From a virus: a stretch of DNA of 64,000 nt. The position numbers and the translations under genes are program-made. Positions within the stretch are counted from its first letter, which is position 1; every line of letters begins with the position of its first letter. The stretch is taken from the IMG/VR virus record IMGVR_UViG_3300046463_000164. One strand, given 5' to 3'. The notes under the pieces were generated by a model that worked only from the letters and a program-made list of their open reading frames with translations, did no database searches and had not been told where the DNA came from. Below are positions 1-64,000 of this stretch, piece by piece.

Positions 1-529
1 TTGATGCAGCTTTGACTATATTACTAATATTCCGCTTAGAATAATCCCTAATGGAATTTAGGTTAGATTTTCCAATCTTATCCTTATGCTCTTCCGACAA
101 CTTCCTACCTGACATCGAGTCAGATATTTTCTTTTTGGTTTCTTCAGAATGACTCTTACCAAAAAGAGGATTGTTTTCGCCGGTTGCCGCCTCAGACAGT
201 TTCTTTCGAGTTTCGGCTGAAGGATTCGAACAACCCTCTCCGCCGTCAGTTCCATTTGTTAACGGACCAAATCCCAAATCTCTGCGACCATATTCAGCAA
301 TCCAGAAAACTTCCCACATCTCAGCATCATCTGCCGACAAATGCATATTCAAGAATTCTACAAGGATATACTTACCTTCACGTATAGCCTTTCTGATCTT
401 CTTGTTTTTAAATGAATCTGGATTTCCGTCTTTGCCGCCAAGATGATCCCAAGCCCTTCTCTTAATACCCTTTCCTACATAAAATGGCTTGGGATCATCT
501 TCAATTCTAAGTTGATATACATAAAACAT
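1..529 (-). CDS. GIY-YIG homing endonuclease with NUMOD3 repeats (3' end runs off the window)
   Basis: Hand translation from ATG 529 (RBS GAGG): MFYVYQLRIEDDPKPFYVGKGIKRRAWDH...LTNGTDGGEG...GENNPLFGKSHSEETKKKISDSMSGRKLSEEHKDKIG; frame open to position 1; absent from the ORF track. Confidence 0.85.
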   Translation of the reverse strand, partial: MFYVYQLRIEDDPKPFYVGKGIKRRAWDHLGGKDGNPDSFKNKKIRKAIREGKYILVEFLNMHLSADDAEMWEVFWIAEYGRRDLGFGPLTNGTDGGEGCSNPSAETRKKLSEAATGENNPLFGKSHSEETKKKISDSMSGRKLSEEHKDKIGKSNLNSIRDYSKRNISNIVKAAS

Positions 530-547
530 ATTACCTCTTAAAATAAA

Positions 548-867
548 GAACTCATGATACGCCAGCCTGGAGCACACCTCGGGGTCAATTCAATGATCAC
601 CCACCACACTATACCCAGGATTTAAAAGATCGTTCAGACTTAATAACTTGAAAGTTGAGACTTAAACTTTAGAAATTTAATCTTTGAATCTTTAGCTTTA
701 ATCGTTGAACTTTAAGAGTATTTGTATAGTCCCTTTCGGGCCACTATATTAATTGTCCTTGCGAGGATAAAGGTCGCAGTTCAATAGTCGATTTTGGCTC
801 TCGCGGTTTAACGTCCAAGCGAGAAGGGACGCCGAAAGTTTTGAAGCGTTCAGCGTACCATGAGTTC
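548..867 (-). ncRNA. Putative ~320-nt structured ncRNA with an internal tandem-repeat tract
   Basis: Ends 851-867 and 548-564 form a 17-bp helix (GAACUCAUGGUACGCUG/UGGCGUAUCAUGAGUUC) whose three non-Watson-Crick positions are G-U only on the minus strand; internal hairpins UCUCGC/GCGAGA, UAUAGU-GG-CCC-GAAA-GGG-ACUAUA, CCUGG/CCAGG. Confidence 0.7.
629..714 (-). repeat. 12 degenerate tandem units of 6-8 nt, 11 starting YAA and the last GAA
   Basis: TAAAGTT CAACGAT TAAAGC TAAAGATT CAAAGAT TAAATTTC TAAAGTT TAAGTCT CAACTTT CAAGTTAT TAAGTCT GAACGAT. Confidence 0.75.
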
Positions 868-886
868 AGTTTTACTACAAAACTAC

Positions 887-1519
887 TTAGTCGGCCAGTT
901 CAATCTCAGTCCGAGCATTAGACTCGCTCAGGACGAAATCAACTTCCGTCACAAAATCTTCATACTCACGACGAAGCACCGCGATTTGATCCACAATCTT
1001 CTTCGGGTCCAAAAGTTTGGCTTCTTGCTCGCCCTTAACTGCCTTCGCAATCAGGTCGTGCTGCTCTGCCGTAACTTTGCCCTTATCGTTACCGTATGCC
1101 GCCATCACACGCTTTTCAACGTCAGCTTCAACACGAGCATTCTGGTTGTTAGCCTGAATCGTAGCGCTGTTATACTGCGCTTGTAGCGTATTGATCAGAC
1201 GCTCGGTGTACTGGATCGAACTCTTACGTTCAATAGCTTCAGCAACCGTCATCGTCGCGCCGCTGATCGAAACTTGTGTTTTCGAGTTAGCAACGATAAT
1301 AGCTCGCTTAATGGCATCACGGCGCTTGATCAAATCCCCAACTTGCTGGTATGACGCTTGAATAGTCTTTTCCAGTTCATCCTTCGAAACCGCAGCATTC
1401 AGCGGGACTTCCTTGCTACCTCGCACAACAGCAACATAGGTTCCTTGAGCGATCGCATTTTGAATACGGCTGTCAAGGGTCTTCAGTTCAGCCAAACCGC
1501 GCGTTACAGTAATCTTCAT
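887..1519 (-). CDS. Long alpha-helical coiled-coil protein, DIP1984/DUF6847-like
   Basis: N-terminal TRGLAELKTLDSRI, central RDAIKRAIIVANSKT...MTVAEAIERK, C-terminal LLDP...EVDFVLSESNARTEIE pattern. Confidence 0.6.
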   Translation of the reverse strand: MKITVTRGLAELKTLDSRIQNAIAQGTYVAVVRGSKEVPLNAAVSKDELEKTIQASYQQVGDLIKRRDAIKRAIIVANSKTQVSISGATMTVAEAIERKSSIQYTERLINTLQAQYNSATIQANNQNARVEADVEKRVMAAYGNDKGKVTAEQHDLIAKAVKGEQEAKLLDPKKIVDQIAVLRREYEDFVTEVDFVLSESNARTEIELAD

Positions 1520-1571
1520 ATTTTCCTTTCTTCTCTTCAGTATAGGTACTTAAACCCGTTAAAATTCAGCG

Positions 1572-1991
1572 TTAAACGACTTTTTTGCCCATCATCTTTA
1601 CGATCTCAGGATCGGAAACGACAACGTAATTCGATTTATGCATTGGCATCACAGTGAACTTACGTTCAGCCGCTTCAGCCTCTCGGCGATTATACTCTTC
1701 AACCCCGATTTCTTCAATCATTTGTTTACGCAACTCATACTTCTTATCCGAAGCTTGAGGCACCTCAGCAGGGCGATTAGGCTTAACCAATCGATCTGCA
1801 TGCATTGCTAGAGCACCGCTAATACCAGCGGCTGGATTACGATTACCAAAAGACGGTCGCATAGGTTTCGTTACTAGAGGTTTGGAGTGGCGTTCCAGGA
1901 GTTTATCCCATTCAGACGCCAACTCACGTTGCTTCGCATTCGGCTTACGTTTCTTCATACAACCATTAACGACGTTTGTTGAACCCACCAA
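1572..1991 (-). CDS. Hypothetical protein (T4-like phage family ending in MHKSNY)
   Basis: 139-aa ORF in the minus-strand gene run; true start may be the internal Met (MKKRKP). Confidence 0.6.
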   Translation of the reverse strand: MVGSTNVVNGCMKKRKPNAKQRELASEWDKLLERHSKPLVTKPMRPSFGNRNPAAGISGALAMHADRLVKPNRPAEVPQASDKKYELRKQMIEEIGVEEYNRREAEAAERKFTVMPMHKSNYVVVSDPEIVKMMGKKVV

Positions 1992-2361
1992 AGTTCGAGC
2001 TAGTCTTCACCGGCTTAGACAGAGACAACTTAGGCGCTGGAGCAGCCACAGGCGCTACAACCGGGGCATGATTCACAGTGACGTTCTTTACAACCTTCTG
2101 CTGAATGATCGTCGTATGATTAACAGGCGCAGGTGAGGCGGCAGCGTTCCGGGTCGATAGCTTACCGGCCATAAAGCCAGCAGCCCCGCCTAGGAGCGCT
2201 CCGGTGAGAACGCCGCCATTATTACTCTGAGCAGGAGCAGAGACATAAACCGGCTGCTGAACTCCCGCATTCGGGTTTTGCGTCTGATACTGAGGATAGT
2301 TGTTATCGTGGCAAGCAGCCATAGAAACAGCCATCAGTGCAGCAAGGAAAATCTTCTTCAT
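1966..2361 (-). CDS. Putative lipoprotein
   Basis: Signal peptide MKKIFLAALMAVSMAAC with lipobox Cys; glycine-zipper-like GALLGGAAG. Confidence 0.65.
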   Translation of the reverse strand: MKKIFLAALMAVSMAACHDNNYPQYQTQNPNAGVQQPVYVSAPAQSNNGGVLTGALLGGAAGFMAGKLSTRNAAASPAPVNHTTIIQQKVVKNVTVNHAPVVAPVAAPAPKLSLSKPVKTSSNFGGFNKRR

Positions 2362-2599
2362 TATTGTACCTTGAACTTTGATTGTTAAACTTACGAAATT
2401 GCTCCCAACATATTCTTCAGTGCCAGCATTTCGCCGCGAATGTTATGTAGGTTTTTGATCGCGGAGGACTCGGACAGAACCCCATTGCTATGGTAGCAAG
2501 CCGCGATACAAGCTAGCACATCGCTGGCGGTCTTTTCGACCAGCTTCAGAACATCCAACGACAACGGCACATCAGCCCCGGTCTTAGTCAGATTGAGAC

Positions 2600-3055
2600 T
2601 CATTCGTAGACGACATCCTGTGCAGAGGCAATACCACCAACCTTCAGCCACGCAAACTTCTTATCCTTGTCGATGCGAGCCAGACGCGAAGCTTCAGCCT
2701 TAGCCAAGTCTTCAGTGTTGTGAAGCGAAGGATTAGCGGACGCAGAAAACGCGCCAGTAGTCTTGTTCACAGAACCAACAATCCAAAAACCACGGCGAAT
2801 CGGACCAGTATTAATCATAGTAGGTTTAAACATTCCTTTAATTTTGTGCAGCTCAACAGAGCCACGAAGTTCACTCAAAGTAAAAAATCTACGATTGCCA
2901 TCATTATACAAAGTATAACCTTGCTCATGACGGTCATTCATTTCCAGACTACGATACGCCCCGTAGGGCGTCTTGTGATACGAAATAACCTTAAGAGTTT
3001 CCGATTCCAAATGATACTTCGGAAAACCCTTAATCGAGATCAACTCATTCATCAC
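2600..3055 (-). CDS. Hypothetical protein with a NUMOD4-like N-terminus
   Basis: ISIKGFPKY start; RBS GAGG. Confidence 0.6.
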   Translation of the reverse strand: MMNELISIKGFPKYHLESETLKVISYHKTPYGAYRSLEMNDRHEQGYTLYNDGNRRFFTLSELRGSVELHKIKGMFKPTMINTGPIRRGFWIVGSVNKTTGAFSASANPSLHNTEDLAKAEASRLARIDKDKKFAWLKVGGIASAQDVVYE

Positions 3056-3070
3056 ACCTCATATTAGAAA

Positions 3071-3144
3071 TATCCAGTTTGGACTTCGATTCCAAAACCT
3101 CCCGATTTAAATGCGGGCATACTTTCCATTTATACTACTGGATG
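3071..3144 (-). pseudogene. tRNA-like cloverleaf (degenerate tRNA), anticodon position reads UUA, no encoded CCA
   Basis: CATCCAG-TA-GTAT-AAATGGAAA-GTAT-G-CCCGC-ATTTAAA-TCGGG-AGGT-TTTGGA-ATCGAAG-TCCAAA-CTGGATA. Confidence 0.55.
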
Positions 3145-3198
3145 TTACCGAGACAATCATATTCAATAATTTTGATTATCTCGACCTTTGCGCAATCA

Positions 3199-3275
3199 TG
3201 GCGCGCCGGAAAGGAATCGAACCCTCAACCTGGGGAGTAGAAATCCCCTGCTCTATCCAGTTGAGCTACCGGCGC
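3199..3275 (-). tRNA. tRNA-Arg(UCU)
   Basis: GCGCCGG acceptor, D-arm GCTC/GAGC, anticodon arm GGGGA-TTTCTAC-TCCCC, GTTCGATTC T-loop, encoded CCA. Confidence 0.95.
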
Positions 3276-3298
3276 TTCGTTTAACTTAACATACAGCT

Positions 3299-3327
3299 AT
3301 TATACCCGCATACTATGCTAAAGTAAA
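3299..3327 (-). promoter_or_regulatory. Sigma70-type promoter for the tRNA cluster
   Basis: TTTACT-N17-TATAAT with CATAGTA in the spacer. Confidence 0.8.
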
Positions 3328-3345
3328 GCGTTTACATCTGAATCT

Positions 3346-3516
3346 TTAGAAGCAGAACCAGCCGTTACATTTGATACACTTAACTCCACCGCCTGGTTGC
3401 GATACTTCTTCATGTTTGCAATTAGGGTCAGCGTCCCATAGTGCTAAATTGGGAAAATATTTGTTCGTGATTCTAGACAAATTCTCTTCAATAGGGTCTT
3501 TATCTCTTTGGGTCAT
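3346..3516 (-). CDS. Small Cys/His zinc-finger-like protein (56 aa)
   Basis: Hand translation MTQRDKDPIEEN...LWDADPNCKHEEVSQPGGGVKCIKCNGWFCF; fills the gap. Confidence 0.65.
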   Translation of the reverse strand: MTQRDKDPIEENLSRITNKYFPNLALWDADPNCKHEEVSQPGGGVKCIKCNGWFCF

Positions 3517-3991
3517 ATTCCACCACAGTTATTGATAACCTTGGGCTAGCACCGTTAATAATTCCTTCAATAGTTTCCCAATCGCCGCCAGCCAACCCAG
3601 CCCCGATCCTAGGAATTCCAACCAGTGCATTATCTTTATCCACATCTTTGTCTATAAAGAACCGAATTTGGGAATCCAGTCCAGCAAATACTTCTTTGAT
3701 GCTCTTATTCAGAACATCTTGATCCTCAATACCAGGATAGAACTGGGTGTAGGCATTTACAATTAGGCCGAACGCCGTCCATGCAGTAGTAAATGTACCT
3801 AGTTTATTCCTATCTCCATGTTTGCTATGCTTCACATCTTGACTAAAAGCTACGGGAAATTGCTTCGAAATCTGAGCAGCAATACCAGCTCCCATCGTAT
3901 GGAAACAGTTACAGCCGTGCACAATCGCATCAAATTCGCCATCTTTAAACAGCTTCAACAAATCGCCCTTCACAGTCTTAACTATCGGCAT
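3500..3991 (-). CDS. Macro domain (ADP-ribose/Appr-1''-p processing) protein
   Basis: KGDL, IVHGCNCFHTMGAGIA, PRIGAGLAGGDW motifs. Confidence 0.9.
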   Translation of the reverse strand: MPIVKTVKGDLLKLFKDGEFDAIVHGCNCFHTMGAGIAAQISKQFPVAFSQDVKHSKHGDRNKLGTFTTAWTAFGLIVNAYTQFYPGIEDQDVLNKSIKEVFAGLDSQIRFFIDKDVDKDNALVGIPRIGAGLAGGDWETIEGIINGASPRLSITVVEYDPKR

Positions 3992-4037
3992 ACTTCGCTC
4001 TATGTAAAATTCGAATAAAGAGATTATACCCTAATTT

Positions 4038-4793
4038 CTAGAACATAGAGAATAAATCAGCTGATTTCGCGGCTTCCTTTTCTGACTGGATTACTCGGAA
4101 TTCCTTGATCTTCTCAGCAAGCAAGAGCATGTAGTCACGACGATCACGCACAAATACTTGGGCCTCTGAAGCTTTCTCAACTGAGATAATGATCACCAGT
4201 TTCTCAGCTTTCAGACCATACAACTCTTCAAGCATTATAGAATAGCAGGTTGCCTGAAGGAAATAGTTGGTAATGAACTTAGCCAACTTCTCTTTCGTAG
4301 CAGTCTTAAAGTCGATGATAGCCAACTCACCCTTGTACTTGGCGATACAGTCAACTCGACCAGCAAGTCCCATCTTCTTAGACCACATAGGCAATTCAAG
4401 CCCATAGACATCATCGACGTGAATCCGCATCACGCGTTCAATCTGACGATACATGAATTGATAATCGCCGGCCTCTTCAGGCTTAGGATTATTCTTGAGA
4501 AGATATTCAAGTGCCAAGTGGACGCCGGTTCCGCGAGTTGTGCAACGCTCTGACTCAGCATGTGCCTTATCTAGACCCCCAAGCCTTTCTGCCCATCGTT
4601 CGAACCAGCCGTCATCCTTCTCAAGAGAAGCGAGGAAAGTGGTTACTGACGGATATCTTGAACCGTCTGGAGTTACATACAGACGGCCTGTGGGCGAATC
4701 TATATTATAGCAATGATATTCCTCTAGGAAACACTGCCGAAATTTCTTGTCGGCAGTATTCTTGCGAGCTTTTACAAGATCAAATGACGGCAT
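4038..4793 (-). CDS. PD-(D/E)XK exonuclease (Cas4-like phage family)
   Basis: YPSVTT, RGTGVH, AGRVDC, IIDFKT, YFLQATCY; C-terminal ADLFSMF tail. Confidence 0.85.
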   Translation of the reverse strand: MPSFDLVKARKNTADKKFRQCFLEEYHCYNIDSPTGRLYVTPDGSRYPSVTTFLASLEKDDGWFERWAERLGGLDKAHAESERCTTRGTGVHLALEYLLKNNPKPEEAGDYQFMYRQIERVMRIHVDDVYGLELPMWSKKMGLAGRVDCIAKYKGELAIIDFKTATKEKLAKFITNYFLQATCYSIMLEELYGLKAEKLVIIISVEKASEAQVFVRDRRDYMLLLAEKIKEFRVIQSEKEAAKSADLFSMF

Positions 4794-5094
4794 CAGGAAT
4801 ATACTTCAAACTGTAATATTTACCTTGCTTGTGAAAGTAGAAACGACCTTCCAGAACCCCACGTATCATATATTTGATATTACCTTCGAATTCTCCCTGT
4901 GCCATGTAGAAATTGCAACCATTACCATCCTTGAAAAGAGCTACATTGGAAGTATATTTCAGAATCTGATCAAACTCAAACCTACCTATGAACGGGCCAT
5001 TTTGTTCAAAATAAATGCTATCTCTAACATAGTCCGAATGTTTCATATTGCCGTCTTTATCGAACGGAACACTAATCTTTTTAATGACCGCCAT
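4780..5094 (-). CDS. Hypothetical protein
   Basis: 104-aa ORF overlapping its neighbours in the operon. Confidence 0.6.
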   Translation of the reverse strand: MAVIKKISVPFDKDGNMKHSDYVRDSIYFEQNGPFIGRFEFDQILKYTSNVALFKDGNGCNFYMAQGEFEGNIKYMIRGVLEGRFYFHKQGKYYSLKYIPDAVI

Positions 5095-5626
5095 TCTTCA
5101 CAATCTCCAAAACTTCGTCATAGTGGTAAGGGGCCATCAACCTATCCTTGCGGGTATCCACTCCAACATCCAGACGGTTGGGGAGTACACGGCACTCGTG
5201 GTGGGTGTCTCCATGCAAGTGGCCATGAAGATGGATCGTACCGTGTCGCATTTCTCGCCAGTTCTCGATAGGAAAGTGACACAATACTAGGTATTGATCA
5301 CCGATCTTGATATGGTCATAGTCCTTCATAGATGCAAAGTAACCGGACAGACTACGGAGAGTCTTGCCATCATGGTTGCCCATGATCAACTCGATATTGC
5401 CATTAAGGCGACCCAGTACTTGGGCTGTCTTGGCATAACTACCAAAGCTGACATCACCCAGATGATAAACCCTGTCATGAGGCTTAACTCTCCCATTCCA
5501 AGATTGGACCATCAGTTCCGTCATCTCATCTGCGTCTTTACCGGCTCTTGTGTCAGGACAAAACTCCTGGATTCGCTTATGAAAATAATGCGTATCGCTT
5601 GTGAACCAGGTATCATACAAATTCAT
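5081..5626 (-). CDS. Calcineurin-like metallophosphoesterase
   Basis: SDTH, LGD, GNHD, HFP, HGHLH motifs. Confidence 0.9.
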   Translation of the reverse strand: MNLYDTWFTSDTHYFHKRIQEFCPDTRAGKDADEMTELMVQSWNGRVKPHDRVYHLGDVSFGSYAKTAQVLGRLNGNIELIMGNHDGKTLRSLSGYFASMKDYDHIKIGDQYLVLCHFPIENWREMRHGTIHLHGHLHGDTHHECRVLPNRLDVGVDTRKDRLMAPYHYDEVLEIVKNGGH

Positions 5627-6546
5627 TTATCCTCCAGAAAGCCTCGGATGATATTGATCCGTGCTTGTTCATCTAATGTCAAAAACTCTGCCTTGTTCTC
5701 AAACAGGAAGTCGATCAGAGGGTAAAACTCCTCATCAATTCGCTGCTTAGCCTGATGATTGCTATCAGACAGAATACCTTCTAGCAACTTCTTCTCTCCA
5801 GCACGAGCTAGGAATTTGGTGATTAGATAATATGGAGACTTGATCTTCAAAGCCTTACCTGAGCTATTACCATATACCATAAATCCTTCGTGCTTGCATT
5901 CCTTGGCCATCTTCACAACGTCCGAGAAACGCATATTCAGATACGACTCAGGACGTTTACAATCCCAATGGAAGGCAAGGTGGTCCAATACACCCTCCAT
6001 AATAGAAACTGTTTGTCCATTGTAATATACGGTGCCGCCAATAAGCCAAGCGCCCAATTCTTCCTTGATGATATGCGGATCAGTTTCATCGCAAATTTCA
6101 AATATCAAGGTGCAAGGACCAAGCTTCTTGATCTGATTTTCATACTGACTTACATGCTTCTCTACAAGGTCAACAAAATCGCTATCCAAACTGCCAGTAG
6201 TAGAGTAGATGAGATCATCTGATAAATCTGGAGCATAAGTAGCAACTCCCATAAAGCCATTGACCTTACGGACTACAGTGCAAATCTCATCGCGATCAAT
6301 GTCTGTGCCGTTCTCATGATGATTGAACACCTTAGTGAACGGCTTAATGACAACATTGTAATCCTCATCTACTACCAAACCGCGACACTCATTCAAATAT
6401 GGGCTGAGATGCCAAAGGTTATCATAGAATACGCTGTTCTTATACTTGAGAACGAACAGACCGGGATATCGCTTGGACTCCTTCCGAGACACCAGCTTCG
6501 GATTGTTCTCCACAAACTTCTTCAGTTCCAGTCGGTCGATATGCAA
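5623..6546 (-). CDS. RNA ligase, Rnl1 family
   Basis: ECRGLV, motif I RKVNG, FEI, EGF, KIKSPYY. Confidence 0.85.
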   Translation of the reverse strand: MHIDRLELKKFVENNPKLVSRKESKRYPGLFVLKYKNSVFYDNLWHLSPYLNECRGLVVDEDYNVVIKPFTKVFNHHENGTDIDRDEICTVVRKVNGFMGVATYAPDLSDDLIYSTTGSLDSDFVDLVEKHVSQYENQIKKLGPCTLIFEICDETDPHIIKEELGAWLIGGTVYYNGQTVSIMEGVLDHLAFHWDCKRPESYLNMRFSDVVKMAKECKHEGFMVYGNSSGKALKIKSPYYLITKFLARAGEKKLLEGILSDSNHQAKQRIDEEFYPLIDFLFENKAEFLTLDEQARINIIRGFLEDK

Positions 6547-7003
6547 TTACTTTCTCCATAAATTCTTCGTGTGGCTCATAACGAGCCCGCATCTTGGCCA
6601 TAACATCTTCAGGAACGCCGTGAATACTACCATAGCCGTTATCCAACATACTGAATACCGCAATATCCTTGTTCAGCAGTTTAGCGAACCGGATATAGGG
6701 TTTAGCATCTTGGTACGACAGATTTGTGTTGGACACTATCACTGTCTCATCTTGAGCCAAGAAGGCTTCCGCCGTCTGTAGGCACCAACGATGTGCTCTG
6801 GATAGATTTTCGAATTCAAAGTTGTAAGAGCGGTCGGCATTACGATACCAGTACATATCCGCTTCAATATGAATACATCGATTAGCGCGAGCCAAATCCT
6901 TGGCCAGGGTTGATTTACCTGAGCCGGGAATACCGCGAATCAAAATCAGACAACCATCTTCAGCGGCGTGGTCTAAACCGCCGCTCACTTCATAATTTAT
7001 CAA
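6440..7003 (-). CDS. P-loop polynucleotide kinase-like protein (AAA_33)
   Basis: RGIPGSGKST, EAD, AHRWC, VSNT, HGVPE. Confidence 0.85.
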   Translation of the reverse strand: MINYEVSGGLDHAAEDGCLILIRGIPGSGKSTLAKDLARANRCIHIEADMYWYRNADRSYNFEFENLSRAHRWCLQTAEAFLAQDETVIVSNTNLSYQDAKPYIRFAKLLNKDIAVFSMLDNGYGSIHGVPEDVMAKMRARYEPHEEFMEKVIAYRPTGTEEVCGEQSEAGVSEGVQAISRSVRSQV

Positions 7004-7004
7004 G

Positions 7005-7445
7005 TTACAGTCCCAACATCATACGTCTAAAATCCAGCGCATTCTTGATATCGAATCCACGCTGACGCAATTGACCCTTGGCGTCCTCAAGGAACTTGAC
7101 AATACGTTCTGATTCCTTCACCAGTTCTCGCATTTCAGTGACCAGAGGGTCAACATTCATATAGTTTGGAATATCGGTCTTCAGAACCGCTTCAACCAAG
7201 GGTTCCTTGCGATAAACTTCAGATGTTTCCTTACCTGCGTAGTAGCGCTGACGCTTAAACTCAAGCTTGTGCAGTGCCTTCATCAGTTCCGAAAGCTGTC
7301 TTGACTTCTGGATATAGATACGGTTGAGCGAGGTAAAAATTTTGGGGCCTCTGATTGCTTCTCCATCGAGATCATCAGGGTTGATAGTAAGAAGGCGATC
7401 AACCTCCTTTTCAATATCTTCATACGACATTTCCTTGTAGTCCAT
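7005..7445 (-). CDS. uvsY: Recombination mediator UvsY
   Basis: RYYAGK, VLKTDIPNYMNVD, RGFDIKNALDFRR. Confidence 0.85.
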   Translation of the reverse strand: MDYKEMSYEDIEKEVDRLLTINPDDLDGEAIRGPKIFTSLNRIYIQKSRQLSELMKALHKLEFKRQRYYAGKETSEVYRKEPLVEAVLKTDIPNYMNVDPLVTEMRELVKESERIVKFLEDAKGQLRQRGFDIKNALDFRRMMLGL

Positions 7446-8335
7446 TACGCCTTTTCCTTCAACTTAACTTCGGCAACAACTTGTTTGACCAGCTTCAACA
7501 GCTGCTCTTGTGAAATCTGATACTCAACTTTACCCGGATTGAGATACGCGCCGTATGCGCTGATCAAACGCTTGCCTTCAAACTTCTGAAGAATCAAAGC
7601 GTCAACTTCCTTTTCCAGGCGGTCGCGTTCATTCGCTTCTTTAGTTGCAAAAGAAAGCACGCCAGATTCGCGTTGAGAATTTAGACGAGACTTAACAAAC
7701 TCCAGACCTTTCGCAGTCAGCTTTGCGACATTCGATTCACGCTGTCCATTGTCATCAATAATGACCGGACGCGTGCCGTAGCCATTTTCCTTGAACCAAG
7801 AGTTCCAGTATAGAGCATTGTTACCCTTATACCGGCTTGCGTATCCCTCAGATACCAACCAATTAGACAGTTGCTGTACCGGCATACCCAGTTGCCCAGC
7901 TGCTTCCTTCACTCCGATGATATACGGAAACACAAGGGTGGTAGTTGCAATCTTGTTAGCAGGTTTAACCTTCGTCGGGGCAACAGTACCAGTATTCTTC
8001 TTGGCCCAATCTGGGACGTAAGATAGGTCGTGGTATTCCTTCGGCTTGTTCGATTCTTCAACGATAGTCTCAGCAACCTTCTTAGCCCAAGCAACGAACG
8101 GAATCAGACCAGGAGTCTTGCTTGCGTCCTTTGCCACTTTGTTGAGAGACTTGACAGTCAGGTAGATCACGCCGTCGATTACAGTTTCACGACGCTTGCC
8201 CTTAGTATGATACCGCAGAGAACTTGCTCGTGAGAATCCTGCTGCATATGCCGCGTCAAGAAGATTGAATACTACCTTGTCGTCTTGATATTTGATGCGA
8301 ATGTCATTACCATTGTAACTACGAATGTAATCCAT
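7445..8335 (-). CDS. Bro-N plus KilA-C/ANT antirepressor-like DNA-binding protein
   Basis: N-terminal YNGNDIRI...FNLLDAAYAAGF; IGVKEAAGQLG...LSNWL...LTAKGLEFV. Confidence 0.6.
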   Translation of the reverse strand: MDYIRSYNGNDIRIKYQDDKVVFNLLDAAYAAGFSRASSLRYHTKGKRRETVIDGVIYLTVKSLNKVAKDASKTPGLIPFVAWAKKVAETIVEESNKPKEYHDLSYVPDWAKKNTGTVAPTKVKPANKIATTTLVFPYIIGVKEAAGQLGMPVQQLSNWLVSEGYASRYKGNNALYWNSWFKENGYGTRPVIIDDNGQRESNVAKLTAKGLEFVKSRLNSQRESGVLSFATKEANERDRLEKEVDALILQKFEGKRLISAYGAYLNPGKVEYQISQEQLLKLVKQVVAEVKLKEKA

Positions 8336-8364
8336 TTCAATCCTTAAGTTTATCGGAAAATCGT

Positions 8365-8393
8365 ATTATACCTTATAGTATGTAAAAAGTAAA
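8365..8393 (-). promoter_or_regulatory. Sigma70-type promoter
   Basis: TTTACT-N17-TATAAT with CATACTA in the spacer. Confidence 0.8.
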
Positions 8394-8406
8394 GCTGTAA
8401 AATATG

Positions 8407-8433
8407 AAACCCCGAATGGTTAGTTCGGGGTTT
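8407..8433. terminator. Intrinsic terminator
   Basis: AAACCCCGAA-loop-TTCGGGGTTT. Confidence 0.7.
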
Positions 8434-8793
8434 GTTTAAAGCTATCTCAATAGCAAATATGTATGATCAAATCTCTAATCTATTCTAATTCCTCTATACC
8501 CTCAGCATGGTGGACAGAAAGGATAAGATGGCCCATGCCCGATTAAGGGCACAGAACCACTATCCTAAGCAACTCATATACGGAGCCACATCAGGCCAAG
8601 GGTTAAGATATTTTCCCTTAGTAGTCACACCCTCTTGCGCTGTCATAATATCATAACAGTCGAGCCCCCAGGGTCACACCGGACAAAACAAAGTCCTAGA
8701 TTGCGGGGATGGCTTCGCTCGAAACACAGTAAGCCGTAAAACAACCTGCGCGCTGCCGTCTGCATACCGACCACGCAAGTCTACTAATTTAGA
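8434..8793 (-). ncRNA. Putative structured ncRNA or origin transcript
   Basis: No ORF of 60 aa or more; own promoter (8800-8828) and terminator; consecutive hairpins with G-U pairs on the minus strand. Confidence 0.45.
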
Positions 8794-8799
8794 CTACAG

Positions 8800-8828
8800 A
8801 TTATACGGCTATTTCACATAGAAGTCTA
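8800..8828 (-). promoter_or_regulatory. Sigma70-type promoter pointing into the non-coding region
   Basis: TAGACT-N17-TATAAT. Confidence 0.7.
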
Positions 8829-8848
8829 GAGCCTAAATTAATTTACAT

Positions 8849-9115
8849 ATGAAAGGAAACGAAATGAAACGTGATACCCGCAAGGCCATGAATTACCTGA
8901 AGCAACGAGTGGTGGACTTTTTCTTCGTCTACTTCGATCAGAAAACTTCCAGGAAGGTTTTCAACCGCCCTGAAATCGCTATCCCGATGATCAAAACGGC
9001 GATGTTGGATGGAAGTCCTAATAAGACTCGCCTAACCATCTACGCATCTGCCCTACGCGATGCTGTTGAGTACGAACGCCTACGCCTAGCCGACTCAGCA
9101 GAAACGGCAGGATGA
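8849..9115 (+). CDS. Hypothetical protein
   Basis: ORF after CTAAATTA (8833); AAGGA RBS favours the second Met. Confidence 0.55.
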   Translation: MKGNEMKRDTRKAMNYLKQRVVDFFFVYFDQKTSRKVFNRPEIAIPMIKTAMLDGSPNKTRLTIYASALRDAVEYERLRLADSAETAG

Positions 9116-9154
9116 GCTGCTAGTCACCCTACGTCACACTATAAGGAATAAAGA

Positions 9155-10660
9155 ATGACGGATATAGTTATAGAACGCGCTAATGCGTCCTTCATACGCG
9201 TGTACACTGATGATAACGGTATTCGTCAGGACATTGAAGATCACTTCTCGTATCAAGAACCCGGCTTCGTGAAAAATAAATGGACGAAGTGGAACGGACA
9301 AGTTCGCCTATTTAAGCGGCGCGGAAATACCCTACCATATGGCTGTCTACATATGCTGTTGGAACTAGCCAAGACAAACGGCTGGAGCTTCGAACTAGAC
9401 ACGGCTTTCAAGAACGATATCTCAGCGGTTAAGCGAGAGGAAATTGAAGACTGGGTCAAGACTCTGGATATACATACAGGCGGTATGCCTATTGATCCGT
9501 ATGACTATCAGATGGATGCTTTATATCTCGGAGTCCGGTTTGGTCGTTACGTTGCACTAGCGGCTACGTCTGCGGGTAAGTCTCTGATTGCCTATTTGTT
9601 GACTCGCTACTATGAAATGTTGAGCAATGAAGACGGTAAGAAGATTCTGATTATCGTCCCTTCTCAGATGTTGGTGGATCAGCTATATTCTGACTTCCAA
9701 GATTACTCTAGCGCCAACGGATGGAAGGTTCATGATATGTGTCACAAGATCATGGAAGGTAGACCGAAGAACGCAAATAAGATGATCTACATTTCGACAT
9801 GGCAATCTATCTATGAAGAAGATGAGGAATACTTCAAGCAGTTTGGTCGCGTCATCAACGATGAGGTTCACTTAGCCAGCGGCAAGTCGATCACAGCTAT
9901 CATGAATAACTGCACCAACGCTTATCAGCGTGTAGGTATGACCGGCACGCTTAAGGCTGAAAAGATTCACCCTATCTTGGTCATGAGCCTGTTTGGTCCT
10001 ATCAAGCGAGTAGTCACAACTAAGCAGTTGATTGATGCCGGGCGTGCCACGGAAGTCTATATCAAGATGTTCCAGTTGAACTACGATAAGACGGAATCTG
10101 AGTATGTCGCTGAATGCAGCTATCAAAAAGAGCTTGAGTTCATCATAGGACACAATCAGAGAAATAAGATGTTGGCTAGTCTTATGTCAAGCGTTAAGGG
10201 TAATACCCTTGTTATGTTTGATCGGCTAGAGCACATCGAGAATGTGAAAGCGTTTCTCGATAAGATTCCTCACGGCAAGAAGGTCTATGTCATCACCGGA
10301 GCGGTGGACCGTGACGAGCGAAACGACATTAAGGCTATTGCTGAGCAGGAAGATGGCGTAATCGTGCTAGGCACGCGCGGATGCGTTTCGACCGGGCTAT
10401 CTATTAAGAAGCTAAGAAACCTCATCTTCGCTCATCCTAGTAAGTCCATCATTACGATCCTTCAGGCAGTTGGTCGTATTATCCGACTCCATGATGAGAA
10501 GGGTAGCGCCCACGTCTATGATCCTATTGACAACTTCTCCTTCGACGGTAAGCCTAACTATGCACTAAAGCACGCATTGGAACGTTGGCAAATCTATAAG
10601 GATGCTGAGATGCCGATTGAGTTCAAATCAATAGCTATGAAGCCTCACGTAGAAGCATAA
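9155..10660 (+). CDS. uvsW: UvsW DNA helicase (SF2)
   Basis: PYDYQ, ATSAGKS, STWQS, DEVH, GMTGT, LQAVGRIIR. Confidence 0.93.
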   Translation: MTDIVIERANASFIRVYTDDNGIRQDIEDHFSYQEPGFVKNKWTKWNGQVRLFKRRGNTLPYGCLHMLLELAKTNGWSFELDTAFKNDISAVKREEIEDWVKTLDIHTGGMPIDPYDYQMDALYLGVRFGRYVALAATSAGKSLIAYLLTRYYEMLSNEDGKKILIIVPSQMLVDQLYSDFQDYSSANGWKVHDMCHKIMEGRPKNANKMIYISTWQSIYEEDEEYFKQFGRVINDEVHLASGKSITAIMNNCTNAYQRVGMTGTLKAEKIHPILVMSLFGPIKRVVTTKQLIDAGRATEVYIKMFQLNYDKTESEYVAECSYQKELEFIIGHNQRNKMLASLMSSVKGNTLVMFDRLEHIENVKAFLDKIPHGKKVYVITGAVDRDERNDIKAIAEQEDGVIVLGTRGCVSTGLSIKKLRNLIFAHPSKSIITILQAVGRIIRLHDEKGSAHVYDPIDNFSFDGKPNYALKHALERWQIYKDAEMPIEFKSIAMKPHVEA

Positions 10661-10662
10661 GC

Positions 10663-10692
10663 AAAAAGCCCCTCAGAATCTGAGGGGCTTTT
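10663..10692. terminator. Bidirectional terminator (identical copy at 48518-48547)
   Basis: AAAAAGCCCCTCAGAATCTGAGGGGCTTTT between convergent genes. Confidence 0.85.
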
Positions 10693-10711
10693 ATTTTGAT
10701 AATATAGTGGA

Positions 10712-10876
10712 TCACCCTAAGTCTAACATGCCCTTTTGTTTCTTAAGTCTTTCAGCCTGATCATCCAGATCGCGTTGAATGAATAGCAATTTAACGTCTA
10801 GCTGCCAAGGGGTCATGTTCATTATCTCGTAGAGATTCATATTGTGATCCCTAACCAGCACATGTTGTAGTTCCAA
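10712..10876 (-). CDS. 51: Short gp51-like baseplate hub assembly protein (start uncertain, possibly reached by frameshift)
   Basis: Hand translation LELQHVLVRDHNMNLYEIMNMTPWQLDVKLLFIQRDLDDQAERLKKQKG, resembling the short gp51 of T4-like phages. Confidence 0.7.
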   Translation of the reverse strand: MELQHVLVRDHNMNLYEIMNMTPWQLDVKLLFIQRDLDDQAERLKKQKGMLDLG

Positions 10877-10902
10877 GCGATCTATGAGCTGGCCGCCAAT
10901 AA

Positions 10903-11652
10903 TTATTGAAAAACTTCTTGAACAGAGTTAAACTCGATTTCGTGTACATGTCCGCATTTACTACAAGTCAACTTCTGCTCATAATGCAGATGAGGCATCG
11001 TAGAAAAGAATTTGTCATAAACTTCCTTCTTTTGCATTAGGGTTAGCTGATTCCAAAAATCTCTAAGTTGATCTCTAGTATATTCGTCAGCGTTATATAC
11101 ATTTTCGGCATCGAAGATAGATTCAATACAACTGATGATAGTTTCGATTTCATCGCTGGTATCCGCATCGGCGCTTTCTAGTACAGCAATGCTAGGATAG
11201 CGGAATTTAATACCAATGGGATCGGACACGATGATGGTATTTGTGTGTTCAGCTTCCTCGACAATCTTGAATTCACGAATGTCGATATTAACTGGCATTG
11301 TGTTGTTACATTTGACGGTAACGTCCCCTTCGTCAGTAGTGTTTACAATATCATTGGTGCATAGATATTGTTGCTCAATGATTTCGCCCACCGAATTCTG
11401 ACGTAGGCGCAGGAAGATTTCCTCAATTAGAAATAGCGGTAGTGAATCTACGTCCACATTTGGAGTTTGGCAGCAGGCTTGTACAATCTGCTTGATAGCT
11501 TGCATCTTTTCTCGTTCATCTTCCGCATCCTTGACCTGGATTAGAATGTCTTCCAATCCCACGGTGAAAGGAGTTAGCAAAATCTTTCCTTTAGGTAGAT
11601 ACTTGCTTTTGACTTCGAAAGTCTTTTTTGGGATGATAGGTAATGCGTTCAT
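10903..11652 (-). CDS. 26: Baseplate hub assembly protein gp26-like
   Basis: ALPII, PFTVGLE, FLRLRQNSVGE, GIKFRYP, FFSTMP, CSKCGH. Confidence 0.85.
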   Translation of the reverse strand: MNALPIIPKKTFEVKSKYLPKGKILLTPFTVGLEDILIQVKDAEDEREKMQAIKQIVQACCQTPNVDVDSLPLFLIEEIFLRLRQNSVGEIIEQQYLCTNDIVNTTDEGDVTVKCNNTMPVNIDIREFKIVEEAEHTNTIIVSDPIGIKFRYPSIAVLESADADTSDEIETIISCIESIFDAENVYNADEYTRDQLRDFWNQLTLMQKKEVYDKFFSTMPHLHYEQKLTCSKCGHVHEIEFNSVQEVFQ

Positions 11653-11695
11653 TTAAATCCTTCATTAATGGCGTCTGAAATAATTTAGGGCGATA

Positions 11696-11724
11696 TTTAC
11701 TTCACATACTATGCTCGGTATAAT
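11696..11724 (+). promoter_or_regulatory. Sigma70-type promoter for nrdBA
   Basis: TTTACT-N17-TATAAT with CATACTA. Confidence 0.8.
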
Positions 11725-11805
11725 ATAGTTTTTTATAGTCGATGTATCCATTTACCTAAATATTCGGCTAAGAGCAATTCCCAATTTCAAAGGTAAAGTG
11801 ATGAA

Positions 11806-12807
11806 ATGAATAAAGCAATTCCTAAAATAAAAACGCCCACCGAGTCCTATACGAACAAGGACTACCCTGAGGCAATAGAATACGCAGCAAAGCAAAATAG
11901 CGTTTTTTGGCTCCACGATGAAGTAAAGGTTGAGAAAGATAAGCAAGACCTGCTAGTTAATATGATCCCTTCTGAAAAGCATGGGGTCATTTCCGTTTCT
12001 AGGCTGTTCACTAAGTATGAGTTGTTTGTGGGTGAAGAGTGGTGGGGTGATGTCGTCGCTAAACGATACCCGCGCCCTGAAATCGCACGTATGGCTAGTG
12101 CCTTCGCTTTCTTCGAACTCAACGTCCACGCCCCATTCTATGCCAAGCTAAATGAAGAGCTAGGTATCGCAACAGACGAATTCTACACCTCCTATGTCAA
12201 TGATCCGGTTCTACATGACCGAATGACCTTCATTGGAGCTATGCTAGAGAATGAAGATGAGCTACTATCGCTAGCAGCATTCACGATGCTTGAAGGCGCG
12301 GTGCTATATTCATCCTTTGCGTTTCTTAAGCATTTCCAGAGCAACGGTAAGAATAAGCTGATGAACCTAGTTCGCGGGATTAACTTCTCTGTACGCGACG
12401 AAAATCTACACTCCGAGGCTGGTGCTTGGCTATTCAAGAAAGTACGCGACGAACTTAAACTTACCAAAAAGCAACTACATGCTCTGGTCGCTAAGATCAA
12501 TGCATGCGCGCTAAAGGTATTTGATCATGAAAGTCGTATCGTAGATATGATTTTCGAACAAGGGGATATTCCAGGAATTACCTCAGATGATTTGAAAGCG
12601 TTCGTGAAGCACCGTATCAATTTCTGTTTATCTAACCTAGATATTGAGCCGGTATTTACTGCAGCAGAAACCGTGAATTCTATCGAAGAATGGTTCTACA
12701 AGGGAATCAACGACTTTCAATTCAACGACTTCTTCAGCGGCGTGGGCAATCAGTATAATCGTAATTGGGAAAAGACAGCATTTGTTTGGAAAGGTAAAGC
12801 GCTATGA
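11806..12807 (+). CDS. nrdB: Ribonucleotide reductase class Ia beta subunit
   Basis: FW..E, ELNVHAPFY (radical Tyr), EGAVLYSSF, RDENLH, DFF. Confidence 0.93.
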   Translation: MNKAIPKIKTPTESYTNKDYPEAIEYAAKQNSVFWLHDEVKVEKDKQDLLVNMIPSEKHGVISVSRLFTKYELFVGEEWWGDVVAKRYPRPEIARMASAFAFFELNVHAPFYAKLNEELGIATDEFYTSYVNDPVLHDRMTFIGAMLENEDELLSLAAFTMLEGAVLYSSFAFLKHFQSNGKNKLMNLVRGINFSVRDENLHSEAGAWLFKKVRDELKLTKKQLHALVAKINACALKVFDHESRIVDMIFEQGDIPGITSDDLKAFVKHRINFCLSNLDIEPVFTAAETVNSIEEWFYKGINDFQFNDFFSGVGNQYNRNWEKTAFVWKGKAL

Positions 12808-14489
12808 GCATTTATGAAGAATTGAGTACAGAGCGCAAGAAGCTCCAAGCAGAAGGGCTTTTGCCTAGTTGGTATAGCACCGGTGGCTATCAGATGTTCA
12901 AGGACCGTTATCAATATGACGCACCGACTCCTAGACATCAATATGAGCGTATCGCTCGCACGGCAGCTAAACATACAAATAATCCAATTCGTTGGGAACG
13001 TAAGTTTTTTGAAATCCTATGGAACGGCTGGCTAAGCCCTTCTACCCCTGTTCTTGCTAACATGGGTACTAATCGGGGTATGCCAGTTTCATGTTCGGGT
13101 CAGTATATTGATGACTCAATCTACGGCTTTAAGGCGGCTGAACTAGAAACCTGCGTATTGACACAAGAAGGCTTCGGGACTTCTGGTTATCTTGGAGACA
13201 TTCGTGCTCGCGGTTCAAAAATCTCTCGTGGCGGTAAAGCAAGCGGGGTTCTTCCGGTCTATAAAGACTTTGTACAGGCGATGCGCGATGTGGCTCAGGG
13301 TACTGCCCGCCGTGGCGCTTGGGCTGGATATATTGAACCGACACACGGCGATTTTTATGAATTGGCAGCCTTCATTAAGAATAATCCTGATGACGCTAAT
13401 ATTGGTTGGTGTATCACCGATGCTTTTATCGAAGGACTAGACAACGGCGATCTAGACTTCTTGGATCGTTATCAGACCGCGATGGTTCTGAAGATGATCA
13501 CCGGCAAGGGTTATTTCTTCTTCCCGGATAAGGTCAATCGTCTACGTCCCATTGCATATGTAACTCATGATCTATTCGTCAAGGCTAGTAACCTGTGTTC
13601 TGAGATTGCACTATTCAGCGATGCTGACCACTCGTTCACTTGTGTATTGAGTTCGATGAACGCGGCGAAGTATCATGAATGGAAGCACACTGATGCGGCT
13701 TATGTAGCAACGGTATTCCTGGATTGCGTCTGTGCCGAGTTCCTAGAGAAAGCCCGTGGAATTAAGGGTCTGGAGAATGCGGTACGCTTTACTGAAAAGG
13801 GTCGTGCTCTTGGTCTAGGCGTTGCTGGGTTCCATACATATCTGCAAGCTAATAGCATTCCGTTTGATAGTTTCGAAGCTATTCAGTTCAACGATGAGTT
13901 GTTCAGTCATATTCGCGGTCAAGCTGATAAGGCTACCCGCGATTTGGCTAAGGAATTTGGAGAACCGGAATGGTGCGAGGGTCTGGGAATTCGTAATACT
14001 CACCTCATGGCAATTGCCCCGACAAAATCGACTGCGTTGATCATGGGCGGTATTTCTGAAGGTATCAATCCTGATCCGGCTATGACTTTCACGCAGCTAA
14101 CGGCCGCAGGTGAGGTTGATCGCGCTAATCCTATCCTACTAGAGTTGATGAAGCAGAAGGGCGTCTATGACGATGCTCATATGCTAGAACTAGCAAAAGC
14201 TCAAGGTTCAGTTCAGGCGGTTGACTGGCTGACGGATCATGAGAAGGAAGTGTTTAAGACTGCGTTTGAAATTAATCAACGTGCTATTATCTCGATGGCT
14301 TCGGCTCGTCAGATGTACGTGGATCAAGGCCAGTCTGTGAATCTGTTCTTCGATGCGGACGAAGATGAAGCGTATATCTCTGAGATTCATGAGATTGCAT
14401 TCAAAGACCCGTTCGTTACCAGCCTGTACTATAACTACAGCAAGGCTGGTATCGTTGCATCGCGCGGCGAGTGCGTCGCCTGTATGTAA
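12804..14489 (+). CDS. nrdA: Ribonucleotide reductase class Ia alpha subunit (short form)
   Basis: SPSTPVLAN, PVSC, SNLCSEI, AIAPT, DQGQS, SLYY, C-terminal CVAC. Confidence 0.93.
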   Translation: MSIYEELSTERKKLQAEGLLPSWYSTGGYQMFKDRYQYDAPTPRHQYERIARTAAKHTNNPIRWERKFFEILWNGWLSPSTPVLANMGTNRGMPVSCSGQYIDDSIYGFKAAELETCVLTQEGFGTSGYLGDIRARGSKISRGGKASGVLPVYKDFVQAMRDVAQGTARRGAWAGYIEPTHGDFYELAAFIKNNPDDANIGWCITDAFIEGLDNGDLDFLDRYQTAMVLKMITGKGYFFFPDKVNRLRPIAYVTHDLFVKASNLCSEIALFSDADHSFTCVLSSMNAAKYHEWKHTDAAYVATVFLDCVCAEFLEKARGIKGLENAVRFTEKGRALGLGVAGFHTYLQANSIPFDSFEAIQFNDELFSHIRGQADKATRDLAKEFGEPEWCEGLGIRNTHLMAIAPTKSTALIMGGISEGINPDPAMTFTQLTAAGEVDRANPILLELMKQKGVYDDAHMLELAKAQGSVQAVDWLTDHEKEVFKTAFEINQRAIISMASARQMYVDQGQSVNLFFDADEDEAYISEIHEIAFKDPFVTSLYYNYSKAGIVASRGECVACM

Positions 14490-14551
14490 GCTAAATCATA
14501 GTACGAGGGGAGAGATTATCTCTCCCCAATTTTAAACTAATTGTAAAGACG

Positions 14552-14971
14552 ATGACTAATAAAGTTAGAGCACTCAAAGAGATTTTTGCTAAGATTGACC
14601 CTAATACGGAACTGCAAGTTGGCGATAGTCCTACTGGCTCGGGTCGTATTGTTTATGGTCCTTTCCCATCGTTTATCTTCCTAGTTGAAGAAGATGAGAA
14701 AGAACCCATCCGTGCTCTTGTACACGTTAATGCCGACGCGCCTAATCTGATCTATATGTTTAATGCATTCAGCAGCGAGTTGGATATTTCTTTTGATGGT
14801 CCTTTCGCCGTAGATGGAGACACCGGCGCTTTGATTCTGGGACCTGATGCCTACAAGAAGAAAGAGGATAACATTCTGATGTTTGCACAACAAATCCTTG
14901 AGCGCCGTAGGAACGAAAGAGAAACCGCATTGATTGTGCCTGACGAAAAGAAGATCGTCATTGCTCAGTAA
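14552..14971 (+). CDS. Hypothetical protein
   Basis: 139-aa ORF ending in IVPDEKKIV. Confidence 0.65.
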   Translation: MTNKVRALKEIFAKIDPNTELQVGDSPTGSGRIVYGPFPSFIFLVEEDEKEPIRALVHVNADAPNLIYMFNAFSSELDISFDGPFAVDGDTGALILGPDAYKKKEDNILMFAQQILERRRNERETALIVPDEKKIVIAQ

Positions 14972-14980
14972 GGATTTGAT

Positions 14981-15226
14981 ATGCTGACTGTATACTCGAA
15001 AGACGCATGCGCGCAATGTCTACAGCTGGAGAATCTGTTGAAGATTAAAGGCAAGACGTTTGAAGTAAAGAAGTTGGATAAGGATTACACTCGTGAAGAT
15101 TTGACGGCTATCTTTGAAGCTGCAGGTCAACCGATGCCGCGTTCATTCCCCATGCTATTCAACGGCTCTACGTTCGTTGGCGGCTTTAATGAAGCCCGCG
15201 TGGCGGTAATGACTGGAAAGCTATGA
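14981..15226 (+). CDS. Glutaredoxin
   Basis: YSKDACAQC, RSFP, VGGF. Confidence 0.9.
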   Translation: MLTVYSKDACAQCLQLENLLKIKGKTFEVKKLDKDYTREDLTAIFEAAGQPMPRSFPMLFNGSTFVGGFNEARVAVMTGKL

Positions 15227-15366
15227 GTCTCCTTAAGTTTGAAATGACTTGCCATAATGAAGAATGCGGCAAGACGGCTATTGTGTTAGTCGATCCGGAA
15301 GAATCCCAAGCTCCTAATATTTGTCCTTTCTGCGGTTCAGAATCCTCTGAGGATACATCAGACTAA
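15223..15366 (+). CDS. Small zinc-ribbon protein (47 aa)
   Basis: Hand translation MSLLKFEMTCHNEECGK...ICPFCGS; ATGA overlap. Confidence 0.6.
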   Translation: MSLLKFEMTCHNEECGKTAIVLVDPEESQAPNICPFCGSESSEDTSD

Positions 15367-15392
15367 GTTCTCTGTATACCAACGGAGAATTT

Positions 15393-15950
15393 ATGATCAT
15401 CGCAGGAATTGATTACAGTTACACCAGCCCCGCTATTTGCGTATTTGATACGACGAAAGAGCTAAAGTTTGAAAATTTGAATTTCTATAATATCAACGGC
15501 ACTAAGAGTCGCGCCGGACAATATGGCGGGAATATCCAAATCAAACTATTCCGGGATTATGAAACGCAAGAAGAACGATTCAGAAACATCTGTAATTGGG
15601 CTTCAGGCATTCTAATCCATCACGGAGTTAAAGAGGCTTGTATTGAGGGTTATGCTCTAGGTGCAAGTTCAGGACTAGTGTTCCAGATTGCTGAGAATGC
15701 TAGTTTGCTGAAGCAGTATATGGATTTGAATGATATCAAGTTTGCTACTCCTGCTCCATCCCAGGTGAAGAAGAATTTCACCGGGAAAGGAAACGCAAAG
15801 AAAGATGTCATGGTGGAGACGTTCCAGAAACAACTATCAGTAAAGATTCACGAGATTCTAGGTGTCAAAGAAATGGCCAAGCCCATTGATGACATTTGTG
15901 ACTCTTATGCTGTAATGAAGTGTCACAGTTTTTTCACAGAGGTAAAATAA
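15393..15950 (+). CDS. RuvC-like Holliday junction resolvase
   Basis: AGIDYS, IEGYA, IAENA, KKNFTGKGNAKK, DICDS. Confidence 0.85.
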   Translation: MIIAGIDYSYTSPAICVFDTTKELKFENLNFYNINGTKSRAGQYGGNIQIKLFRDYETQEERFRNICNWASGILIHHGVKEACIEGYALGASSGLVFQIAENASLLKQYMDLNDIKFATPAPSQVKKNFTGKGNAKKDVMVETFQKQLSVKIHEILGVKEMAKPIDDICDSYAVMKCHSFFTEVK

Positions 15951-16459
15951 TGAGCGGAGCATCATCAGCTTTCACACAAGGTTATCTAACTGACCGACAA
16001 GCAGCAAATATTAAACGGCGTGACTTAGACTTGAGCGAGCTAATTGAGCTTTGCGCTCAACCTGAGAAGTTTGAAGATAGGGTTGCTGCTGTGCAACGCT
16101 ATAGCGCTATCTATCCCGAACTGAAGTATTTCCTCATTGTAGCCTATTTCTATCGGGACGCTTTCAGCGACATCTTGTCTATTGGTCCTTTAGATTGGCA
16201 ACCGTCTAATGTGCCGAAGGGTGGCAGCGTAGAGACTCTGAAGAGTATGTGGCGACAAGTGAACCGTATGTATGATACGTTTCCTACGGGACCAAGAACT
16301 AAGAGAGCAGTGGCTCACCAGTTGCTACCGTCCTTGCATAAAGACGACGCTAAATTATTGGCTGAAATTATTCAAGGTAAATACTATAGGAAGGAACTCA
16401 ACGAGTCAGTTGTAGCTGCGGCCTTTCCAGGGGACGTGCCTCAAGACCCAAACGCATAA
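15950..16459 (+). CDS. Conserved T4-like hypothetical protein with a candidate -1 frameshift extension
   Basis: ATG at 15950 after GAGG; LLPSLHKDDAKLL...VVAAAFP. Confidence 0.7.
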   Translation: MSGASSAFTQGYLTDRQAANIKRRDLDLSELIELCAQPEKFEDRVAAVQRYSAIYPELKYFLIVAYFYRDAFSDILSIGPLDWQPSNVPKGGSVETLKSMWRQVNRMYDTFPTGPRTKRAVAHQLLPSLHKDDAKLLAEIIQGKYYRKELNESVVAAAFPGDVPQDPNA

Positions 16460-16530
16460 AGCCAGCTTTGAGGACTCGACATTTTGAATTCTGGCGTCGA
16501 GTCAAATTGAAGTTATTCAAAGCTGGCTAG
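16447..16530 (+). promoter_or_regulatory. Candidate -1 programmed frameshift signal
   Basis: In-frame C CCA AAC, 6-7 nt spacer, stem AGCCAGCTTTGA/TCAAAGCTGGCT. Confidence 0.55.
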
Positions 16531-16550
16531 AATCATAATAAAAACCAACC

Positions 16551-16583
16551 AAACCGGGGAAACGTAAAAGTTTCTCCGGTTTT
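16551..16583 (+). terminator. Intrinsic terminator
   Basis: AAACCGGGGAAAC-loop-GTTTCTCCGGTTTT. Confidence 0.7.
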
Positions 16584-16703
16584 CCATTTTTATCGGCGCT
16601 TTACTATGTTCGTATAGTAGGGTATAATCTAATTTTACATAATCCATATTTTAAGGCAATCTAGCGAAATCAAAATCTATCATAATTAATAAAGGAGTAG
16701 TAT

Positions 16704-17201
16704 ATGCTTGCCCAATTCAAGGCGATGATAGTATCAATGTTTATGGCAGTTAACATCGGCGCATCTCAGCCACCAGCCATAAACATGGACAATATAGATA
16801 ATCTCAAAGAAGTAGCTTGCCTATCGCAAGCTGTTCACGGCGAAGCCGGTAATCAATCCATGGAAGGAAAGATTGCTGTAGCCTATGTGATTATCAACCG
16901 TACAAAGAGCAGCAATTTCCCAGACGATGTATGTGCGGTAGTAAGACAGCGAGGTCAATTTGACTTTCTCAAGAAGGTCACTTGGATCAAGGAAGATAAA
17001 CCAGGCGTAAAGAAACAAATGGAGGAATCGATCAAGGCATCTTTGGTGGCTTGGCAAGGGGATCGAGCAGACCCGACTCATGGGTCTTTGTATTTCGTCA
17101 ACCCTAAGTTAGCCACTGACAAGAATTGGCTTGTTCACTATAAGGTGACTGCTAGGATCGGGGATCATGCTTTCTATCGTCCTAGACGGTCGGACATGTG
17201 A
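16704..17201 (+). CDS. SleB-like cell wall hydrolase (Hydrolase_2) with N-terminal signal/anchor
   Basis: CLSQAVHGEAG, VAYVIINR, VC.VV.Q..QF, DPTHGSLYF, IGDHAFY. Confidence 0.88.
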   Translation: MLAQFKAMIVSMFMAVNIGASQPPAINMDNIDNLKEVACLSQAVHGEAGNQSMEGKIAVAYVIINRTKSSNFPDDVCAVVRQRGQFDFLKKVTWIKEDKPGVKKQMEESIKASLVAWQGDRADPTHGSLYFVNPKLATDKNWLVHYKVTARIGDHAFYRPRRSDM

Positions 17202-17273
17202 CCTTCGTCTTACGATAGCTAAAAAGGGGTCTATAATAGGATAAAAGAACGTAACTTTTAGGGGAGCACGACG

Positions 17274-17510
17274 ATGGCAAAGATTGAGTTATCCCATGAA
17301 GAGGTTTCGGCATTAGAAAGTATTCTCAAGCGTTGTCTGCGCGAGAATCACGAAATGATCGAGAAGATGCCATCACTTGGTATCAAGCTACAAAGGGAGA
17401 ACGAAGAAGTAGGCAAGGTAATACAAAAACTTCTGATAATTCCCCGTAACTCTAAACCCATGCCGTTGTATTCTATCTCCGAGTTCAATAACAAGCTGAT
17501 TATCAAATAA
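17274..17510 (+). CDS. Hypothetical protein
   Basis: RBS GGGGAG and ATG. Confidence 0.6.
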   Translation: MAKIELSHEEVSALESILKRCLRENHEMIEKMPSLGIKLQRENEEVGKVIQKLLIIPRNSKPMPLYSISEFNNKLIIK

Positions 17511-17529
17511 TAAAATTCAGCTGCCCTAC

Positions 17530-17558
17530 TTTACTTCATACATACTCCATAGTATAAT
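17530..17558 (+). promoter_or_regulatory. Sigma70-type promoter
   Basis: TTTACT-N17-TATAAT. Confidence 0.8.
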
Positions 17559-17595
17559 AGTATCTGTTGTTTAGATAACTAACTATGGAGTATGA

Positions 17596-18528
17596 ATGGA
17601 ACACGGTTTTAAGAGCAAGTCAATTCGTAAGATTCTGAAGAATAAGATTGGCGATTGGATTAAGTCGGTTGACGATAAAGACGTACAAAGGCTACTGCGC
17701 CGTGACGTTATTGTTACCGGCGGTTCTATCGTTTCGATGTTGATGGGCGATGAGATCAAGGACTTCGACATCTACTTCAAGACGAAGGAAACGACAGAAG
17801 CTATTGCCGAGTATTACTGTAAGACTTTCACACGTCTGAACGGCGATCACGGCATGCAGCCCGTTGTAGAGGTTGATGAAAATGGCCGTGTTCAGATTCA
17901 CGTCCAAAGTCACGGAGTAGCTCAAGCGGATGACGCTGAAGATACCCCTGAATTCGCATATGAAGAAGGTCTTGGCGAGGGTGGTGCAGACGCAGTAGCT
18001 GATTACATCCTTAAGCCTCAACAAACCGAGGAAGCAAAGAAAGAACGCTATCGCCCGGTTTTCCTAAGCGCCAATGCTATTACCTTGACGGATAAGATCC
18101 AATTGGTGATTCGTTTCTATGGCTCTCCTGAAGAGATTCATAAGAATTACGACTTCGAGCATTGCAAGAACGTGTATGATTACCAAACTGATACTTTGGA
18201 TCTGCGCGCTTCGGCTCTTGAATCCATTCTCAGCAAGACCCTGAACTATACGGGTTCCCTATATCCGATTTGTAGCCTGTTCCGTATGCGCAAGTTTATT
18301 GAGCGCGGCTGGCGTATCTCGGCAGGGGAAATCCTGAAGATGGCATGGCAAGTCAACGATCTGGACCTTACAGATGTTAACGTTGTTAAGGATCAGCTGA
18401 CTGGATGCGACCAGGCGTACATGAATCATTTGCTGATTGTTATGGCAAAGGCGCGGGAAGAAAACCCGGAAGTTAAAATTGACTCGCTGTATATCGTGGA
18501 ACTAGTTGACAAGGTATTCAATCAATGA
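17596..18528 (+). CDS. Pol-beta-superfamily nucleotidyltransferase-like protein
   Basis: IVTGGSIVSML...IKDFDIYF (GG..S..DxD), IQLV, YDFEHC, FRMRKFIERGW. Confidence 0.65.
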   Translation: MEHGFKSKSIRKILKNKIGDWIKSVDDKDVQRLLRRDVIVTGGSIVSMLMGDEIKDFDIYFKTKETTEAIAEYYCKTFTRLNGDHGMQPVVEVDENGRVQIHVQSHGVAQADDAEDTPEFAYEEGLGEGGADAVADYILKPQQTEEAKKERYRPVFLSANAITLTDKIQLVIRFYGSPEEIHKNYDFEHCKNVYDYQTDTLDLRASALESILSKTLNYTGSLYPICSLFRMRKFIERGWRISAGEILKMAWQVNDLDLTDVNVVKDQLTGCDQAYMNHLLIVMAKAREENPEVKIDSLYIVELVDKVFNQ

Positions 18529-18749
18529 GCCAAGTTTGGATAGTAGTATTTCCGCGTTCTGATAAGACTAAGCTGGATTTAGTTCTGGCTTGGGATTATG
18601 AGTTCAGGGATTATTGCATCGCCTCCCGTAAAACATGGCCGTATGAGGGCAAGGACGAAGCTATTGCTTATGGCGTAGAGTTGGCCGATAAGCATAATCT
18701 CCAATGCGTGGGGGATTTGTTTGAACATCAAGAACATTATTTGGATTAA
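18525..18749 (+). CDS. Hypothetical protein
   Basis: ATGA-coupled ORF. Confidence 0.6.
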   Translation: MSQVWIVVFPRSDKTKLDLVLAWDYEFRDYCIASRKTWPYEGKDEAIAYGVELADKHNLQCVGDLFEHQEHYLD

Positions 18750-18751
18750 GT

Positions 18752-19006
18752 ATGCCATTGTATGAATATAAGTGCGAGAAGTGTGAGCATACCTTCTCGG
18801 ATGTTTTGAAGATTGCAGACCGCAATCAACCTAAAGAGGCTCCCTGCCCTAACTGTAAAGAAACGGGTGGTATTGATCAAGTGATAGGTTCTCCGCGTAT
18901 CGTTGCTGGAGTGGGCGATTTCCGCAAGGGAGTTCCAGACGTGTTCAAGGACCGTCTGCGGGAGATTAAGAAAACTGCTGGAAGGACAAGTACGATTGAC
19001 GTATAA
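18752..19006 (+). CDS. FmdB-family zinc-ribbon protein
   Basis: MPLYEYKCEKCEH...CPNC. Confidence 0.85.
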   Translation: MPLYEYKCEKCEHTFSDVLKIADRNQPKEAPCPNCKETGGIDQVIGSPRIVAGVGDFRKGVPDVFKDRLREIKKTAGRTSTIDV

Positions 19007-19198
19007 CAAATCTGATCAGTTTTATTCGAAACAAATTGGTCCCGTATTATGTGCTTGTATGGGACCGGTTCATGGTGAACCCTTGTGTCCTTGTAGTATG
19101 AGGAACGCGGGTTTGCCTATGTCCAAAGAGCATGCAGAAGCTGCGGGAATAGATAGAGAATCCCTAGAGATTTTCTTCAAGAACTGGCAGGAGCGTGC

Positions 19199-19519
19199 AT
19201 GAATGACTGCTCCGAATATGATTACGGAATCAAGAAAATGGTAATCTCTCTTGATTACGACGACACATACACCCGCGATCCCCGTCTATGGGACGCCTTC
19301 ATTACAGCTGCTAAGGCTAGTGGTCATACTGTGTATTGCGTTACAATGCGATATCGTAAAGAAGGCGCTGATGTAGTTCGCACCCTCACTGGCAAGGTGG
19401 ACAATATTTTCTTCACCGAACGCCGAAATAAACACGACTTTATGTTTGAACAAGGTATCTCAGTCAACGTATGGATTGACGATATGCCGTGGTTCATCCT
19501 TCATGACGCAAGGAAGTAA
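19199..19519 (+). CDS. Small HAD-superfamily hydrolase
   Basis: ISLDYDDTY, VTMR, K, WIDD. Confidence 0.7.
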   Translation: MNDCSEYDYGIKKMVISLDYDDTYTRDPRLWDAFITAAKASGHTVYCVTMRYRKEGADVVRTLTGKVDNIFFTERRNKHDFMFEQGISVNVWIDDMPWFILHDARK

Positions 19520-19520
19520 A

Positions 19521-19784
19521 ATGGAAAACGTAGTTGAAGCAACTCCCGTGGCGATTCCTTCGTCTGAAGAGTTTTCGCTTGAAGTGGAAAGCCGGGCGTG
19601 GTCGGATAAGGATGAAGATTCCTATATTTATCATACCACTCAGTATATTGAAGAACTGGGTCTTGAGCCCGAAGATGGTAAGAAGCTGATCAGCCCTTCA
19701 TTGTTTGATAAGATCAAAAATGAAGCAATGCAGCTGCGTCTACTGAAAGAACGTAACACCACTAGCTCTGTGATCGGGTTCTAA
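19521..19784 (+). CDS. 33: Late transcription coactivator gp33
   Basis: FSLEVE, ISPSLFDKIKNEAMQLRLLK; position before gene 32. Confidence 0.8.
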   Translation: MENVVEATPVAIPSSEEFSLEVESRAWSDKDEDSYIYHTTQYIEELGLEPEDGKKLISPSLFDKIKNEAMQLRLLKERNTTSSVIGF

Positions 19785-19926
19785 GGTATAATATGTGTCT
19801 GGCGTAAAAAGCCAGACTAAATAAACGTATAGCGGCAAGAGAAGGTCAGAAGCTCATTGCTCGTTCCATCCTAAAAGAAAGAATGACATTCTATGAAACT
19901 AAAATTATTGTAAGCGAGATATAAAC

Positions 19927-20961
19927 ATGGCTGTAGATTTTAACGCACTACGTGCACGTAAAGGTTCAAACTTCCAAGCTCTGCAACAAAAGCTGGAAAA
20001 GACTGGTCAAAATGGCGGTGGATTCAAGAAAGATGAACGCATTTGGAAGCCGGTTCGTAATGCAAAAGACAACAAGTCTGTGAATATTATCCGATTCCTG
20101 CCTATTCCGTTTGTGGATGAGGTTGGTGTCGAAGAAGGTAAGTACAAGGCTGAAGACCTGACTCCGATGGCTAAGATTCTGAGCCACGGTTTCCAAGGAC
20201 CGAAGGGTTGGTACATCGAAAAGTCGCTTCAGACGTTCGGTGAAGACTGTCCTGTTCGTGCCTATGATGGCCCGCTTTGGGGTACTGCCAAGAAGAACAA
20301 TGATGAGATTCTTAAGAATGCTCTGAAGAAGCGTTTGCCGAGCACGACCTATTACGCCAACGTTCTCATTATCAAGGATGGTACGAATCCTGAGAACAAC
20401 GGTAAGGTTATGATCTATGAATTCGGTGAGACGATTCGTAAGATTCTTGAGAAGTGTAACAAGCCTGAGTTTGATACTGATCCGGTGTTTGACCCGTTCG
20501 ATATGTTCGAAGGTGCAGACCTGATCTTGAACTTGACGTACACGAAGAAGAAGATTGGTGAGAAGGAAATCGACGCGCCGAATTTTGATAGCGTCAAGTG
20601 GGGTCCGCAAGGCCCGTTGGCTGGTGGTGATGAAGCTGAAATGGAACGCATTTGGAAGGCATCGCATTCCATCGCTGAGTTCTATGATCGTAAGAACTTC
20701 AAGACCTACGACGAACTGAAGGCAAAGTATGAGAAGGTTATGGGTATTGGTGCCGAAGGCGGTTCTGATGTTCCCGCAGCCGGTAAGCCTAAGACTGCAG
20801 AGCAAATGCTTGATGAAATGACTGGCGGCTCGAAAGAAGCTCCTGCTGAACAAGCTAAGTCAACTCCTGCTCCGTCTGTCGGAAAGACTGCTGACGCAGC
20901 GCCTTTGGCTGGCGATTCGGATGAAATGGCTGAGTTTGAGCGCCTCCTACAAGGTATGTAA
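19927..20961 (+). CDS. 32: Single-stranded DNA-binding protein gp32
   Basis: DERIWKP, IRFLP, HGFQGPKGWYIE, YYANVL, PENNGKV, PFD..EGAD, acidic tail. Confidence 0.95.
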   Translation: MAVDFNALRARKGSNFQALQQKLEKTGQNGGGFKKDERIWKPVRNAKDNKSVNIIRFLPIPFVDEVGVEEGKYKAEDLTPMAKILSHGFQGPKGWYIEKSLQTFGEDCPVRAYDGPLWGTAKKNNDEILKNALKKRLPSTTYYANVLIIKDGTNPENNGKVMIYEFGETIRKILEKCNKPEFDTDPVFDPFDMFEGADLILNLTYTKKKIGEKEIDAPNFDSVKWGPQGPLAGGDEAEMERIWKASHSIAEFYDRKNFKTYDELKAKYEKVMGIGAEGGSDVPAAGKPKTAEQMLDEMTGGSKEAPAEQAKSTPAPSVGKTADAAPLAGDSDEMAEFERLLQGM

Positions 20962-20973
20962 TATGTAAAACAG

Positions 20974-21001
20974 AAAAGCCCTTCCTCACGGAAGGGCTTT
21001 T
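20974..21001. terminator. Bidirectional terminator
   Basis: AAAAGCCCTTCC-TCAC-GGAAGGGCTTTT. Confidence 0.85.
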
Positions 21002-21002
21002 G

Positions 21003-21680
21003 TTATTTGTGCTTACAGTTATCGTTATGCCATCGCTTAAGGTTTCCTGCAGTACACTCAGTTCCGCAATGAATACAATTATATCTTTCTTGATTACGGC
21101 AAGACTCGCTCATCTTGTTTTTAACTTCTTCAGATACGACCTTATCCTTCAGTTTAGCTAGGCTCTCTGGAGTATGTTTTCTTCCCTTGAATGGAGATTC
21201 GATTTTCCTTTCTAATCTAGTTTTGGAAATCTTGTCCTTAGTTTCCTGATCTCTAGGAATGCCTTTATTCCATGCTTCTACGCCCATACGATTTTCAGAC
21301 ATCCTCCTTTTCTCATCTTCAGTTCTTGGGATACCCTTGTTCCAAGCCGGGATGCCGCTTCTTGTTTCTGATATTCTGGTTTTCTGTTCCTCAGTCAATA
21401 ACCCATTGGTTCCGCCTTCTCGCATATTATACGTATCTGGTCTATCGCAGAATTCTAAAGTGACAATCTCAGCTTCTGCTATATTGGCCAATTCTCTTGT
21501 ATCGAATGTACTTATAATTTCCTTGGTAAAGTTATCTAACCCATACTTATTATGAGCCCTGATGATAGCGACGCCAGACCCCATATATTTGTCTTCATTT
21601 GGATCACATTCACATGATCTGACTCCAACATAAATCTTGCTGTTTATGTTATTTGTTATCTGATATACATAATGGTTCAT
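21003..21680 (-). CDS. Free-standing GIY-YIG (Seg-like) homing endonuclease
   Basis: YVYQITNNINSKIYVG, YMGSG, YN..GG, repeated WNKGIPR NUMOD3 units, C-terminal CxxC...RWH..NCK. Confidence 0.9.
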   Translation of the reverse strand: MNHYVYQITNNINSKIYVGVRSCECDPNEDKYMGSGVAIIRAHNKYGLDNFTKEIISTFDTRELANIAEAEIVTLEFCDRPDTYNMREGGTNGLLTEEQKTRISETRSGIPAWNKGIPRTEDEKRRMSENRMGVEAWNKGIPRDQETKDKISKTRLERKIESPFKGRKHTPESLAKLKDKVVSEEVKNKMSESCRNQERYNCIHCGTECTAGNLKRWHNDNCKHK

Positions 21681-21759
21681 ATGGATAAGCCTTTACTTTA
21701 TATGTAAAATATAGTATGATAGGATTAACTTAACTAACCCTAGTGGATGGAATATTTAG

Positions 21760-22311
21760 ATGGGTATTATTGCATGCGACGTGGATTTGACGGTCGTTGA
21801 TTCGCTAACACCTTGGATGGACTGGTTCAAACAGTTCACGGATAAGCCAGTATTGAATTTGACTCGGACCTATGATTTGGTCACTGAGATGAAAGAGATT
21901 CTGGTTGCCGATGGTCTGAAGAACTATGTAGACCCGATATCATTCTGGCGCAAGCCGGATTTGTATGACAAGTTGGAACCGGTGGAGGGTTCTGTAGAAG
22001 CGCTTAAGCGAGCCCATGATAATGGACAAACTATCGTATTTGTGAGTTCATGCTTCCCAGAACACACCCAGTCTAAGATCAATTTTCTGAAACGTTGCTT
22101 CAATTTCTCAGACGGTTTTATCGCTACGCACGAAAAGCATTACGTTGCTTATAGCGAGTTGATCGACGATAAGCTGGAACATATGGCTCTCGGATTCGAG
22201 CATCGCTATATGGCCAGCCATATCTTGTTCACTGGAATTCGTGCGGATGGTTTCGAGAAGGACCGCGAGCCGTATGAACAGATGAATAGTTGGGATGATT
22301 ACTACCGCTAA
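21760..22311 (+). CDS. 5'(3')-deoxyribonucleotidase-like HAD
   Basis: ACDVDLTVVD, FW...LY..L.P..G, K..FLK..F, LIDD. Confidence 0.8.
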   Translation: MGIIACDVDLTVVDSLTPWMDWFKQFTDKPVLNLTRTYDLVTEMKEILVADGLKNYVDPISFWRKPDLYDKLEPVEGSVEALKRAHDNGQTIVFVSSCFPEHTQSKINFLKRCFNFSDGFIATHEKHYVAYSELIDDKLEHMALGFEHRYMASHILFTGIRADGFEKDREPYEQMNSWDDYYR

Positions 22312-22340
22312 ATTTCGTTTTTAACCTACCCAATATAGAT

Positions 22341-23414
22341 ATGAAACATAGATCACGCGATGTATTCTATTGTGACGTCAGAAAAGATGTGATCAAGGCG
22401 GCTAATCCGACTTTGAATGAGGATGTGCTAGCAAACCTATACGAGTTCATCCACGACCGTTACGAGATTCATAAAAAGAAGGATGTTGAGAAGCTGCCTG
22501 CTCCCTGGACGGATAATCCGATTTTCCTACAGGTAAAGTTCACCAACGTTCGTAGAGAGCATGACCGCGAATCTCGCAACGTTATTGATAATATCTGTAA
22601 GGCTGAAGCTAGTCTGAAGGATCGATTCTTCAATATCATTCTGATGCGATTCTGGAATAAGTTTGAATCCTACCAGATCGCAACAGGCGGCAAGTTGCTG
22701 AAGTTTCCTCTGAGCGATGAGGACTTCGAAGCATGCAACAAACGGATTGCAGACAACGAAGCCCATACCTGGTGGAGTGGCGCATACTACACCTGTCCGG
22801 TTCGTAGCTGGCTTGAACGAGTCCATTTTGAGAAGAAGATTCCTACCAGTGAAATCAACTTCGATCAGTCTCCCATCTACTTCGCAAAGTACGCTTTGAC
22901 TGATGAACTATGGGAGAAGATGGTTGCTGCGGAAAGCCCGAAGGAACTGTTTGACTTGTTGACTGCTATTCCGTGGATGGGTAAGTTCCTTGTATACCAG
23001 TGGTTCGTAGATTTTACCTATTGTGAGGATTATTGGTTTAGCGAGAATGAGTACACGGTATCTGGTCCTGGTTGCACTAAGGGCGTTGACTTGCTGTTTA
23101 AGGACCGTGACGGAATGACTCACGAGGAATGTTTGTTCTGGATGCGTGATAATCAGAACAAAATGTTCAACAAGTTTGGTTATAATCCCACAGAGCTATT
23201 CAGCGATTTGGAAGGGTTCGACCGTCACATCAATATCATGAGCTTTGAAAATCTCATGTGTGAACTCCAGAAGTTCCAGAAGTGTAAGGCAGCTATTGTC
23301 GCAGGTAAGAAGCCGAGAGGTAAGGCCAGCTATGACGGCCTTGGAGTTAAGACCGCAAAGAAGGCCAAATCAACGGCTGTTGATAAACCAGTTAATTTGT
23401 TTGAAGGGTTTTGA
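22341..23414 (+). CDS. aGPT-Pplase clade 1-like protein (thymidine hypermodification)
   Basis: PAPWTDNPIF..KFTNVRREHDR, GKFLVYQWFVDFTY, GPGCTKG, ENLMCELQKF. Confidence 0.8.
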   Translation: MKHRSRDVFYCDVRKDVIKAANPTLNEDVLANLYEFIHDRYEIHKKKDVEKLPAPWTDNPIFLQVKFTNVRREHDRESRNVIDNICKAEASLKDRFFNIILMRFWNKFESYQIATGGKLLKFPLSDEDFEACNKRIADNEAHTWWSGAYYTCPVRSWLERVHFEKKIPTSEINFDQSPIYFAKYALTDELWEKMVAAESPKELFDLLTAIPWMGKFLVYQWFVDFTYCEDYWFSENEYTVSGPGCTKGVDLLFKDRDGMTHEECLFWMRDNQNKMFNKFGYNPTELFSDLEGFDRHINIMSFENLMCELQKFQKCKAAIVAGKKPRGKASYDGLGVKTAKKAKSTAVDKPVNLFEGF

Positions 23415-23692
23415 TGAGTAAGAGTTTGTTTGTTTTAATTTCTGATGGCGGCGATGGTAGCTACTATCCTAGATTCACATTGAATGTAGATTTGGTGGTT
23501 AAGCTGCAAGCAGCTTATGATGCCAATTTAATGACTTACGAGAATGGAATTGGTTGTGACGGGGACGGATTCCACTATGCGGCCATCCAGGTGCCGGATG
23601 ATGCAACTTATGAATCTCTTGGCATCACATATCCCATATCTGATACTTATGCGGATAAGTTCAAATCTGACGGCGAGGAAGTAGATGAGTAA
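23411..23692 (+). CDS. Hypothetical protein
   Basis: Coupled acidic ORF (DGGDGS). Confidence 0.6.
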   Translation: MMSKSLFVLISDGGDGSYYPRFTLNVDLVVKLQAAYDANLMTYENGIGCDGDGFHYAAIQVPDDATYESLGITYPISDTYADKFKSDGEEVDE

Positions 23693-24278
23693 GAATGCTT
23701 TTCAAGATCACCTTGCGGTGATTGACCTTGAGACCCTGGCGGTAGGCAGCGATGCTCCTATCCTATCGTTGGGGTTAACAGTTTCCCGGTATGACGACAC
23801 ATCGCAGACTTTTGATACTCTAGTGCAGAATGGTCTGTACTTGAAGTTTGATCTCAAAGAGCAGCTTGACCGTGGCCGCAAGGCGTCTACCCGCGTAGTG
23901 AAGTGGTGGTATGAACAATCGGTTGAAGCTCGAAAGGTTTTGATACCTAATCCTGCGGATATATCCCTTTATGGGGTAGGTGATCAGATCCAGGAATTCT
24001 TCAAATCGAAGGGCATCGACATCAAGAAGGTTGATTGGTACGACCGTAATTGCTTCGATCTTTCAAAGCTTCAGTATCTGTTCGAGGAAGATTTGAACCA
24101 GGACGTGATTTGGAACTACCATAACACGTTCGATGTCGCAACGGCTTTCCGGTTCTTAGGATTTGATCGGTATGCGGGCGTTAGGGTTAGCGACTTCCCC
24201 GGTGCGATCTATCACAACGCCCTACACGATGCTGCTGTAGATCATATGCGAATTTTCAAGGCTCTGCACTCAGAATGA
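23685..24278 (+). CDS. dexA: DexA-like 3'-5' exonuclease (DEDDh)
   Basis: VIDLETL, KWW..Q, FD, HNALHDAAVD. Confidence 0.8.
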   Translation: MSKNAFQDHLAVIDLETLAVGSDAPILSLGLTVSRYDDTSQTFDTLVQNGLYLKFDLKEQLDRGRKASTRVVKWWYEQSVEARKVLIPNPADISLYGVGDQIQEFFKSKGIDIKKVDWYDRNCFDLSKLQYLFEEDLNQDVIWNYHNTFDVATAFRFLGFDRYAGVRVSDFPGAIYHNALHDAAVDHMRIFKALHSE

Positions 24279-24481
24279 ACCACTATAGAGTGAAGGTTTT
24301 TATTCCAGATGATATGGGGTGTGGTACAACCACATACTTCGGAAGACACGCCGAAAGCGCTCAAGAGGCTATGGAGTCAGTGGCCGAAGATAATCCAGAC
24401 ATAGAAGTGATTCAGGCAATTCTCAGCTAAATTAGTATGAGGGTGAAGAAAATACCCTCACACAATTAACCGGAGAATTGT

Positions 24482-25105
24482 ATGAAGTTAAGAAAGTTTT
24501 CAGCCAACAAACCCGCTGCACACCTTCCTGTGAGCATCGAGGATATCAAGTCATATTCTCCTATCGGATACGAGGCTCAAGTTGTTCCGCCTCTAGTCAT
24601 ATACATCTATGATGAAATCGGTCCAGAAGTTGATTATGTAGATTTTGTCCACGCCCTGCGTTATGCGCCAGAAGGACAAGAAATTACAATCCACATCAAC
24701 TCTCCAGGCGGTAATCTCAACTCTTGTCTATCTATCATCAATGCGATTGATGCCTCTGCGGCTAATATCACAACTGTGGTTGACGGGGAAGCTGCGAGCG
24801 CTGCGGCAATGATTTGGTTGTCTGGTCATAACAAAATCATCGCTTCCACCCACGTTTGCGTTATGCTTCACGGCGCGAGCACCGGATTTGGTCATGCAAA
24901 GACCGCCGACATTAAGAATAGCACAACTGCGACAGAACGAATCGTTGAGTCTCTGTTGGATGATCTTACTGAAGGATTCTTGACTGACGATGAACGTTCT
25001 GATATCCGTAAGGGTGTTGACGTCTATCTAACCGGCTCTGATATTGTTGCACGTATCATTACGGATGACAGCGATGAAGTAGATCCAAATACGGAAATTG
25101 AATAA
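24482..25105 (+). CDS. ClpP-like serine protease
   Basis: IHINSPGG, AASAAAMI, VMLH. Confidence 0.85.
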   Translation: MKLRKFSANKPAAHLPVSIEDIKSYSPIGYEAQVVPPLVIYIYDEIGPEVDYVDFVHALRYAPEGQEITIHINSPGGNLNSCLSIINAIDASAANITTVVDGEAASAAAMIWLSGHNKIIASTHVCVMLHGASTGFGHAKTADIKNSTTATERIVESLLDDLTEGFLTDDERSDIRKGVDVYLTGSDIVARIITDDSDEVDPNTEIE

Positions 25106-25631
25106 ACTTAAAAACAAGTTCGTGTTCGCGCACATGAAGGCGGCACGCAGCTATGCTGATGAATTATCTTACTGTGTAAGATTGAAGGTGGGTGCGCTTA
25201 TTGTAAAAGATGAGCGTATGATCTCATTTGGGTATAATGGGATGCCTTCCGGAGAACCAAATGTTTGTGAGCTTGATGATGGCACAACAAATCCTAGGGT
25301 AAGACACGCTGAACCTAATGCTTTGCGTAAGCTCATTAGATCAAACGAGTCTGCGGTTGGATCGATTATGTTTATAACCGATTCTCCTTGTCCTAACTGC
25401 GCAATTGATATTTTTGAGGCTGGTATCGCAGCCGTTGTTTTTGAACGCGAATATCGTGATGTTTCCGGCATTCGATTCCTTCTAAGCAAAGGAGTCAAAG
25501 TGTTTCGCGTAGATACTGAAAAGCGTAATATTTTCGAATTTCAACGCGCTATACAGCCGGTGGATGATGGCCAATCATTCCGTATGGGATTGATGGTATC
25601 TCTATTGACTGGCGACAGTATCTGTTTTTAG
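25098..25631 (+). CDS. cd: dCMP deaminase
   Basis: SYCVRLKVGA, GYNG, HAEPNA, SPCPNC. Confidence 0.9.
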   Translation: MNKLKNKFVFAHMKAARSYADELSYCVRLKVGALIVKDERMISFGYNGMPSGEPNVCELDDGTTNPRVRHAEPNALRKLIRSNESAVGSIMFITDSPCPNCAIDIFEAGIAAVVFEREYRDVSGIRFLLSKGVKVFRVDTEKRNIFEFQRAIQPVDDGQSFRMGLMVSLLTGDSICF

Positions 25632-25660
25632 ATGTTGTAATAACCCATTAAAGGATTGAC

Positions 25661-26431
25661 ATGGGAAAGAAGATGCGCAGAGCTTCAACAAGAGAAGAAC
25701 GTGACCCGCGAGGTCTACCAAGGGATAGCCGTGGTGCCCTATTGGACCCAAGAGAAGTCGCGACAACGTATGACCGCACCCCGAAAGCAAGACCTAGCTT
25801 TCACCTTCAGCCTAAGAATGAAAAACAAGAAGAAATGATTAAGGCTATTAATAGTAGCTCAATCGTTATCGCTGAAGCACCCGCAGGTTGTGGTAAGACG
25901 TTTATCTCAGGTAGTATGGCTGCCAAATTCCTCGCTGAAGGATCGGTCGATAAGATCATTCTAACGCGAGCAAATGTACACGTTGGTAAATCTCTAGGTA
26001 TGTTGCCTGGCTCGGTAACGGATAAGATGGAACCGTTGCTAGCCCCAATCCTGGCAGTACTGAGAGAGCGTATGGGCGATGGTCTGTATGGCTACAACCT
26101 AGCTAAGCAGAAGATTGTAATGCAACCGATTGAATATATTCGCGGTAATTCTTTCCGTGATACATTCTTGATCATCGATGAGGCACAAAACCTTACCGTT
26201 GAAGAAGTGCAAGCCCTGGTAACACGCTATGAATCGGGTCGCATTCTATTCCTGGGCGATAATTTCCAAACAGATATCAAGGGTTTGAACGGACTTGATT
26301 GGTTGGAAAAATTCTCAAATCGCCATGAGCTTAATTATCCAGTGATTAAGTTTGGACTAGAACACATTGTTCGTAGTTCGCTGGTCAAGGAATTCTTGAC
26401 AGCTTTGTATAGCGAATTGAAACAAAAATAA
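25661..26431 (+). CDS. phoH: PhoH-family ATPase
   Basis: APAGCGKT, LG.LPG, YIRG, IIDEAQN, GD..QTD, IVRS. Confidence 0.92.
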   Translation: MGKKMRRASTREERDPRGLPRDSRGALLDPREVATTYDRTPKARPSFHLQPKNEKQEEMIKAINSSSIVIAEAPAGCGKTFISGSMAAKFLAEGSVDKIILTRANVHVGKSLGMLPGSVTDKMEPLLAPILAVLRERMGDGLYGYNLAKQKIVMQPIEYIRGNSFRDTFLIIDEAQNLTVEEVQALVTRYESGRILFLGDNFQTDIKGLNGLDWLEKFSNRHELNYPVIKFGLEHIVRSSLVKEFLTALYSELKQK

Positions 26432-26449
26432 AATACATTCGTTGTAAAG

Positions 26450-26475
26450 AAGCCGCCTATCAAGGGCGGCTTTTT
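26450..26475 (+). terminator. Intrinsic terminator
   Basis: AAGCCGCC-loop-GGCGGCTTTTT. Confidence 0.8.
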
Positions 26476-26520
26476 GCGTTTCTAAATTAAGATATATAAT
26501 TCCATCTATAGGGACGCAAT

Positions 26521-26865
26521 ATGCTCAAGGATTTCAGAGACGAGAACAACGATATTGTTACTATGTTTAGAGGCACTGATGCCTCGCATAAGTTTCAATA
26601 CACTCTAGACAGCGGATCGGTATTCATCCCTGGACAATATACTATTGTTTGCGAAGGTAGACTTGCCTACGCAAGTGAGACACCAGATTTCACATTCGAT
26701 GTTACTTCAGAACAAGTAGAAGGTCAATGGTATATGACCATCAAATTTCCAAAGACTGATATCACAGCCAGCGTGCGTGAGAACAAGATATATTGGAAAG
26801 TATTGGCTGCCGATTCTACCGGTAACACTTTCGTCATCAATTACGGCGAGGTATGGTTGAGATGA
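26521..26865 (+). CDS. Hypothetical, probably virion/baseplate protein
   Basis: First gene after the CTAAATTA late-type motif, upstream of gp5. Confidence 0.55.
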   Translation: MLKDFRDENNDIVTMFRGTDASHKFQYTLDSGSVFIPGQYTIVCEGRLAYASETPDFTFDVTSEQVEGQWYMTIKFPKTDITASVRENKIYWKVLAADSTGNTFVINYGEVWLR

Positions 26866-27821
26866 TTCCAATGACAAATAATCAGTTCCTCTATGGAATT
26901 GTTGAAGACGTCATGGATCCATATCAGCTTGGTAGACTACGGGTTAGGTGGATTGGTATTCACTCAGAGGATTTGACTGTATTGCCTACCTCGTTGCTTC
27001 CGTGGTGTCAACCTCTAGGAACAATTAACTCAGCGTTTATCTCCGGTGTTGGGGTTGCCCCTGTCGGAGTGGTTCCTGGCACAATGGTATTCGGCCTGCC
27101 GGCTGACGACGGAATGCAAGAATTTATCATTCTGGGCACCCTAGGCGGAAACCGTTCATTCTTCAATGGTGGTAAGGTGGGATTTAATGATCCTAGCGGC
27201 AACTATCCTAGAGCGGGAGTTACTGGTGATGTCAACATCAAGGCAGGCGGCAATGGGGATACAGGCTCAAGTTTCAATGTGAGTAACAACGTTGTATCTT
27301 CTACGATTCCGGGGTCAACTGATCCTGAAGTTCCAGCTAAGGTATTGGATCCAAATGCATATAAGGATACTCCTTGGATGCCTATTGCCCAATCTCAGCT
27401 AGGGATTAATGAGGCGGACAACCCTGATACTATTAAAATCTATCACCAAATCGGTGGCGGGCTTATGAGAGAACCTACCGTTGCTTGGTGTGCATCTTTC
27501 GTTGGTTGGTGTCTAGCTCAGGTAAATATCAATGGTACCAGAAGTGCTTCTTCAAGGTCTTATTTGAATTATGGTCAGTCTGTGGGTACGACAAACGTGC
27601 CGTTCGGAGCCATCGCGATATTTGGAGTGCCCAACTCTGGGTCTGGTCACGTAGCTTTTGTGTCTGCGGATAATGGAACAAGCTTGACCTGTATTGGTGG
27701 GAACCAATCTGATAAGTCTCTGCGTTCTGGCGGTATCGTGTCTAAGACAAATATTCCAAAGAATGGCAAGAGTCTAGTTTTATTGGGATGCGTGATGCCG
27801 ACCAACCTACAAGGAAAGTGA
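26862..27821 (+). CDS. 5: gp5 N-terminal OB-fold fused to an NlpC/P60-CHAP (TIGR02594-like) peptidase
   Basis: GIVEDVMDPYQLGRLRVRWIGIH..LPT..LPW (gp5 OB); PWM.IA..LG, AWCASFVGWCL, GHVAFV, GGNQSD. Confidence 0.85.
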   Translation: MIPMTNNQFLYGIVEDVMDPYQLGRLRVRWIGIHSEDLTVLPTSLLPWCQPLGTINSAFISGVGVAPVGVVPGTMVFGLPADDGMQEFIILGTLGGNRSFFNGGKVGFNDPSGNYPRAGVTGDVNIKAGGNGDTGSSFNVSNNVVSSTIPGSTDPEVPAKVLDPNAYKDTPWMPIAQSQLGINEADNPDTIKIYHQIGGGLMREPTVAWCASFVGWCLAQVNINGTRSASSRSYLNYGQSVGTTNVPFGAIAIFGVPNSGSGHVAFVSADNGTSLTCIGGNQSDKSLRSGGIVSKTNIPKNGKSLVLLGCVMPTNLQGK

Positions 27822-27822
27822 T

Positions 27823-28212
27823 ATGGCAAATTCATACACATACAGAGATTTTGATCTAAGCTTCAACACTCATCCGGTGACGGGTGACTTGGTTATGAAG
27901 ACAGATATTTCATCTATCTTGCAATCTATTCGTAATCTAGTCATGACCGCTGCCGGAGAGTTCCTTTGGGCGCCTGATATGGGTGGCGGGGTTAGCGAGT
28001 TGCTATTTGAACCTAACGATAACATGATGCGCATGCAGCTGTATGATAGGATCAAGACAACTATTGATAGATTCGAGCCTAGAGTGGAGATTGTGACTCT
28101 AGACATTCAAAGATTTGAGAACGGTTACGGCATCTATATCAACTTGACGTTCTATGCTCTTAACTATCCGCAAGTGATTAACGAAACTATACCAATCAAG
28201 AGATTAAGATAA
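27823..28212 (+). CDS. 25: Baseplate wedge subunit gp25
   Basis: YRDFDLSF..HPVTGD, SIRNLV.T..GE, LLFEP, FEPRV. Confidence 0.92.
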   Translation: MANSYTYRDFDLSFNTHPVTGDLVMKTDISSILQSIRNLVMTAAGEFLWAPDMGGGVSELLFEPNDNMMRMQLYDRIKTTIDRFEPRVEIVTLDIQRFENGYGIYINLTFYALNYPQVINETIPIKRLR

Positions 28213-28213
28213 A

Positions 28214-31200
28214 ATGCAATTTAAATCAGGACAAATAAACAAGATTCTAGGGTGCGGAGCGGCTACTGAAGCTAAGTGGCTTGATGCGATTAACGCTGCT
28301 TGCGCACAATATCAAATTAACACCAAGCTTCGCCTAGCAGCCTTCATTGCTCAGGTGGGGCATGAGTCTGGCCGTCTATCTGCGGTTAGCGAAAACTTGA
28401 ACTACTCTGCCAAGGGTCTACAGGGAACTTGGCCTAGTCGTTTTGATGCAACTCTAGCGAATACCTGTGCTCGCAATCCTGAGAAGATTGCTAACGTGGT
28501 ATATAGCGATCGTATGGGTAATGGTTCGGTGAATTCTGGGGATGGCTGGAAGTACCGGGGTCGTGGACTAATCCAATGCACCGGTAAGTCTACCTACAGC
28601 GCTTTCTCTCAATCTTGCGGCACTGACTGCGTCAGTAACCCTGATCTGCTAACTCAACCTGCTATGGCAGCTATGAGCGCTGGTTGGTTCTGGAATTCTA
28701 AGGGGTTGAACGCTTATGCTGATCGTAGCGATATGGTCTCTATCACCAAGAGAATTAACGGCGGTCTAAACGGTCAAGACGACCGTATGGCACTATACAA
28801 GATTGCTTTGATTGTATTGTCTGATGAAGAGCCTACGGACGACGCAGTAAAAAAAGTTGAGCCGACACCGGATACGACAGCGCCGGTGTCGGAGCAAAAG
28901 ACCCCCGCTGCTCAAAACACTTCTATCATAGAACCAAAAGCTGCCAGCAACACTGGCAAGTATCCTTGGAACTTGGTAACAGAATCTCGCTCTGGCCACT
29001 TCAGTGAAGTTGATGATACTCCTGGAGCAGAGCGTTTGAACATGACGCATCGTACTGGAACCTATTGGGAAATTAACCCTCTAGGAACATTTACGATCAA
29101 ATCAGTTATGGACCATTATGCAATTGCTCAAGGGGATTCTTATGGTCATGTTGCGGGTAACTACACTCAACAAGTGAAGGGTCAGTCATACCGTCAAACC
29201 GATGGCGATATGATCTTCAAGGCAAGCGGTAACTACTTCATCGGCGCTCCAAAAGTTCAGATGAATACCGGTATGCTGGCGGTATCTGGAGAGATCAATT
29301 CTCCTGCCATCAATGCTTCTATGTTTGGAGGTATGAGCGGCGGATTCTCTTACGGTGATATGTTGTCCCGTGAGGCTCTGGTTGCCTACGATCTTAGGGA
29401 TGGCGGAGCGCCGATGTTGGGCGGTGCGCTAGGCTTTACAGCCGGATCAAGCAGCGACCCGTCTGCGGCCGGTTCTGCTGACTCTCAACTCACTAATAAT
29501 CTATCCAAGCAATCTCCTAGTGGTAGAAAGTGGGTGACTAACGGAGTTCCTGCTACACAGACTACGTTGGCTCCGGGCAACACTTCGGCAACTGGCGGGT
29601 TGAATGATCTAAGCGGAGGTTCTTCTGCTGCTGGTACAACTACATCGGCTACTTTATCGGGTGATGGAACCAGCTCAGGCTTCTCTAGCTCTGATCCCGA
29701 TATCCCTCCATCCAAGGGAACTGGATTCCGGGTTTCCGATTTGGCTGCGGTAGGTATTGGAGCGGCTGGTGTTGCGGCAGCAGTTAGTTCTTTGATCAAG
29801 AATAACGACCCTGATCCTGCGGTGGCTAACGCTATGGCAACGGCAGTGGGTAACATCAATACTCAAACGTATGCGGCATCTAATCAAACTCCTGTGTTCA
29901 TTAAACACGTAACCTTTGATAAGCCAATTCTATTGAGTCAGTCTGTTCCGGGTTCTGAGCCTGATCCTACATTGTATGTTAATAACCTTCATACAATTGT
30001 TGATCCTGTTACTGGAGTCGGTAAGCTGCATATTAGCGATGGCACTTCTTGGAATGTTGTTAATGATCCTTCAGAGTCTAAGGCTTATACTGATTCTCAA
30101 GTAGCAGCAGTAGCGGTCGATTATAACAATAAGATTCTGTCGGAAGCAGCGGCTAGAACGGACGCCATTTCTGCGGCTATCCTACAGGAAGCAACTGATA
30201 GAGGCGCAGCGGTTACGGCTGAAGCGACAGCTAGACAAGCCGCTGATAGTTCTCTATCTGATTTGATCACGACGCTGACGGCTTCAACCGATGAAAATGC
30301 AGCAGCGATTCAGACTGAAGTTCAAGCTAGAACGGATGCGATTACTGCCGAAGCTACGGCTAGACAAAATCTAGCTGCGATAGTTGGGGATAATACCTCT
30401 GCTATCTCGACAGAGGCAACGACTCGTGCTAATGCAGACTCGGCAAACGCTCAAGCCATTCAGACTGTTACTTCCAGAATCAACAATGGAAATGCAGCTT
30501 CGTTTGCTCCGTATCAGACTTGGCCTTTTAACAACGTAACCGGTAGTTGGACTGCAACTCACGCTACGTTTGCTATTTCTGGCGGATATGGTTTATTGAC
30601 TTCTACGGCTAATGACCCTAACTTTTTGTCTCCGATAATCAGTATCAACGGAGCCTCTTATAACAAGGTCAGAGCAAGAGTCAAGAGAACAGGCGGTTCT
30701 GGTTGGGATGGTACATTGTATTACGCAACAGCCGGTCACGGATTTTCTTCTTCGTATATGGCAACTATCACTGCTGATCCGGGAATGGCTGATTGGTACG
30801 TTCTAGAGTGGGATATGACAAATCTTGCTGCTGGAGGTTCTGATTGGTCTTCAAGCACGATCACTCAACTCCGTATTGATTTGGGTTCTAATACAAGCGC
30901 TTCTGATGTATTCCAAATTGATTGGGTAGCAGTGGGATCGAGAGCAGCCGGTGTAGATGGTTACAGTTTTGCAACTGTCCAGACTCAGGCAACCACTAGC
31001 GCAACTGATGTGAATAACATCAAGGCACAGTGGGCGATCAAGACTAATGTTAACGGATATGTTTCTGGTATCGCATTGGTTAATGATTTGATCAATGGTA
31101 ATCCGACATCCAGCTTTGCGGTTCAGGCTAGTGTGTTTAAGCTAGTAAGTCCGGACAACAGCAAGGTGGCTACACCTTTCACGGTTGATTCTAACGGTAA

Positions 31201-31396
31201 TGCAAACTTTACTGGGGTAATTAATGCGGCGGGAGGTGTGTTCAGCGGAACTGTGAACGGAACGTTGTCTGGTCCTAGTGGTAGTATCGGCTTGCTGAGA
31301 ACCACATCAACTGGACAGAGAACTGAAATCGACAACAACGGGATTCGTACTTACGATTCCAATGGTACTTTGAGAATTAGATTGGGGATTTGGTAA
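28214..31396 (+). CDS. Chimeric tail spike: GH19 lysozyme, gp5 C-terminal region, coiled coil and lambda-J-like fibre tip
   Basis: AAFIAQVGHES/YRGRGLIQ/RINGG (GH19); YPWNLVTESRSGH..EVDDTPGAERL..HRTGT (gp5); EATARQ repeats; AQWAIK..GYVSGI..FAVQA..F (DUF1983-like); YDSNGTLRIRLGIW. Confidence 0.8.
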   Translation: MQFKSGQINKILGCGAATEAKWLDAINAACAQYQINTKLRLAAFIAQVGHESGRLSAVSENLNYSAKGLQGTWPSRFDATLANTCARNPEKIANVVYSDRMGNGSVNSGDGWKYRGRGLIQCTGKSTYSAFSQSCGTDCVSNPDLLTQPAMAAMSAGWFWNSKGLNAYADRSDMVSITKRINGGLNGQDDRMALYKIALIVLSDEEPTDDAVKKVEPTPDTTAPVSEQKTPAAQNTSIIEPKAASNTGKYPWNLVTESRSGHFSEVDDTPGAERLNMTHRTGTYWEINPLGTFTIKSVMDHYAIAQGDSYGHVAGNYTQQVKGQSYRQTDGDMIFKASGNYFIGAPKVQMNTGMLAVSGEINSPAINASMFGGMSGGFSYGDMLSREALVAYDLRDGGAPMLGGALGFTAGSSSDPSAAGSADSQLTNNLSKQSPSGRKWVTNGVPATQTTLAPGNTSATGGLNDLSGGSSAAGTTTSATLSGDGTSSGFSSSDPDIPPSKGTGFRVSDLAAVGIGAAGVAAAVSSLIKNNDPDPAVANAMATAVGNINTQTYAASNQTPVFIKHVTFDKPILLSQSVPGSEPDPTLYVNNLHTIVDPVTGVGKLHISDGTSWNVVNDPSESKAYTDSQVAAVAVDYNNKILSEAAARTDAISAAILQEATDRGAAVTAEATARQAADSSLSDLITTLTASTDENAAAIQTEVQARTDAITAEATARQNLAAIVGDNTSAISTEATTRANADSANAQAIQTVTSRINNGNAASFAPYQTWPFNNVTGSWTATHATFAISGGYGLLTSTANDPNFLSPIISINGASYNKVRARVKRTGGSGWDGTLYYATAGHGFSSSYMATITADPGMADWYVLEWDMTNLAAGGSDWSSSTITQLRIDLGSNTSASDVFQIDWVAVGSRAAGVDGYSFATVQTQATTSATDVNNIKAQWAIKTNVNGYVSGIALVNDLINGNPTSSFAVQASVFKLVSPDNSKVATPFTVDSNGNANFTGVINAAGGVFSGTVNGTLSGPSGSIGLLRTTSTGQRTEIDNNGIRTYDSNGTLRIRLGIW

Positions 31397-31719
31397 TGGG
31401 CTTAGGTCTTGAAGTTTATAATGCCAGCGGAGTAAAGACCTTTCAATCTGGAGATTATCTCCCCAGATATCAAGGTAGTTTCTTCACAGGTCAATACAAC
31501 GGATCATATACTGACAATAACTTATTGGATCCCACCGGTACTCCATTTGTTATGTATTTTCCTACCACGACTCCAATCACCTCAACCTATGGTCAGGGAG
31601 GTTGGCCCGCGAAGGTATCAAGATCAGGAGCGACCATCAGTTGGGTCTTTGACCCGTCTATCCTTCAGGGACCGGATGGTGGTTGTTGTAATGGCTACAT
31701 CATATATGGTCTGAGATAA
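31396..31719 (+). CDS. Tail-tip accessory protein (J-associated type)
   Basis: GLEVYNASG start, ISW, IIYG end; coupled to the spike gene. Confidence 0.6.
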   Translation: MGLGLEVYNASGVKTFQSGDYLPRYQGSFFTGQYNGSYTDNNLLDPTGTPFVMYFPTTTPITSTYGQGGWPAKVSRSGATISWVFDPSILQGPDGGCCNGYIIYGLR

Positions 31720-32499
31720 TCAGAGATATTGGTTAGTAATATCAACAATGAACATGGGCGAGCCATATGGTTGAGTAAGCAAGAAGCTGTTGCTGAAAGC
31801 ATTACAATATGGCGTTCCCGTTCCCGCATCCCCTTCTGTGGTAGCATAACAAGGGTTATTGCCGTTATTCACTAGGAAGGTCTGGAAGTATTGATCGTTA
31901 GACCCTTGGTGTAGGGTATAAGAATAAATCTTTGGTAGACAAATACCTACTGCGATCTTTTGGTTGATACTTCCGGATGCAAGTGTAGTAGATGCCGGTG
32001 GGTGATATACCGGGAAGGTTCCTGCAGCACCTTGGACAATATTCCAGCTATCAGGAACCTGAGCAAATCCGATCATTCTCATTGGTTCATAATCAGAACT
32101 GAAGGTGACTCGACCGGATGCGTTGTAAACCGTCAAACCTACGTGAGCTGGCGTAATGTTAGGCGTTTGGTCATAAATATAATAAGTGAATGACATCGGC
32201 GCAGGTTGGCCTGACGAATTAAACGTCAAGAAGCAAAAGGTGAAGTTGTTTCCCGATTGCAACGTGTAATAGAAGCTGACCAATTGGCCCTTGGTATCGA
32301 TACAGATAACAGGGCTGGTTCCGGTGTATGATACGGTAGCAATGTATGATGCCGGATTGGGGTCAACGTTGTTTGAGACAGCCACATTTTGATAAGACGA
32401 AGTGACCCAGCCTTTAGTTATGAGAGCCATATTCACATAGTTTTGGTCAATCTGGACGAATCCGTGATCACCAAACACTTGAAGTCCTGCAGAAGACAT
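31720..32499 (-). CDS. Tail-tip accessory / receptor-binding protein (J-associated type)
   Basis: AGLQVF..G.VQID..Y.N and a second GLTVYNASGRVTFSS repeat. Confidence 0.6.
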   Translation of the reverse strand: MSSAGLQVFGDHGFVQIDQNYVNMALITKGWVTSSYQNVAVSNNVDPNPASYIATVSYTGTSPVICIDTKGQLVSFYYTLQSGNNFTFCFLTFNSSGQPAPMSFTYYIYDQTPNITPAHVGLTVYNASGRVTFSSDYEPMRMIGFAQVPDSWNIVQGAAGTFPVYHPPASTTLASGSINQKIAVGICLPKIYSYTLHQGSNDQYFQTFLVNNGNNPCYATTEGDAGTGTPYCNAFSNSFLLTQPYGSPMFIVDITNQYL

Positions 32500-32551
32500 A
32501 GTATTTCCTTTTGTTTGAAACGGTAGTAAAAATATTTAATGGAGTAGGCAA

Positions 32552-33013
32552 ATGGTTAAGGTAGCATTTTTCAAAGGTCGTCACCCGTCGATTATCGATA
32601 ACATCGGGTCAGACTTGGTTCGTTGGTGGACAAACGGACCATATTCACACGTTGAGATAATCACCAAAACTAATGATCAAGGACAAAGCTATACCTTGTC
32701 GGCAGTTCTGAAAGCAAACGCGGTGCGTGGAGTTTGGCAGACTCTAGTGGATTCTGACTGGGACTTCGTTGAGTTGGATATTGATCCTGCTGTAGTAGAG
32801 TCTTGGTTTGATGATAAGATTAAACAGGGTTGTAAATATGATCTGTTGGGTCTGATCGGTTTTGTCCTAAGACGCAATCAATATAGCAAGAATAAATACT
32901 TTTGTTCAGAGACCGTTGCGGATTCTGTCGGTGTAGCTGAAGGATGGCGCTATGACCCGAACGCTCTCAAACCAATTATTGATAAACTTTCTACCTATAA
33001 CAAGGGAACCTAA
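32552..33013 (+). CDS. Permuted papain-like (NlpC/P60) amidase-family protein
   Basis: PYSHVE ... KYDLLG ... YFCSE (His before Cys). Confidence 0.7.
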   Translation: MVKVAFFKGRHPSIIDNIGSDLVRWWTNGPYSHVEIITKTNDQGQSYTLSAVLKANAVRGVWQTLVDSDWDFVELDIDPAVVESWFDDKIKQGCKYDLLGLIGFVLRRNQYSKNKYFCSETVADSVGVAEGWRYDPNALKPIIDKLSTYNKGT

Positions 33014-33014
33014 T

Positions 33015-33389
33015 ATGTCACGTTTTACTCCTATTGATGCTGCCGATAAGGAAGCAATGAAGACTCGCGCACTAGCTCTAAAGCCCCGCGCATTGAATGT
33101 TGTTGCTTCTGCACAAGGTTGGTCGCAAGTTCGTCCTAATGGCTCCCTAGAATTGCTAGTATCGTATCGCGGTCTAGATGAATTGCTAGGTGATGCTACA
33201 AGCGATCAAGATTCATCTGCCGAGCCAGTTGAAGTCGCCGCAGAAGAAGTAGCGGTTGAAGATACCGTTGCGGATGCTGCTCCTGAGCCTGCTGCAGCCC
33301 CTAAGAAGGCTGGACGCCCGAAGCGGGTAGCGGAGCCAGTCGCAGTGGAAGCGGACGCTCCTGCTGAGTCTAAAGAGGCGGCTGAATAA
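33015..33389 (+). CDS. Hypothetical protein with acidic Ala/Pro-rich tail
   Basis: ATG 33015 after AAGGGA. Confidence 0.6.
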   Translation: MSRFTPIDAADKEAMKTRALALKPRALNVVASAQGWSQVRPNGSLELLVSYRGLDELLGDATSDQDSSAEPVEVAAEEVAVEDTVADAAPEPAAAPKKAGRPKRVAEPVAVEADAPAESKEAAE

Positions 33390-33757
33390 TGAAGACTGTT
33401 CAAGACTTCCTTCAGAAGTTAGTTGAAGATGCTGCCGGTGGTGATGGCGGTGAAGAAACATCAACTAATAACGTAAGCTCAGGCAATGTAGCATTGGTCA
33501 CTCCGCCAATGGGCGCTGTTCAGAAGCGTAAAAATCCGGTATCAGAGGACGTTTCAAATTCTACTGAAACCGACAACGCATTGGCAGATACCGTAGGTCA
33601 AATTCCTCTAGGCACGGTTTATGCTGATGGTGCCAAGGGCAAGGTTGATCCTAACACCGGAGAAGAAGTTGCTGCCCCGGTTGAAGATGAATGCTTAGTT
33701 ACGCGATTCATGCGACTACAACAATACCAAAACGATCAGATGATCAGCTATGCATAA
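33389..33757 (+). CDS. Hypothetical acidic protein, possibly head-associated
   Basis: EE.STNNVSSGNVA motif of T4-like head-region proteins. Confidence 0.5.
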   Translation: MKTVQDFLQKLVEDAAGGDGGEETSTNNVSSGNVALVTPPMGAVQKRKNPVSEDVSNSTETDNALADTVGQIPLGTVYADGAKGKVDPNTGEEVAAPVEDECLVTRFMRLQQYQNDQMISYA

Positions 33758-33760
33758 AAG

Positions 33761-33789
33761 AATCCTCCAGAGAAATCTGGAGGATTTTT
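33761..33789 (+). terminator. Intrinsic terminator
   Basis: AATCCTCCAGA-GAAA-TCTGGAGGATTTTT. Confidence 0.8.
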
Positions 33790-33790
33790 C

Positions 33791-33819
33791 TTTACTTTAC
33801 ATACTATCCCCGCTATAAT
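33791..33819 (+). promoter_or_regulatory. Sigma70-type promoter for DNA polymerase
   Basis: TTTACT-N17-TATAAT with CATACTA. Confidence 0.8.
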
Positions 33820-33864
33820 ATCGGTGAACCCTGTAGGAGTTAACGTTGTTTAATATGGAGAAAT

Positions 33865-36606
33865 ATGTCCGATAATTTTTACACGAACATCGATGTTCGT
33901 GGTAGCAAGATTTTTCTGCGCTATTTTGAAGATGATAAGCATAAGTCTGAGATCATCGAATTTGCGCCTGAGTTGTATATCCGCACTAATGATGCCGCCA
34001 AAGCCGACGCAATGTCGATGCACGATGAACCACTAGAGGCGGTTCAATTCTCTGATAGTAAGGAAATGAGAAGCTTCATCGAATCTTACAAAGATATCGA
34101 TGGTTTCGCCGTTTATGGTACTGAGAGTATCATGAATCAGTTCGTCTCCAAAGTTTATCCTGGTGAGATTAAGTATGATGGTGCAAAGATTAAGGGAGCG
34201 ATTGTCGACATTGAAACCTTTTCTGGAGATATTGAGGTTCTTCCTGACGGTACGATTGCGCCCATCGATGGTCCGTTTCCTAAGCCAGAAGAAGCAGCGC
34301 ACCCGATCAATCTGATCACACTGTATCATACGGTAGAGAAGAAGTATTACGTTTGGGGTCTGGAGTATTTCAAGGGCCAGTTCATCGGAACCTATAAACA
34401 CAATCCGGCTCATCCCCGCGTAGGTAAGCTGAACGTTGAGTATCGCGGGTTCCGTGAGGAATTCGATATGCTGAACGACTTCGTGGGACTATGGCAACAG
34501 AAGGCTTTCAACTTCTGGAGCGGCTGGTATATTGAGGGCTTTGATAATCCGTATCTGACGAACCGTATTGAGAAGGTTTGCGGAGAGGCGATGAAGAAGA
34601 AACTCAGTCCGTGGAACATGGTTAACAAGAATTCGATTAAGACTGGTTGGGGTGAAGAACAAACCGTCTATGAATTCTTCGGAACCCAGATGCTCGACTA
34701 CAAGCAATTGTTCGAGAAGCACGGCTATATGAATCCGGATGACACAAAGCTGGATACGGTTGCTCGTTTGATTCTGGGCGAAGGTAAGGTTGATTACGCG
34801 GATGAAGGTAATCTGAACACGTTGTATATTCGGAATTATCAGAAGGCTGTAGAATACAACTTGGTTGACGTCGATCTGATCGTTATGATGAACGCCAAGA
34901 AACGATTCTTCGAGTTGACGTACATTCTGGCATATCTATGTAAGGCGAATTATCAGGATACGCTTGGAACAGTGCGTCCGTGGTCGTCGCTGACGTATTC
35001 GATGCTGGTGAATCGCGGTCAACGTCCTAAGATCAAATCAGTCTATGAAGGTGATACGCAGTTTGGCGGTGGGTTCGTCCGGGAAATTAAGGGTGGCCGA
35101 TTCAAGTGGGTCGTATCTTGTGACTTGAATAGTCTATATCCTCACTTGATTCAGCAGTACAATCTCGGAGCGGAAACGATTGTTGAACCTGAAGATTTGC
35201 CGGTAGAGGTTCGGAATATTCCTAACTTCACACTAGATGATCTGGTCAACAAGCGAGTCGATCTGTCGGCGCTGAAGAAGTATAACTTGTGTATGACGGC
35301 GAATCGTGCTTTCTTCCGTCGAGGCAAGAAGTCTATCTTCAATGAAAAGACGCGGGAGATTTATGATTCTCGTAAGAAGGTTAAGAAGCAAATGCTTGCC
35401 TTCGAACAAGAGGAAGTGAATCTGAATGCTAAGATTGGCGACCGTGAGCCGACTCCTGAAGAAATGATGGTGTTGGAAGAACTAGCGATCAAAATCTCGA
35501 CATATGATGTTCATCAACACTCGTTGAAGATTCTGATGAACTCTCTGTTTGGAGCGATCGGCAATAAGTGGTTCCGTGAGTTCTTCGATATTCGGGTTGC
35601 GGAAGGTATCACGTTGTCTGGTAAGCTGTCGATTCTGTGGATCGCCCGTAAGCTAGACGAGTATATGAACAAGGTTCTGAAGTTGGGTGAAGTTGAGCAT
35701 AAGATTCACCACACTAACCGTCCGGCAGCTACAACCCTGGAAGTCGTAAGCGGTCACAACTTCGCAATCTATCAGGATACTGACTCGTGCTATCTGGATA
35801 TGTCTAAGCTGGTAGACAAGTTGTTTACTGAAGAACAGCAAAAGACCGAAGTTGAGAAGATTGTTAACTTCCTGGATAAGTTGTTCTCGGATAAGATTGA
35901 ACCTTATATCGACAGTTGCTATCAAGAACTGGCGGAGTATGTCAACGCGGACGATCAGCGTATGTTCATGAAGCGAGAAGTTATTGCGACTTCGGCAATC
36001 TGGTCTGCGAAGAAACGTTACACTATGTTGGTGGCCGACTCTGAAGGCGTTCGTTACTTCCCTGATCTGTATCATAAGACGGTTGGTCTAGATGCAGTTA
36101 AGGCGTCGTCTCCGAAGCATTGCCGGGACTGGATGTTGGAAGCATACAAGATTGCTCTTCAAGGAACCGAAGAAGAATTGCAAGACTTCTGCGCAGTGAA
36201 GAAGAAAGAGTTTATGTCTTTGCCGGTAGAACGGGTTGCAACTCCGTCGGGTGTGAATGGATTGGAGAAGTATTTCGATCCTGAAAACGTCTATACGAAG
36301 GGAGCACCGAAACACGTTAAAGCGGCTTTGTATCATAACTATATTATCCAGAAGAATAAGATTCCTGGCATAGCTAAGATTCAGTCTGGTGATAAGATTA
36401 AGTTTGTTGAGCTGAGACAGCCTAATCCTTATGGTTGCGAGTGTATCGCTTTCCAGGGTAAGTTGCCGCCAGAGTTTAAGTTGGAGAAGTATATCAACTA
36501 TGAGTCTAACTTCGAACGGTCGTTTACATCGTTGCTGGATAATCTGTTGAAATCTATTAATTGGAGTTCTACTCGTCAAGCATCTGTAATGGACTGGTTT
36601 AGCTAA
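33865..36606 (+). CDS. 43: DNA polymerase, family B (gp43)
   Basis: DIET, FD.PYL.NR, YNLVDV, DLNSLYP, KILMNSLFG, YQDTDS, KKRY. Confidence 0.97.
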   Translation: MSDNFYTNIDVRGSKIFLRYFEDDKHKSEIIEFAPELYIRTNDAAKADAMSMHDEPLEAVQFSDSKEMRSFIESYKDIDGFAVYGTESIMNQFVSKVYPGEIKYDGAKIKGAIVDIETFSGDIEVLPDGTIAPIDGPFPKPEEAAHPINLITLYHTVEKKYYVWGLEYFKGQFIGTYKHNPAHPRVGKLNVEYRGFREEFDMLNDFVGLWQQKAFNFWSGWYIEGFDNPYLTNRIEKVCGEAMKKKLSPWNMVNKNSIKTGWGEEQTVYEFFGTQMLDYKQLFEKHGYMNPDDTKLDTVARLILGEGKVDYADEGNLNTLYIRNYQKAVEYNLVDVDLIVMMNAKKRFFELTYILAYLCKANYQDTLGTVRPWSSLTYSMLVNRGQRPKIKSVYEGDTQFGGGFVREIKGGRFKWVVSCDLNSLYPHLIQQYNLGAETIVEPEDLPVEVRNIPNFTLDDLVNKRVDLSALKKYNLCMTANRAFFRRGKKSIFNEKTREIYDSRKKVKKQMLAFEQEEVNLNAKIGDREPTPEEMMVLEELAIKISTYDVHQHSLKILMNSLFGAIGNKWFREFFDIRVAEGITLSGKLSILWIARKLDEYMNKVLKLGEVEHKIHHTNRPAATTLEVVSGHNFAIYQDTDSCYLDMSKLVDKLFTEEQQKTEVEKIVNFLDKLFSDKIEPYIDSCYQELAEYVNADDQRMFMKREVIATSAIWSAKKRYTMLVADSEGVRYFPDLYHKTVGLDAVKASSPKHCRDWMLEAYKIALQGTEEELQDFCAVKKKEFMSLPVERVATPSGVNGLEKYFDPENVYTKGAPKHVKAALYHNYIIQKNKIPGIAKIQSGDKIKFVELRQPNPYGCECIAFQGKLPPEFKLEKYINYESNFERSFTSLLDNLLKSINWSSTRQASVMDWFS

Positions 36607-36694
36607 TCATATGGCCCCTCAGTATATTCATACTGAGGGGCTTTACTTCGTCCGACTTTACATAGTATAATTTCGTACCTTAACTAAGAATGGA

Positions 36695-37240
36695 ATGGAT
36701 TCGGAAATGGAAACGGTTACCAAAGTTGATTTGCGTGATTTGTTTGAACTGTCGGCCGAACACCGGCAGTTGCTTGAGCGTGCTCAAATGTATGATTGGT
36801 GGTATGATCGCTGTGCATCGTTTGATGAAATGTTTTCTCTTTCTGAATTCAAGTCTAAGTACGATGCTGGTGATATCGGCAACTTTGTGTATTATCGTCC
36901 GCTGGATATCGTCTTTTCGACGCTGCGCCCGGCAGACCACGCCGACTTTATGTCGGGTATCTATTCTCTGCATCATCTGAAGCGAGGTATCTTGCCTATC
37001 GTTTTGGATTTCGATGAATATGAAGAAGAACGTCTGAGCCGGTACATGAACCGCCTGTTCTGCTCGAATTGGGATGGTCAGGATAACTTCCTGATCGAGG
37101 GTCTGGGCGCATATCAATCATCCTGTAACCGTAGCGTTTCCTATCATAGGAATTATCAACTCACAGCGCAAGAAAAGATTGTGTTTGCTGCGCTGGAACA
37201 TGAAGTATTCAACTGGGGTATGTCTGATGACAACAACTAA
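36695..37240 (+). CDS. Hypothetical protein
   Basis: 181-aa ORF after promoter 36642-36671. Confidence 0.6.
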   Translation: MDSEMETVTKVDLRDLFELSAEHRQLLERAQMYDWWYDRCASFDEMFSLSEFKSKYDAGDIGNFVYYRPLDIVFSTLRPADHADFMSGIYSLHHLKRGILPIVLDFDEYEEERLSRYMNRLFCSNWDGQDNFLIEGLGAYQSSCNRSVSYHRNYQLTAQEKIVFAALEHEVFNWGMSDDNN

Positions 37241-37460
37241 TATGGAAGTGAAGGTGGTTGAAGATGCCGACTTGATCGATTTCGGCCAACTTGAATATGG
37301 GCAGGCTTTTAAGTTTGGTCATGAGATTTTTATCAAGTTCAACAATACGTTTGATTCCAGGGGTGATCTGAATGCGGTACAGATCGGGAAAGCAAATCGA
37401 ATTTGGATCAACAGTCACATCAAGGTTAAGCCGGTTAAATCTATTGTGATTAACCTGTAA
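37227..37460 (+). CDS. Hypothetical protein
   Basis: Short coupled ORF. Confidence 0.55.
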   Translation: MTTTNMEVKVVEDADLIDFGQLEYGQAFKFGHEIFIKFNNTFDSRGDLNAVQIGKANRIWINSHIKVKPVKSIVINL

Positions 37461-37468
37461 GGAAGCAA

Positions 37469-39319
37469 ATGAGCGAAGTAGATTTGAGCAAGTTTAAACT
37501 GCTCGATGAGTTGGATATGATATTACTCAGACCTGACACGTTTGTTGGGGCTCTGGAAGCAAAGACGATCAACTCATATATTTTCAAAGATAACGGCGCT
37601 GACCCGGTTTTCCGGGACATCACCTATAGTCCGGCACTCTGGAAAATCTTCGATGAGATTATTCAGAACTGTTATGATCATCACAAGCGCCCAGAAGGCA
37701 AGACGTTGACTAAGGTTGACGTCACGATAAATCCGATTACCGGTATGATTTCGGTTAAGGATAACGCGGGCATTCCTGTAGCAAAACACCCCGAGCATGA
37801 TCTGTATATTCCTTGTATGATCTTCGGGATGCTTCGCTCCAGTAGCAACTATGACGATACGGAGCAGCGTGAAGGTGGTGGTCGTAATGGTCTTGGTTCG
37901 AAGCTGACCAACATCTTCTCGACGTTCTTCAAGGTTGAAACCTGCGACGGTAAGAACCGTTATGAAAAGACGTATGAGAATAATCGTCGTCAAGAATCAG
38001 TTCCTAGTATTAGCAAGGGTGTGACGAAGGGCACGACAATTACGTTCGTACCGGATTATGAGCGCCTTGGTTGTACTCTGGATGAAGACAACTACGGTAT
38101 GTTGGTTACGCGGATTTATGAAATTGCCGCGTGCCTTCCCGGAGTTGATGTTACGCTGAACGGCAAGAAGATTGATGTGAAAGGCTTCCAGAAATTCGTT
38201 GGGAAGTTTGGTGATGGGCTGTATACGGAAAACTCGCACTGGCGTGTCGGCGTTTTGGGTTCCGGTTCAGATGGCTTCAAGCACATCAGCTTCTGTAACG
38301 CTACGCACACTTGGTTGGGAGGTACTCACGTAGACTACCTGGCCGAACAGCTGGCGTATGGAGTTCGGGATTACATCAAGAAGAAAACGAAGCAAGACTT
38401 AAAACCTTCAGACATTAAGAATCATTTCTTCTTGATGGTTGACTGTACGGTCTACAATCCGAAGTTTTCGTCTCAGACGAAAGAGCACATGAACCTTGCA
38501 ATTAAGGATTATGGCACGACGTTTAAGTTTGATGATGCATTCTTCAAGAAGCTGATTAAGTCTCCGATTATCCAAGAGATTGTGGAGTGGGCGATTAATC
38601 GCAAGAAGCTCCAGGATATGGCGGACCTGAAGAGGCTGAGTAAGGATGCAGCTAAGACTTCACCTAAGACAATCGACAAGTACGAACCCGCTTCGCAAAA
38701 GACGAATCGTGAGGAATGTATCTTGTTCGTTTGTGAGGGAGACTCGGCAGCAAATCCGCTTATCTCCGCCCGTGATCCGAAGAAACACGGCGTGTTCGCC
38801 CTACGCGGTAAGCCTCTGAATATGGGTAACGCCAAGATCGATGCTATCAAGGCGAACGTTGAGATCAAGAACCTAATGGCTGCGGTGGGTCTGGAGTTTA
38901 ACACCAAGGCCGAAGATTTGCGGTACGGTAAGATTGTTCTTGCTACAGATGCCGATATGGATGGTATGCACATTCGCGCTCTGGCAATCAATAATTTTTA
39001 TCATAAATGGCCAGAACTTCTACGCGAAAATAAGATATACTATCTGCGGACCCCTATCGTGCGAGTAAAGATGGGAAAGACTAAGTATGAGTTCTTCTCT
39101 GAGGACGAATATCATACTTGGAGTGCGAAGCAGACAGGTAAGATGGAAGTCAAATTCCTTAAGGGGCTGGGCGGTAACTCTACTGAGGACTTTAAGAAGT
39201 ATATGTTTGACGAACAGTATCTTGTTCCGATTACACTTGAAGACGAGGAAGACATCCGGCTGTTGACGATGGCTTTCGGTGATCCAGACGACAAAAAGGT
39301 ATGGTTGAATCTTGAATAA
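37469..39319 (+). CDS. 39: Type II topoisomerase large subunit (gp39+gp60 fused)
   Basis: LLRPDTFVG, FDEIIQN, SSNYDD, GGRNGLGSKL, EGDSA, LRGK, TDADMDG, KGLG. Confidence 0.95.
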   Translation: MSEVDLSKFKLLDELDMILLRPDTFVGALEAKTINSYIFKDNGADPVFRDITYSPALWKIFDEIIQNCYDHHKRPEGKTLTKVDVTINPITGMISVKDNAGIPVAKHPEHDLYIPCMIFGMLRSSSNYDDTEQREGGGRNGLGSKLTNIFSTFFKVETCDGKNRYEKTYENNRRQESVPSISKGVTKGTTITFVPDYERLGCTLDEDNYGMLVTRIYEIAACLPGVDVTLNGKKIDVKGFQKFVGKFGDGLYTENSHWRVGVLGSGSDGFKHISFCNATHTWLGGTHVDYLAEQLAYGVRDYIKKKTKQDLKPSDIKNHFFLMVDCTVYNPKFSSQTKEHMNLAIKDYGTTFKFDDAFFKKLIKSPIIQEIVEWAINRKKLQDMADLKRLSKDAAKTSPKTIDKYEPASQKTNREECILFVCEGDSAANPLISARDPKKHGVFALRGKPLNMGNAKIDAIKANVEIKNLMAAVGLEFNTKAEDLRYGKIVLATDADMDGMHIRALAINNFYHKWPELLRENKIYYLRTPIVRVKMGKTKYEFFSEDEYHTWSAKQTGKMEVKFLKGLGGNSTEDFKKYMFDEQYLVPITLEDEEDIRLLTMAFGDPDDKKVWLNLE

Positions 39320-39524
39320 TATTCGCAAGGAAATGGACGCATTGAAGATGGCCACGAGTCGCATTTATAGTGAGATTCGTAATCTTCAAAAGATCTGTAA
39401 GCATGTTAACGCTGAGAAGATTCCAAACTCAGATACAGGCAACTGGGATCGCGGACAGGATAGCTATTGGTATGATTGCTCTTGTCCCGATTGTGACAAG
39501 AGGTGGATGGAAGATCAGAAATGA
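39312..39524 (+). CDS. Small Cys-rich hypothetical protein
   Basis: CKH...CPDC; overlaps both topoisomerase genes. Confidence 0.6.
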   Translation: MNNIRKEMDALKMATSRIYSEIRNLQKICKHVNAEKIPNSDTGNWDRGQDSYWYDCSCPDCDKRWMEDQK

Positions 39525-40870
39525 AGATTGCAGATTTTATTGATAGTCAGTTTCGTGAGTATGCAAACTACGACAACGAGCGTAGCTTACCTCATATCAT
39601 GGACGGGCTGAAGACGACGCAACGTAAGGTTCTGAGCGCGTTCGTGGAGCATATTGGCTATTCGACTATCGTTTGTGATAAGGCCGGTATGCGAGCGGCT
39701 GACGTGACGAAGTATAAGCACGGCGCAACTTCGATGATCGGCGTATTGATCAACATGAACCAGGATTTTCCTGGTTCGAACAATATGCCTCTCTTTGAGA
39801 AGGAAGGTCAGTTCGGCACCCGCTTGAATCATAAGGCGTCGTCTGAGCGGTATATTTCTACCAAGCTTGGCGATACTTTCAAGAAGATGTTCGATCCTGA
39901 GGACAACTTCATCTTGGAAGAGCAGTTCGATGATGGTGATCGGATTGAGCCGCGTTTCTATATCCCGAAGCTGCCTATGCTGCTTATAAACGGCTCGGAT
40001 GGTACGGGTAATGGGTATGCCTCTACGGTCCTGCAGTACGATGCTAAGGACGTTAAAACGGCTGTAGAAGAGGTTCTAAAGACCGGTGTTGTGCAGACCC
40101 CGCTGACGCCGTTCCTTAAGGGTTACTATGGAGCGATCTCAAAGGATCATGCTAGTGGTCAGGTTGTGTTCGAAGGTCAGATTGAACGAGTCGGCGCAAA
40201 TAAGATCATCATTCACGAGTTGACCCCGAATCGTCAGCTTGCTGATTATAAGGCGATTCTGAATGCTCTGGTTATCGACAAGACAGGTCCGAATAAGGAT
40301 TTGCCTCCGTTCATCAAGGACTACGACAACGAATCGACTGAGGACGAATGGAAGTTTGTTCTTGACGTTCCGCGTAGTACGATGCAACTGTCTGATGAGG
40401 AACTGTTGGTGAAGCTCAAGCTGATCGAACGACAAACCGAAAATCTGACGGTTTGGTTGCCGAGCGGAAAGCTGAAGCGGTTCTCTAGCGTTGAGATGTT
40501 GATTCAAGAGTGGGTCGAACTTCGCTTGCGTTATTACGAAGTGCGCCGCCTAGATCAGATCGAACGTCTGAAGGTGGAATTGGATTGGTTGAATACAAAA
40601 GCCGCTTTCATCCGCTGGTGGAATAAGAATTCATCAGAGCTTGTAACTCTGAAGAAAGACGCCCTGAGGACTGCTATTGTAGTCCACGTAACTAAGAATG
40701 AGGATCAAATTGCTCTTTTACTTAACATTAGAATTAGCAACTTGGGGCTTGAAGAAGTGGAAGCTCTCACAAAGGAAATCGAGAAGGTAGAAGTTAAGGT
40801 CAAGACTCTGGAATCAACGACAAATAAGAAGATGATGTCGTCAGAGGTTAAGGCTCTGAAACTGGATTAA
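39521..40870 (+). CDS. 52: Type II topoisomerase medium subunit gp52
   Basis: DGLKTTQRK, YKHG..S, GQFG, SERYI (catalytic Tyr), EP.FY.P, LLING. Confidence 0.95.
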   Translation: MKIADFIDSQFREYANYDNERSLPHIMDGLKTTQRKVLSAFVEHIGYSTIVCDKAGMRAADVTKYKHGATSMIGVLINMNQDFPGSNNMPLFEKEGQFGTRLNHKASSERYISTKLGDTFKKMFDPEDNFILEEQFDDGDRIEPRFYIPKLPMLLINGSDGTGNGYASTVLQYDAKDVKTAVEEVLKTGVVQTPLTPFLKGYYGAISKDHASGQVVFEGQIERVGANKIIIHELTPNRQLADYKAILNALVIDKTGPNKDLPPFIKDYDNESTEDEWKFVLDVPRSTMQLSDEELLVKLKLIERQTENLTVWLPSGKLKRFSSVEMLIQEWVELRLRYYEVRRLDQIERLKVELDWLNTKAAFIRWWNKNSSELVTLKKDALRTAIVVHVTKNEDQIALLLNIRISNLGLEEVEALTKEIEKVEVKVKTLESTTNKKMMSSEVKALKLD

Positions 40871-40940
40871 AAGCATAGACGAAAGCACATAGTAGGCGTA
40901 TAATACTTTTACTATGTGCAGTACCTAACCGGAAATAGAA

Positions 40941-41162
40941 ATGGCAGATTTCAGTTCGATGCGCCCTAAACGTCAAGTGCCGCAGAAAGCAAATGTAAGG
41001 AAGTTTGTGTCCATTACACCGATGGTGGATGAGGATGGTAGCTATCTCGTCTTGCGTCGGTATAAGGAAAAAGAGAAAGTTGGCGAAGCTGTCCTTCATA
41101 TCGAGAAGGGCAACACGCCATCCGCAGTTCGTGAACAAGTTGAAGAATTTCGAAACCTTTAA
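40941..41162 (+). CDS. Hypothetical protein
   Basis: First ORF after promoter 40876-40904. Confidence 0.55.
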   Translation: MADFSSMRPKRQVPQKANVRKFVSITPMVDEDGSYLVLRRYKEKEKVGEAVLHIEKGNTPSAVREQVEEFRNL

Positions 41163-41175
41163 GGAAACCCCTAAG

Positions 41176-41859
41176 ATGTCTAAAGTTGTTAAGTTGTCGG
41201 CAGAAACTCTGCAAGTGTTGAAGATTGCATCTGGTATTAACAAGTCGCTGGCCTTCAAGGCGGGCAACGAGATCAAGACGGTTTCGGCAACCGGTTCGAT
41301 CGTCATGGAAGCAACGATCACTGAAACCTTCCCGGCTGACTTTGCGGTCTATGAACTGCCGAAGCTGCTTGGTGTTCTGGCGCTGCCGTCGTTCAAGGAT
41401 GCTGAGCTGGTGTTTGAAGACGGCGTTGATACGCATATGATCATCAAGGCCGGTTCGTCCAAGATCAAGTATTTCTACACCCCTGAAGACTTCGCCAAGC
41501 ATCCGGGCAAGTCTATCGTTCTGCCGAAGGTTGACGTTGAAGTCAATCTCCAGAAGGATACGCTGGAAGCATTCGAGAAGGCAGCTGCCGCTCTGGGCCA
41601 CAAGTTCATGAAGTTCGCCGTGAAGGACAAGGAATTGTTCCTGGTCGCGACGACTCCTGAACTGGATACGTCCAACGACTATATTGTCGATATGGGTGCT
41701 CAAGATTCGGACGACTTCGAAGCGATGGTGAAGCTCGAAAATCTGAAGCTGGTGCCGGGCGATTTCAACGTCCAACTCCTGAAGATGGGTGGCCGTGGTA
41801 TTAGTAAGTGGTCGCATCTGACCCGTAAAATTAACACGTTCATCGGTCTGGAGCTGTAA
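41176..41859 (+). CDS. 45: Sliding clamp gp45
   Basis: KLSAETLQVLK..SGINKS, FP.DFAVYEL..LL; start at AAGGA-ATG 41176. Confidence 0.92.
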   Translation: MSKVVKLSAETLQVLKIASGINKSLAFKAGNEIKTVSATGSIVMEATITETFPADFAVYELPKLLGVLALPSFKDAELVFEDGVDTHMIIKAGSSKIKYFYTPEDFAKHPGKSIVLPKVDVEVNLQKDTLEAFEKAAAALGHKFMKFAVKDKELFLVATTPELDTSNDYIVDMGAQDSDDFEAMVKLENLKLVPGDFNVQLLKMGGRGISKWSHLTRKINTFIGLEL

Positions 41860-41938
41860 GTAGAAATGAGGGGCGCAAGCCCCTCTCTGTATTATGACCC
41901 TGAACCGGGTTGATTAACCAACAAACCGAAACTATACA

Positions 41939-42895
41939 ATGAGTGAAGTGTATCTCTGGGCAGAACGTTTCCGCCCGCAAACTCTTGACGATGTTATCAT
42001 CCCAGAAAATGTTAAAGTGCAGTTCAGGAAATTCATTAGCGAAGGCCAACTGCCGAATCTGCTTCTGACTTCCACGTCACCTGGTACCGGTAAGACGACC
42101 ACCGCAAAAGCGCTGTGCAACGAACTGGGTATCAAGCCTCTTTTCCTTAACGCCTCTCTCAACAACAGTATTGATGATATTCGTGTATTGGTTATGCAAT
42201 ACGCGACGACAACTGCAATCTCGATGTTTGGTGACGAGAAAGCAAATCACAAGGTTGTTATCTTCGATGAGGCTGATCGCCTGTCGCCGGCAGCAATGGA
42301 CGCGTTGAAGGGTATCATTGAGGAAACTCACAAGCACTGCCGTTTCATCCTCACTGCGAATACGAAGAGCAAGATCATTGATCCTCTGCAATCGCGTCTG
42401 ACCAATATCGAATTCCGCTTCAGCAAGGCTGATTCGGACAAGCTGATGGTGCAGATGCTGAAGCGAGTGTTTCATATTCTTGGTGAGACGAATACGCCTT
42501 ATGATAAACCGTCTGTAGCGGGTATCGTGAAGGCATACTTCCCTGATAACCGTGGTCTGCTGACGTTCCTTCAGATGGAATCGCAGGGCGGGGATATCGG
42601 TCCAGGTTCGCTCGCTAAAGCCTCAGCAGCGAGTCCCGAAGCCCTCATTGAAGCGATGAAGGGTAAGAAGTACAAGGAAGTTCAGACCTACGTTATTAAC
42701 AACGTGGACCGTATGCAAGATGACTTCTATGAGCGTCTGTTCCGTCTTATGGAACCGGCGATCACCGATCAGTCGATTCCGCAGGCGGTTCTGGTCTTGG
42801 GCGATTATCAGAAGTATGACCAAGTGGTGCCGAGTAAGTATCTCCATTTCTTGGCTCTGTGTACTGAACTGATGATGCAGGTACAATTCAAATGA
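41939..42895 (+). CDS. 44: Clamp loader large subunit gp44
   Basis: LWAERFRP, PGTGKTT, DEAD, RFILTAN, PLQSR, YFPD.R. Confidence 0.95.
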   Translation: MSEVYLWAERFRPQTLDDVIIPENVKVQFRKFISEGQLPNLLLTSTSPGTGKTTTAKALCNELGIKPLFLNASLNNSIDDIRVLVMQYATTTAISMFGDEKANHKVVIFDEADRLSPAAMDALKGIIEETHKHCRFILTANTKSKIIDPLQSRLTNIEFRFSKADSDKLMVQMLKRVFHILGETNTPYDKPSVAGIVKAYFPDNRGLLTFLQMESQGGDIGPGSLAKASAASPEALIEAMKGKKYKEVQTYVINNVDRMQDDFYERLFRLMEPAITDQSIPQAVLVLGDYQKYDQVVPSKYLHFLALCTELMMQVQFK

Positions 42896-43194
42896 TGCAA
42901 ACAATCCTAGATCAAATTACGTGGTCTCATGCAGCGGCGTTGTATTTGGGATTGTGCTTCGGTATCGCTTTGTGGTGGATCGGTCTTTGTGCGCATAGCG
43001 ACATATTCAAGGGTCCGGATCATAAGTTTGGATATAACTACAAATCGGCGTTCAGTTGGATTCTGCTTCTGTTCTTTGCTTGTCCCTTGTTGAATCTAGT
43101 AACCCTGACGGTGACTTTGTGGACTATGATGATCAGCCGGTTAGATAGATACAAAGAGAATCTGAGGAAGAAAGAATATGCCCAGTCTGTTTGA
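42892..43194 (+). CDS. Hypothetical membrane protein
   Basis: Two hydrophobic segments. Confidence 0.6.
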   Translation: MMQTILDQITWSHAAALYLGLCFGIALWWIGLCAHSDIFKGPDHKFGYNYKSAFSWILLLFFACPLLNLVTLTVTLWTMMISRLDRYKENLRKKEYAQSV

Positions 43195-43591
43195 ATGGCT
43201 CGACAAGATCAACACCGGAAAAGATATTGCGCTGAATGAGGATGATCCCTACAAAGATTATCCCACCTTCCAAATTCTTCAAGGGCTGAGTCAGAATCTG
43301 GATACGATCCTGCTAGCCAATGAGATGAATAAACGTCCAGGGTTATCTAAGGAAATGCAATTCAAATTTCTAGATAAGTCCATTATCAAGAAGAAGCGGT
43401 TTGGTAAATGGGCTAAGGTTGAGGAAGAAGCCAATAAGGCTGATATCGAAGTTGTGTCTGAGTTCTACCAAGTTAATCGGAATAGAGCAAAGGAATATCT
43501 GAAGCTGATTAACCCGACTGAGTTGGATTATATGCGCAAGCGAGTCAGCAAGGGCGGGTCAGATACTATCGGTAAAGGACGTAAGAAATGA
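43178..43591 (+). CDS. 62: Clamp loader small subunit gp62
   Basis: LFEWL..IN, DTILLANEMN, KKRFGKWAK, A.EYL. Confidence 0.9.
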   Translation: MPSLFEWLDKINTGKDIALNEDDPYKDYPTFQILQGLSQNLDTILLANEMNKRPGLSKEMQFKFLDKSIIKKKRFGKWAKVEEEANKADIEVVSEFYQVNRNRAKEYLKLINPTELDYMRKRVSKGGSDTIGKGRKK

Positions 43592-44058
43592 TATGGTTGA
43601 AAGCGGTAGATATCATTGGTGCCGATTCTAAGGTTGATGATATCCTTCCTTATTTGGTAGAAGTGGAGTTGGTCGGGGATAGCTTTCTGAAGGTGAAGGA
43701 ATCGCTCACTCGCATTGGTATTCCAGGAAAGCCGGATTTTGAACACGGCTTTCCGACTCTCCACCAAACCTGTCATATTCTATATAAGCGCGGTCGGTAT
43801 TACATCTGCCACTTCAAGACCTTGTTTCTCCTAGATGGTAAGGAAAACACTCTGGTTGAGGCGGATATCGCACGACAGAATACGATCATCAATCTCCTTC
43901 AGGAATGGAACCTCGTCAAAGTGGTTTATCCTGATATGATTGAAAAGCCGGTTTGCTCTCTGAAGACCCTTAAGGTTGTGAAGTATTCGGAGCGGGACCA
44001 ATGGAAGTTTGTTAGTCGTTATGATGTAGGTTCTAATATGAGGAAAGAAGCCGCATGA
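43588..44058 (+). CDS. regA: Translational repressor RegA
   Basis: FLKVKESLTRIGI, L.QTCHIL.KRGRYYI.HFK.LF.LDG. Confidence 0.93.
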   Translation: MIWLKAVDIIGADSKVDDILPYLVEVELVGDSFLKVKESLTRIGIPGKPDFEHGFPTLHQTCHILYKRGRYYICHFKTLFLLDGKENTLVEADIARQNTIINLLQEWNLVKVVYPDMIEKPVCSLKTLKVVKYSERDQWKFVSRYDVGSNMRKEAA

Positions 44059-44348
44059 GCAGTTTGACAGAAGCACAGAAAGAACGGTTGGTGAAGTTGA
44101 TTGAGGAATGTTCTGAGATCCAAAAGGTGGCATGTAAGATTCTGCTCTGGGGTTATGACTCGGTCAACCCGTATGCTCCGCAAGATGGTACGAATCTGAA
44201 TCAGCTTCAACTTGAGATGGGTGATTATGACGCCATCTTTGCGTTGATGGCCAATAATGGCGATATTGATGTTGAGGCCGTCAACGAACGTCATCACAAG
44301 AAATATCAGATTTTGCCTCAGTTTCTGCATGAGGGGCATGAGTTTTGA
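44055..44348 (+). CDS. Small MazG-like protein
   Basis: LIEECSEIQK..K...LEMGD. Confidence 0.6.
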   Translation: MSSLTEAQKERLVKLIEECSEIQKVACKILLWGYDSVNPYAPQDGTNLNQLQLEMGDYDAIFALMANNGDIDVEAVNERHHKKYQILPQFLHEGHEF

Positions 44349-44548
44349 TAGTTGAATATTATAGCAGGAAGTATGGCGCCGGTCATTCCAATATTGATAC
44401 GCTAGAATATTGGTATTATCAAGTCCCGGAGTTGCCGCTGCCGCGCCTGGGTGAGTACGTACAGTTTAGTTCACAAGATAGAGAAAGAAAGGTGATCCAC
44501 ATTGTACATCTAGTAGATCGTGGTGTTGTTCAAATCTTTGTCGTATAA
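44345..44548 (+). CDS. Hypothetical protein
   Basis: Coupled ORF. Confidence 0.5.
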   Translation: MIVEYYSRKYGAGHSNIDTLEYWYYQVPELPLPRLGEYVQFSSQDRERKVIHIVHLVDRGVVQIFVV

Positions 44549-44560
44549 GGTTAATAGAAT

Positions 44561-45031
44561 ATGTTTGAAGCAGTATCAAGTCTTAACGTAGCATTCGGTA
44601 ATCTCGCTGGTGATCCGCTGAACCCTGATTGGGACCGTCTGAAGAGCCAAGCCCAGAATATTCTTGATGAATATAATGAGCTGATGGAAGACGGCATTGA
44701 AGCAAAGAATATGACGGAAGTCCGTGATGCTATTTGCGACATCCTCGTGTTTACCCTTGGTCTAGCCCACATGGCGGGCGTACCTGTCGTAGAAGATATG
44801 GATGAAGTGGACCGTTCCAATCGCTCCAAATTCTGCGCCGATCCGGGTCAACTCCTAGCAACCATTGACAAATATAACCAACTTGGTGTGGAAGTCGTTG
44901 TTGATGGCGTATATCCGATGAAGCGGGTTAAGTCGGCCAAGGAGCAGAAGGATAATAAAGGCAACAACTATCCGAAAGGCAAGATGCTGAAGTCGGTATC
45001 GTTTGTTGAGCCTAAGCTGCGCGATCTATGA
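44561..45031 (+). CDS. MazG/HisE-like NTP pyrophosphohydrolase
   Basis: DEYNEL, EVRDAICDILVF..G, V..SN.SK, GK.LK...F.EP.L. Confidence 0.8.
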   Translation: MFEAVSSLNVAFGNLAGDPLNPDWDRLKSQAQNILDEYNELMEDGIEAKNMTEVRDAICDILVFTLGLAHMAGVPVVEDMDEVDRSNRSKFCADPGQLLATIDKYNQLGVEVVVDGVYPMKRVKSAKEQKDNKGNNYPKGKMLKSVSFVEPKLRDL

Positions 45032-45225
45032 TCACAAAGATACAAAAGTATTGTACACAAATAGGTGAAGACCCTAAAGGTCATCGCCAATGGATGTATG
45101 AGGAAAAGACTAGCTATGGTTACAAGACAATTTCGTTTTGGTCTATGCCAGGCGATTACCCTTCAATTGGGGATACTATAGAGGAAGGATTGCTTGTTAA
45201 AAATAACAAAGATCAAGCTGGATAG
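45028..45225 (+). CDS. Hypothetical protein
   Basis: ATGA-coupled ORF. Confidence 0.5.
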   Translation: MITKIQKYCTQIGEDPKGHRQWMYEEKTSYGYKTISFWSMPGDYPSIGDTIEEGLLVKNNKDQAG

Positions 45226-45493
45226 TAACAACCGGATGATCAGAGTAGGATTTGGGAAGCACGAAGGGGTTTGGTTCTTTCGTGCCGATTTTTGGTTTAA
45301 CGGTTATAGGATAACTCGTGACGACTTTTAAGGTGATGTTCAGGTCGCTATACGCAGGTAGTTTTGGAGTTAGTATCAGCACAGTAATTGAGGAATTTCC
45401 TACCAAAGAAGCAGCCGAGATTGCCATAAAGCAGGTAGACAAGAATCCTCTATCCGTTTACGTGAGCAGTCAAAGCATCCGACTCTATACTGT

Positions 45494-45727
45494 ATGAGCT
45501 ATCTTACGCAGCAACAACGCCGTAGGTTTCTAGTCGATATCACCAGAGCACAATGGGCAGTTGATGTTGGTAAATTGCTTGATGATATCGAAGTGGCTGT
45601 GGCCAACGCTATCCTAACTAAGCAAGCATCTGAGCGCAGATTCGCAGAGGCACCCGGAGAGCCAGAAAGAACTGGCTTGCCTCATTATGATATTGAACCT
45701 GAAGAAAATTGGGGATACGGAAATTGA
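45494..45727 (+). CDS. Hypothetical protein
   Basis: 77-aa ORF. Confidence 0.55.
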   Translation: MSYLTQQQRRRFLVDITRAQWAVDVGKLLDDIEVAVANAILTKQASERRFAEAPGEPERTGLPHYDIEPEENWGYGN

Positions 45728-46248
45728 AAACGTCTAAAGAATGGTGGGATGAAACGAAGTCGGATACAGTTAAGATCAATAACTGGCTCCAAGCTCAATA
45801 CACCGGAGAAATCACAGCAGCAGGACGTATTGTTGATTTCGGCGAAAAGTATGCCGCGACGGACAAGGAGAAGAAGATTCTCAACTTTATCGCGGATCAA
45901 GAGCGGACTCACGCAGATTGGATCAAGACTCTATTGGTGACCCGTGGTATCGAACCGAAGGTAGGAAATGCTAACAAAAGGTATTGGAAAGAAGCGTTGC
46001 CGGGTATCTCCGACTTTGCAACCGGTGCGGCAGTTGCGGCTCATGCGGAGGCAATGCGTCTTGAGCGAATTCGCGCGATTGCGGAGGATGAAGAGTCTCC
46101 AGCTGATATTCGCTTCACGTTCCTGAGAATCTTGGTGGACGAGATTGGTCATGAGCGCATGTTCCGTCGGCTGAGCAACGCTGAAGCTTTGGAAGCGACT
46201 CTTGGTCATCACGAAGCTGGGGCTAAATCTTTGGGTCTAGTTATCTAA
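45724..46248 (+). CDS. Ferritin-like diiron protein
   Basis: E / QERTH / E / DEIGH ligand spacing. Confidence 0.7.
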   Translation: MKTSKEWWDETKSDTVKINNWLQAQYTGEITAAGRIVDFGEKYAATDKEKKILNFIADQERTHADWIKTLLVTRGIEPKVGNANKRYWKEALPGISDFATGAAVAAHAEAMRLERIRAIAEDEESPADIRFTFLRILVDEIGHERMFRRLSNAEALEATLGHHEAGAKSLGLVI

Positions 46249-46280
46249 ATAATCAGAGATAACCAACCAAAGGAAGCAAC

Positions 46281-46733
46281 ATGAAACTCTCTATTCATCA
46301 CTTTATTGATATTCAAAAATATCACAAGAACAATCTGATTCTAGCGCCTGCTGGCAACTTGGGCATTTCCAGGAGCGACATGCCTCAGATTGATCGGGCG
46401 AATAGGGAGGATTTTATCAAGTGGCTTGAACTGCGTGGGATTAAAGTCCGTAATATAAGGATACCCGCGCGATCCCTTAAACTAGCTCAGGGTGAATATA
46501 ACCGCGATAAAGTAGGATCAATCATCGACAGCGGTCATGCCGGTGAAGACCCTATCTTTGTTAGCAAGGATGGATACGTTGTGGATGGTAACCACCGTCT
46601 CATTGCGCACCTCAACATGCCCGGCGCGAGTAAGTACATTCAGGTGACTGAGCTGGGACAAGATATTAAGGGGTTGTTGGATGAGATTAGCCACTACCCT
46701 AATGTTCGGTACAGAAATCTGAACAACGTCTGA
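46281..46733 (+). CDS. ParB/Srx-like domain protein
   Basis: R.DMPQI, LK..Q, PIFVSKDGYVVDGNHR. Confidence 0.7.
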   Translation: MKLSIHHFIDIQKYHKNNLILAPAGNLGISRSDMPQIDRANREDFIKWLELRGIKVRNIRIPARSLKLAQGEYNRDKVGSIIDSGHAGEDPIFVSKDGYVVDGNHRLIAHLNMPGASKYIQVTELGQDIKGLLDEISHYPNVRYRNLNNV

Positions 46734-46760
46734 GTTTCATAACACTTCATAAAAAAGTTC

Positions 46761-46789
46761 TTTACTTTCCGAAACTGTTTTACTATACT
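46761..46789 (+). promoter_or_regulatory. Sigma70-type promoter with upstream A-tract
   Basis: AAAAAA...TTTACT-N17-TATACT. Confidence 0.7.
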
Positions 46790-46916
46790 TTAATCATAGG
46801 CGGTCGGAAAGAAACTGCCTAGGGAAGAAAGGTAAGGTTGTAGTAAAGGGAGGTTGGTCGGGCTACTCATAAGCCCTTGTGAGAAATACAATATATTATG
46901 AAGGAAGGGAACTGTC

Positions 46917-47531
46917 ATGCAAACTCAAAACGCCATCAAGATGATCGCCTCGTTCAACCGTGGCATCTTCGTTCCTCTGATCGGAGCCCATCAGCAACCG
47001 GTCGCGGTGCACAACCTTCTTAAGGAGAAGGGTGCGCGAGTGAGCCTGGACCATGTCCGGGCAATGATGGAAGGCCGCGAGAGCGAGTTCAAGGACTTCG
47101 AAGTTGTTCAGGTGATCGGCCATCACGCCGGGGCTCAACAAGCTCAGGCGCAACAACCGGCACCGGTTCGTCGGAATCCGATGCCAAGTGGCCTACCGGG
47201 TCGCTTGGTGAATCCCGGAACCCAACAGACCAATTTGACATCGCCTGCTCCCGCACAAGCGCGTGGGCGCGGTCGTGAATACGCCCCGAGCGGCGTGATC
47301 AAACCGCTGAAGCGTAATACGACTTACGCAAAGCTCATGGAAATGCTCGTTAAGGGCGCGACCATGAAGGAGTTGCTTGCAGCAACGACGAATACGACCG
47401 CAGGCGGGGTCAATGACGTCTTGTCTTGGCAGATCAAGCAGCGTGGTTACGGCCTGCGCTTCGATCAAGGATCGGGCAAGTATTTTCTTGTGATGCCGGA
47501 AGGTCACAAGGAGTTGAAGTACGCGGATTGA
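46917..47531 (+). CDS. Hypothetical early protein with possible C-terminal winged helix
   Basis: Strong codon bias; LMEMLVKGATMKELL...KQRGYGL. Confidence 0.65.
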   Translation: MQTQNAIKMIASFNRGIFVPLIGAHQQPVAVHNLLKEKGARVSLDHVRAMMEGRESEFKDFEVVQVIGHHAGAQQAQAQQPAPVRRNPMPSGLPGRLVNPGTQQTNLTSPAPAQARGRGREYAPSGVIKPLKRNTTYAKLMEMLVKGATMKELLAATTNTTAGGVNDVLSWQIKQRGYGLRFDQGSGKYFLVMPEGHKELKYAD

Positions 47532-47593
47532 TATAGTCCGCTCAACCAAGGGGAGACATATTGTCTCCCCTTTTTCATTTTATGGAGTCAATT

Positions 47594-47941
47594 ATGGCTA
47601 GGCCGCCGTTGAAGTCGATTGAGGAATACAACCAATCTGGAGGTTGGGCTTATCATAAGTTCCTTGATCACACTGAGGCAATTCTGAATGACCCACTTCT
47701 TGCTAAAGTTGCTAAGTTTGAAGTGACCGATAACATTTTGTATTTGAGATCGGGTGGGGCGTTGTTAAGCTTCATGGTACAACAAGATGGCAGAGCCAAG
47801 GAATACTTGACTATAGTCAACGGAATCAACCGGCAAGAGTTGGTAGAATTCCACTTTTCCGCAAGATCGGAGGATATTATAAGATCAATTTACCACATCT
47901 TGGATGTAAAGGAGGAAACAAATGACAAGCAGTTGGATTGA
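47594..47941 (+). CDS. Hypothetical protein
   Basis: GGAG RBS then ATG 47594. Confidence 0.6.
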   Translation: MARPPLKSIEEYNQSGGWAYHKFLDHTEAILNDPLLAKVAKFEVTDNILYLRSGGALLSFMVQQDGRAKEYLTIVNGINRQELVEFHFSARSEDIIRSIYHILDVKEETNDKQLD

Positions 47942-48515
47942 TCATCAGAGAGAACAGGCTTTTGCAATATATCGCCGATATATTGCGATGAGTTTGCACT
48001 TTAAGGAGGGATCAAACTATGACTACACAATATACAATGGGGCTTCTAAGGTCTCCCTGAAGAGTTTCTTGACCAAGCCGCGAGAGGTAACAAGCTTCAT
48101 ACAACTATCCAATCGCATCAAAGGCATTGTCCCTGAGGAATTTCTATTCGCTCAAGCAAGACATGGCAACCTCTGCGTCAATAGGTTATTGGACAAAGAC
48201 GCCATGAAGATTTACAATGAGTGGAAGGGAAAGTACGGCGACTCTGGCGTGTTCCTGGAGAACGCGAGCGCTGAGCTTAAACGGTTCTCGCTGCTGCCCC
48301 TAGAGGCTGCTGAGGCGGACGTTACCGATATACTAGCTAACCTGCTGGCGACCGGAGAGGACTGCTATATAGAGCCTATCTCATGGATACTCCAGACGTA
48401 TCCAAGCGTGGGGACGGATATTCGCATGAGAGTCGCAGACAACGTTCTTTACAAGATGATGCTGGATAAGGTAATCAAGATGCAACGTTTCTATTCCTAC
48501 CTTTGCATTATCTAA
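47922..48515 (+). CDS. 59: Helicase loader gp59-like
   Basis: AF.IY..YIAMSLHF...YDY..YNG. Confidence 0.7.
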   Translation: MTSSWIDHQREQAFAIYRRYIAMSLHFKEGSNYDYTIYNGASKVSLKSFLTKPREVTSFIQLSNRIKGIVPEEFLFAQARHGNLCVNRLLDKDAMKIYNEWKGKYGDSGVFLENASAELKRFSLLPLEAAEADVTDILANLLATGEDCYIEPISWILQTYPSVGTDIRMRVADNVLYKMMLDKVIKMQRFYSYLCII

Positions 48516-48517
48516 AG

Positions 48518-48548
48518 AAAAAGCCCCTCAGAATCTGAGGGGCTTTTT
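48518..48548. terminator. Bidirectional terminator
   Basis: Identical to 10663-10692. Confidence 0.85.
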
Positions 48549-48549
48549 G

Positions 48550-49044
48550 TTATGTCGGTAGGTCAGCGTCACGGTCGGTTTGATCAACAAAATCAAAACC
48601 GGTGAATGCAAACGTGGCTGTGCAGTGTACGTCCGTATCGCGTCCGTCTGTGTCGAATTCTAGACCTGAGAGCGCTATCGGAAACGCCTCATAAAATTCA
48701 ACTTCAATTCCCTGGAACTTCTTGTCATTGCTCACCAGGTGCACGAAGATAGACTGATATTCTTCAATACCTCTCTTGGCGTTATCCCTCATCCAGCTAT
48801 ACAACTTGATGTAGTTCAGTAGGTTCTCGTCTACAATAAACTCAAGCTCAAGGTTGTCATATTGAATATGATCACCCGAAGTTTGCAATACGAACTCAGT
48901 GCGGTTTCCGATAGCAGTTGGGTTAGCAGACACAGCAGGGAGCTCAAACTTTGTGAGCTTCATAACCAGTTCTTCTTGGCCTTGGATGAATGCAATCCAG
49001 TTAGAACTGCCAATATTATTGATTGTCGGAGTAGAAATATTCAT
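48550..49044 (-). CDS. 3: Tail tube terminator / sheath stabiliser gp3
   Basis: LPAVS, GD..QYD.L...FIVDENL.NY..LY.WM, F..AFP..LS.L.F. Confidence 0.88.
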   Translation of the reverse strand: MNISTPTINNIGSSNWIAFIQGQEELVMKLTKFELPAVSANPTAIGNRTEFVLQTSGDHIQYDNLELEFIVDENLLNYIKLYSWMRDNAKRGIEEYQSIFVHLVSNDKKFQGIEVEFYEAFPIALSGLEFDTDGRDTDVHCTATFAFTGFDFVDQTDRDADLPT

Positions 49045-49141
49045 ACGATGGGCCTTTACTTAGTATGTGTACATAGGTATAATTATATTTAGAGTAGATG
49101 TGATAAAGAATGTGTTCGGTACTAACCCTTGAAGTGAGAAA

Positions 49142-49855
49142 TTGATGTCGTCCCTGCGCGAAGCCCTGAAATCTGTGAAAAGCAATATCCGTGTAATGCC
49201 TGCTGCTCCGAAGAAGCCGGTGCCGACGCGCCAGGCGTCCAAGCCGAAGGCTGAAGTGATCCCCATTAGGCCGAAGCAATATATCTCCGGCCATGAAGTT
49301 CGTTGGACCGACTATGAAGGTAATAGCGGCAAAGTTCCTTTTATCTCTCATCAAGAAGATGAGGTTGGCTTCTATATAGCTTACCCGTCGAAGCGGGAAG
49401 ACATCAAGTTGCCTGAAGGTACGGTGCGGGCATCGTATAACTTCGCCAAGAAGCAAGTTGAGTATTTTAAGAAAGGCTCCAATGAGCCGATTCGTTTCGT
49501 GCGGAACGCGCGCCATGAGCCGCTGCCGGTTCCCTCGTATTTCGGTGAGTTGGAGAAGATTGAGGAAGTGTTCGATATCAACCTGGAAACCGGTGAGATC
49601 ACTGAAGAGATTCGTGTTGATGTATTGCCGGAAGGCGTGCACTGGAAGCTGCGTCTTCAAGAGTTTGAGAATCAACAGATCAAGGCGGGTGTTAGCGCAA
49701 AAGCGATTACTTTCCGTCTGCAACGGTATCTGAAGAACCTGGAAGCAATGCGCGGAGTGACGGTTGAAATGATTGCTCAACCGATCCCAGAAGCGATTGT
49801 TACTGCCATTCAATATGCAGAACAGAAGCGCCTCCAAATGGCATCCGGCGCGTAA
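49142..49855 (+). CDS. Hypothetical protein
   Basis: 237-aa ORF after promoter 49055-49083. Confidence 0.7.
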   Translation: MMSSLREALKSVKSNIRVMPAAPKKPVPTRQASKPKAEVIPIRPKQYISGHEVRWTDYEGNSGKVPFISHQEDEVGFYIAYPSKREDIKLPEGTVRASYNFAKKQVEYFKKGSNEPIRFVRNARHEPLPVPSYFGELEKIEEVFDINLETGEITEEIRVDVLPEGVHWKLRLQEFENQQIKAGVSAKAITFRLQRYLKNLEAMRGVTVEMIAQPIPEAIVTAIQYAEQKRLQMASGA

Positions 49856-50307
49856 TGATATATCTTAACCCATTTTTAGTAAAGGAAGCGGAAATGTCTG
49901 AGCTTGTAAAGATCAAGTTGACCAAAGAAAATGCGCCGGGTCAATTTGCGATTATTCAGGATCGAAACCGTGAAATTGCATCTGCGGTCCAAAAGCATCT
50001 ATTCCATGAGTTTGATGCGGTTTGGGCATTTGGTGGACCCCTCGTAAAATACCTGGAAGAGGAAGTGTTGTATGTCAGTCCGTCATCCGATGGAGGCTAT
50101 GTATTGGCTTATAGCACTTTGGATTACTACAACACCGGAGATCGGCGAGAACGCTTTCCAGAAATGTCGATTGAGGTAGAGGCGGTATATACCGTGTCGA
50201 TATACAACAATGTTCGCGCGGTGAAGATCGGAGGTAAGATGTATAACGAATCTGATATCATCCAGATTCTGAAATCCAACCCGCTCACTATTCCGGAGAT
50301 TGCGTAA
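49855..50307 (+). CDS. Hypothetical protein
   Basis: Coupled ORF. Confidence 0.6.
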   Translation: MIYLNPFLVKEAEMSELVKIKLTKENAPGQFAIIQDRNREIASAVQKHLFHEFDAVWAFGGPLVKYLEEEVLYVSPSSDGGYVLAYSTLDYYNTGDRRERFPEMSIEVEAVYTVSIYNNVRAVKIGGKMYNESDIIQILKSNPLTIPEIA

Positions 50308-50318
50308 CCAAGTAAAAT

Positions 50319-50348
50319 AAAAGGCCCAAGAATTTCTTGGGCCTTTTT
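50319..50348. terminator. Bidirectional terminator
   Basis: AAAAGGCCCAAGA-ATT-TCTTGGGCCTTTTT. Confidence 0.85.
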
Positions 50349-50351
50349 GCT

Positions 50352-51122
50352 TTATATCATTGCCAATATCTTGCCGGTGATGGTAAGGTTATTGGATAGT
50401 GTATTAACCACAAGATAGACGTTGTTCGGGTCAATCGAAGTGGTGAGGTTGAATAGACTCTGAGAGTTGCCTACCTCATTATATACTGAGATGTAGGTGT
50501 CTGTCCCTACATATGTAATCAATACTTCTTGAATTTGTCTGTTTGCTCCAGCAGCGTCGCAGACAGCAATCAGGCATTTCATCGCGGTGTATCGGGCGAT
50601 TCTGAATGAAAATAGATTAGTTGCCCCGGCAGATGCGATTACTTGAGGCTTGGTTCCGCCAGCATTGTAAAGCTGAATCTTCTTCCAGCTTCCCGTAGGA
50701 ACGTCCCAACGAGAAAGTTCTGATAGGTTATCCCCTGATCCATCATCTTGAATGAAGGTCAGTTCATTTCCAAAGTAGTTAGAATACTCATTTGAGATCG
50801 CGGCATCCCGATCAGCAGCGTTATTGAATACGCCTCTAAATGAAGTGGCACGACCTAGAAAGTTGAATTTAGAGTATTCCGCATCGGTTAGGACATGAGA
50901 ATCAGGGATGGACGTCAGCTGAGCTCTGATATTCGCCGGTTGGTTATTGGCGATGATATTGTTATTCAGAATCTTGGCAAGCTCAGCAGAAGCAACCTTA
51001 CCGGTTCCTCCAGAGAAGTCATTAACAATAAGCTGGGCGCTCAGGGCGCTGCGCATTTCGGAAATTGCCTGGTCGATTTCTTGTCCTGTATAGACAGAAC
51101 GATATACTGAATTGGTAGTCAT
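50352..51122 (-). CDS. Putative virion structural protein
   Basis: YTGQEIDQAI start, beta-rich C-terminus, preceded by the late-type CTAAATAT motif. Confidence 0.55.
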   Translation of the reverse strand: MTTNSVYRSVYTGQEIDQAISEMRSALSAQLIVNDFSGGTGKVASAELAKILNNNIIANNQPANIRAQLTSIPDSHVLTDAEYSKFNFLGRATSFRGVFNNAADRDAAISNEYSNYFGNELTFIQDDGSGDNLSELSRWDVPTGSWKKIQLYNAGGTKPQVIASAGATNLFSFRIARYTAMKCLIAVCDAAGANRQIQEVLITYVGTDTYISVYNEVGNSQSLFNLTTSIDPNNVYLVVNTLSNNLTITGKILAMI

Positions 51123-51203
51123 TTATATTCCTTTGTGAATGTGCCTTTCCATATCCAGGCAAATAAAGCATACGATTTACTAATATTTAGTCAGAACACA
51201 TAC

Positions 51204-51232
51204 TAGACTTAACATAGCCCATCGGCTATAAT
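51204..51232 (+). promoter_or_regulatory. Sigma70-type promoter for the glycosylation operon
   Basis: TAGACT-N17-TATAAT. Confidence 0.75.
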
Positions 51233-51256
51233 AGGAAGGTTAATAAAGGAGAAAGA

Positions 51257-52450
51257 ATGAAGATTGCTGCAATTTATTGGCCCACATCTTCAGTGGGCGG
51301 CATTAACACGTTGTTTGAGTCTCTACGGAAAGCGGCCATTGCCCAGGGTGATGAGTTCGACGTCATCCGTTGCGGTAATCTGAAAACCATCAAACCCGAG
51401 AAGTTTGCTGAACCGAAGTTGATTCGCGGTGGGGATACTTTCATTACGGTTCATGGCGATTCGTCGCATCACCCGGATCAGATCCAAGGCACGATCAAGT
51501 GGCTTGAAGAAAATTATGACGCGGTGTATTTCGGCTACTTGTGTCCGCACGAAAACAAGGCGTATGGCAGCGAGCCGGTATTCATGCCGATGTATACTGA
51601 TCTGAAACTTCCAAAGGTATCGTGTATTGTTGATGCCTATTGGGATTCGTATGCAGATTGGGCAATTCCCTGCTTCCCTCATATTAAGCGGACTGTGGTA
51701 TCGCAAATCGCCTACGCTGAACCGTTGGTGAAGATGGGTATGCCGGTAGAAGCGATCAAGGCTCCCATTACTCCGAAGCTGAATATTCAATCCGTTCGCA
51801 GCGACGAATCTCTGACGGTCTGGACTTCCCAATGGAAGACGATCAAAGGTATTGACAAGCTGCTTCCTCATATTCCGGCAATCTCGGAAGTCTCTAAGGT
51901 GGAGTTGTATTCCAATGGGATTCTGTACTATCAGATTCGGGAAGATGAAGAGTGGAAAGCTGCAGTCGGTAAGGATCACTTTAAGGAGTTCAACGGTTAC
52001 GGAAAGGCTGAGTTCTTTGGGTATGTTTCAACAGATGAAATCCCGGAGATTCTGACCCGTTCTTGGTTTATGATCGACCTTCAAGGTATTGGCAAGCCTA
52101 AGCATGAAGCATACCGGAATGGCGCTTACAACTATACGACCATCGAGGCGTTGCTGTATGGGTCTTGTCCTATCCTGCACGCTCAGGCGCTGAAGTCTAT
52201 TATCCCCAAGGAATTCTTCTTGACGATTGAGCATCCGAAGGAAATTGCAGAACTGATTCGTACCAGCAAGGATTTTGCTCTTGATCCGGTCCGTCAGAAG
52301 AACGCGCGTGAATGGGTATTGGACATTCACTCGGATTCAGCGACGTATAACGTCATCAAGGAGTCGTTCGCGCTCCCTGATCCGGTTGTGGATATCTCTG
52401 GTTTCTTGAAGAAAGATGAGCCAGCTGATCTTTTCTCTATGTTTGGTTGA
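51257..52450 (+). CDS. GT-B glycosyltransferase
   Basis: MKIA..Y....GGI.T start, KGID.LL, FFGYV, YTTIEALLYG..PI; C-terminal ADLFSMFG. Confidence 0.75.
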   Translation: MKIAAIYWPTSSVGGINTLFESLRKAAIAQGDEFDVIRCGNLKTIKPEKFAEPKLIRGGDTFITVHGDSSHHPDQIQGTIKWLEENYDAVYFGYLCPHENKAYGSEPVFMPMYTDLKLPKVSCIVDAYWDSYADWAIPCFPHIKRTVVSQIAYAEPLVKMGMPVEAIKAPITPKLNIQSVRSDESLTVWTSQWKTIKGIDKLLPHIPAISEVSKVELYSNGILYYQIREDEEWKAAVGKDHFKEFNGYGKAEFFGYVSTDEIPEILTRSWFMIDLQGIGKPKHEAYRNGAYNYTTIEALLYGSCPILHAQALKSIIPKEFFLTIEHPKEIAELIRTSKDFALDPVRQKNAREWVLDIHSDSATYNVIKESFALPDPVVDISGFLKKDEPADLFSMFG

Positions 52451-52461
52451 GGTTGCTAAGT

Positions 52462-53061
52462 ATGAGTGTGAATAAGAAGGTTGTAGTTCTAGTTGAACCC
52501 CACGCGGATGACATCTATCTCAGTTGTCATCAACATGCTGTAGATTGGGTGAAGGAAGGAAAGGTTGTAGTGATCGTCACCGTCTTTTCGGGAACCCGGA
52601 AACGGGCGCGCGACGGCACCAGCTACGCAGATGCAATCGGTGCTACCTGGATCGGCTTAGGGTTTGATGAGTTCGCTGAGCCTGATATCCGCAATGCGTA
52701 TTTGAACACGCCGTTTGATCCCCTGCCGGGTAATCTCAGCCTGATCTATGAGGCTAGTGAGGTTCAGGTAGTTTCCCCGCTAGGTATCCAGAACCCCGAT
52801 CACCAGGCTGTTCGTGAGTGGCTAAAGGCTTCTAATGACCAGTTGCGCTATTATGCGGAGATTCCGTATTATACGAAGCTGAAGAATCAAGAAGAAGTCA
52901 ACGGACTGATTGTTGGCAAGGTGATTGATAGTATCAAGAAGCCTAAGCACACAAAGGCTGACGAGAAGTATTGGAAGTGTTTTAAGGATCAAGCGAAGTT
53001 TTTCCACTTTAACCCGCCGGAATCTTACAAGGATGTCCCGGAACTTTTGGTGACAGATTAA
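52462..53061 (+). CDS. PIG-L/LmbE-family N-deacetylase
   Basis: EPHADDIYLS, VTVFSG, PLG..NPDH, YYAEIPY. Confidence 0.8.
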   Translation: MSVNKKVVVLVEPHADDIYLSCHQHAVDWVKEGKVVVIVTVFSGTRKRARDGTSYADAIGATWIGLGFDEFAEPDIRNAYLNTPFDPLPGNLSLIYEASEVQVVSPLGIQNPDHQAVREWLKASNDQLRYYAEIPYYTKLKNQEEVNGLIVGKVIDSIKKPKHTKADEKYWKCFKDQAKFFHFNPPESYKDVPELLVTD

Positions 53062-53714
53062 TGGCTGTAGTCAAGCATATACATATCATCGGAGCAGGCG
53101 GTCATGCCAATGTGGTGTTGGATATTGTTGAAGAGTTGAGGAAATATGTAGGAATCAACATCTATGCCGATTCCTATGATCCCGTAGCCAACAATAGATT
53201 TTGGGACTATCCTATCAAGGGATCGGCCACTGACTTCTTTTCAGAAGTCAAATACAACTGGAATCATGACTATATTGTGGCCATCGGAGACAACTCCGCT
53301 CGCGGTAGGTTGTCGGAGAGTTTCAAGTTGGCGACTAAGCGTAAGCCCGTCACCCTCATCCATCCTAAAGCTATAGTGAGCGATAGGGCCAAGATTGGCC
53401 ACGGCACGGTGATTATGGCAGGAGCAGTTGTTGGTCCTGGGGCTGTCATTGGCGATAATTGTATTATCAATCACGGAGCAACGGTTGATCATGATTGTAT
53501 GCTTGAAGATGCAGTTCATATCTGTCCTGGAGCGCATATTGCTGGTGCAGTCAAGGTCGGAAAGGGCGTTCAGGTCGGCATCGGTGCCAGTGTTATACAA
53601 GGCATAAGTATTGGTGAATATACCACCATCGGTGCCGGAGCAGCAGTTGTAAGTGATATCGCCGGTTGGGTAACAGCGGTCGGAGTCCCGGCCAAGGTAA
53701 TTAAGGAATATTGA
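53061..53714 (+). CDS. PglD/NeuD-type sugar N-acetyltransferase (left-handed beta-helix)
   Basis: IIGAGGHA, VAIGDN..R, IHP.A, VDHDC, hexapeptide repeats, GVPAK. Confidence 0.9.
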   Translation: MAVVKHIHIIGAGGHANVVLDIVEELRKYVGINIYADSYDPVANNRFWDYPIKGSATDFFSEVKYNWNHDYIVAIGDNSARGRLSESFKLATKRKPVTLIHPKAIVSDRAKIGHGTVIMAGAVVGPGAVIGDNCIINHGATVDHDCMLEDAVHICPGAHIAGAVKVGKGVQVGIGASVIQGISIGEYTTIGAGAAVVSDIAGWVTAVGVPAKVIKEY

Positions 53715-53715
53715 A

Positions 53716-54900
53716 ATGTTGAATGCAGGTATTAGTCCGTGGCCGTTTTATGCTCAAGATGAACGTGATGCGGTTCAGAACATATTGATTTCAGGCAAGG
53801 TGAATCAGTGGACGGGCACGGAAGTCAAGGAATTTGAGAAAGAGTTCGCAGAGTATATTGGGACATCATATGCAGTAGCGGTATCAAACGGCACGGTGGC
53901 GTTGGATCTGATTCTCCAATATTGTTTGTTGGGTGCCATCGATGCAGAAGTTATTGTGACGTCCCGGACTTTTATTGCATCGGCTAGTTCCATTATCATG
54001 GCGGGAGCAAAGCCGGTATTTGTGGACGTTGATCCGAAGTCTGGCAATATCACTCCTGAAGCAATTCGAGCAGCGGTCACGGAGAATACTGTAGCAATCA
54101 TCTGTGTTCACTTGGCTGGTTGGCCTTGTGATATGGACCCGATCATGGAGATTGCAGCTGATAATGGACTGTATGTAATCGAAGATTGTGCACAGGCTCA
54201 TGGCGCGATCTATAAGGGTCGCAAGGTCGGTTCCATCGGTCACGCGTCTGCTTGGTCTTTCTGTCAAGACAAGATCATGTCGACAGGCGGTGAAGGTGGT
54301 ATGATCACAACCAACACGTCATTCATTTGGACCTATTGTTGGTCCAAGAAGGATCACGGCAAGAGTTATTTTGACGCCGTGATGCGTAAGGATCATGCTC
54401 CTGGTTTCCGTTGGTTGCATAGTAGTATCGGGTCGAATTACCGTATGACCGAAATTCAAGCCTCAATCGGTCGTATTCAGCTACGCAAGCTGGAAAGTTG
54501 GGTCAGCACCCGCAATTATATTGCGGACGAGTTGAATAAGGTGGCTTGGCCGCTTTCTGCTGTTCGTATTGAATGGTGCGACTTCCCCGATAGTCGCCAT
54601 GCTAAGTACAAGCATTATATGTATGTAAATCCTGAAGGTCTCAATGAAGGTTGGGATCGGGAAAGAATAATCAAGGAATTGATTGCCGAAGGAGTTCCCT
54701 GCTACCACGGTTCTTGTTCAGAAGTTTATCTGGAAAATGCGTTTGACGGACATTACAAAACTCTGCCGGTAGCAAAGGAGTTGGGTGAGACTAGCCTGAT
54801 GTTCTTGGTTCATCCGACCATTAACATGATGGAAGTCCACAATATGACTGAAGGACTTCGCAAGGTGCTCACAGCCGCTTCAAAATCTTGTAGAGAATGA
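53716..54900 (+). CDS. DegT/DnrJ PLP aminotransferase (PglE / Neisseria PglC-type)
   Basis: NGTVAL, TFIASA, IEDCAQAHGA, SFCQDKIMSTGGEGG, NYRMTE. Confidence 0.92.
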   Translation: MLNAGISPWPFYAQDERDAVQNILISGKVNQWTGTEVKEFEKEFAEYIGTSYAVAVSNGTVALDLILQYCLLGAIDAEVIVTSRTFIASASSIIMAGAKPVFVDVDPKSGNITPEAIRAAVTENTVAIICVHLAGWPCDMDPIMEIAADNGLYVIEDCAQAHGAIYKGRKVGSIGHASAWSFCQDKIMSTGGEGGMITTNTSFIWTYCWSKKDHGKSYFDAVMRKDHAPGFRWLHSSIGSNYRMTEIQASIGRIQLRKLESWVSTRNYIADELNKVAWPLSAVRIEWCDFPDSRHAKYKHYMYVNPEGLNEGWDRERIIKELIAEGVPCYHGSCSEVYLENAFDGHYKTLPVAKELGETSLMFLVHPTINMMEVHNMTEGLRKVLTAASKSCRE

Positions 54901-56018
54901 CGGATATAAGAATTAAGGACACTCCCAGCAATATTGCTGATATATTGATGGGACGTGATCCCGTTGAACCCGATGCAAAACTAATCCAAGAAAATATCAA
55001 AGACAAAGCAGTGTTGGTGACTGGCGCAGGTGGTTCCATCGGGTCAGAGATTTGTCGTCAAGTCGCCAACCAAGGTCCGAGTGTATTGGTATTGTATGAG
55101 TTGAACGAGTTTGCTCTCTATACAATCCACGTCGAGCTAATGCGAACTCACCCGCACGTTAAGGTCATCCCCGCTTTGGGCTCGATCTTGAATTGTTCGC
55201 GGGTGTCGTATTTCCTCAGCAAGTTTAACATCAATACCATTTATCATGCGGCGGCGTATAAGCATGTTCCAATGGTAGAGTATAATATCACTGAGGGCGT
55301 ATATAACAACTTTATTGGAACTGCTGCCTTGGTTACAACAGCAGACGGCAATGTAGATACTTTTGTGCTTGTGTCTACTGATAAGGCGGTTAGACCGACT
55401 AATGTGATGGGGGCAACTAAGCGTTTGTCTGAGATGTATGTTCAGGCCGTGCAGGAACGTCGTCATCGGACTAAGACAACGTTCTCAATGGTTAGGTTCG
55501 GGAATGTTCTTGGGTCCTCAGGATCAGTGATTCCGTTGTTTCTAGAGCAGATTGCAAGGGGAGAACCTTTGACGGTCACCCATCCTGATATCACACGCTA
55601 CTTCATGTCGATTCCTGAGGCTGCTCAGTTGGTTATTCAGGCAGGAGCAATGGCAACTGGCGGTGAAGTATTCGTCCTGGATATGGGTGAGTCTGTGAAG
55701 ATTGTAGATATGGCCAAGCGTTTGCTTCAACACTACAATCTACCTGAAAATCATTATGAGATCACTGGGTTGCGTCCCGGCGAGAAGCTGTATGAAGAGT
55801 TGTTGATTGGTGATTCGGTCGGAAACACATACCATCCTAGGATTATGAAAGCGAATGAATTTCATCCTTCATATTCCCGTATGCTCGACATTTACGATAT
55901 AATAGAAGAATGCTACCATAGTATGGATTTCAAGAGACTGTTTAACGTGCTAGAGCACAATGTTTCTGGATTCAATCATTCCGGCGAGATAAAGGATCAT
56001 TTGTATGAGCATAATTAA
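54897..56018 (+). CDS. UDP-GlcNAc 4,6-dehydratase (PglF/CapD catalytic domain only)
   Basis: TGAGGSIGSE, HAAAYKHVP, STDKAVRPTNVMGATK, VRFGNVLGSSGSV, GLRPGEKLYEEL; no N-terminal TM region. Confidence 0.92.
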   Translation: MTDIRIKDTPSNIADILMGRDPVEPDAKLIQENIKDKAVLVTGAGGSIGSEICRQVANQGPSVLVLYELNEFALYTIHVELMRTHPHVKVIPALGSILNCSRVSYFLSKFNINTIYHAAAYKHVPMVEYNITEGVYNNFIGTAALVTTADGNVDTFVLVSTDKAVRPTNVMGATKRLSEMYVQAVQERRHRTKTTFSMVRFGNVLGSSGSVIPLFLEQIARGEPLTVTHPDITRYFMSIPEAAQLVIQAGAMATGGEVFVLDMGESVKIVDMAKRLLQHYNLPENHYEITGLRPGEKLYEELLIGDSVGNTYHPRIMKANEFHPSYSRMLDIYDIIEECYHSMDFKRLFNVLEHNVSGFNHSGEIKDHLYEHN

Positions 56019-56469
56019 GGCGGTAGACCGCGCCTACAAAACGATGAAAGAGCGTAATTGGAACACCATCTATTGGGCGGTGGACCTACACGGCGTGTGT
56101 CTGAAGTCGAATTATCAGCAAGGTGGATACAGTTGGATCAATATCCACGCGCGTCGAGTATTGAAGCTCATCAGCCGACTTCCTGAAACTAAGATCATCT
56201 TGTGGTCGTCGGTGTATGATTTGGAGAAGGGAGATATCATCGACTTCTTTGAAGAACATGGTATTCATGTTTCAGACTTCAACAGCAATCTGAGCGAGGG
56301 CAATACTCACGTTTCTGATTTCTCGCAGAAGTTTTATTTCAGCGTCCTGTTGGACGACAAAGCGGGTTTCGATCCTGAAACCGATTGGTTGGCAATTGAA
56401 AACTATCTTTATGATAAAGGAATATTAAATGCAAACGAAGGAAAAGCCGGTAGTACATTACATTGGTGA
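56005..56469 (+). CDS. HAD-like protein
   Basis: WAVDLHGV, ILWSS, K.YF..LLDDKAGF. Confidence 0.7.
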   Translation: MSIIKAVDRAYKTMKERNWNTIYWAVDLHGVCLKSNYQQGGYSWINIHARRVLKLISRLPETKIILWSSVYDLEKGDIIDFFEEHGIHVSDFNSNLSEGNTHVSDFSQKFYFSVLLDDKAGFDPETDWLAIENYLYDKGILNANEGKAGSTLHW

Positions 56470-56644
56470 ACTCTATAATATCAATCTAGGTCAGCGTTGC
56501 TGGCTTGATGAAGTTGTGGATCACCCGCATCTGGGCCGCTGTAAAGATGTGTCCACCAGCGGCGTTATTCGTATTGAGCCCAATACCGGAGTGTTTGAAA
56601 CCTACAACACTATCTACAAACCCCTGATTCAATTGAACGGTTAA
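56429..56644 (+). CDS. Hypothetical protein
   Basis: DHPHLG...STS.V...FET.NT.Y phage pattern. Confidence 0.6.
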   Translation: MQTKEKPVVHYIGELYNINLGQRCWLDEVVDHPHLGRCKDVSTSGVIRIEPNTGVFETYNTIYKPLIQLNG

Positions 56645-56645
56645 T

Positions 56646-56891
56646 ATGGAACTGAAAGAACAAATTCGAGCATTGGGAATTCGCCGGGCGGCGCTTTCAG
56701 CCGAGGTTGAGGCGGTGGAAGAAAAGCTCAGCGTCATTGCAGCTGAAGCCAAAGCTATCAGCAAGGAAGCGCAACAGAAGCGCGAGAAACTCAATCATCT
56801 AGACTTCGCAATCAATAACTTGCGTACTGTGATTGAGTTGGAAGAACCCATCGCTGAAATTGTTGTGGTCGATCCTTGGGGTGAATCTTAA
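56646..56891 (+). CDS. Hypothetical coiled-coil protein
   Basis: Heptad-rich 81-aa ORF. Confidence 0.6.
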   Translation: MELKEQIRALGIRRAALSAEVEAVEEKLSVIAAEAKAISKEAQQKREKLNHLDFAINNLRTVIELEEPIAEIVVVDPWGES

Positions 56892-57258
56892 TCTCCTGAG
56901 GTTCCACCGAAAAGCTAAAGTAATATATGACCGCGAGAATCTTAAAGACAATAGGCAGAGTGTGGTGGCCTTTGTTTTGGATTCTCGCGGTCGCATTCTT
57001 ACTGAAGGTTGGAACTCGTACACCAAAACCCATCCCATACAGAAAAAGGCTGCCGACGAAGCTCAAGACCCGCATAAGTGTTTCTTGCATGCCGAAATCC
57101 ACGCCCTTTCTCGTCTCAGCTATAAACAGCTATCAAAACAAGACACCATTGTCGTTCTGAGATTGGACGGTAAATATCGTCTCATGCCTAGCAAGCCTTG
57201 TCCTATCTGTCAAGACGTGATATGCCAGTACGGAATCAAGAATATTATCCACAGTTAG
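56881..57258 (+). CDS. Zinc-dependent deaminase-fold protein
   Basis: GWN..TKTHP, LHAEIHAL, SKPCPIC. Confidence 0.8.
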   Translation: MNLNLLRFHRKAKVIYDRENLKDNRQSVVAFVLDSRGRILTEGWNSYTKTHPIQKKAADEAQDPHKCFLHAEIHALSRLSYKQLSKQDTIVVLRLDGKYRLMPSKPCPICQDVICQYGIKNIIHS

Positions 57259-57274
57259 CTAAATAAGGGTATTA

Positions 57275-57538
57275 TTGGAGAATCCCATGAATCTTATTCA
57301 AGAGTATATTGACTATCTCACTGAGGTCAACCGTATTGTACAAGGACTATCGAAGCGCAGCGGAAAGCCCGCAGACCACGTCAATAGTATTTGGAGAGAA
57401 ACGGACAAGGAAGTTGTTGGTAAGCACAAGTATGGAGTTACCGATAAACAAAAAGCTATTGCTAGGATTGTAAGTGCAAAGCTTGGAGTTAAGCCTGAAC
57501 CCGACGAGGATGACGGCAAGGACGAACCACAAGAATAA
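57275..57538 (+). CDS. Hypothetical protein
   Basis: After CTAAATAA; GGAG RBS favours the internal Met. Confidence 0.55.
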   Translation: MENPMNLIQEYIDYLTEVNRIVQGLSKRSGKPADHVNSIWRETDKEVVGKHKYGVTDKQKAIARIVSAKLGVKPEPDEDDGKDEPQE

Positions 57539-57539
57539 C

Positions 57540-57571
57540 AAAAAGCCTCTGGAGAAATCCAGAGGCTTTTT
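57540..57571 (+). terminator. Intrinsic terminator
   Basis: AAAAAGCCTCTGGA-GAAA-TCCAGAGGCTTTTT. Confidence 0.85.
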
Positions 57572-57662
57572 CATATTATACGGTTTACTTTTCGTCTTAC
57601 ATCGTATATAATTCTTCTAACGGTTAACGAACCGTATGTAAACCTTAACACGGAGCTATATC

Positions 57663-57899
57663 ATGAAAAGTCTTCTGAGCGCAATCGCTACTGTCGTCAC
57701 CGCGTATCTTCCCAGCAAACAAATTGACATGGGATGCATTGGTGGCGGGGATTTCAAACAAGAACATCCCAGCGTCGTTAAGGCGCGCGCCGAGGCAAAA
57801 GAGAAGATGAAGCAATGGGGTCGCAAGACGGTTCTTGAAGGCGGTGCATTCTCCCGCAACCACACCGTCTTACGAGCGGAACGAAAAACAATGAACTAA
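57663..57899 (+). CDS. Hypothetical protein
   Basis: After promoter 57584-57612; GGAG RBS. Confidence 0.6.
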   Translation: MKSLLSAIATVVTAYLPSKQIDMGCIGGGDFKQEHPSVVKARAEAKEKMKQWGRKTVLEGGAFSRNHTVLRAERKTMN

Positions 57900-57908
57900 G
57901 GATCACGG

Positions 57909-60368
57909 TTGGCGATTACACAAAGTAGCGCACGCGATATTCAGCGTGGTGGGTTGATGGGTGAGAGACAGTTTGGTATCGCTCTCACCCCGAAGATGTA
58001 CAGTATGATGAGTGACCGATTGTACACTGACCGTGTTGGGTCAGTTGTGCGTGAGGTTTGCTCTAATGCCTGGGACGCTATGAAGATGCGATCTATCGCA
58101 TCTGGTCTCCCTCAGGAACCCTTCAAGGTCACTCTCCCAACCGATCTTGAACCTCACTTCATTGTTGAGGATACGGGCCCAGGTATGCCTGACGATGTCG
58201 CTCAGGATCTATATTCCACACTTGGTCTTTCCACAAAGGAAGATACCAACGATCAAATCGGTGCATTTGGTCTTGGTTCTAAATCCCCATTCGCGGTTAC
58301 TGATACCTTCACGGTAGAGAATACCTATGACGGGGTCACACATCACTATTTGTGCTTCAAATCAGAAAGCGGGTTGCCTAGTATATTGAAGACTGGCGAA
58401 ACCGTTGATGGTCGTCCGAATGGCGTGAAGGTTATGATTCCGGCCGCAGGTAATAAGTACGCGGAATACAAGCGTGCTCTAACCCGCCAGTTGATCGTCA
58501 TGGAACCGAAGCCGATCATCAACAATATTGAGGACTTTGAATTCGTCCAAGCACATAAGCTGGTTGAAACTGAGTATGGGTTCATTCTTGCTAACGCTCA
58601 AGACTTTGGTCTGAATACCAAGTCTGTCTATGCTCGTATGGGTATGGTGTTGTATCCGTTGGATGTTAATCAAGTTAACATCGCGTATAACAACCGTCTG
58701 TATGAACGACTGAATAGCCAGGCAACTTTGATTCTGGGATTCAATATTGGTGACCTGGAACCGCTGCCGTCGCGTGAAGGTTTGACGTATGATCAGAAAA
58801 CCGCAGAGCTAAGTCTGGAGCGCTATAACTTGTTCTCATCTGAGTATCGCAAGATGCTTAAGAAGCAAGTTGAAGAAGCACCCACGCCTCTTGACGCGTG
58901 GCGTAAGATGCGAGAACTGAAGACCAGCACCAACGTTGATTTATCGACTGAGCCTGTATATAATCTTGGTTTCGTAATTAATGATCGGGTGATTGATAAC
59001 GCTTTCCCGTTCTTCGATTATGATTACAAGAAGAAAGTTACGACCATTCCTCCAGTCAAGTATGATGAAGATGGTTATATCATCAATCAAGAGAATACGG
59101 TTGAGGAAGTAGATGCGACGATGAAAGTCTCGCAATTCTATATGGAGGAATTCGATAAGTCTGATTTGCGTCTGAATATCAAACGTGATGCTAAACCGAT
59201 GATGGTTAATTGGGACTTCATCGGCAGTATTGATAATGAAACATACCGATTCCTGCTGATTGACGAGCTTGATCCTAAGCATCGTATTGGTCGTATGAAA
59301 GCAGCGTTGAATTCGATGCCGAGAGGTTGGAGCAGTCGTACTTTCGTTGTTAGGGTTGACCCGCGCTTTCAGGGTAGCCATACGGACTTCAGCGAGTTCA
59401 TTAAGTGCTTTGAGGCTCTGCATCCTGGAATCACAAAGAAGAACGGCAGCGTTACTTTGTTCAGCTCAATTCCGCGTCCCGATATTGTCAAGCGAGCGCG
59501 TGAGGAAGATAAGCAACTGGAAGGCGTGACGTATGTGGGCGGACGAAAGAATTTGGAAGTTAAATTCCGTTGGTCCGAATTAGATGAAATGTATTCGCCT
59601 GATTGCGATCTTGAGGACGATGATTACGAGGAACAAGCCGAGAAGGCCAAGATTGAATTCTCCAACAAAACCTTCTATGTGACGGCTTTGCGTGATGAGT
59701 TGACGGACTATCCTGATATCAAGATGGATGTTTTGAAGAATTTTGCTGAAGCGTTTGGTTATAAGATGTTCATTGTCCGTAAGTCGGGTATGGGTCATCT
59801 GAAAGCATTGAAGGAATACGGCATCCGGGAATTCAAGGAAGTTGTCGCTGAGTTTCTGGACGGGTATGAGCCTAGTGATGATTACAAGAAGTATAACTCA
59901 GCGAAGAAAGTAGAGGCGAGTAATCCGCTTTGGTTCCGTTATTCTTTCAAGTCTCATGCCGAATCGCTGATGAAGGAGCTTGAGAAGAATCAAGAATATG
60001 TGCATCCCTTCTTGAAGGAGCGTCAACTTGTAGAAAGGTTGGCTAGTTTCGATAATCTACAGGCTAGTAGCACACCGCAAACTAGAATGATTGATCGGCT
60101 TCGTGCTGATGGGGTTATCAAGTATTTCGACGGTTATGAATGGTCGAAAGTTCTTGAGATTGACGTCTCAGAAGAATTCGAAAAGCTGGAAAATGATTTT
60201 GGAGCATACTATCCCGCTTTCGAATTGTTGGCGCGTCATACCGTATATACTGATGGAGTTGCTCCAAATTTGTATCAATATGTAGTAGACTATAACGCCC
60301 TGCGGGGTAACGATGTTAAACCTGAAGAGTTTGTTGAAGAAAAGGAAATTGAAGATGAAGTCGTATGA
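57909..60368 (+). CDS. rIIA: rIIA protein (GHKL ATPase N-terminus)
   Basis: LY.D...VREV.SNA.D, VED.G.G, STK..TND.IG.FGLGSKSPF, PSREGL.Y. Confidence 0.93.
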   Translation: MAITQSSARDIQRGGLMGERQFGIALTPKMYSMMSDRLYTDRVGSVVREVCSNAWDAMKMRSIASGLPQEPFKVTLPTDLEPHFIVEDTGPGMPDDVAQDLYSTLGLSTKEDTNDQIGAFGLGSKSPFAVTDTFTVENTYDGVTHHYLCFKSESGLPSILKTGETVDGRPNGVKVMIPAAGNKYAEYKRALTRQLIVMEPKPIINNIEDFEFVQAHKLVETEYGFILANAQDFGLNTKSVYARMGMVLYPLDVNQVNIAYNNRLYERLNSQATLILGFNIGDLEPLPSREGLTYDQKTAELSLERYNLFSSEYRKMLKKQVEEAPTPLDAWRKMRELKTSTNVDLSTEPVYNLGFVINDRVIDNAFPFFDYDYKKKVTTIPPVKYDEDGYIINQENTVEEVDATMKVSQFYMEEFDKSDLRLNIKRDAKPMMVNWDFIGSIDNETYRFLLIDELDPKHRIGRMKAALNSMPRGWSSRTFVVRVDPRFQGSHTDFSEFIKCFEALHPGITKKNGSVTLFSSIPRPDIVKRAREEDKQLEGVTYVGGRKNLEVKFRWSELDEMYSPDCDLEDDDYEEQAEKAKIEFSNKTFYVTALRDELTDYPDIKMDVLKNFAEAFGYKMFIVRKSGMGHLKALKEYGIREFKEVVAEFLDGYEPSDDYKKYNSAKKVEASNPLWFRYSFKSHAESLMKELEKNQEYVHPFLKERQLVERLASFDNLQASSTPQTRMIDRLRADGVIKYFDGYEWSKVLEIDVSEEFEKLENDFGAYYPAFELLARHTVYTDGVAPNLYQYVVDYNALRGNDVKPEEFVEEKEIEDEVV

Positions 60369-61545
60369 AATCGTAGCAGCAATCGTAGCTCGTAACGCAC
60401 TAGGCCGTCAACTGTCTTGGGCCGAACTTGGTGTTGTGTTTGAATTAAGCAAGGATGCGGTTCGTAGTCGCGTGATTCGCTTCAAAGAAAAATACAATAT
60501 TGTTGATGCCGATATTGTTCCTGGTTGGAACCGTACTTTCCTTGCTGCCCATACTCCGGAAAACGAAAAGGCTGGTCTTACCGGTTTGCGTTTGTATCCT
60601 GGTGATGTTACGGTAGATGAATCGGGTAATAAGGTTGTTTATTACAATCCGGATATGGAAGCAATTTGGCTTAATAGCGATGATAAGGTAGTGTTTGGGT
60701 TCACAGACTCGTATGATGAGTACACAGAGGAATCCATCAAGTTTGAGGTCGCTGAAGCAGTCCAAGCTGCCACTAAGCAGATCATCGAACCGCTACAATA
60801 TCTGATCACACCGGCAGTCTTGGTTGTGGTTCGTGACGGTAAGCCTTTGACTATCGATAAGACTCACAAGAACTTTGAAAAGATTCAGGCTTCGCTAGAG
60901 GCGGGTAATTGGCAAGACGTACTTGACTTCATCGACATGAAGAATACGCTTTCGCGCTATTCTAACGGGCGGGTGACGGTCGAGAACGGAAAGGTGACGC
61001 TAGATGGCGAGCCGGTCGCAGGTAAGGTCGTTCAGCGTCTAGTTAGCTCTCTATTAGAGGAAAATCTAGAGGCTCTAGAGGCGCTTTCTAGCTTCCTGGA
61101 TAAGTGTGACGAAAACCCTGACCATCGCGTCGTTTCGCGGATTTACGACTTCATTAGCCACAACGACTTGCGTTTGGATAAGGAAGGTTACGTGCTGGCC
61201 TATAAGGTAGTGCAACACAACTACCTGGATAAGTACACCAGCACCATGGACAATAGTCCGGGTCAACTGGTTAAGATGAAGCGTAACAAGGTGAACCCGC
61301 TTGATCACGAAACTTGTTCGTTTGGTCTACACGTAGCGGCTAAGGCGTATATTCCGCAATATGGCTCGCCCAGCTTGCGTACGGGTGGTGATCGGGTTGT
61401 TCTGTGTCGGGTTAATCCTAAAGACTTCGTGTCGATTCCGACCGATTACAATAGCATGAAGGCTCGCGTTTGTGAGTACGTGGTATTGAAGGACGTCACT
61501 GAGCTGTTCGTTAACAACGAGCTAGATGAAGGCATCGAAGCCTAA
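60355..61545 (+). CDS. rIIB: rIIB protein
   Basis: N-terminal HTH; G..LAYKVV..Y.D, M.R..V, TCSFGLHV, V.P.D.VS.P.DY...K.RVC.Y. Confidence 0.93.
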   Translation: MKSYEIVAAIVARNALGRQLSWAELGVVFELSKDAVRSRVIRFKEKYNIVDADIVPGWNRTFLAAHTPENEKAGLTGLRLYPGDVTVDESGNKVVYYNPDMEAIWLNSDDKVVFGFTDSYDEYTEESIKFEVAEAVQAATKQIIEPLQYLITPAVLVVVRDGKPLTIDKTHKNFEKIQASLEAGNWQDVLDFIDMKNTLSRYSNGRVTVENGKVTLDGEPVAGKVVQRLVSSLLEENLEALEALSSFLDKCDENPDHRVVSRIYDFISHNDLRLDKEGYVLAYKVVQHNYLDKYTSTMDNSPGQLVKMKRNKVNPLDHETCSFGLHVAAKAYIPQYGSPSLRTGGDRVVLCRVNPKDFVSIPTDYNSMKARVCEYVVLKDVTELFVNNELDEGIEA

Positions 61546-61562
61546 AATCCCAAATTATCGGT

Positions 61563-61597
61563 AAAAGCGACGGCGTATTTATTACCGTCGCTTTTTT
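61563..61597 (+). terminator. Intrinsic terminator
   Basis: AAAAGCGACGG-loop-CCGTCGCTTTTTT. Confidence 0.8.
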
Positions 61598-61791
61598 ACT
61601 ACTCATATAAAAATTCCTCCTTTTTACTTCCCTTTTAGCGTACTGAGAGTATAATATTACTTATCGGTTAGGGAGTAATTCGGGGGAAACGAGCCAGACT
61701 CTAATCGATCCCTGGACCGGGAGTTTTGGTTGACGCCTGAGGTAATAATTACCTAGGTTTAATTAACGCCTTTATATAAGGTATCAAGAAC

Positions 61792-62169
61792 ATGATCGCC
61801 GTCGAAAGCAAACAAAATGAAGTTGTTTCGGACGTTCAACAAAAGCAGACCAAGCAAGTATTCTTTGCTCAGATGATGGGCGTGTCGTTTGACCCCGACA
61901 ACACCATCGCAAAAAACGCAGAATTGATCAACATCATGAAGGCGGTGCCCGAAGGGGACATCGTTAAGGAGCAGAATCTTACAAGTTTCAGCATTCACCA
62001 TGCTGAGATGGGCTACCTTCTCCACAAGATTTACTGTAATACCCCTGAGGGTATGAAGTTGAATGTGGAGTACGATGGCATCTGGCCGTTTGAGGCCAAG
62101 GATGAAGACGGCAGCACCCGCGTTTTCAATGCGCAATTGATCACGATCAGCGAGCAACCGGTTCAATAA
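61792..62169 (+). CDS. Hypothetical protein
   Basis: ORF between a promoter (~61623-61655) and a terminator. Confidence 0.65.
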   Translation: MIAVESKQNEVVSDVQQKQTKQVFFAQMMGVSFDPDNTIAKNAELINIMKAVPEGDIVKEQNLTSFSIHHAEMGYLLHKIYCNTPEGMKLNVEYDGIWPFEAKDEDGSTRVFNAQLITISEQPVQ

Positions 62170-62193
62170 AAATCCCCGAAGTTCCAGACAAAG

Positions 62194-62226
62194 AAAAACC
62201 CTCCAAGCAATGCTTGGAGGGTTTTT
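62194..62226. terminator. Bidirectional terminator
   Basis: AAAAACCCTCCAAGC-AAT-GCTTGGAGGGTTTTT. Confidence 0.85.
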
Positions 62227-62240
62227 GTCGTTTTAACTGC

Positions 62241-64000
62241 TTAAAAGTTGAGACCGTAGCCGTAAAGCGCTGAGGTGCTATCGTCGTTTCTAGTCTTCAT
62301 CTTCTGATTGACTAGCGTCGTGGAGTTGGTCTTCACGCTGTTGTCGGCAACTACTACCGCCTTGGCGTTGCCGTCCTTTTTGCTGTTCACGTCATCCTTC
62401 AGGTCGTTCACCGTATTCGTCTTATCCGTCAAGACTGAAGACGCGCTAGGTGAATTGTTCGGAACGACAGTACCACTTCCACCGCCCTTCCCGTAAGCCT
62501 GAAGCGATTTGGCGGTATCTCCCATTCCTGGGATATAGCTCAGCAAGTCACCAATCCCACCTACAATCCCTCTGAATCCGTCAAGAATAGCGTCAAACAG
62601 CTTGACCGCGTTTTTCTTGAAGCTGCCTTCAAGATCAGAGTCGAAACCTAGCCAGCCCGCAACCGTATCGAAGATTCCAAGGATAGAACTAACCACGTTC
62701 ACAAACCCGGAATAGATACGCTTGACATAATCGGAGTCAGAAACCTTCTCTCCAAACAGCGAAGATGCATCATTAAAGCCTTCGATGAACTTCCAAACGC
62801 CGCCGATAATCGCAGCAACTCCAGCAATTACAGGTAGGAATTCCGCCGCACCCAGAATCATGCTACCGATTCCCGAGAACGCACTAACGATTCCTGAGAA
62901 TAGCGAACCGATCCCGGAGATAATACCCGAGATAGACGGTAGCATCGATAGAATACCCCCGCCTGGCCCCTGCGTCGATCCTCCACTAGGTCCGTTAGAG
63001 GGTCCGTTGGCAGGCGCAGGAGCGGCCGAACTAGCCGCTGAGACGTGGGCTGCGTTATTCTGGTGAGCAAGCGCGGCTTTCTTCTCCTTCTTGTCCTTAC
63101 GTCCATCCAATATACCCTTAACGCCCTTGAAAATCTGAACGCCCGCAGCTAGTACAGGATTGTCTTCGGCAGCACCTGATTTGATCAGATTCTTAAAATC
63201 CTCTCCGTGCTTCACAGACTTGGCCAATTTCTGGTCCTTGTCCTTCAACGCCTTCTTCAAGTTGTGCGCCCGGATGATGCTTTCTTCCTTGTACTGATCT
63301 GTAATCTTCTTCATACGCAACTTATGATCTTGTTGCATATCCCGAATCTTTTGGATACGAGTCTTGTTCTTCGCTAGTTGATCAGCCTTCTGTTGAGCGA
63401 TACTGGCCTTGGCGTTTGCCATCTTGGTACGATGATCGTCGCGCAGGTCGTTCTTCAACTTCTTGATCTTCAAAGCAGCATCATCACGATCTTGTTTAAT
63501 CTTAGCCCGATCAGCATCATTCTTCAACTTCTGATCAGCCTTCTCTTGATCCAGCTTGGCCTTTCTAGCGTCGTTCTGTTGCTTGAGTTGGGTCTTCAGA
63601 TTGTCATAATTCTGCTTTTGCTTAAGCTTCAATGCAGCCAAGTCTTGCTTCTGCTGGACTACCTTAGCGTTGTGATCATCCTTTTGCTGCTTCAGCTTAT
63701 CGCGTCTAGCCTGTAGATCAATCTTCCGATCTTCCTCACGCTTCTTCAAATCGTCTTTTTGTTGTTTCAGAGAGTCTTTCTGCTTCTGTAATTGCTGTCT
63801 TCCTTCTTCCATCTTAGCAATATACTTGGCCTTTCGTTCTTCTGAAAGCTGTTTCATCTTCTCATTGTGTTCAGCAAGCATCTGCTTAGACACCAATTGA
63901 GCATCGGATACGATCTGTTTAGCTTTCGCCAGAGATTCTGCCTCTTGAGTCTTTTGGGCTTCCTTCAGCTTGAGCTTCTCGGCAGTCACTTCCCGCTTAG
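62241..64000 (-). CDS. Tape-measure / baseplate hub (gp29-like) protein, C-terminal part
   Basis: Long K/Q-rich coiled coil, Gly-rich hydrophobic helices, Asn/Thr-rich tail; frame open to the window edge. Confidence 0.6.
   Translation of the reverse strand, partial: KREVTAEKLKLKEAQKTQEAESLAKAKQIVSDAQLVSKQMLAEHNEKMKQLSEERKAKYIAKMEEGRQQLQKQKDSLKQQKDDLKKREEDRKIDLQARRDKLKQQKDDHNAKVVQQKQDLAALKLKQKQNYDNLKTQLKQQNDARKAKLDQEKADQKLKNDADRAKIKQDRDDAALKIKKLKNDLRDDHRTKMANAKASIAQQKADQLAKNKTRIQKIRDMQQDHKLRMKKITDQYKEESIIRAHNLKKALKDKDQKLAKSVKHGEDFKNLIKSGAAEDNPVLAAGVQIFKGVKGILDGRKDKKEKKAALAHQNNAAHVSAASSAAPAPANGPSNGPSGGSTQGPGGGILSMLPSISGIISGIGSLFSGIVSAFSGIGSMILGAAEFLPVIAGVAAIIGGVWKFIEGFNDASSLFGEKVSDSDYVKRIYSGFVNVVSSILGIFDTVAGWLGFDSDLEGSFKKNAVKLFDAILDGFRGIVGGIGDLLSYIPGMGDTAKSLQAYGKGGGSGTVVPNNSPSASSVLTDKTNTVNDLKDDVNSKKDGNAKAVVVADNSVKTNSTTLVNQKMKTRNDDSTSALYGYGLNF

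What the first reader, a model, noticed from the sequence alone, without database searches (positions are those of the whole stretch)
548..1519. Coiled-coil protein gene followed by a closed ~320-nt RNA with 12 tandem ~7-nt repeats: candidate new protein/ncRNA system
Seen: about 20 nt after the stop of the 210-aa helical protein, a minus-strand element begins whose ends (851-867 and 548-564) form a 17-bp helix. Its three non-Watson-Crick positions are G-U only on the transcribed strand, which points to RNA-level selection. Inside are several hairpins (one GAAA-capped) and an apparently unpaired 86-nt tract of 12 units of 6-8 nt, 11 starting YAA (TAAAGTT CAACGAT TAAAGC TAAAGATT ...). Established: periodic short single-stranded repeats are how ring oligomers such as TRAP bind RNA, one repeat per subunit. 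Inference: the DIP1984/DUF6847-like protein oligomerises and wraps the tract to form an RNP. Its position at the end of a cluster with RNA ligase, kinase, phosphoesterase, macrodomain and tRNA suggests a role in RNA repair or counter-defence, loosely analogous to Ro60/Y RNA.
Basis: partly seen in the sequence, partly recalled or inferred. Interest (0 to 1): 0.88.

Follow-up and report, generated by a model that had tools for sequence, protein, structure and literature searches.

The report
Heptad-repeat knotted RNA with partner protein
Directly behind a small helical-protein gene this phage encodes a 320-base, doubly knotted RNA with about a dozen 7-base repeats. The same gene-plus-RNA pair recurs in phage T5, many other large phages, Bacillus-type bacteria and cyanobacterial tRNA gene arrays, yet matches no catalogued RNA or protein family.

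Summary
Window 548-867 (minus strand) is a real structured RNA. It has a 17-bp closing helix, two pseudoknots, a covarying 3' stem-loop module and a 92-nt tract of UYAAAGN heptads.

It is one member of a large family. The 3' module was found once, on the gene's strand, just downstream of the 210-aa gene's homologue in 52 of 53 sources searched (the window plus viral loci, T5 included) and in 76 of 80 bacterial loci. Helices keep pairing while their sequences change completely.

Rfam 15 has no match. The protein has no Pfam family, only a DIP1984-like fold (PDB 3KDQ).

The GIY-YIG endonuclease gene downstream is a later insertion; relatives lack it.

A VIPR-style programmable guide is also unlikely, because the heptads are as conserved as the rest of the RNA.

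Best reading, inferred: a dedicated protein-RNA particle linked to tRNA arrays and RNA repair.

Earlier agents of this scan found the same family on other DNA. I found no paper describing it.

The parts
887..1519 (-). Gene for the 210-aa helical protein. It belongs to the T5.085 / PHROG 1491 family and has a DIP1984-like fold. The invariant motif is MTVAEAIExK.
   Evidence: ORF. PHROG 1491 at 4.5e-63. No Pfam or NCBIfam family. AF2 model pLDDT 87. 3KDQ at Z 11.5. The family holds 3517 clusters at 50% identity with E<=1e-3.
548..867 (-). The whole structured RNA, from the closing-helix 5' strand to its 3' strand (320 nt).
   Evidence: The full length is conserved in L001 and L002.
851..867 (-). 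P1 closing helix, 5' strand. It ends at the conserved junction YG|AA(A)AC.
   Evidence: Anchored at the same junction in most of the 61 distinct elements; a few were mis-anchored. Mean 15.5 pairs against a null of 6.6. Positions 2-6 are 91-100% paired with 4-6 pair types.
548..564 (-). P1 closing helix, 3' strand. It starts inside the invariant GGCUG.
843..849 (-). Pseudoknot 2, 5' strand (ACGCUUC). It pairs with 574-580.
   Evidence: Partner-specific runs average 6.06 bp against 4.30 when partners are shuffled (highest shuffle 4.81 of 200), and 84% of elements have 5 bp or more. L002 shows a compensatory U-G to G-U swap.
574..580 (-). Pseudoknot 2, 3' strand (GAGGUGU), in the 3'-side internal loop of the 3' module.
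798..833 (-). H-type pseudoknot 1. Alpha stem is 827-833 with 810-816. Beta stem is 819-825 with 798-804. An A-rich loop 3 lies at 805-809.
   Evidence: The same topology begins 17-19 nt after P1 in most of the 35 non-redundant lineages listed, each with a different sequence, and 26 of 39 elements scored z>2 against shuffles. Read by eye.
716..797 (-). Variable hairpin region, including the GAAA-capped hairpin at 725-748.
   Evidence: This is the least conserved part, at 47-62% identity to L002 and L001. In L013 this region holds a whole tRNA.
624..715 (-). Heptad-repeat tract: about 12 units with consensus U-Y-A-A-A-G-N.
   Evidence: Periodicity z=20 at lag 7. PWM: U 78%, Y 82%, A 92%, A 92%, A 77%, G 68%, N; 4-12 units per element with a median of 9. 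The tract is as conserved as the core modules.
563..623 (-). 3' module: AAAUCC, stem S1 (614-619 with 566-571), hairpin S2 (599-602 with 582-585, loop ending AUUG), and the invariant GGCUG (563-567).
   Evidence: Alignment A4 and model R1. S1 is 86% paired; covariation score 0.473 against 0.147 shuffled, with 0 of 500 shuffles as high.
2..529 (-). GIY-YIG / NUMOD3 homing-endonuclease gene. It is a secondary insertion just 3' of the RNA and is not part of the module.
   Evidence: NUMOD3 at 6.9e-19. Absent in L001 and L002, where a hairpin follows the RNA. The full 228-aa gene, and the resumed flank after it, are seen in L089.

Best explanation
**What it is.** Window 548-867 (-) is the RNA half of a conserved two-part module, and the 210-aa gene upstream is the protein half.

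**Shown**
- The RNA is a closed, doubly pseudoknotted fold of about 320 nt. It presents a roughly 90-nt loop of about a dozen UYAAAGN heptads between a 5' pseudoknot domain and a 3' stem-loop module.
- RNA and gene are inherited together as a single-copy pair in very diverse large phages, T5 included. The same holds in Bacillota chromosomes and in cyanobacterial long tRNA arrays.

**Inferred**
- The RNA is transcribed as the 3' end of the protein's own mRNA. In Bacillus and Paenibacillus an intrinsic terminator follows it.
- It is probably released by cleavage at or beyond the long P1 helix.
- It is then bound by its neighbour protein, with dimers occupying the evenly spaced heptads. This would give a particle of defined length.

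**More weakly inferred.** The particle acts on tRNA supply, translation stress or RNA-damage repair. The basis is the repeated placement of the module in tRNA arrays and beside RNA ligases.
For: - **RNA structure.** P1 shows partner-specific pairing in 61 distinct elements. S1 covaries, with 0 of 500 shuffles as high. Pseudoknot 1 sits at a fixed offset with different sequences. Pseudoknot 2 is partner-specific.
- **Strand.** G-U pairs are valid only on the gene's strand.
- **Heptads.** Family-wide 7-nt periodicity and a PWM. The tract is under the same constraint as the core, 71-96% identity between relatives against 47-66% for the variable middle in typical pairs.
- **Linkage to the protein.** R1 hits once per locus, on the + strand, just after the gene in 52 of 53 sources searched (the window plus viral loci) and in 76 of 80 bacterial loci. 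Five whole genomes or records each gave one match, the one next to the gene.
- **Stand-alone module.** In Paenibacillus rhizovicinus and Bacillus altitudinis the gene and RNA are followed by a terminator, in a non-phage context. The locus is syntenic across species.
- **Self-association.** ipSAE 0.49 against a best control of 0.25. That mark was reached by 20 of 30 proteins solved as homo-pairs and 1 of 23 solved as single chains; the counts hold only roughly here because four copies and my own alignment were used. The three runs agree in at least 76% of contacts and the partner's pLDDT is at least 80.
- **Possible co-variation.** Protein clades with DFxLSESN have G at heptad position 6 in 40-80% of units. 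Clades with DTxL(V/S)xSN or DAxLQxSN have 0-43%.
- **tRNA and repair context.** 57 of 80 phage loci have tRNAs within 3 kb, and the cyanobacterial loci mostly hold 16-31 tRNAs. RtcB is adjacent in Desulfogranum. An Rnl1-type ligase and a kinase lie in this window's cluster.
Against: - No experiment or read data could be obtained, so there is no proof of a discrete transcript or of binding here.
- The protein family is near neutral (median pI 6.2, net charge about -1) and has no recognisable RNA-binding domain.
- The co-variation between protein motif and heptad position rests on about three clades, so it is confounded by ancestry.
- Most Bacillota copies have no tRNA or repair gene nearby. The functional context may therefore reflect where mobile DNA carries the module, not what the module does.
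Confidence: 0.55

Rival explanations
1. The RNA works without binding its neighbour protein. The two are co-transcribed only. The single-stranded A-rich heptad loop would sponge or scaffold a host factor, such as ribosomal protein S1, RNase E, Hfq, or a tRNA-processing or repair enzyme.
For: The protein is near neutral and has no known RNA-binding domain. The RNA has an elaborate fold of its own. Large RNAs next to tRNA genes in phages (ROOL, GOLLD) form RNA-only assemblies (PMC12286853, listed).
Against: The pairing is strict: one gene to one RNA, in fixed order and spacing, across phages, Bacillota and cyanobacteria, and in five whole genomes or records. That is hard to explain by shared transcription alone. 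The heptad consensus also shifts with protein clade.
Confidence: 0.25
2. The protein forms a TRAP-like closed ring of about 12 subunits, and the heptad tract wraps around it with one repeat per subunit.
For: There are 4-12 evenly spaced repeats, with a median of 9. The tract's ends are brought together by P1 and pseudoknot 2. The protein is predicted to self-associate.
Against: The modelled interface uses the same residues on both copies (19-41, 46-79, 93-126, 162-178). That is a two-fold dimer contact, not the head-to-tail contact a ring needs. The fold is a long helical bundle like 3KDQ, unlike the TRAP beta-sandwich. The repeat number varies threefold between members.
Confidence: 0.1
3. A toxin-antitoxin or abortive-infection module of the type III kind. 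The helical 'septicolysin-like' protein would be harmful, and the repeat RNA would hold it inactive.
For: It is a compact, autonomous protein-plus-repeat-RNA pair found on phages, mobile tRNA arrays and chromosomes.
Against: The gene order is protein then RNA, with no terminator between them. The repeats are 7 nt, not about 35 nt. The protein has no nuclease fold and no PADLOC hit. The module is vertically inherited at a syntenic housekeeping locus across Bacillus pumilus-group and Lysinibacillus species. It is also an early gene of strictly lytic phages such as T5.
Confidence: 0.06
4. A programmable, VIPR-like guide RNA. Variable positions of each repeat would spell a non-contiguous target.
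For: VIPR (bioRxiv 10.64898/2026.04.26.720920) shows that phages use tandem short-repeat RNAs with a pseudoknotted tail and a multimerising protein.
Against: No position is hypervariable. The tract is 92-96% identical between close relatives, nearly the same (94-99%) among the T5-like pairs compared, and always as conserved as the core. Only position 7, and the C/U choice at position 2, vary within a unit. The protein is all-helical, not an RRM/RAMP. There is one RNA per genome, not an array.
Confidence: 0.03
5. A DNA-level element (iterons, an origin or a packaging site), or part of a group I intron or homing-endonuclease cassette.
For: A GIY-YIG endonuclease gene abuts it. There is a weak Intron_gpI hit of 14.6 bits, E=1.
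Against: Relatives keep the element without the endonuclease gene. The upstream ORF is complete at 210 aa, like its thousands of homologues. The intron hit is far below the 50-bit gathering score. Compensatory changes and strand-specific G-U pairs indicate selection at the RNA level.
Confidence: 0.01

Closest known systems
VIPR systems: Vipr protein with vrRNA (bioRxiv 10.64898/2026.04.26.720920, 2026)
   Same: Mostly phage- and prophage-encoded. A tract of 9-16 short tandem repeats sits next to a conserved structured part with a pseudoknot. The RNA is encoded beside a small protein that co-purifies with it.
   Different: vrRNA repeats are 5 nt (YNNGG) with hypervariable NN. The RNAs are about 100 nt and usually come in arrays. 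The protein is a RAMP/RRM, and the particle is a programmable DNA binder. Here the repeats are 7 nt and conserved, the RNA is about 320 nt, closed and single-copy, and the protein is a DIP1984-like helical bundle.
TRAP (MtrB) on the trp leader, and HutP on hut mRNA, in Bacillus (from my own knowledge)
   Same: An oligomeric protein reads evenly spaced short single-stranded repeats. HutP sites also have a 7-nt period (UAG plus 4 nt).
   Different: Those are cis-acting attenuation sites in mRNA leaders, read by beta-rich ring or hexamer proteins. Here the repeats lie inside a free-standing knotted RNA that sits 3' of the gene, the core word is AAAG, and the protein is helical with a dimer-type contact.
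Ro60 (Rsr) with Y RNA / YrlA, as in the rsr-yrlBA-rtcBA operon (Rfam RF02553; from my own knowledge)
   Same: An RNA closed by a long helix of its own ends is encoded next to its protein. It is linked to RtcB and RNA repair, occurs in bacteria and phages, and some members carry tRNA-like inserts (L013; Desulfogranum RtcB).
   Different: There is no Rfam YrlA or Y_RNA hit. The protein is not a TROVE/Ro60 ring. Y RNAs have no heptad tract or double pseudoknot.
ROOL, GOLLD and phage T5 RNAX: large structured RNAs of unknown role beside phage tRNA genes
   Same: They are phage-borne, lie next to tRNA clusters and have ornate conserved folds of unknown function (PMC12286853; T5 rnaX annotation).
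   Different: There is no sequence or structure match. Those RNAs have no dedicated adjacent protein gene and no short tandem repeats.
CsrB / RsmZ sponges for CsrA (from my own knowledge)
   Same: One RNA carries many copies of a short protein-binding word and titrates a dimeric protein.
   Different: The GGA words there sit in hairpin loops at irregular spacing, and the protein is encoded elsewhere. Here the words are in a strict 7-nt register in one loop, and the candidate partner is encoded in cis.

Membership tests
Any Rfam 15 family | Covariance-model score at or above the family's gathering threshold | tested here: not met
   Whole window: only a tRNA. Window 1-1600 at E<=10: only chance-level hits. 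Seven loci searched at gathering threshold (Bacillus, Lysinibacillus, cyanobacteria, Roseburia, Brevibacillus, T5): only tRNAs.
Group I intron | Catalytic core P3-P9 scoring above 50 bits and interrupting a host gene | tested here: not met
   14.6 bits, E=1. The upstream ORF is complete, like its homologues. The element persists without the endonuclease gene.
VIPR vrRNA | YNNGG 5-nt repeats with hypervariable NN | tested here: not met
   The units are UYAAAGN with a 7-nt period. The tract is 92-96% identical between close relatives and never more variable than the core.
VIPR vrRNA | Partner protein is a RAMP (RRM core, G-loop, thumb) | tested here: not met
   The AF2 model is a helical bundle with a small sheet. 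The only fold match that stands out is 3KDQ.
TRAP-type RNA target | 9-11 (G/U)AG triplets with 2-3 nt spacers, bound by an 11-mer beta-sandwich ring | tested here: not met
   The repeat word and spacing differ. The protein fold is helical. The modelled interface is two-fold symmetric.
Ro60 / Y RNA (YrlA) | TROVE-domain Ro60 orthologue next to an RNA matching RF02553 or Y_RNA | tested here: not met
   No such Rfam hit. No TROVE hit for the protein.
Type III toxin-antitoxin (ToxIN, CptIN, TenpIN) | Repeats of about 34-36 nt upstream of, and separated by a terminator from, an endoribonuclease toxin gene | tested here: not met
   The 7-nt repeats lie downstream of the gene. There is no nuclease fold and no PADLOC hit.
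tmRNA / tRNA | tRNA-like domain detectable by ARAGORN | tested here: not met
   ARAGORN finds only tRNA-Arg at 3199-3275 in the window.
DIP1984 family (PDB 3KDQ), for the protein | Significant sequence match to the family | tested here: inconclusive
   The profile against PDB gives E 0.055 to 3kdq_A, with the motif MT(V/L)A(E/D)A aligned. No Pfam or NCBIfam model reaches threshold. The language-model neighbour is DUF6847, at 0.87 only.
DIP1984 family (PDB 3KDQ), for the protein | Same fold over the whole chain | tested here: met
   VIA-align Z 11.5, rmsd 6.4 Angstrom, 151 of 152 residues aligned, next hit Z 8.0. Foldseek gives E 3.8e-3 and probability 1.00. Caveat: helical bundles often reach Z values in this range.

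The most novel reading that the evidence does not exclude
This is a previously undescribed, ancient ribonucleoprotein shared by bacteria and large phages. A DIP1984-fold protein would polymerise as dimers on a heptad code inside a doubly knotted RNA. The particle would be a travelling accessory of horizontally mobile tRNA gene arrays (cyanobacterial L-arrays and phage tRNA clusters). It would act on tRNA or ribosome damage during translational stress or phage-host conflict, as a counterpart of Ro60/Y RNA built from unrelated parts.
Probability: 0.3. Interest if true: 0.9.

Novelty: categorically new. Interest (0 to 1): 0.82.

Why it matters
The RNA family and its protein partner are very widespread but sit in no RNA or protein catalogue. 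I found no paper describing them.

- **Breadth.** The protein family has 3517 clusters at 50% identity. It occurs in model phage T5, in Bacillus, Pseudomonas, Vibrio and Salmonella phages, in Bacillus pumilus-group and Lysinibacillus chromosomes, and in cyanobacterial tRNA arrays.
- **Tractability.** Because T5 and cultivable Bacillus species carry the pair, ordinary genetics and biochemistry can address it at once.
- **If the pair is a particle.** It would add a new way for a protein to read RNA, through a 7-nt register. It would also add a new player to the poorly understood biology of supernumerary tRNA arrays, phage tRNA clusters and RNA repair.
- **Annotation.** The common 'tail fiber protein' label on this gene family appears unfounded.

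Tried and rejected

No expression evidence could be gathered, and read laying was never used.
- No whole genome is held for the window.
- Megablast of window 1-1600 against phage records gave no match. Sensitive blastn of the element found only short A/T-rich repeat words.
- An exact 24-nt core word found only the two close relatives.

**Protein searches**
- Pfam, NCBIfam and PADLOC gave no family for the protein.
- Foldseek against PDB gave nothing at E<=1e-3. Its best row was 3KDQ, at E 3.8e-3.

**Literature**
- Searches on T5 ncRNA, gene names, structured phage RNAs, DIP1984/septicolysin and tRNA L-arrays found no description of this pair.
- The L-array papers mention embedded hypothetical genes, rtcB and HNH endonucleases, but not this gene or RNA.

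**Ideas considered and dropped**
- The motif TAAGTAGTTTT occurs only once in the window, so there is no evidence for a repeated signal there.
- Heptads as complements of tRNA anticodon loops, or as T-loop look-alikes. The resemblance is loose: UUAAAAG against UYAAAGN is off by one base, and position 2 is C in only 38% of units. I could not test this.
- Heptads as codons. Stop codons occur in all frames.
- A hairpin formed by the tract, as in the RNAalifold result. It is not conserved in distant members.
- The ring model, the VIPR-type guide, a type III TA, DNA iterons and an intron. See the rival explanations.
Full report
**1. What is in the window**

On the minus strand a complete 210-aa ORF (887-1519, stop TAA at 887-889) is followed by 358 nt without a credible ORF. 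After that comes a gene starting at 529 that runs off the window. This downstream gene is a GIY-YIG/NUMOD3 homing endonuclease (NUMOD3 6.9e-19).

Positions 851-867 pair with 548-564 as 17 ungapped pairs. Three of them are G-U wobbles, which would be mismatches on the other strand. The stretch folds better than all 100 shuffles (z = -4.06).

Rfam 15 gives nothing for the element. The only gathering-level hit in the 64 kb is tRNA-Arg at 3202-3275. A 14.6-bit Intron_gpI hit (E = 1) is noise.

**2. The endonuclease gene is an add-on**

Two IMG/VR relatives, with protein identity 93% (L001) and 73% (L002), keep the whole element but lack the endonuclease. In them the RNA is followed by a hairpin, a 62-aa basic ORF and a tRNA array.

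L089 is the same phage as the window and extends beyond the window's start. It shows the 228-aa endonuclease gene, then the same 62-aa ORF, then tRNA-Cys, Met, one of unassigned identity, Ile and Ser. The flank resumes inside the former hairpin. This rules out the intron or endonuclease-cassette reading.

**3. It is a large RNA family tied to one protein family**

The protein matches 744 phage records at full length, among them T5 gene T5.085. It is often mislabelled 'tail fiber protein' through PHROG 1491.

An nhmmer profile of the three close RNAs hit the same place downstream of the gene in about 40 distant loci listed before the output was cut. Reading those loci showed the same parts everywhere.

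A covariance model of the 3' module (R1) then gave these results:
- It hit once, on the gene's strand, just after the gene in 52 of 53 sources searched (the window plus viral loci). The window has only this one copy.
- It did the same in 76 of 80 bacterial genome loci found with the protein profile: Brevibacillus, Paenibacillus, the Bacillus pumilus group, Lysinibacillus, Lachnospiraceae and filamentous cyanobacteria.
- Five whole genomes or records each gave one match, the one beside the gene.

The protein family comprises 3517 clusters at 50% identity with E<=1e-3, almost all 200-215 aa long.

**4. Architecture and covariation**

From 5' to 3' the RNA has the following parts.
- **P1, the closing helix (14-21 bp).** It is anchored at a conserved junction, YG|AAAAC on one side and GGC|UG on the other. 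Mean length is 15.5 ungapped pairs against 6.6 for decoy partners. Positions 2-6 are 91-100% paired with 4-6 pair types, against about 45% when partners are shuffled.
- **Pseudoknot 2.** The 6-8 nt just after P1 pair with the 3'-side internal loop of the 3' module. Mean run is 6.06 bp against 4.30 for shuffled partners, and the highest of 200 shuffles is 4.81. Compensatory examples include AUUGUC/GACAAU against AUUGCC/GGCAAU, and AAAGAA/UUCUUU against AAAGAU/AUCUUU.
- **Pseudoknot 1, H-type.** It starts 17-19 nt after P1 and has an A-rich third loop. The topology is constant while the sequence differs between lineages: window CGUCC/GGACG plus UUCUCGC/GCGAGAG, T5 ACCUCG/CGAGGU plus CAGCGGU/ACCGCUG.
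- **Variable hairpins.** There are one to three of them. L013 carries a whole tRNA here.
- **The heptad tract.**
- **The 3' module.** It reads (UC)GAUAAAAUCC, then stem S1, then hairpin S2. S1 is 86% paired, with covariation 0.473 against 0.147 and 0 of 500 shuffles as high.
- **The invariant GGCUG**, which leads into the P1 3' strand.

Section 'parts' gives the window coordinates of each piece.

**5. The heptads**

Over 41 non-redundant tracts, base identity is periodic at 7 nt, with z = 20, 16 and 10 at lags 7, 14 and 21. A refined weight matrix gives U(78%)-Y(82%)-A(92%)-A(92%)-A(77%)-G(68%)-N. Spacing is 7 nt in 152 of the successive-unit intervals counted, with 39 at 8 nt and 22 at 6 nt. 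Elements carry 4-12 units, with a median of 9.

Distant members have no complementary CUUUG words, so the tract must be mostly single-stranded.

Between relatives the tract is as conserved as the pseudoknot and 3' modules, and in most pairs far more than the variable middle. Each unit is therefore under purifying selection and there are no hypervariable positions.

**6. The protein**

There is no Pfam, NCBIfam or PADLOC family. The AF2 model (pLDDT 87) is a long helical bundle with a small sheet.

The only structure that stands out is DIP1984 of Corynebacterium diphtheriae, PDB 3KDQ:
- profile E 0.055, with the invariant MTVAEA motif aligned
- Foldseek E 3.8e-3
- VIA-align Z 11.5 over 151 of 152 residues, with the next hit at Z 8.0

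The function of 3KDQ is unknown.

A four-copy co-fold gave ipSAE 0.49 against a best control of 0.25. That mark was reached by 20 of 30 proteins solved as homo-pairs and 1 of 23 solved as single chains, and the counts hold only roughly here. The runs agree in at least 76% of contacts and the partner's pLDDT is at least 80. The contact uses the same residues on both copies, so it is a two-fold dimer contact. This supports self-association. It gives no support to a ring.

The family is near neutral, with median pI 6.2. Conserved basic positions are R7, K13, R18, R67, K71, K99 and K148.

**7. Context**

The module is stand-alone in Bacillota:
- In Paenibacillus rhizovicinus and Bacillus altitudinis the gene and RNA are followed by an intrinsic terminator among ordinary metabolic genes.
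- The locus is syntenic in all 7 further Bacillus pumilus-group loci compared and in 14 of 23 Lysinibacillus-clade loci compared. This points to vertical inheritance and not to a selfish cassette.

Elsewhere the module travels with tRNA genes and RNA ligases:
- 57 of 80 phage loci have tRNAs within 3 kb.
- The cyanobacterial copies lie inside long tRNA arrays, most with 16-31 tRNAs in the locus. These are the 'L-arrays' shown to be induced under translational stress (PMC8421152). That paper notes embedded hypothetical genes and rtcB nearby but does not describe this pair.
- In Desulfogranum the gene follows rtcB.
- In this window the module closes a block that includes an Rnl1-type ligase, an AAA_33 kinase, a macrodomain protein and tRNA-Arg.

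**8. Interpretation**

Shown: a real, widespread, uncatalogued structured RNA, genetically locked to one protein family.

Inferred (about 0.55): the two form a particle in which protein dimers occupy the heptads. A hint of co-variation supports this. Protein clades with DFxLSESN have G at heptad position 6, while DTxL.. and DAxLQ.. clades mostly do not. This rests on about three clades.

More weakly inferred: a role connected with tRNA supply, translation stress or RNA repair.

Rivals:
- A VIPR-type programmable guide (bioRxiv 10.64898/2026.04.26.720920) is disfavoured by the conserved tract, the helical protein and the single copy.
- A type III toxin-antitoxin is disfavoured by gene order, repeat length, fold and synteny.
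- DNA-level and intron readings are excluded.

**9. Relation to earlier notes of this scan**

After most of my analysis I looked up earlier notes. Other agents had reached the same family from other genomes: T5-like phages, Bacillus phages and others. They called it a heptad-repeat, doubly knotted RNA with a partner protein.

Their 'doubly knotted' wording led me to look for pseudoknot 2, which I then verified myself. One note (e1-222571) carries a later check: 'seen 94/100, bold reading 1/100'.

These are unverified AI notes. I do not count them as independent evidence.

The following may be additions here:
- the L-array association in cyanobacteria
- synteny in Bacillota
- the explicit test against VIPR
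- the dimer-type contact
- the endonuclease insertion in this window

Noticed in passing
window 2-529 (-); L089:4015-4701: A free-standing GIY-YIG/NUMOD3 homing-endonuclease gene (228 aa) has been inserted exactly at the 3' edge of the RNA, into the hairpin that follows the RNA in L001 and L002. Relatives lack it. Homing endonucleases are also reported beside tRNA arrays in T4 (SegB) and in cyanobacterial L-arrays (PMC8421152).
   Followed up: partly
window 444-497 (both strands): A near-perfect inverted repeat of about 17 bp (UGAUCCCAAGCC...GGCUUGGGAUCA) lies inside the endonuclease coding region. It produced spurious miRNA hits in Rfam. It could regulate the endonuclease's translation or be a target-site remnant.
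   Followed up: no
L089:4737-4925; L001:4030-4218; L002 about 4047-4235: A conserved 62-aa, very basic (Lys/Arg-rich) ORF lies between the RNA and the tRNA array in this phage lineage. It has no PHROG or PADLOC hit. It could be a second RNA-binding partner.
   Followed up: partly
window 879-889; L001:4213-4223; L002 about 4233-4243; L089 about 4921-4931: The word TAAGTAGTTTT overlaps the stop codon both of the 210-aa gene (just before the RNA) and of the 62-aa ORF (just before the first tRNA). It may be a processing or punctuation signal ahead of RNA genes. It occurs only once in the window.
   Followed up: partly
L013:3700-3800: One GC-rich family member carries a complete tRNA gene inside the RNA's variable hairpin region, between the pseudoknot domain and the heptad tract.
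   Followed up: partly
L148 (Phormidium chromosome) and L121 (Calothrix sp. PCC 7716), whole loci: In cyanobacteria the gene-RNA pair is embedded in long tRNA gene arrays, with 23-27 tRNAs in the 12.6-kb loci. These appear to be the horizontally mobile L-arrays known to respond to translational stress.
   Followed up: partly
L085:8091-11214 (Desulfogranum japonicum): The protein gene lies just downstream of rtcB. The RNA after it starts normally (P1 5' strand, heptads) but lacks the 3' module, apparently because a transposase-like gene on the other strand cuts it off.
   Followed up: partly
window 3199-7003 (-): Upstream block on the same strand: tRNA-Arg(UCU), a macrodomain protein, a PD-(D/E)XK-like protein, a 181-aa protein without a Pfam hit, an Rnl1-type RNA ligase, an AAA_33 kinase-like protein and UvsY. 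It looks like a tRNA/RNA-repair set. I did not analyse it further.
   Followed up: no
L083:5569-6287 (T5 40848-41566): T5 carries another annotated 'stable RNA with unknown functions' (rnaX, 719 nt) at the head of its tRNA cluster. It is separate from the RNA studied here, which is unannotated in T5 at about 43150-43495.
   Followed up: no

Follow-up and report, generated by a model that had tools for sequence, protein, structure and literature searches.

A six-gene phage operon as a candidate system for amino-sugar modification of 5-hydroxymethyluracil DNA

The operon and its sugar-nucleotide and deacetylase genes

The window analysed here is a 64,000-nucleotide stretch of DNA from a T4-like phage (IMG/VR record IMGVR_UViG_3300046463_000164). 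At positions 51257-56469 it carries six genes that form one tightly coupled operon, with junctions of +11, -1, +1, -4 and -14 nt. They are given here in gene order, together with a promoter match and a C-terminal tail:

51204..51232, plus strand: sigma70-like promoter match TAGACT-17-TATAAT (10/12 consensus) upstream of the operon
51257..52450, plus strand: GT-B glycosyltransferase (GT; 397 aa), candidate 5-hydroxymethyluracil (hmU)-DNA glycosyltransferase
52424..52447, plus strand: clamp-type GT tail ADLFSMFG
52462..53061, plus strand: LmbE/PIG-L-type de-N-acetylase; alternative TTG start at 52447
53061..53714, plus strand: NeuD/PglB/VioB-family 4-amino-sugar N-acetyltransferase (PglD-like; TIGR03570)
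53716..54900, plus strand: DegT-family UDP-4-keto-6-deoxy-GlcNAc aminotransferase (7L7X / Pcryo_0638-like)
54897..56018, plus strand: soluble PglF-type UDP-GlcNAc 4,6-dehydratase (373 aa)
56005..56469, plus strand: small HAD-like protein of unknown role, its place at the operon end conserved in T4-like relatives

The neighbourhood consists of replication and early-type genes, and rIIA adjoins the operon. An earlier note on this DNA had described a six-gene operon without any membrane protein. All six genes were confirmed in their places with tight junctions, and no membrane segment was found in any operon protein. Genes for a phosphoglycosyl transferase, a flippase or an oligosaccharyltransferase are likewise missing from the operon. 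Two further claims held only in part. The sigma70-type promoter match exists, but the region shows no enrichment for matches of this kind (18 found vs 13.2 +/- 3.6 expected). A gene is in place where a HAD protein had been named, but its HAD likeness is weak (motif I reads DLHGV) and it is without a specific tie to the modification system.

The dehydratase matched Polysacc_synt_2 at 378 bits, contains the motifs STDK and VMGATK, and had C. jejuni PglF/WlaL as its best PDB match (5BJU, 287 bits, vs 132 bits for PseB). The aminotransferase scored 298 bits with DegT and 478 bits with its best PDB match, 7L7X. This entry is cited in PMC8040287, where the crystallised aminotransferase is Pcryo_0638 and the product of that enzyme is given as UDP-2-acetamido-4-amino-2,4,6-trideoxyglucose. 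With 202 bits against TIGR03570 (NeuD/PglB/VioB) the acetyltransferase was over the cut-off of 160.8, and its best PDB match was the Neisseria 'pilin glycosylation protein' 4M98. These matches uphold the earlier assignment of a PglD-type acetyltransferase, a DegT aminotransferase and a soluble PglF/CapD dehydratase. The deacetylase reached 25.9 bits with Pfam PIG-L, under the cut-off of 28.2. In the PDB its family profile matched LmbE/PIG-L deacetylases only, its fold matched Dbv21/Orf2*, BshB and MshB, and the metal-site residues H14, D16, D17 and H114 were invariant across 27 homologues, all of which bears out the PIG-L deacetylase read from the DNA beforehand.

The glycosyltransferase and its C-terminal tail

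No match to the GT was present in Pfam, PHROG or NCBIfam, and no sequence similarity to known DNA glycosyltransferase families was detected. Its predicted structure is a confident GT-B fold (pLDDT 93.5). Five entries of the T4 alpha-glucosyltransferase (AGT) headed the structural ranking by VIA-align (Z 25.6-26.6; rmsd 3.8-4.1 over 339-342 aligned residues), followed by HepE (25.1) and BshA (24.9), and Foldseek returned the same set of matches, with MshA also among the best. The T4 DNA alpha-glucosyltransferase, against which the earlier note had proposed to compare the GT, is thus the closest solved fold. All GT4-like folds score close to AGT in this comparison, at most a few Z units apart. 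In a viral structure library, the top matches included GTs of the T-glycosylated phage SP-15, together with proteins bearing the annotation 'DNA alpha-GT'. The GT belongs to a new, nearly virus-only family: only 94 cluster representatives among 1.84 billion matched it, the cellular matches among 185,579 prokaryote species genomes were limited to one 2-kb MAG contig, and the cultured phage records searched gave no match.

The GT ends in PADLFSMFG, a clamp-type tail as the earlier note had maintained. All homologues with >60% identity, which derive from T4-like contigs, keep the tail beyond a variable linker, and the GT of a separate T4-like lineage (P0035/L063) is also tailed. Homologues without the tail belong to PolA-type or other phages. 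The clamp-like tail is confined to T4-like carriers and occurs only in phages with a gp45 clamp. In a scan the tail motif ended only three of the 348 ORFs of the window, namely the GT, a HMUDK_hel family protein and a nuclease, all of them DNA-acting or members of the hmU set; the DNA polymerase has a looser tail that the scan did not catch. In relatives, the second GTs terminate in SLFNDWS or SLFDLL; neither the PIG-L-like protein nor any of the sugar enzymes is tailed. The further features concerned are:

4038..4793, minus strand: PD-(D/E)XK exonuclease, ending in ADLFSMF, the same tail as in the GT
33865..36606, plus strand: family B DNA polymerase, ending in SVMDWFS
41176..41859, plus strand: gp45-type sliding clamp, proposed docking partner of the tails

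The alpha-GT of T4 binds the gp45 clamp (PMC13216743). A docking model of the clamp trimer with GT residues 350-397 scored 0.32, while the best control reached 0.06; the runs had no less than 16% of contacts in common and the pLDDT of the partner was at least 32. Of 80 solved complexes 58 attained this mark, as did 2 of 110 mismatched pairs, and those attaining it at 0.60 or less comprised just 7 of the solved complexes plus both passing mismatches. The modelled contact between tail and clamp is only weakly supported, and the score may in part reflect memory of solved clamp-peptide complexes.

Hydroxymethyluracil genes and gene order in relatives

Four genes of the window bear on nucleotide supply and base chemistry:

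6440-7003, minus strand: AAA_33 P-loop kinase, for which a DNA kinase role cannot be excluded
21760..22311, plus strand: NT5C-like deoxyribonucleotidase (nucleotide pool editing)
22341..23414, plus strand: HMUDK_hel (M6 gp55 / 'aGPT-Pplase I') family protein without P-loop, ending in VNLFEGF
25098..25631, plus strand: dCMP deaminase (dUMP supply)

A reading of 22341-23414 as a kinase was rejected, as the protein matches Pfam HMUDK_hel but lacks the P-loop. HMUDK_hel, the companion of the GT in nearly every informative locus, is of unknown function, and the real chemistry may involve it in a way outside the pathway proposed below. Neither the P-loop 5-hmdU DNA kinase (M6 gp54, PF18748) nor AADT has a homologue in the window or in the complete T4-like relative G001, and among the GT loci only one carries any; this is consistent with the hmU hydroxyl being used directly. 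The window contains no thymidylate synthase (TS) homologue. Those linked to the GT elsewhere keep Cys146, Asp169 and Asn177 (E. coli ThyA position 177) and carry L143D/H147N, a signature common with phage M6 gp58, and this residue pattern is also found in G001. With the meanings given to these diagnostic residues in PMC13326640, the target pyrimidine is predicted to be hmU and not hmC.

Of the distinct GT loci, 29 had 800 nt or more of downstream sequence, and in 27 of these a PIG-L-like gene was near the GT. In 19 loci HMUDK_hel lay within 6 kb of the GT, usually with a TS homologue and an HD nucleotidase next. Most relatives have only the GT and the deacetylase, inside clusters of hmU nucleotide and DNA genes and far from structural genes, and the pair accompanies hmU genes in unrelated phage lineages; in M6-like siphophages it sits directly beside HMUDK_hel, the TS homologue and the HD nucleotidase. 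The co-occurrence with hydroxymethylases that the earlier note had looked to in other phages is thus found, with TS homologues of the dUMP-hydroxymethylase type. Two prophage-like loci with GT and PIG-L (L005, L017) have no hmU gene within 10 kb. The thymidine-hypermodification cluster of phage M6 is experimentally proven (PMC8989533) and runs from a Dda helicase to AADT gp51, PLP gp52, rSAM gp53, kinase gp54 and HMUDK_hel gp55 and on to TS gp58 and HD gp59. In L006, L012 and L028 the order is Dda helicase, GT, PIG-L, HMUDK_hel, TS, HD, indicating that the GT/PIG-L pair sits where a known thymidine-hypermodification cassette is found in M6. Between the deacetylase and the HAD-like gene, the bacillosamine genes are present in three phages (the window, L060 and L061), and L001, L002 and L062 have a second GT4 there, a variation that looks like arms-race glycan diversification.

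Proposed pathway, alternatives and known systems

We lean, if only slightly, towards O-glycosylation of 5-hydroxymethyl-dU with diNAcBac followed by de-N-acetylation as the function of the operon; there are no chemical or expression data. The phage would replace thymine with hmU, and the operon would hypermodify this DNA. As inferred from their close homologues among characterised enzymes, the three soluble enzymes would convert host UDP-GlcNAc to UDP-2,4-diacetamido-2,4,6-trideoxyglucose (UDP-diNAcBac). The AGT-like GT-B enzyme, probably kept at the fork by its tail on the gp45-type clamp, would then place the sugar on the 5-hmdU hydroxyl of newly made phage DNA, an inference from fold, synteny and tail. 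By analogy with its family's chemistry, from which the order of steps and the acetyl position are also inferred, the LmbE/PIG-L-type enzyme would de-N-acetylate the sugar on the DNA at one position, most likely N-2 as MshB, BshB and Dbv21 do, leaving a protonatable amine in the major groove. Relatives without the three sugar genes would probably use host UDP-GlcNAc directly, and those with a second tailed GT would probably build a disaccharide. The modification would be likely to shield the phage from restriction and other defences that target DNA. Elsewhere diNAcBac is known as a component of protein and surface glycans, and a literature search found neither an amino-sugar-on-hmU product nor a description of such a DNA modification. 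The core pair recurs in many other hmU phages.

The earlier note had likewise read the operon as a DNA-modification system, and this is supported by the AGT-like fold, the co-occurrence with hmU genes and the conserved tail, albeit circumstantially, through homology, synteny, fold and a short motif alone. It is unlikely, yet conceivable, that hmU DNA is modified by another chemistry, in which HMUDK_hel and the GT-B enzyme join the amino sugar to the C5-methylene via nitrogen or phosphate, or the GT glycosylates another DNA-borne group; the deacetylase might then free an amine that acts as nucleophile. HMUDK_hel adjoins the GT in almost all cases, even with a one-base overlap in L063, it is related to 'aGPT-Pplase' proteins, and in L010 a true 5-hmdU DNA kinase sits between PIG-L and HMUDK_hel. 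Moreover, known thymidine hypermodifications put amines on activated hmU (PMC8989533), and those of the SP-15 type include phosphate-linked sugars. However, the scarcity of hmU kinase and AADT homologues speaks against it, as do the ordinary nucleotide-sugar GT-B fold, closest to an enzyme that O-glycosylates a hydroxymethyl base, and the fact that LmbE enzymes normally act after glycosyl transfer.

We see little likelihood that DNA is not the acceptor and that the GT and the deacetylase make a soluble GlcN-type small molecule, such as a thiol-like cofactor or infection metabolite. Although BshA and MshA rank high among the structures that match the GT, BshB and MshB match the deacetylase, and a GT followed by LmbE is the classic order of both pathways, no locus encodes a BshC/MshC-type ligase or an acceptor-forming enzyme, the GT family is virtually absent from cellular genomes, the pair is strictly syntenic with hmU DNA genes, and the tail occurs only where the phage has a gp45 clamp. 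Attachment of bacillosamine to virion proteins or the host surface, for virion masking or a superinfection block, is similarly improbable. Campylobacter and Neisseria do use diNAcBac for glycosylation in this way, the nearest matches of the three sugar enzymes belong to protein and O-antigen glycosylation pathways, and GT4-like enzymes commonly make surface glycans. Against this stand the missing membrane segments, phosphoglycosyl transferase, flippase and oligosaccharyltransferase, the early-type surroundings behind a sigma70-like match, the lone GT and deacetylase pairs of most relatives in hmU clusters distant from structural genes, and tails resembling those of DNA enzymes.

Compared with known systems, the operon shares its three sugar enzyme types, with strong sequence matches, with the UDP-diNAcBac pathways of C. 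jejuni (PglF/PglE/PglD), Neisseria (PglD/PglC/PglB-ATD) and Psychrobacter (Pcryo_0612/0638/0637). It differs in a dehydratase without membrane domain, in the location within a phage DNA-modification operon and in the lack of an undecaprenyl-phosphate transferase, flippase or oligosaccharyltransferase. The two-step logic, in which an N-acetylhexosamine is added and its 2-amine then unmasked, and the folds are those of MshA/MshB (mycothiol), BshA/BshB (bacillithiol) and Dbv21/Orf2* (teicoplanin-type antibiotics). There the acceptors are inositol phosphate, malate and a glycopeptide, whereas here DNA is inferred, and both phage sequences fall far outside those families.

T4 AGT (PF11440) resembles the GT as a soluble phage enzyme of GT-B fold whose substrate is a hydroxymethylpyrimidine of duplex DNA, and its gp45 binding parallels the role proposed for the tail. 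The two have no detectable sequence similarity, however, and AGT glucosylates 5-hydroxymethylcytosine from UDP-glucose, while hmU and UDP-diNAcBac or UDP-GlcNAc are predicted here; T4 also lacks the deacetylase that would follow the GT. Sugars on thymine-derived bases, as proposed here, occur in SP-15, YerA41, Carin-5 and kinetoplastid base J, in whose synthesis JBP oxidation precedes the step of a GT-A enzyme. The GTs of SP-15 are structural neighbours of this GT, and Carin-5 likewise encodes GTs and a deacetylase, but in these three phages, of the PolA-UDG lineage, the sugars are attached via a dihydroxypentyl-phosphate linker. The clusters of M6, ViI, PaMx11 and phiW-14, which hypermodify thymidine with a 5-hmdU DNA kinase and an amino acid:DNA transferase (PMC8989533), share a backbone of dUMP-hydroxymethylase-type TS, HD or NT5C nucleotidase and gp55-type HMUDK_hel. 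They carry a variable cassette in the equivalent slot, and the product is again likely an amine tethered to thymidine C5. In place of their P-loop kinase, AADT, PLP and radical SAM enzymes, the cassette here consists of a nucleotide-sugar GT and an LmbE deacetylase, so that the tether would be a sugar.

The operon and its predicted sugar-nucleotide pathway

The window covers part of the genome of a distant T4-like phage. Its family B DNA polymerase shares 40% identity with the polymerase of Ralstonia phage RSP15, and it also codes for topoisomerase II subunits, the clamp loader gp44/gp62, a gp45-type clamp, gp32, UvsW, ribonucleotide reductase, baseplate hub and gp5 parts and rIIA. Further contigs, the largest of 174 kb, encode the glycosyltransferase studied here (GT), and no cultured relative was found among 50,697 phage records by megablast of the operon or by tblastn of the GT and the adjacent PIG-L-like protein. 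The region is organized as follows:

51204-51232 (+), promoter-like match, TAGACT-17-TATAAT
51257-56469 (+), operon of six genes: GT, PIG-L-like deacetylase, acetyltransferase, aminotransferase, dehydratase and a HAD-like gene
51257-52450 (+), GT-B glycosyltransferase (GT)
52462-53061 (+), LmbE/PIG-L-type de-N-acetylase (PIG-L-like protein)

The tight coupling of the six genes described in an earlier note was confirmed, with junctions of +11, -1, +1, -4 and -14 nt. The sigma70-type promoter proposed there is present upstream as a motif, but the region shows no excess of such matches. The HAD assignment also held only in part: a gene does stand at the end of the operon, but it is small, phage-specific and only weakly HAD-like, with the motif DLHGV.

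The three sugar-nucleotide enzymes bore out the bacillosamine pathway that the same note had read from the sequence, namely a soluble PglF/CapD dehydratase, a DegT aminotransferase and a PglD-type acetyltransferase. The dehydratase (373 aa) carries STDK and VMGATK motifs, is without a membrane segment and scored 287 bits against Campylobacter jejuni PglF (PDB 5BJU), as compared to 165 for CapD, 138 for FnlA/CapE and 132 for PseB. It thus met the test for a predicted PglF-type retaining UDP-GlcNAc 4,6-dehydratase and not for a PseB or FnlA type. The aminotransferase gave 478 bits to PDB entry 7L7X, which is cited in the characterization of aminotransferase Pcryo_0638, an enzyme whose product is UDP-2-acetamido-4-amino-2,4,6-trideoxyglucose (PMC8040287). 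The test for a C4 aminotransferase, putatively acting on UDP-4-keto-6-deoxy-GlcNAc, was likewise met. For the predicted 4-N-acetyltransferase, the NeuD/PglB/VioB model TIGR03570 was passed with 202 bits (cut-off 160.8); the best PDB match is 4M98, and the nearest proteins are the acetyltransferase domain of Neisseria PglB, PerB, VioB and PglD. By homology, the three enzymes together constitute the textbook route from UDP-GlcNAc to UDP-2,4-diacetamido-2,4,6-trideoxyglucose (UDP-diNAcBac), the gluco configuration at C4 being inferred. We dismissed a route to pseudaminic or legionaminic acid, since the dehydratase is of the PglF type and no synthase, epimerase or CMP-transferase gene lies downstream.

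The glycosyltransferase, its deacetylase partner and the C-terminal tail

By sequence the GT family stands alone. The protein had no Pfam match at E<=0.01, matched no PHROG or NCBIfam model and showed no sequence match to PF11440, the family of T4 alpha-glucosyltransferase (AGT), and the family profile returned nothing from PDB sequences even at E<=10. Only 94 matching cluster representatives were present among 1.84 billion, and the sole prokaryotic occurrence among 185,579 species was a 2-kb MAG contig. The predicted structure (pLDDT 93.5) adopts the GT-B fold and was grouped by Foldseek with retaining GT4-like enzymes. The structural comparison with T4 AGT/BGT that had been proposed placed AGT first by a small margin: upon re-alignment, AGT entries ranked 1-5 (Z 25.6-26.6, 339-342 residues aligned), followed by HepE (Z 25.1) and BshA (Z 24.9). 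Because this margin is small, the ranking indicates likeness and not function. Homology establishes the protein as a nucleotide-sugar GT-B enzyme, while sugar transfer to a 5-hydroxymethylpyrimidine in duplex DNA is inferred, with only synteny with genes for 5-hydroxymethyluracil (hmU) available in its support.

The PIG-L-like protein scored 25.9 bits with Pfam PF02585, which is under the gathering cut-off of 28.2, and the match spans the N-terminal 50 residues only. Its assignment as a PIG-L deacetylase was nevertheless upheld by profile, fold and metal site. A profile of 27 homologues matched only LmbE/PIG-L deacetylases in the PDB (Dbv21, Orf2*, MshB, BshB and TT1542), and Foldseek matched the model (pLDDT 91.4) to Dbv21/Orf2*, chitobiose deacetylase, BshB and MshB. 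The metal-site motifs are HADD at residue 14 and NPDH at 111; H14, D16, D17 and H114 are invariant in the 27 homologues. By homology, the LmbE metal site is intact.

A clamp-type tail had been claimed for the GT. Among the window ORFs of 60 aa or more, 348 in all, a scan for [DNSE][LM][FW]x(1-2)[FW] at the C terminus revealed three carriers: the GT itself (ADLFSMFG), a protein of the Pfam family HMUDK_hel (VNLFEGF) and a PD-(D/E)XK exonuclease (ADLFSMF). The window DNA polymerase ends in SVMDWFS. No such tail was found on the sugar-nucleotide enzymes, the deacetylase or the HAD-like protein. All GT homologues of more than 60% identity retain the tail behind a linker of variable length and sequence; at 52% identity or less it is missing, except in one protein (P0035) from another T4-like phage. 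A second GT encoded in the operon of relatives ends in SLFNDWS or SLFDLL. T4 alpha-GT is known to co-purify with gp45 (PMC13216743, confirming Sommer et al. 2004). Docking of the clamp trimer (41176-41859) with GT residues 350-397 gave 0.32 against 0.06 for the best control, at a contact agreement of at least 16% and a partner pLDDT of at least 32 in the runs. In calibration, 58 of 80 solved complexes passed the mark, as did 2 of 110 mismatched pairs, and scores at or below 0.60 accounted for only 7 of the 80 solved complexes and for both passing mismatches. The docking therefore lends weak support, and its pass may reflect memory, because clamp-peptide complexes have already been solved.

The exonuclease (4038-4793, - strand; Cas4-like, phrog_298) has an eight-residue tail as in the GT, SADLFSMF, and is a likely further client of the clamp.

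Gene neighborhoods and the predicted target base

We fetched 47 distinct loci encoding GT relatives and searched their ORFs with iterated profiles. A PIG-L-like gene lies near the GT gene in 27 of the 29 loci for which 800 nt or more of downstream sequence is available, indicating that GT and deacetylase form a pair. The co-occurrence with hydroxymethylases in other phages that had been suggested as a check was also encountered: in 19 loci, siphophage-like with a Dda-like helicase and PolA, an HMUDK_hel gene is situated within 6 kb of the GT gene, usually followed by genes for a thymidylate synthase (TS) homologue and a YfbR-like HD nucleotidase. In one locus (L063), the HMUDK_hel and GT genes overlap by one base. 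Three loci (L006, L012, L028) exhibit the order Dda helicase, GT, PIG-L-like, HMUDK_hel, TS, HD, PolA. The order in phage M6 is Dda helicase, ..., gp51 amino acid:DNA transferase (AADT), gp52 PLP enzyme, gp53 radical SAM enzyme, gp54 P-loop kinase, gp55 HMUDK_hel, gp58 TS, gp59 HD, polymerase. Comparison of these orders implies that GT and deacetylase take the place of the M6 modification cassette, within an hmU backbone common to both.

The TS homologues retain the catalytic Cys, Asp169 and Asn177 and have L143D and H147N in common with M6 gp58. Homologues with this signature, of the dUMP hydroxymethylase type, occur in the siphophage loci and in relatives (L014 and the complete T4-like genome G001), and no TS homologue is present in the 64-kb window. 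In ThyA numbering, residue 177 sets the choice between dUMP and dCMP, residue 169 is a marker of 5-hydroxycytosine synthases, and residue 143 goes along with hydroxymethylation (PMC13326640). Asn177 and the gp58 signature point to hmU, which is the predicted target base. Of the two hydroxymethyl-pyrimidines initially considered, hmU is thereby supported and 5-hydroxymethylcytosine (hmC) rejected, as the linked TS homologues have Asn and not Asp at position 177.

The homologue in G001, the record from which L002 comes (141758-142846, - strand), was found with an HMM built from the TS homologues of the clusters (E 1e-63), whereas a PF00303 screen of that genome returned nothing, a false negative for a divergent TS homologue. 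Negative family screens of phage records hence need a second look.

The following window genes were considered in this context:

22341-23414 (+), full-length HMUDK_hel match (PF18723, 212.7 bits), homologous to M6 gp55
46917-47531 (+), M6 gp49 homologue, DUF3489-containing
5623-6546 (-), RnlA-like RNA ligase
6440-7003 (-), AAA_33 P-loop kinase, 187 aa

Relatives of the HMUDK_hel protein are M6 gp55 (14261-15232 of locus L059), a ViI protein and RP13 ORF120, the latter named 'aGPT-Pplase I' in one paper. We rejected it as a 5-hmdU DNA kinase, as it lacks a Walker A motif, as do most homologues, and the true kinase family is PF18748. HMUDK_hel is a stand-alone protein without a kinase domain that occurs in hmU phages whatever their modification chemistry, and its Pfam name invites mis-annotation as a kinase. 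It may recognize or flip hmU for the GT. A homologue of the true kinase, M6 gp54, was present at one GT locus only (L010) and neither in the window nor in the complete 170,684-bp G001. AADT (M6 gp51, PF18724), PLP and radical SAM homologues were absent from the window, G001 and all GT loci. The lack of a P-loop hmU kinase is in line with transfer of the sugar straight onto the hydroxyl of hmU.

The AAA_33 kinase and the neighboring ligase, the kinase being kept in G001, are probably a Pnk-like RNA repair pair; a role as DNA kinase is not excluded. The gp49 homologue also occurs in G001, L001, L002 and L014, lies directly upstream of GT in L045 and may likewise belong to the conserved hmU gene set. 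A GIY-YIG/homing endonuclease gene (21003-21680, - strand) forms an insertion, in opposite orientation, between gp32 and an NT5C-like nucleotidase, and a rubrerythrin/COQ7-like di-iron protein (45709-46248, + strand) is encoded among nucleotide metabolism genes. In L010 (11116-14024), GT and PIG-L are separated by two genes, one of the HNH-AP2 homing type and one for a Methyltransf_23 methyltransferase, and the PF18748 kinase gene follows PIG-L. One GT homologue (P0090, 589 aa) is a natural methyltransferase-GT fusion. Methylation of sugar or base may be a further variant in these cases.

Throughout the T4-like clade the operon frame of GT, PIG-L-like, insert, HAD-like and rIIA is kept and the insert varies. 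In the window, L060 and L061 (GT 79-80% identical) it comprises the three bacillosamine genes, and in L001, L002 and L062 (GT 63-64% identical) a second GT4, suggesting lineage-specific diversification of the glycan. Most other carriers have no insert, which suggests that the default donor is supplied by the host; by analogy to MshA/MshB and BshA/BshB, UDP-GlcNAc would be a natural guess.

A tentative DNA glycosylation pathway and its relation to known modifications

Given these findings, we propose that the GT would O-glycosylate 5-hmdU in replicating DNA, held at the fork by a clamp tether. The deacetylase would then take off an acetyl group, probably the one at N2, and the cationic sugar thus exposed in the major groove may serve in evasion of host nucleases. 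A bolder form of this hypothesis is that a widespread, undescribed family of phage DNA glycosyltransferases with AGT-like fold and no sequence similarity to known GTs acts with an LmbE deacetylase to install cationic amino sugars on hmU, which would be glucosamine for the majority of carriers and, for this phage, mono-deacetylated bacillosamine, with replisome coupling of the T4-like GTs by clamp-binding tails and diversification of the glycan by cassette swapping. We regard this bolder form as a serious possibility that still falls somewhat short of being probable.

Glycosylation of proteins or of the surface is one competing explanation. A Pgl-type system of this kind would use a phosphoglycosyl transferase, flippase and oligosaccharyltransferase, but no such Pfam family was found in the window proteins scanned, and membrane anchoring is not evident, as membrane segments are missing from all operon proteins and the vicinity lacks multi-pass membrane genes. 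The absence of phosphoglycosyl transferase, flippase and membrane protein from the operon, as originally stated, thus withstood both Pfam and membrane-segment scans. The product could also be a soluble GlcN-type metabolite, or HMUDK_hel could take part in some other DNA-directed chemistry; its constant presence near the GT is unexplained and speaks for the latter. Several points count against the proposed pathway itself. It has no chemical data behind it, AGT leads the fold ranking by only a little, the window is without a TS of its own and the AAA_33 kinase remains a conceivable DNA kinase. Moreover, two loci (L005, L017) contain the GT and PIG-L-like pair in prophage-like contexts, with a GpA terminase and flanking bacterial genes, and without hmU genes within 10 kb; Pfam gave no match for their neighbor genes. 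In those contexts the pair may act on a different substrate, or hmU may be produced by some other route.

Hypermodification of its DNA decides how a phage fares against restriction enzymes, CRISPR and defences based on DNA glycosylases, and hypermodified DNA makes some phage genomes resist sequencing. If true, DNA glycosylation by this pair would be without precedent, both as modification of a nucleobase with an amino sugar and as use of bacillosamine on DNA; with an amino sugar linked directly to hmU as a glycoside, the natural DNA bases would gain a new chemical class. An hmU-DNA glycosyltransferase could tag or map 5-hmU as T4 beta-GT does for 5-hmC, the second new enzyme family would be a deacetylase working on DNA-bound sugars, and GT plus PIG-L-like genes beside HMUDK_hel and TS would provide a genomic marker for metagenome searches. 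Within the literature searched, whose coverage is incomplete, we found no report of an amino sugar or bacillosamine on DNA, no description of a GT and LmbE pair in hmU clusters, nor any work naming HMUDK_hel or linking bacillosamine to phage DNA modification; PMC13458397 and PMC11946847 do not mention the pair.

Glycosylation of hydroxymethylpyrimidines as such is already known, and what would be new here are two enzyme families and a sugar class. Described kinds comprise glucosyl-hmC in T4, arabinosyl-5-hydroxycytosine in RB69 and DLP3, glycans on TET-made hmC, linker-borne sugars on thymine in SP-15, YerA41 and Carin-5, and amine-bearing thymidines formed via a kinase. Known thymidine modifications are either amines made by kinase and transferase chemistry or sugars attached via a long linker. 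A close comparison is the 5-NedU pathway of M6, which has been reconstituted (PMC8989533): it relies on a cassette of AADT and P-loop kinase, whereas L006, L012 and L028 carry GT and the PIG-L-like protein in that slot.
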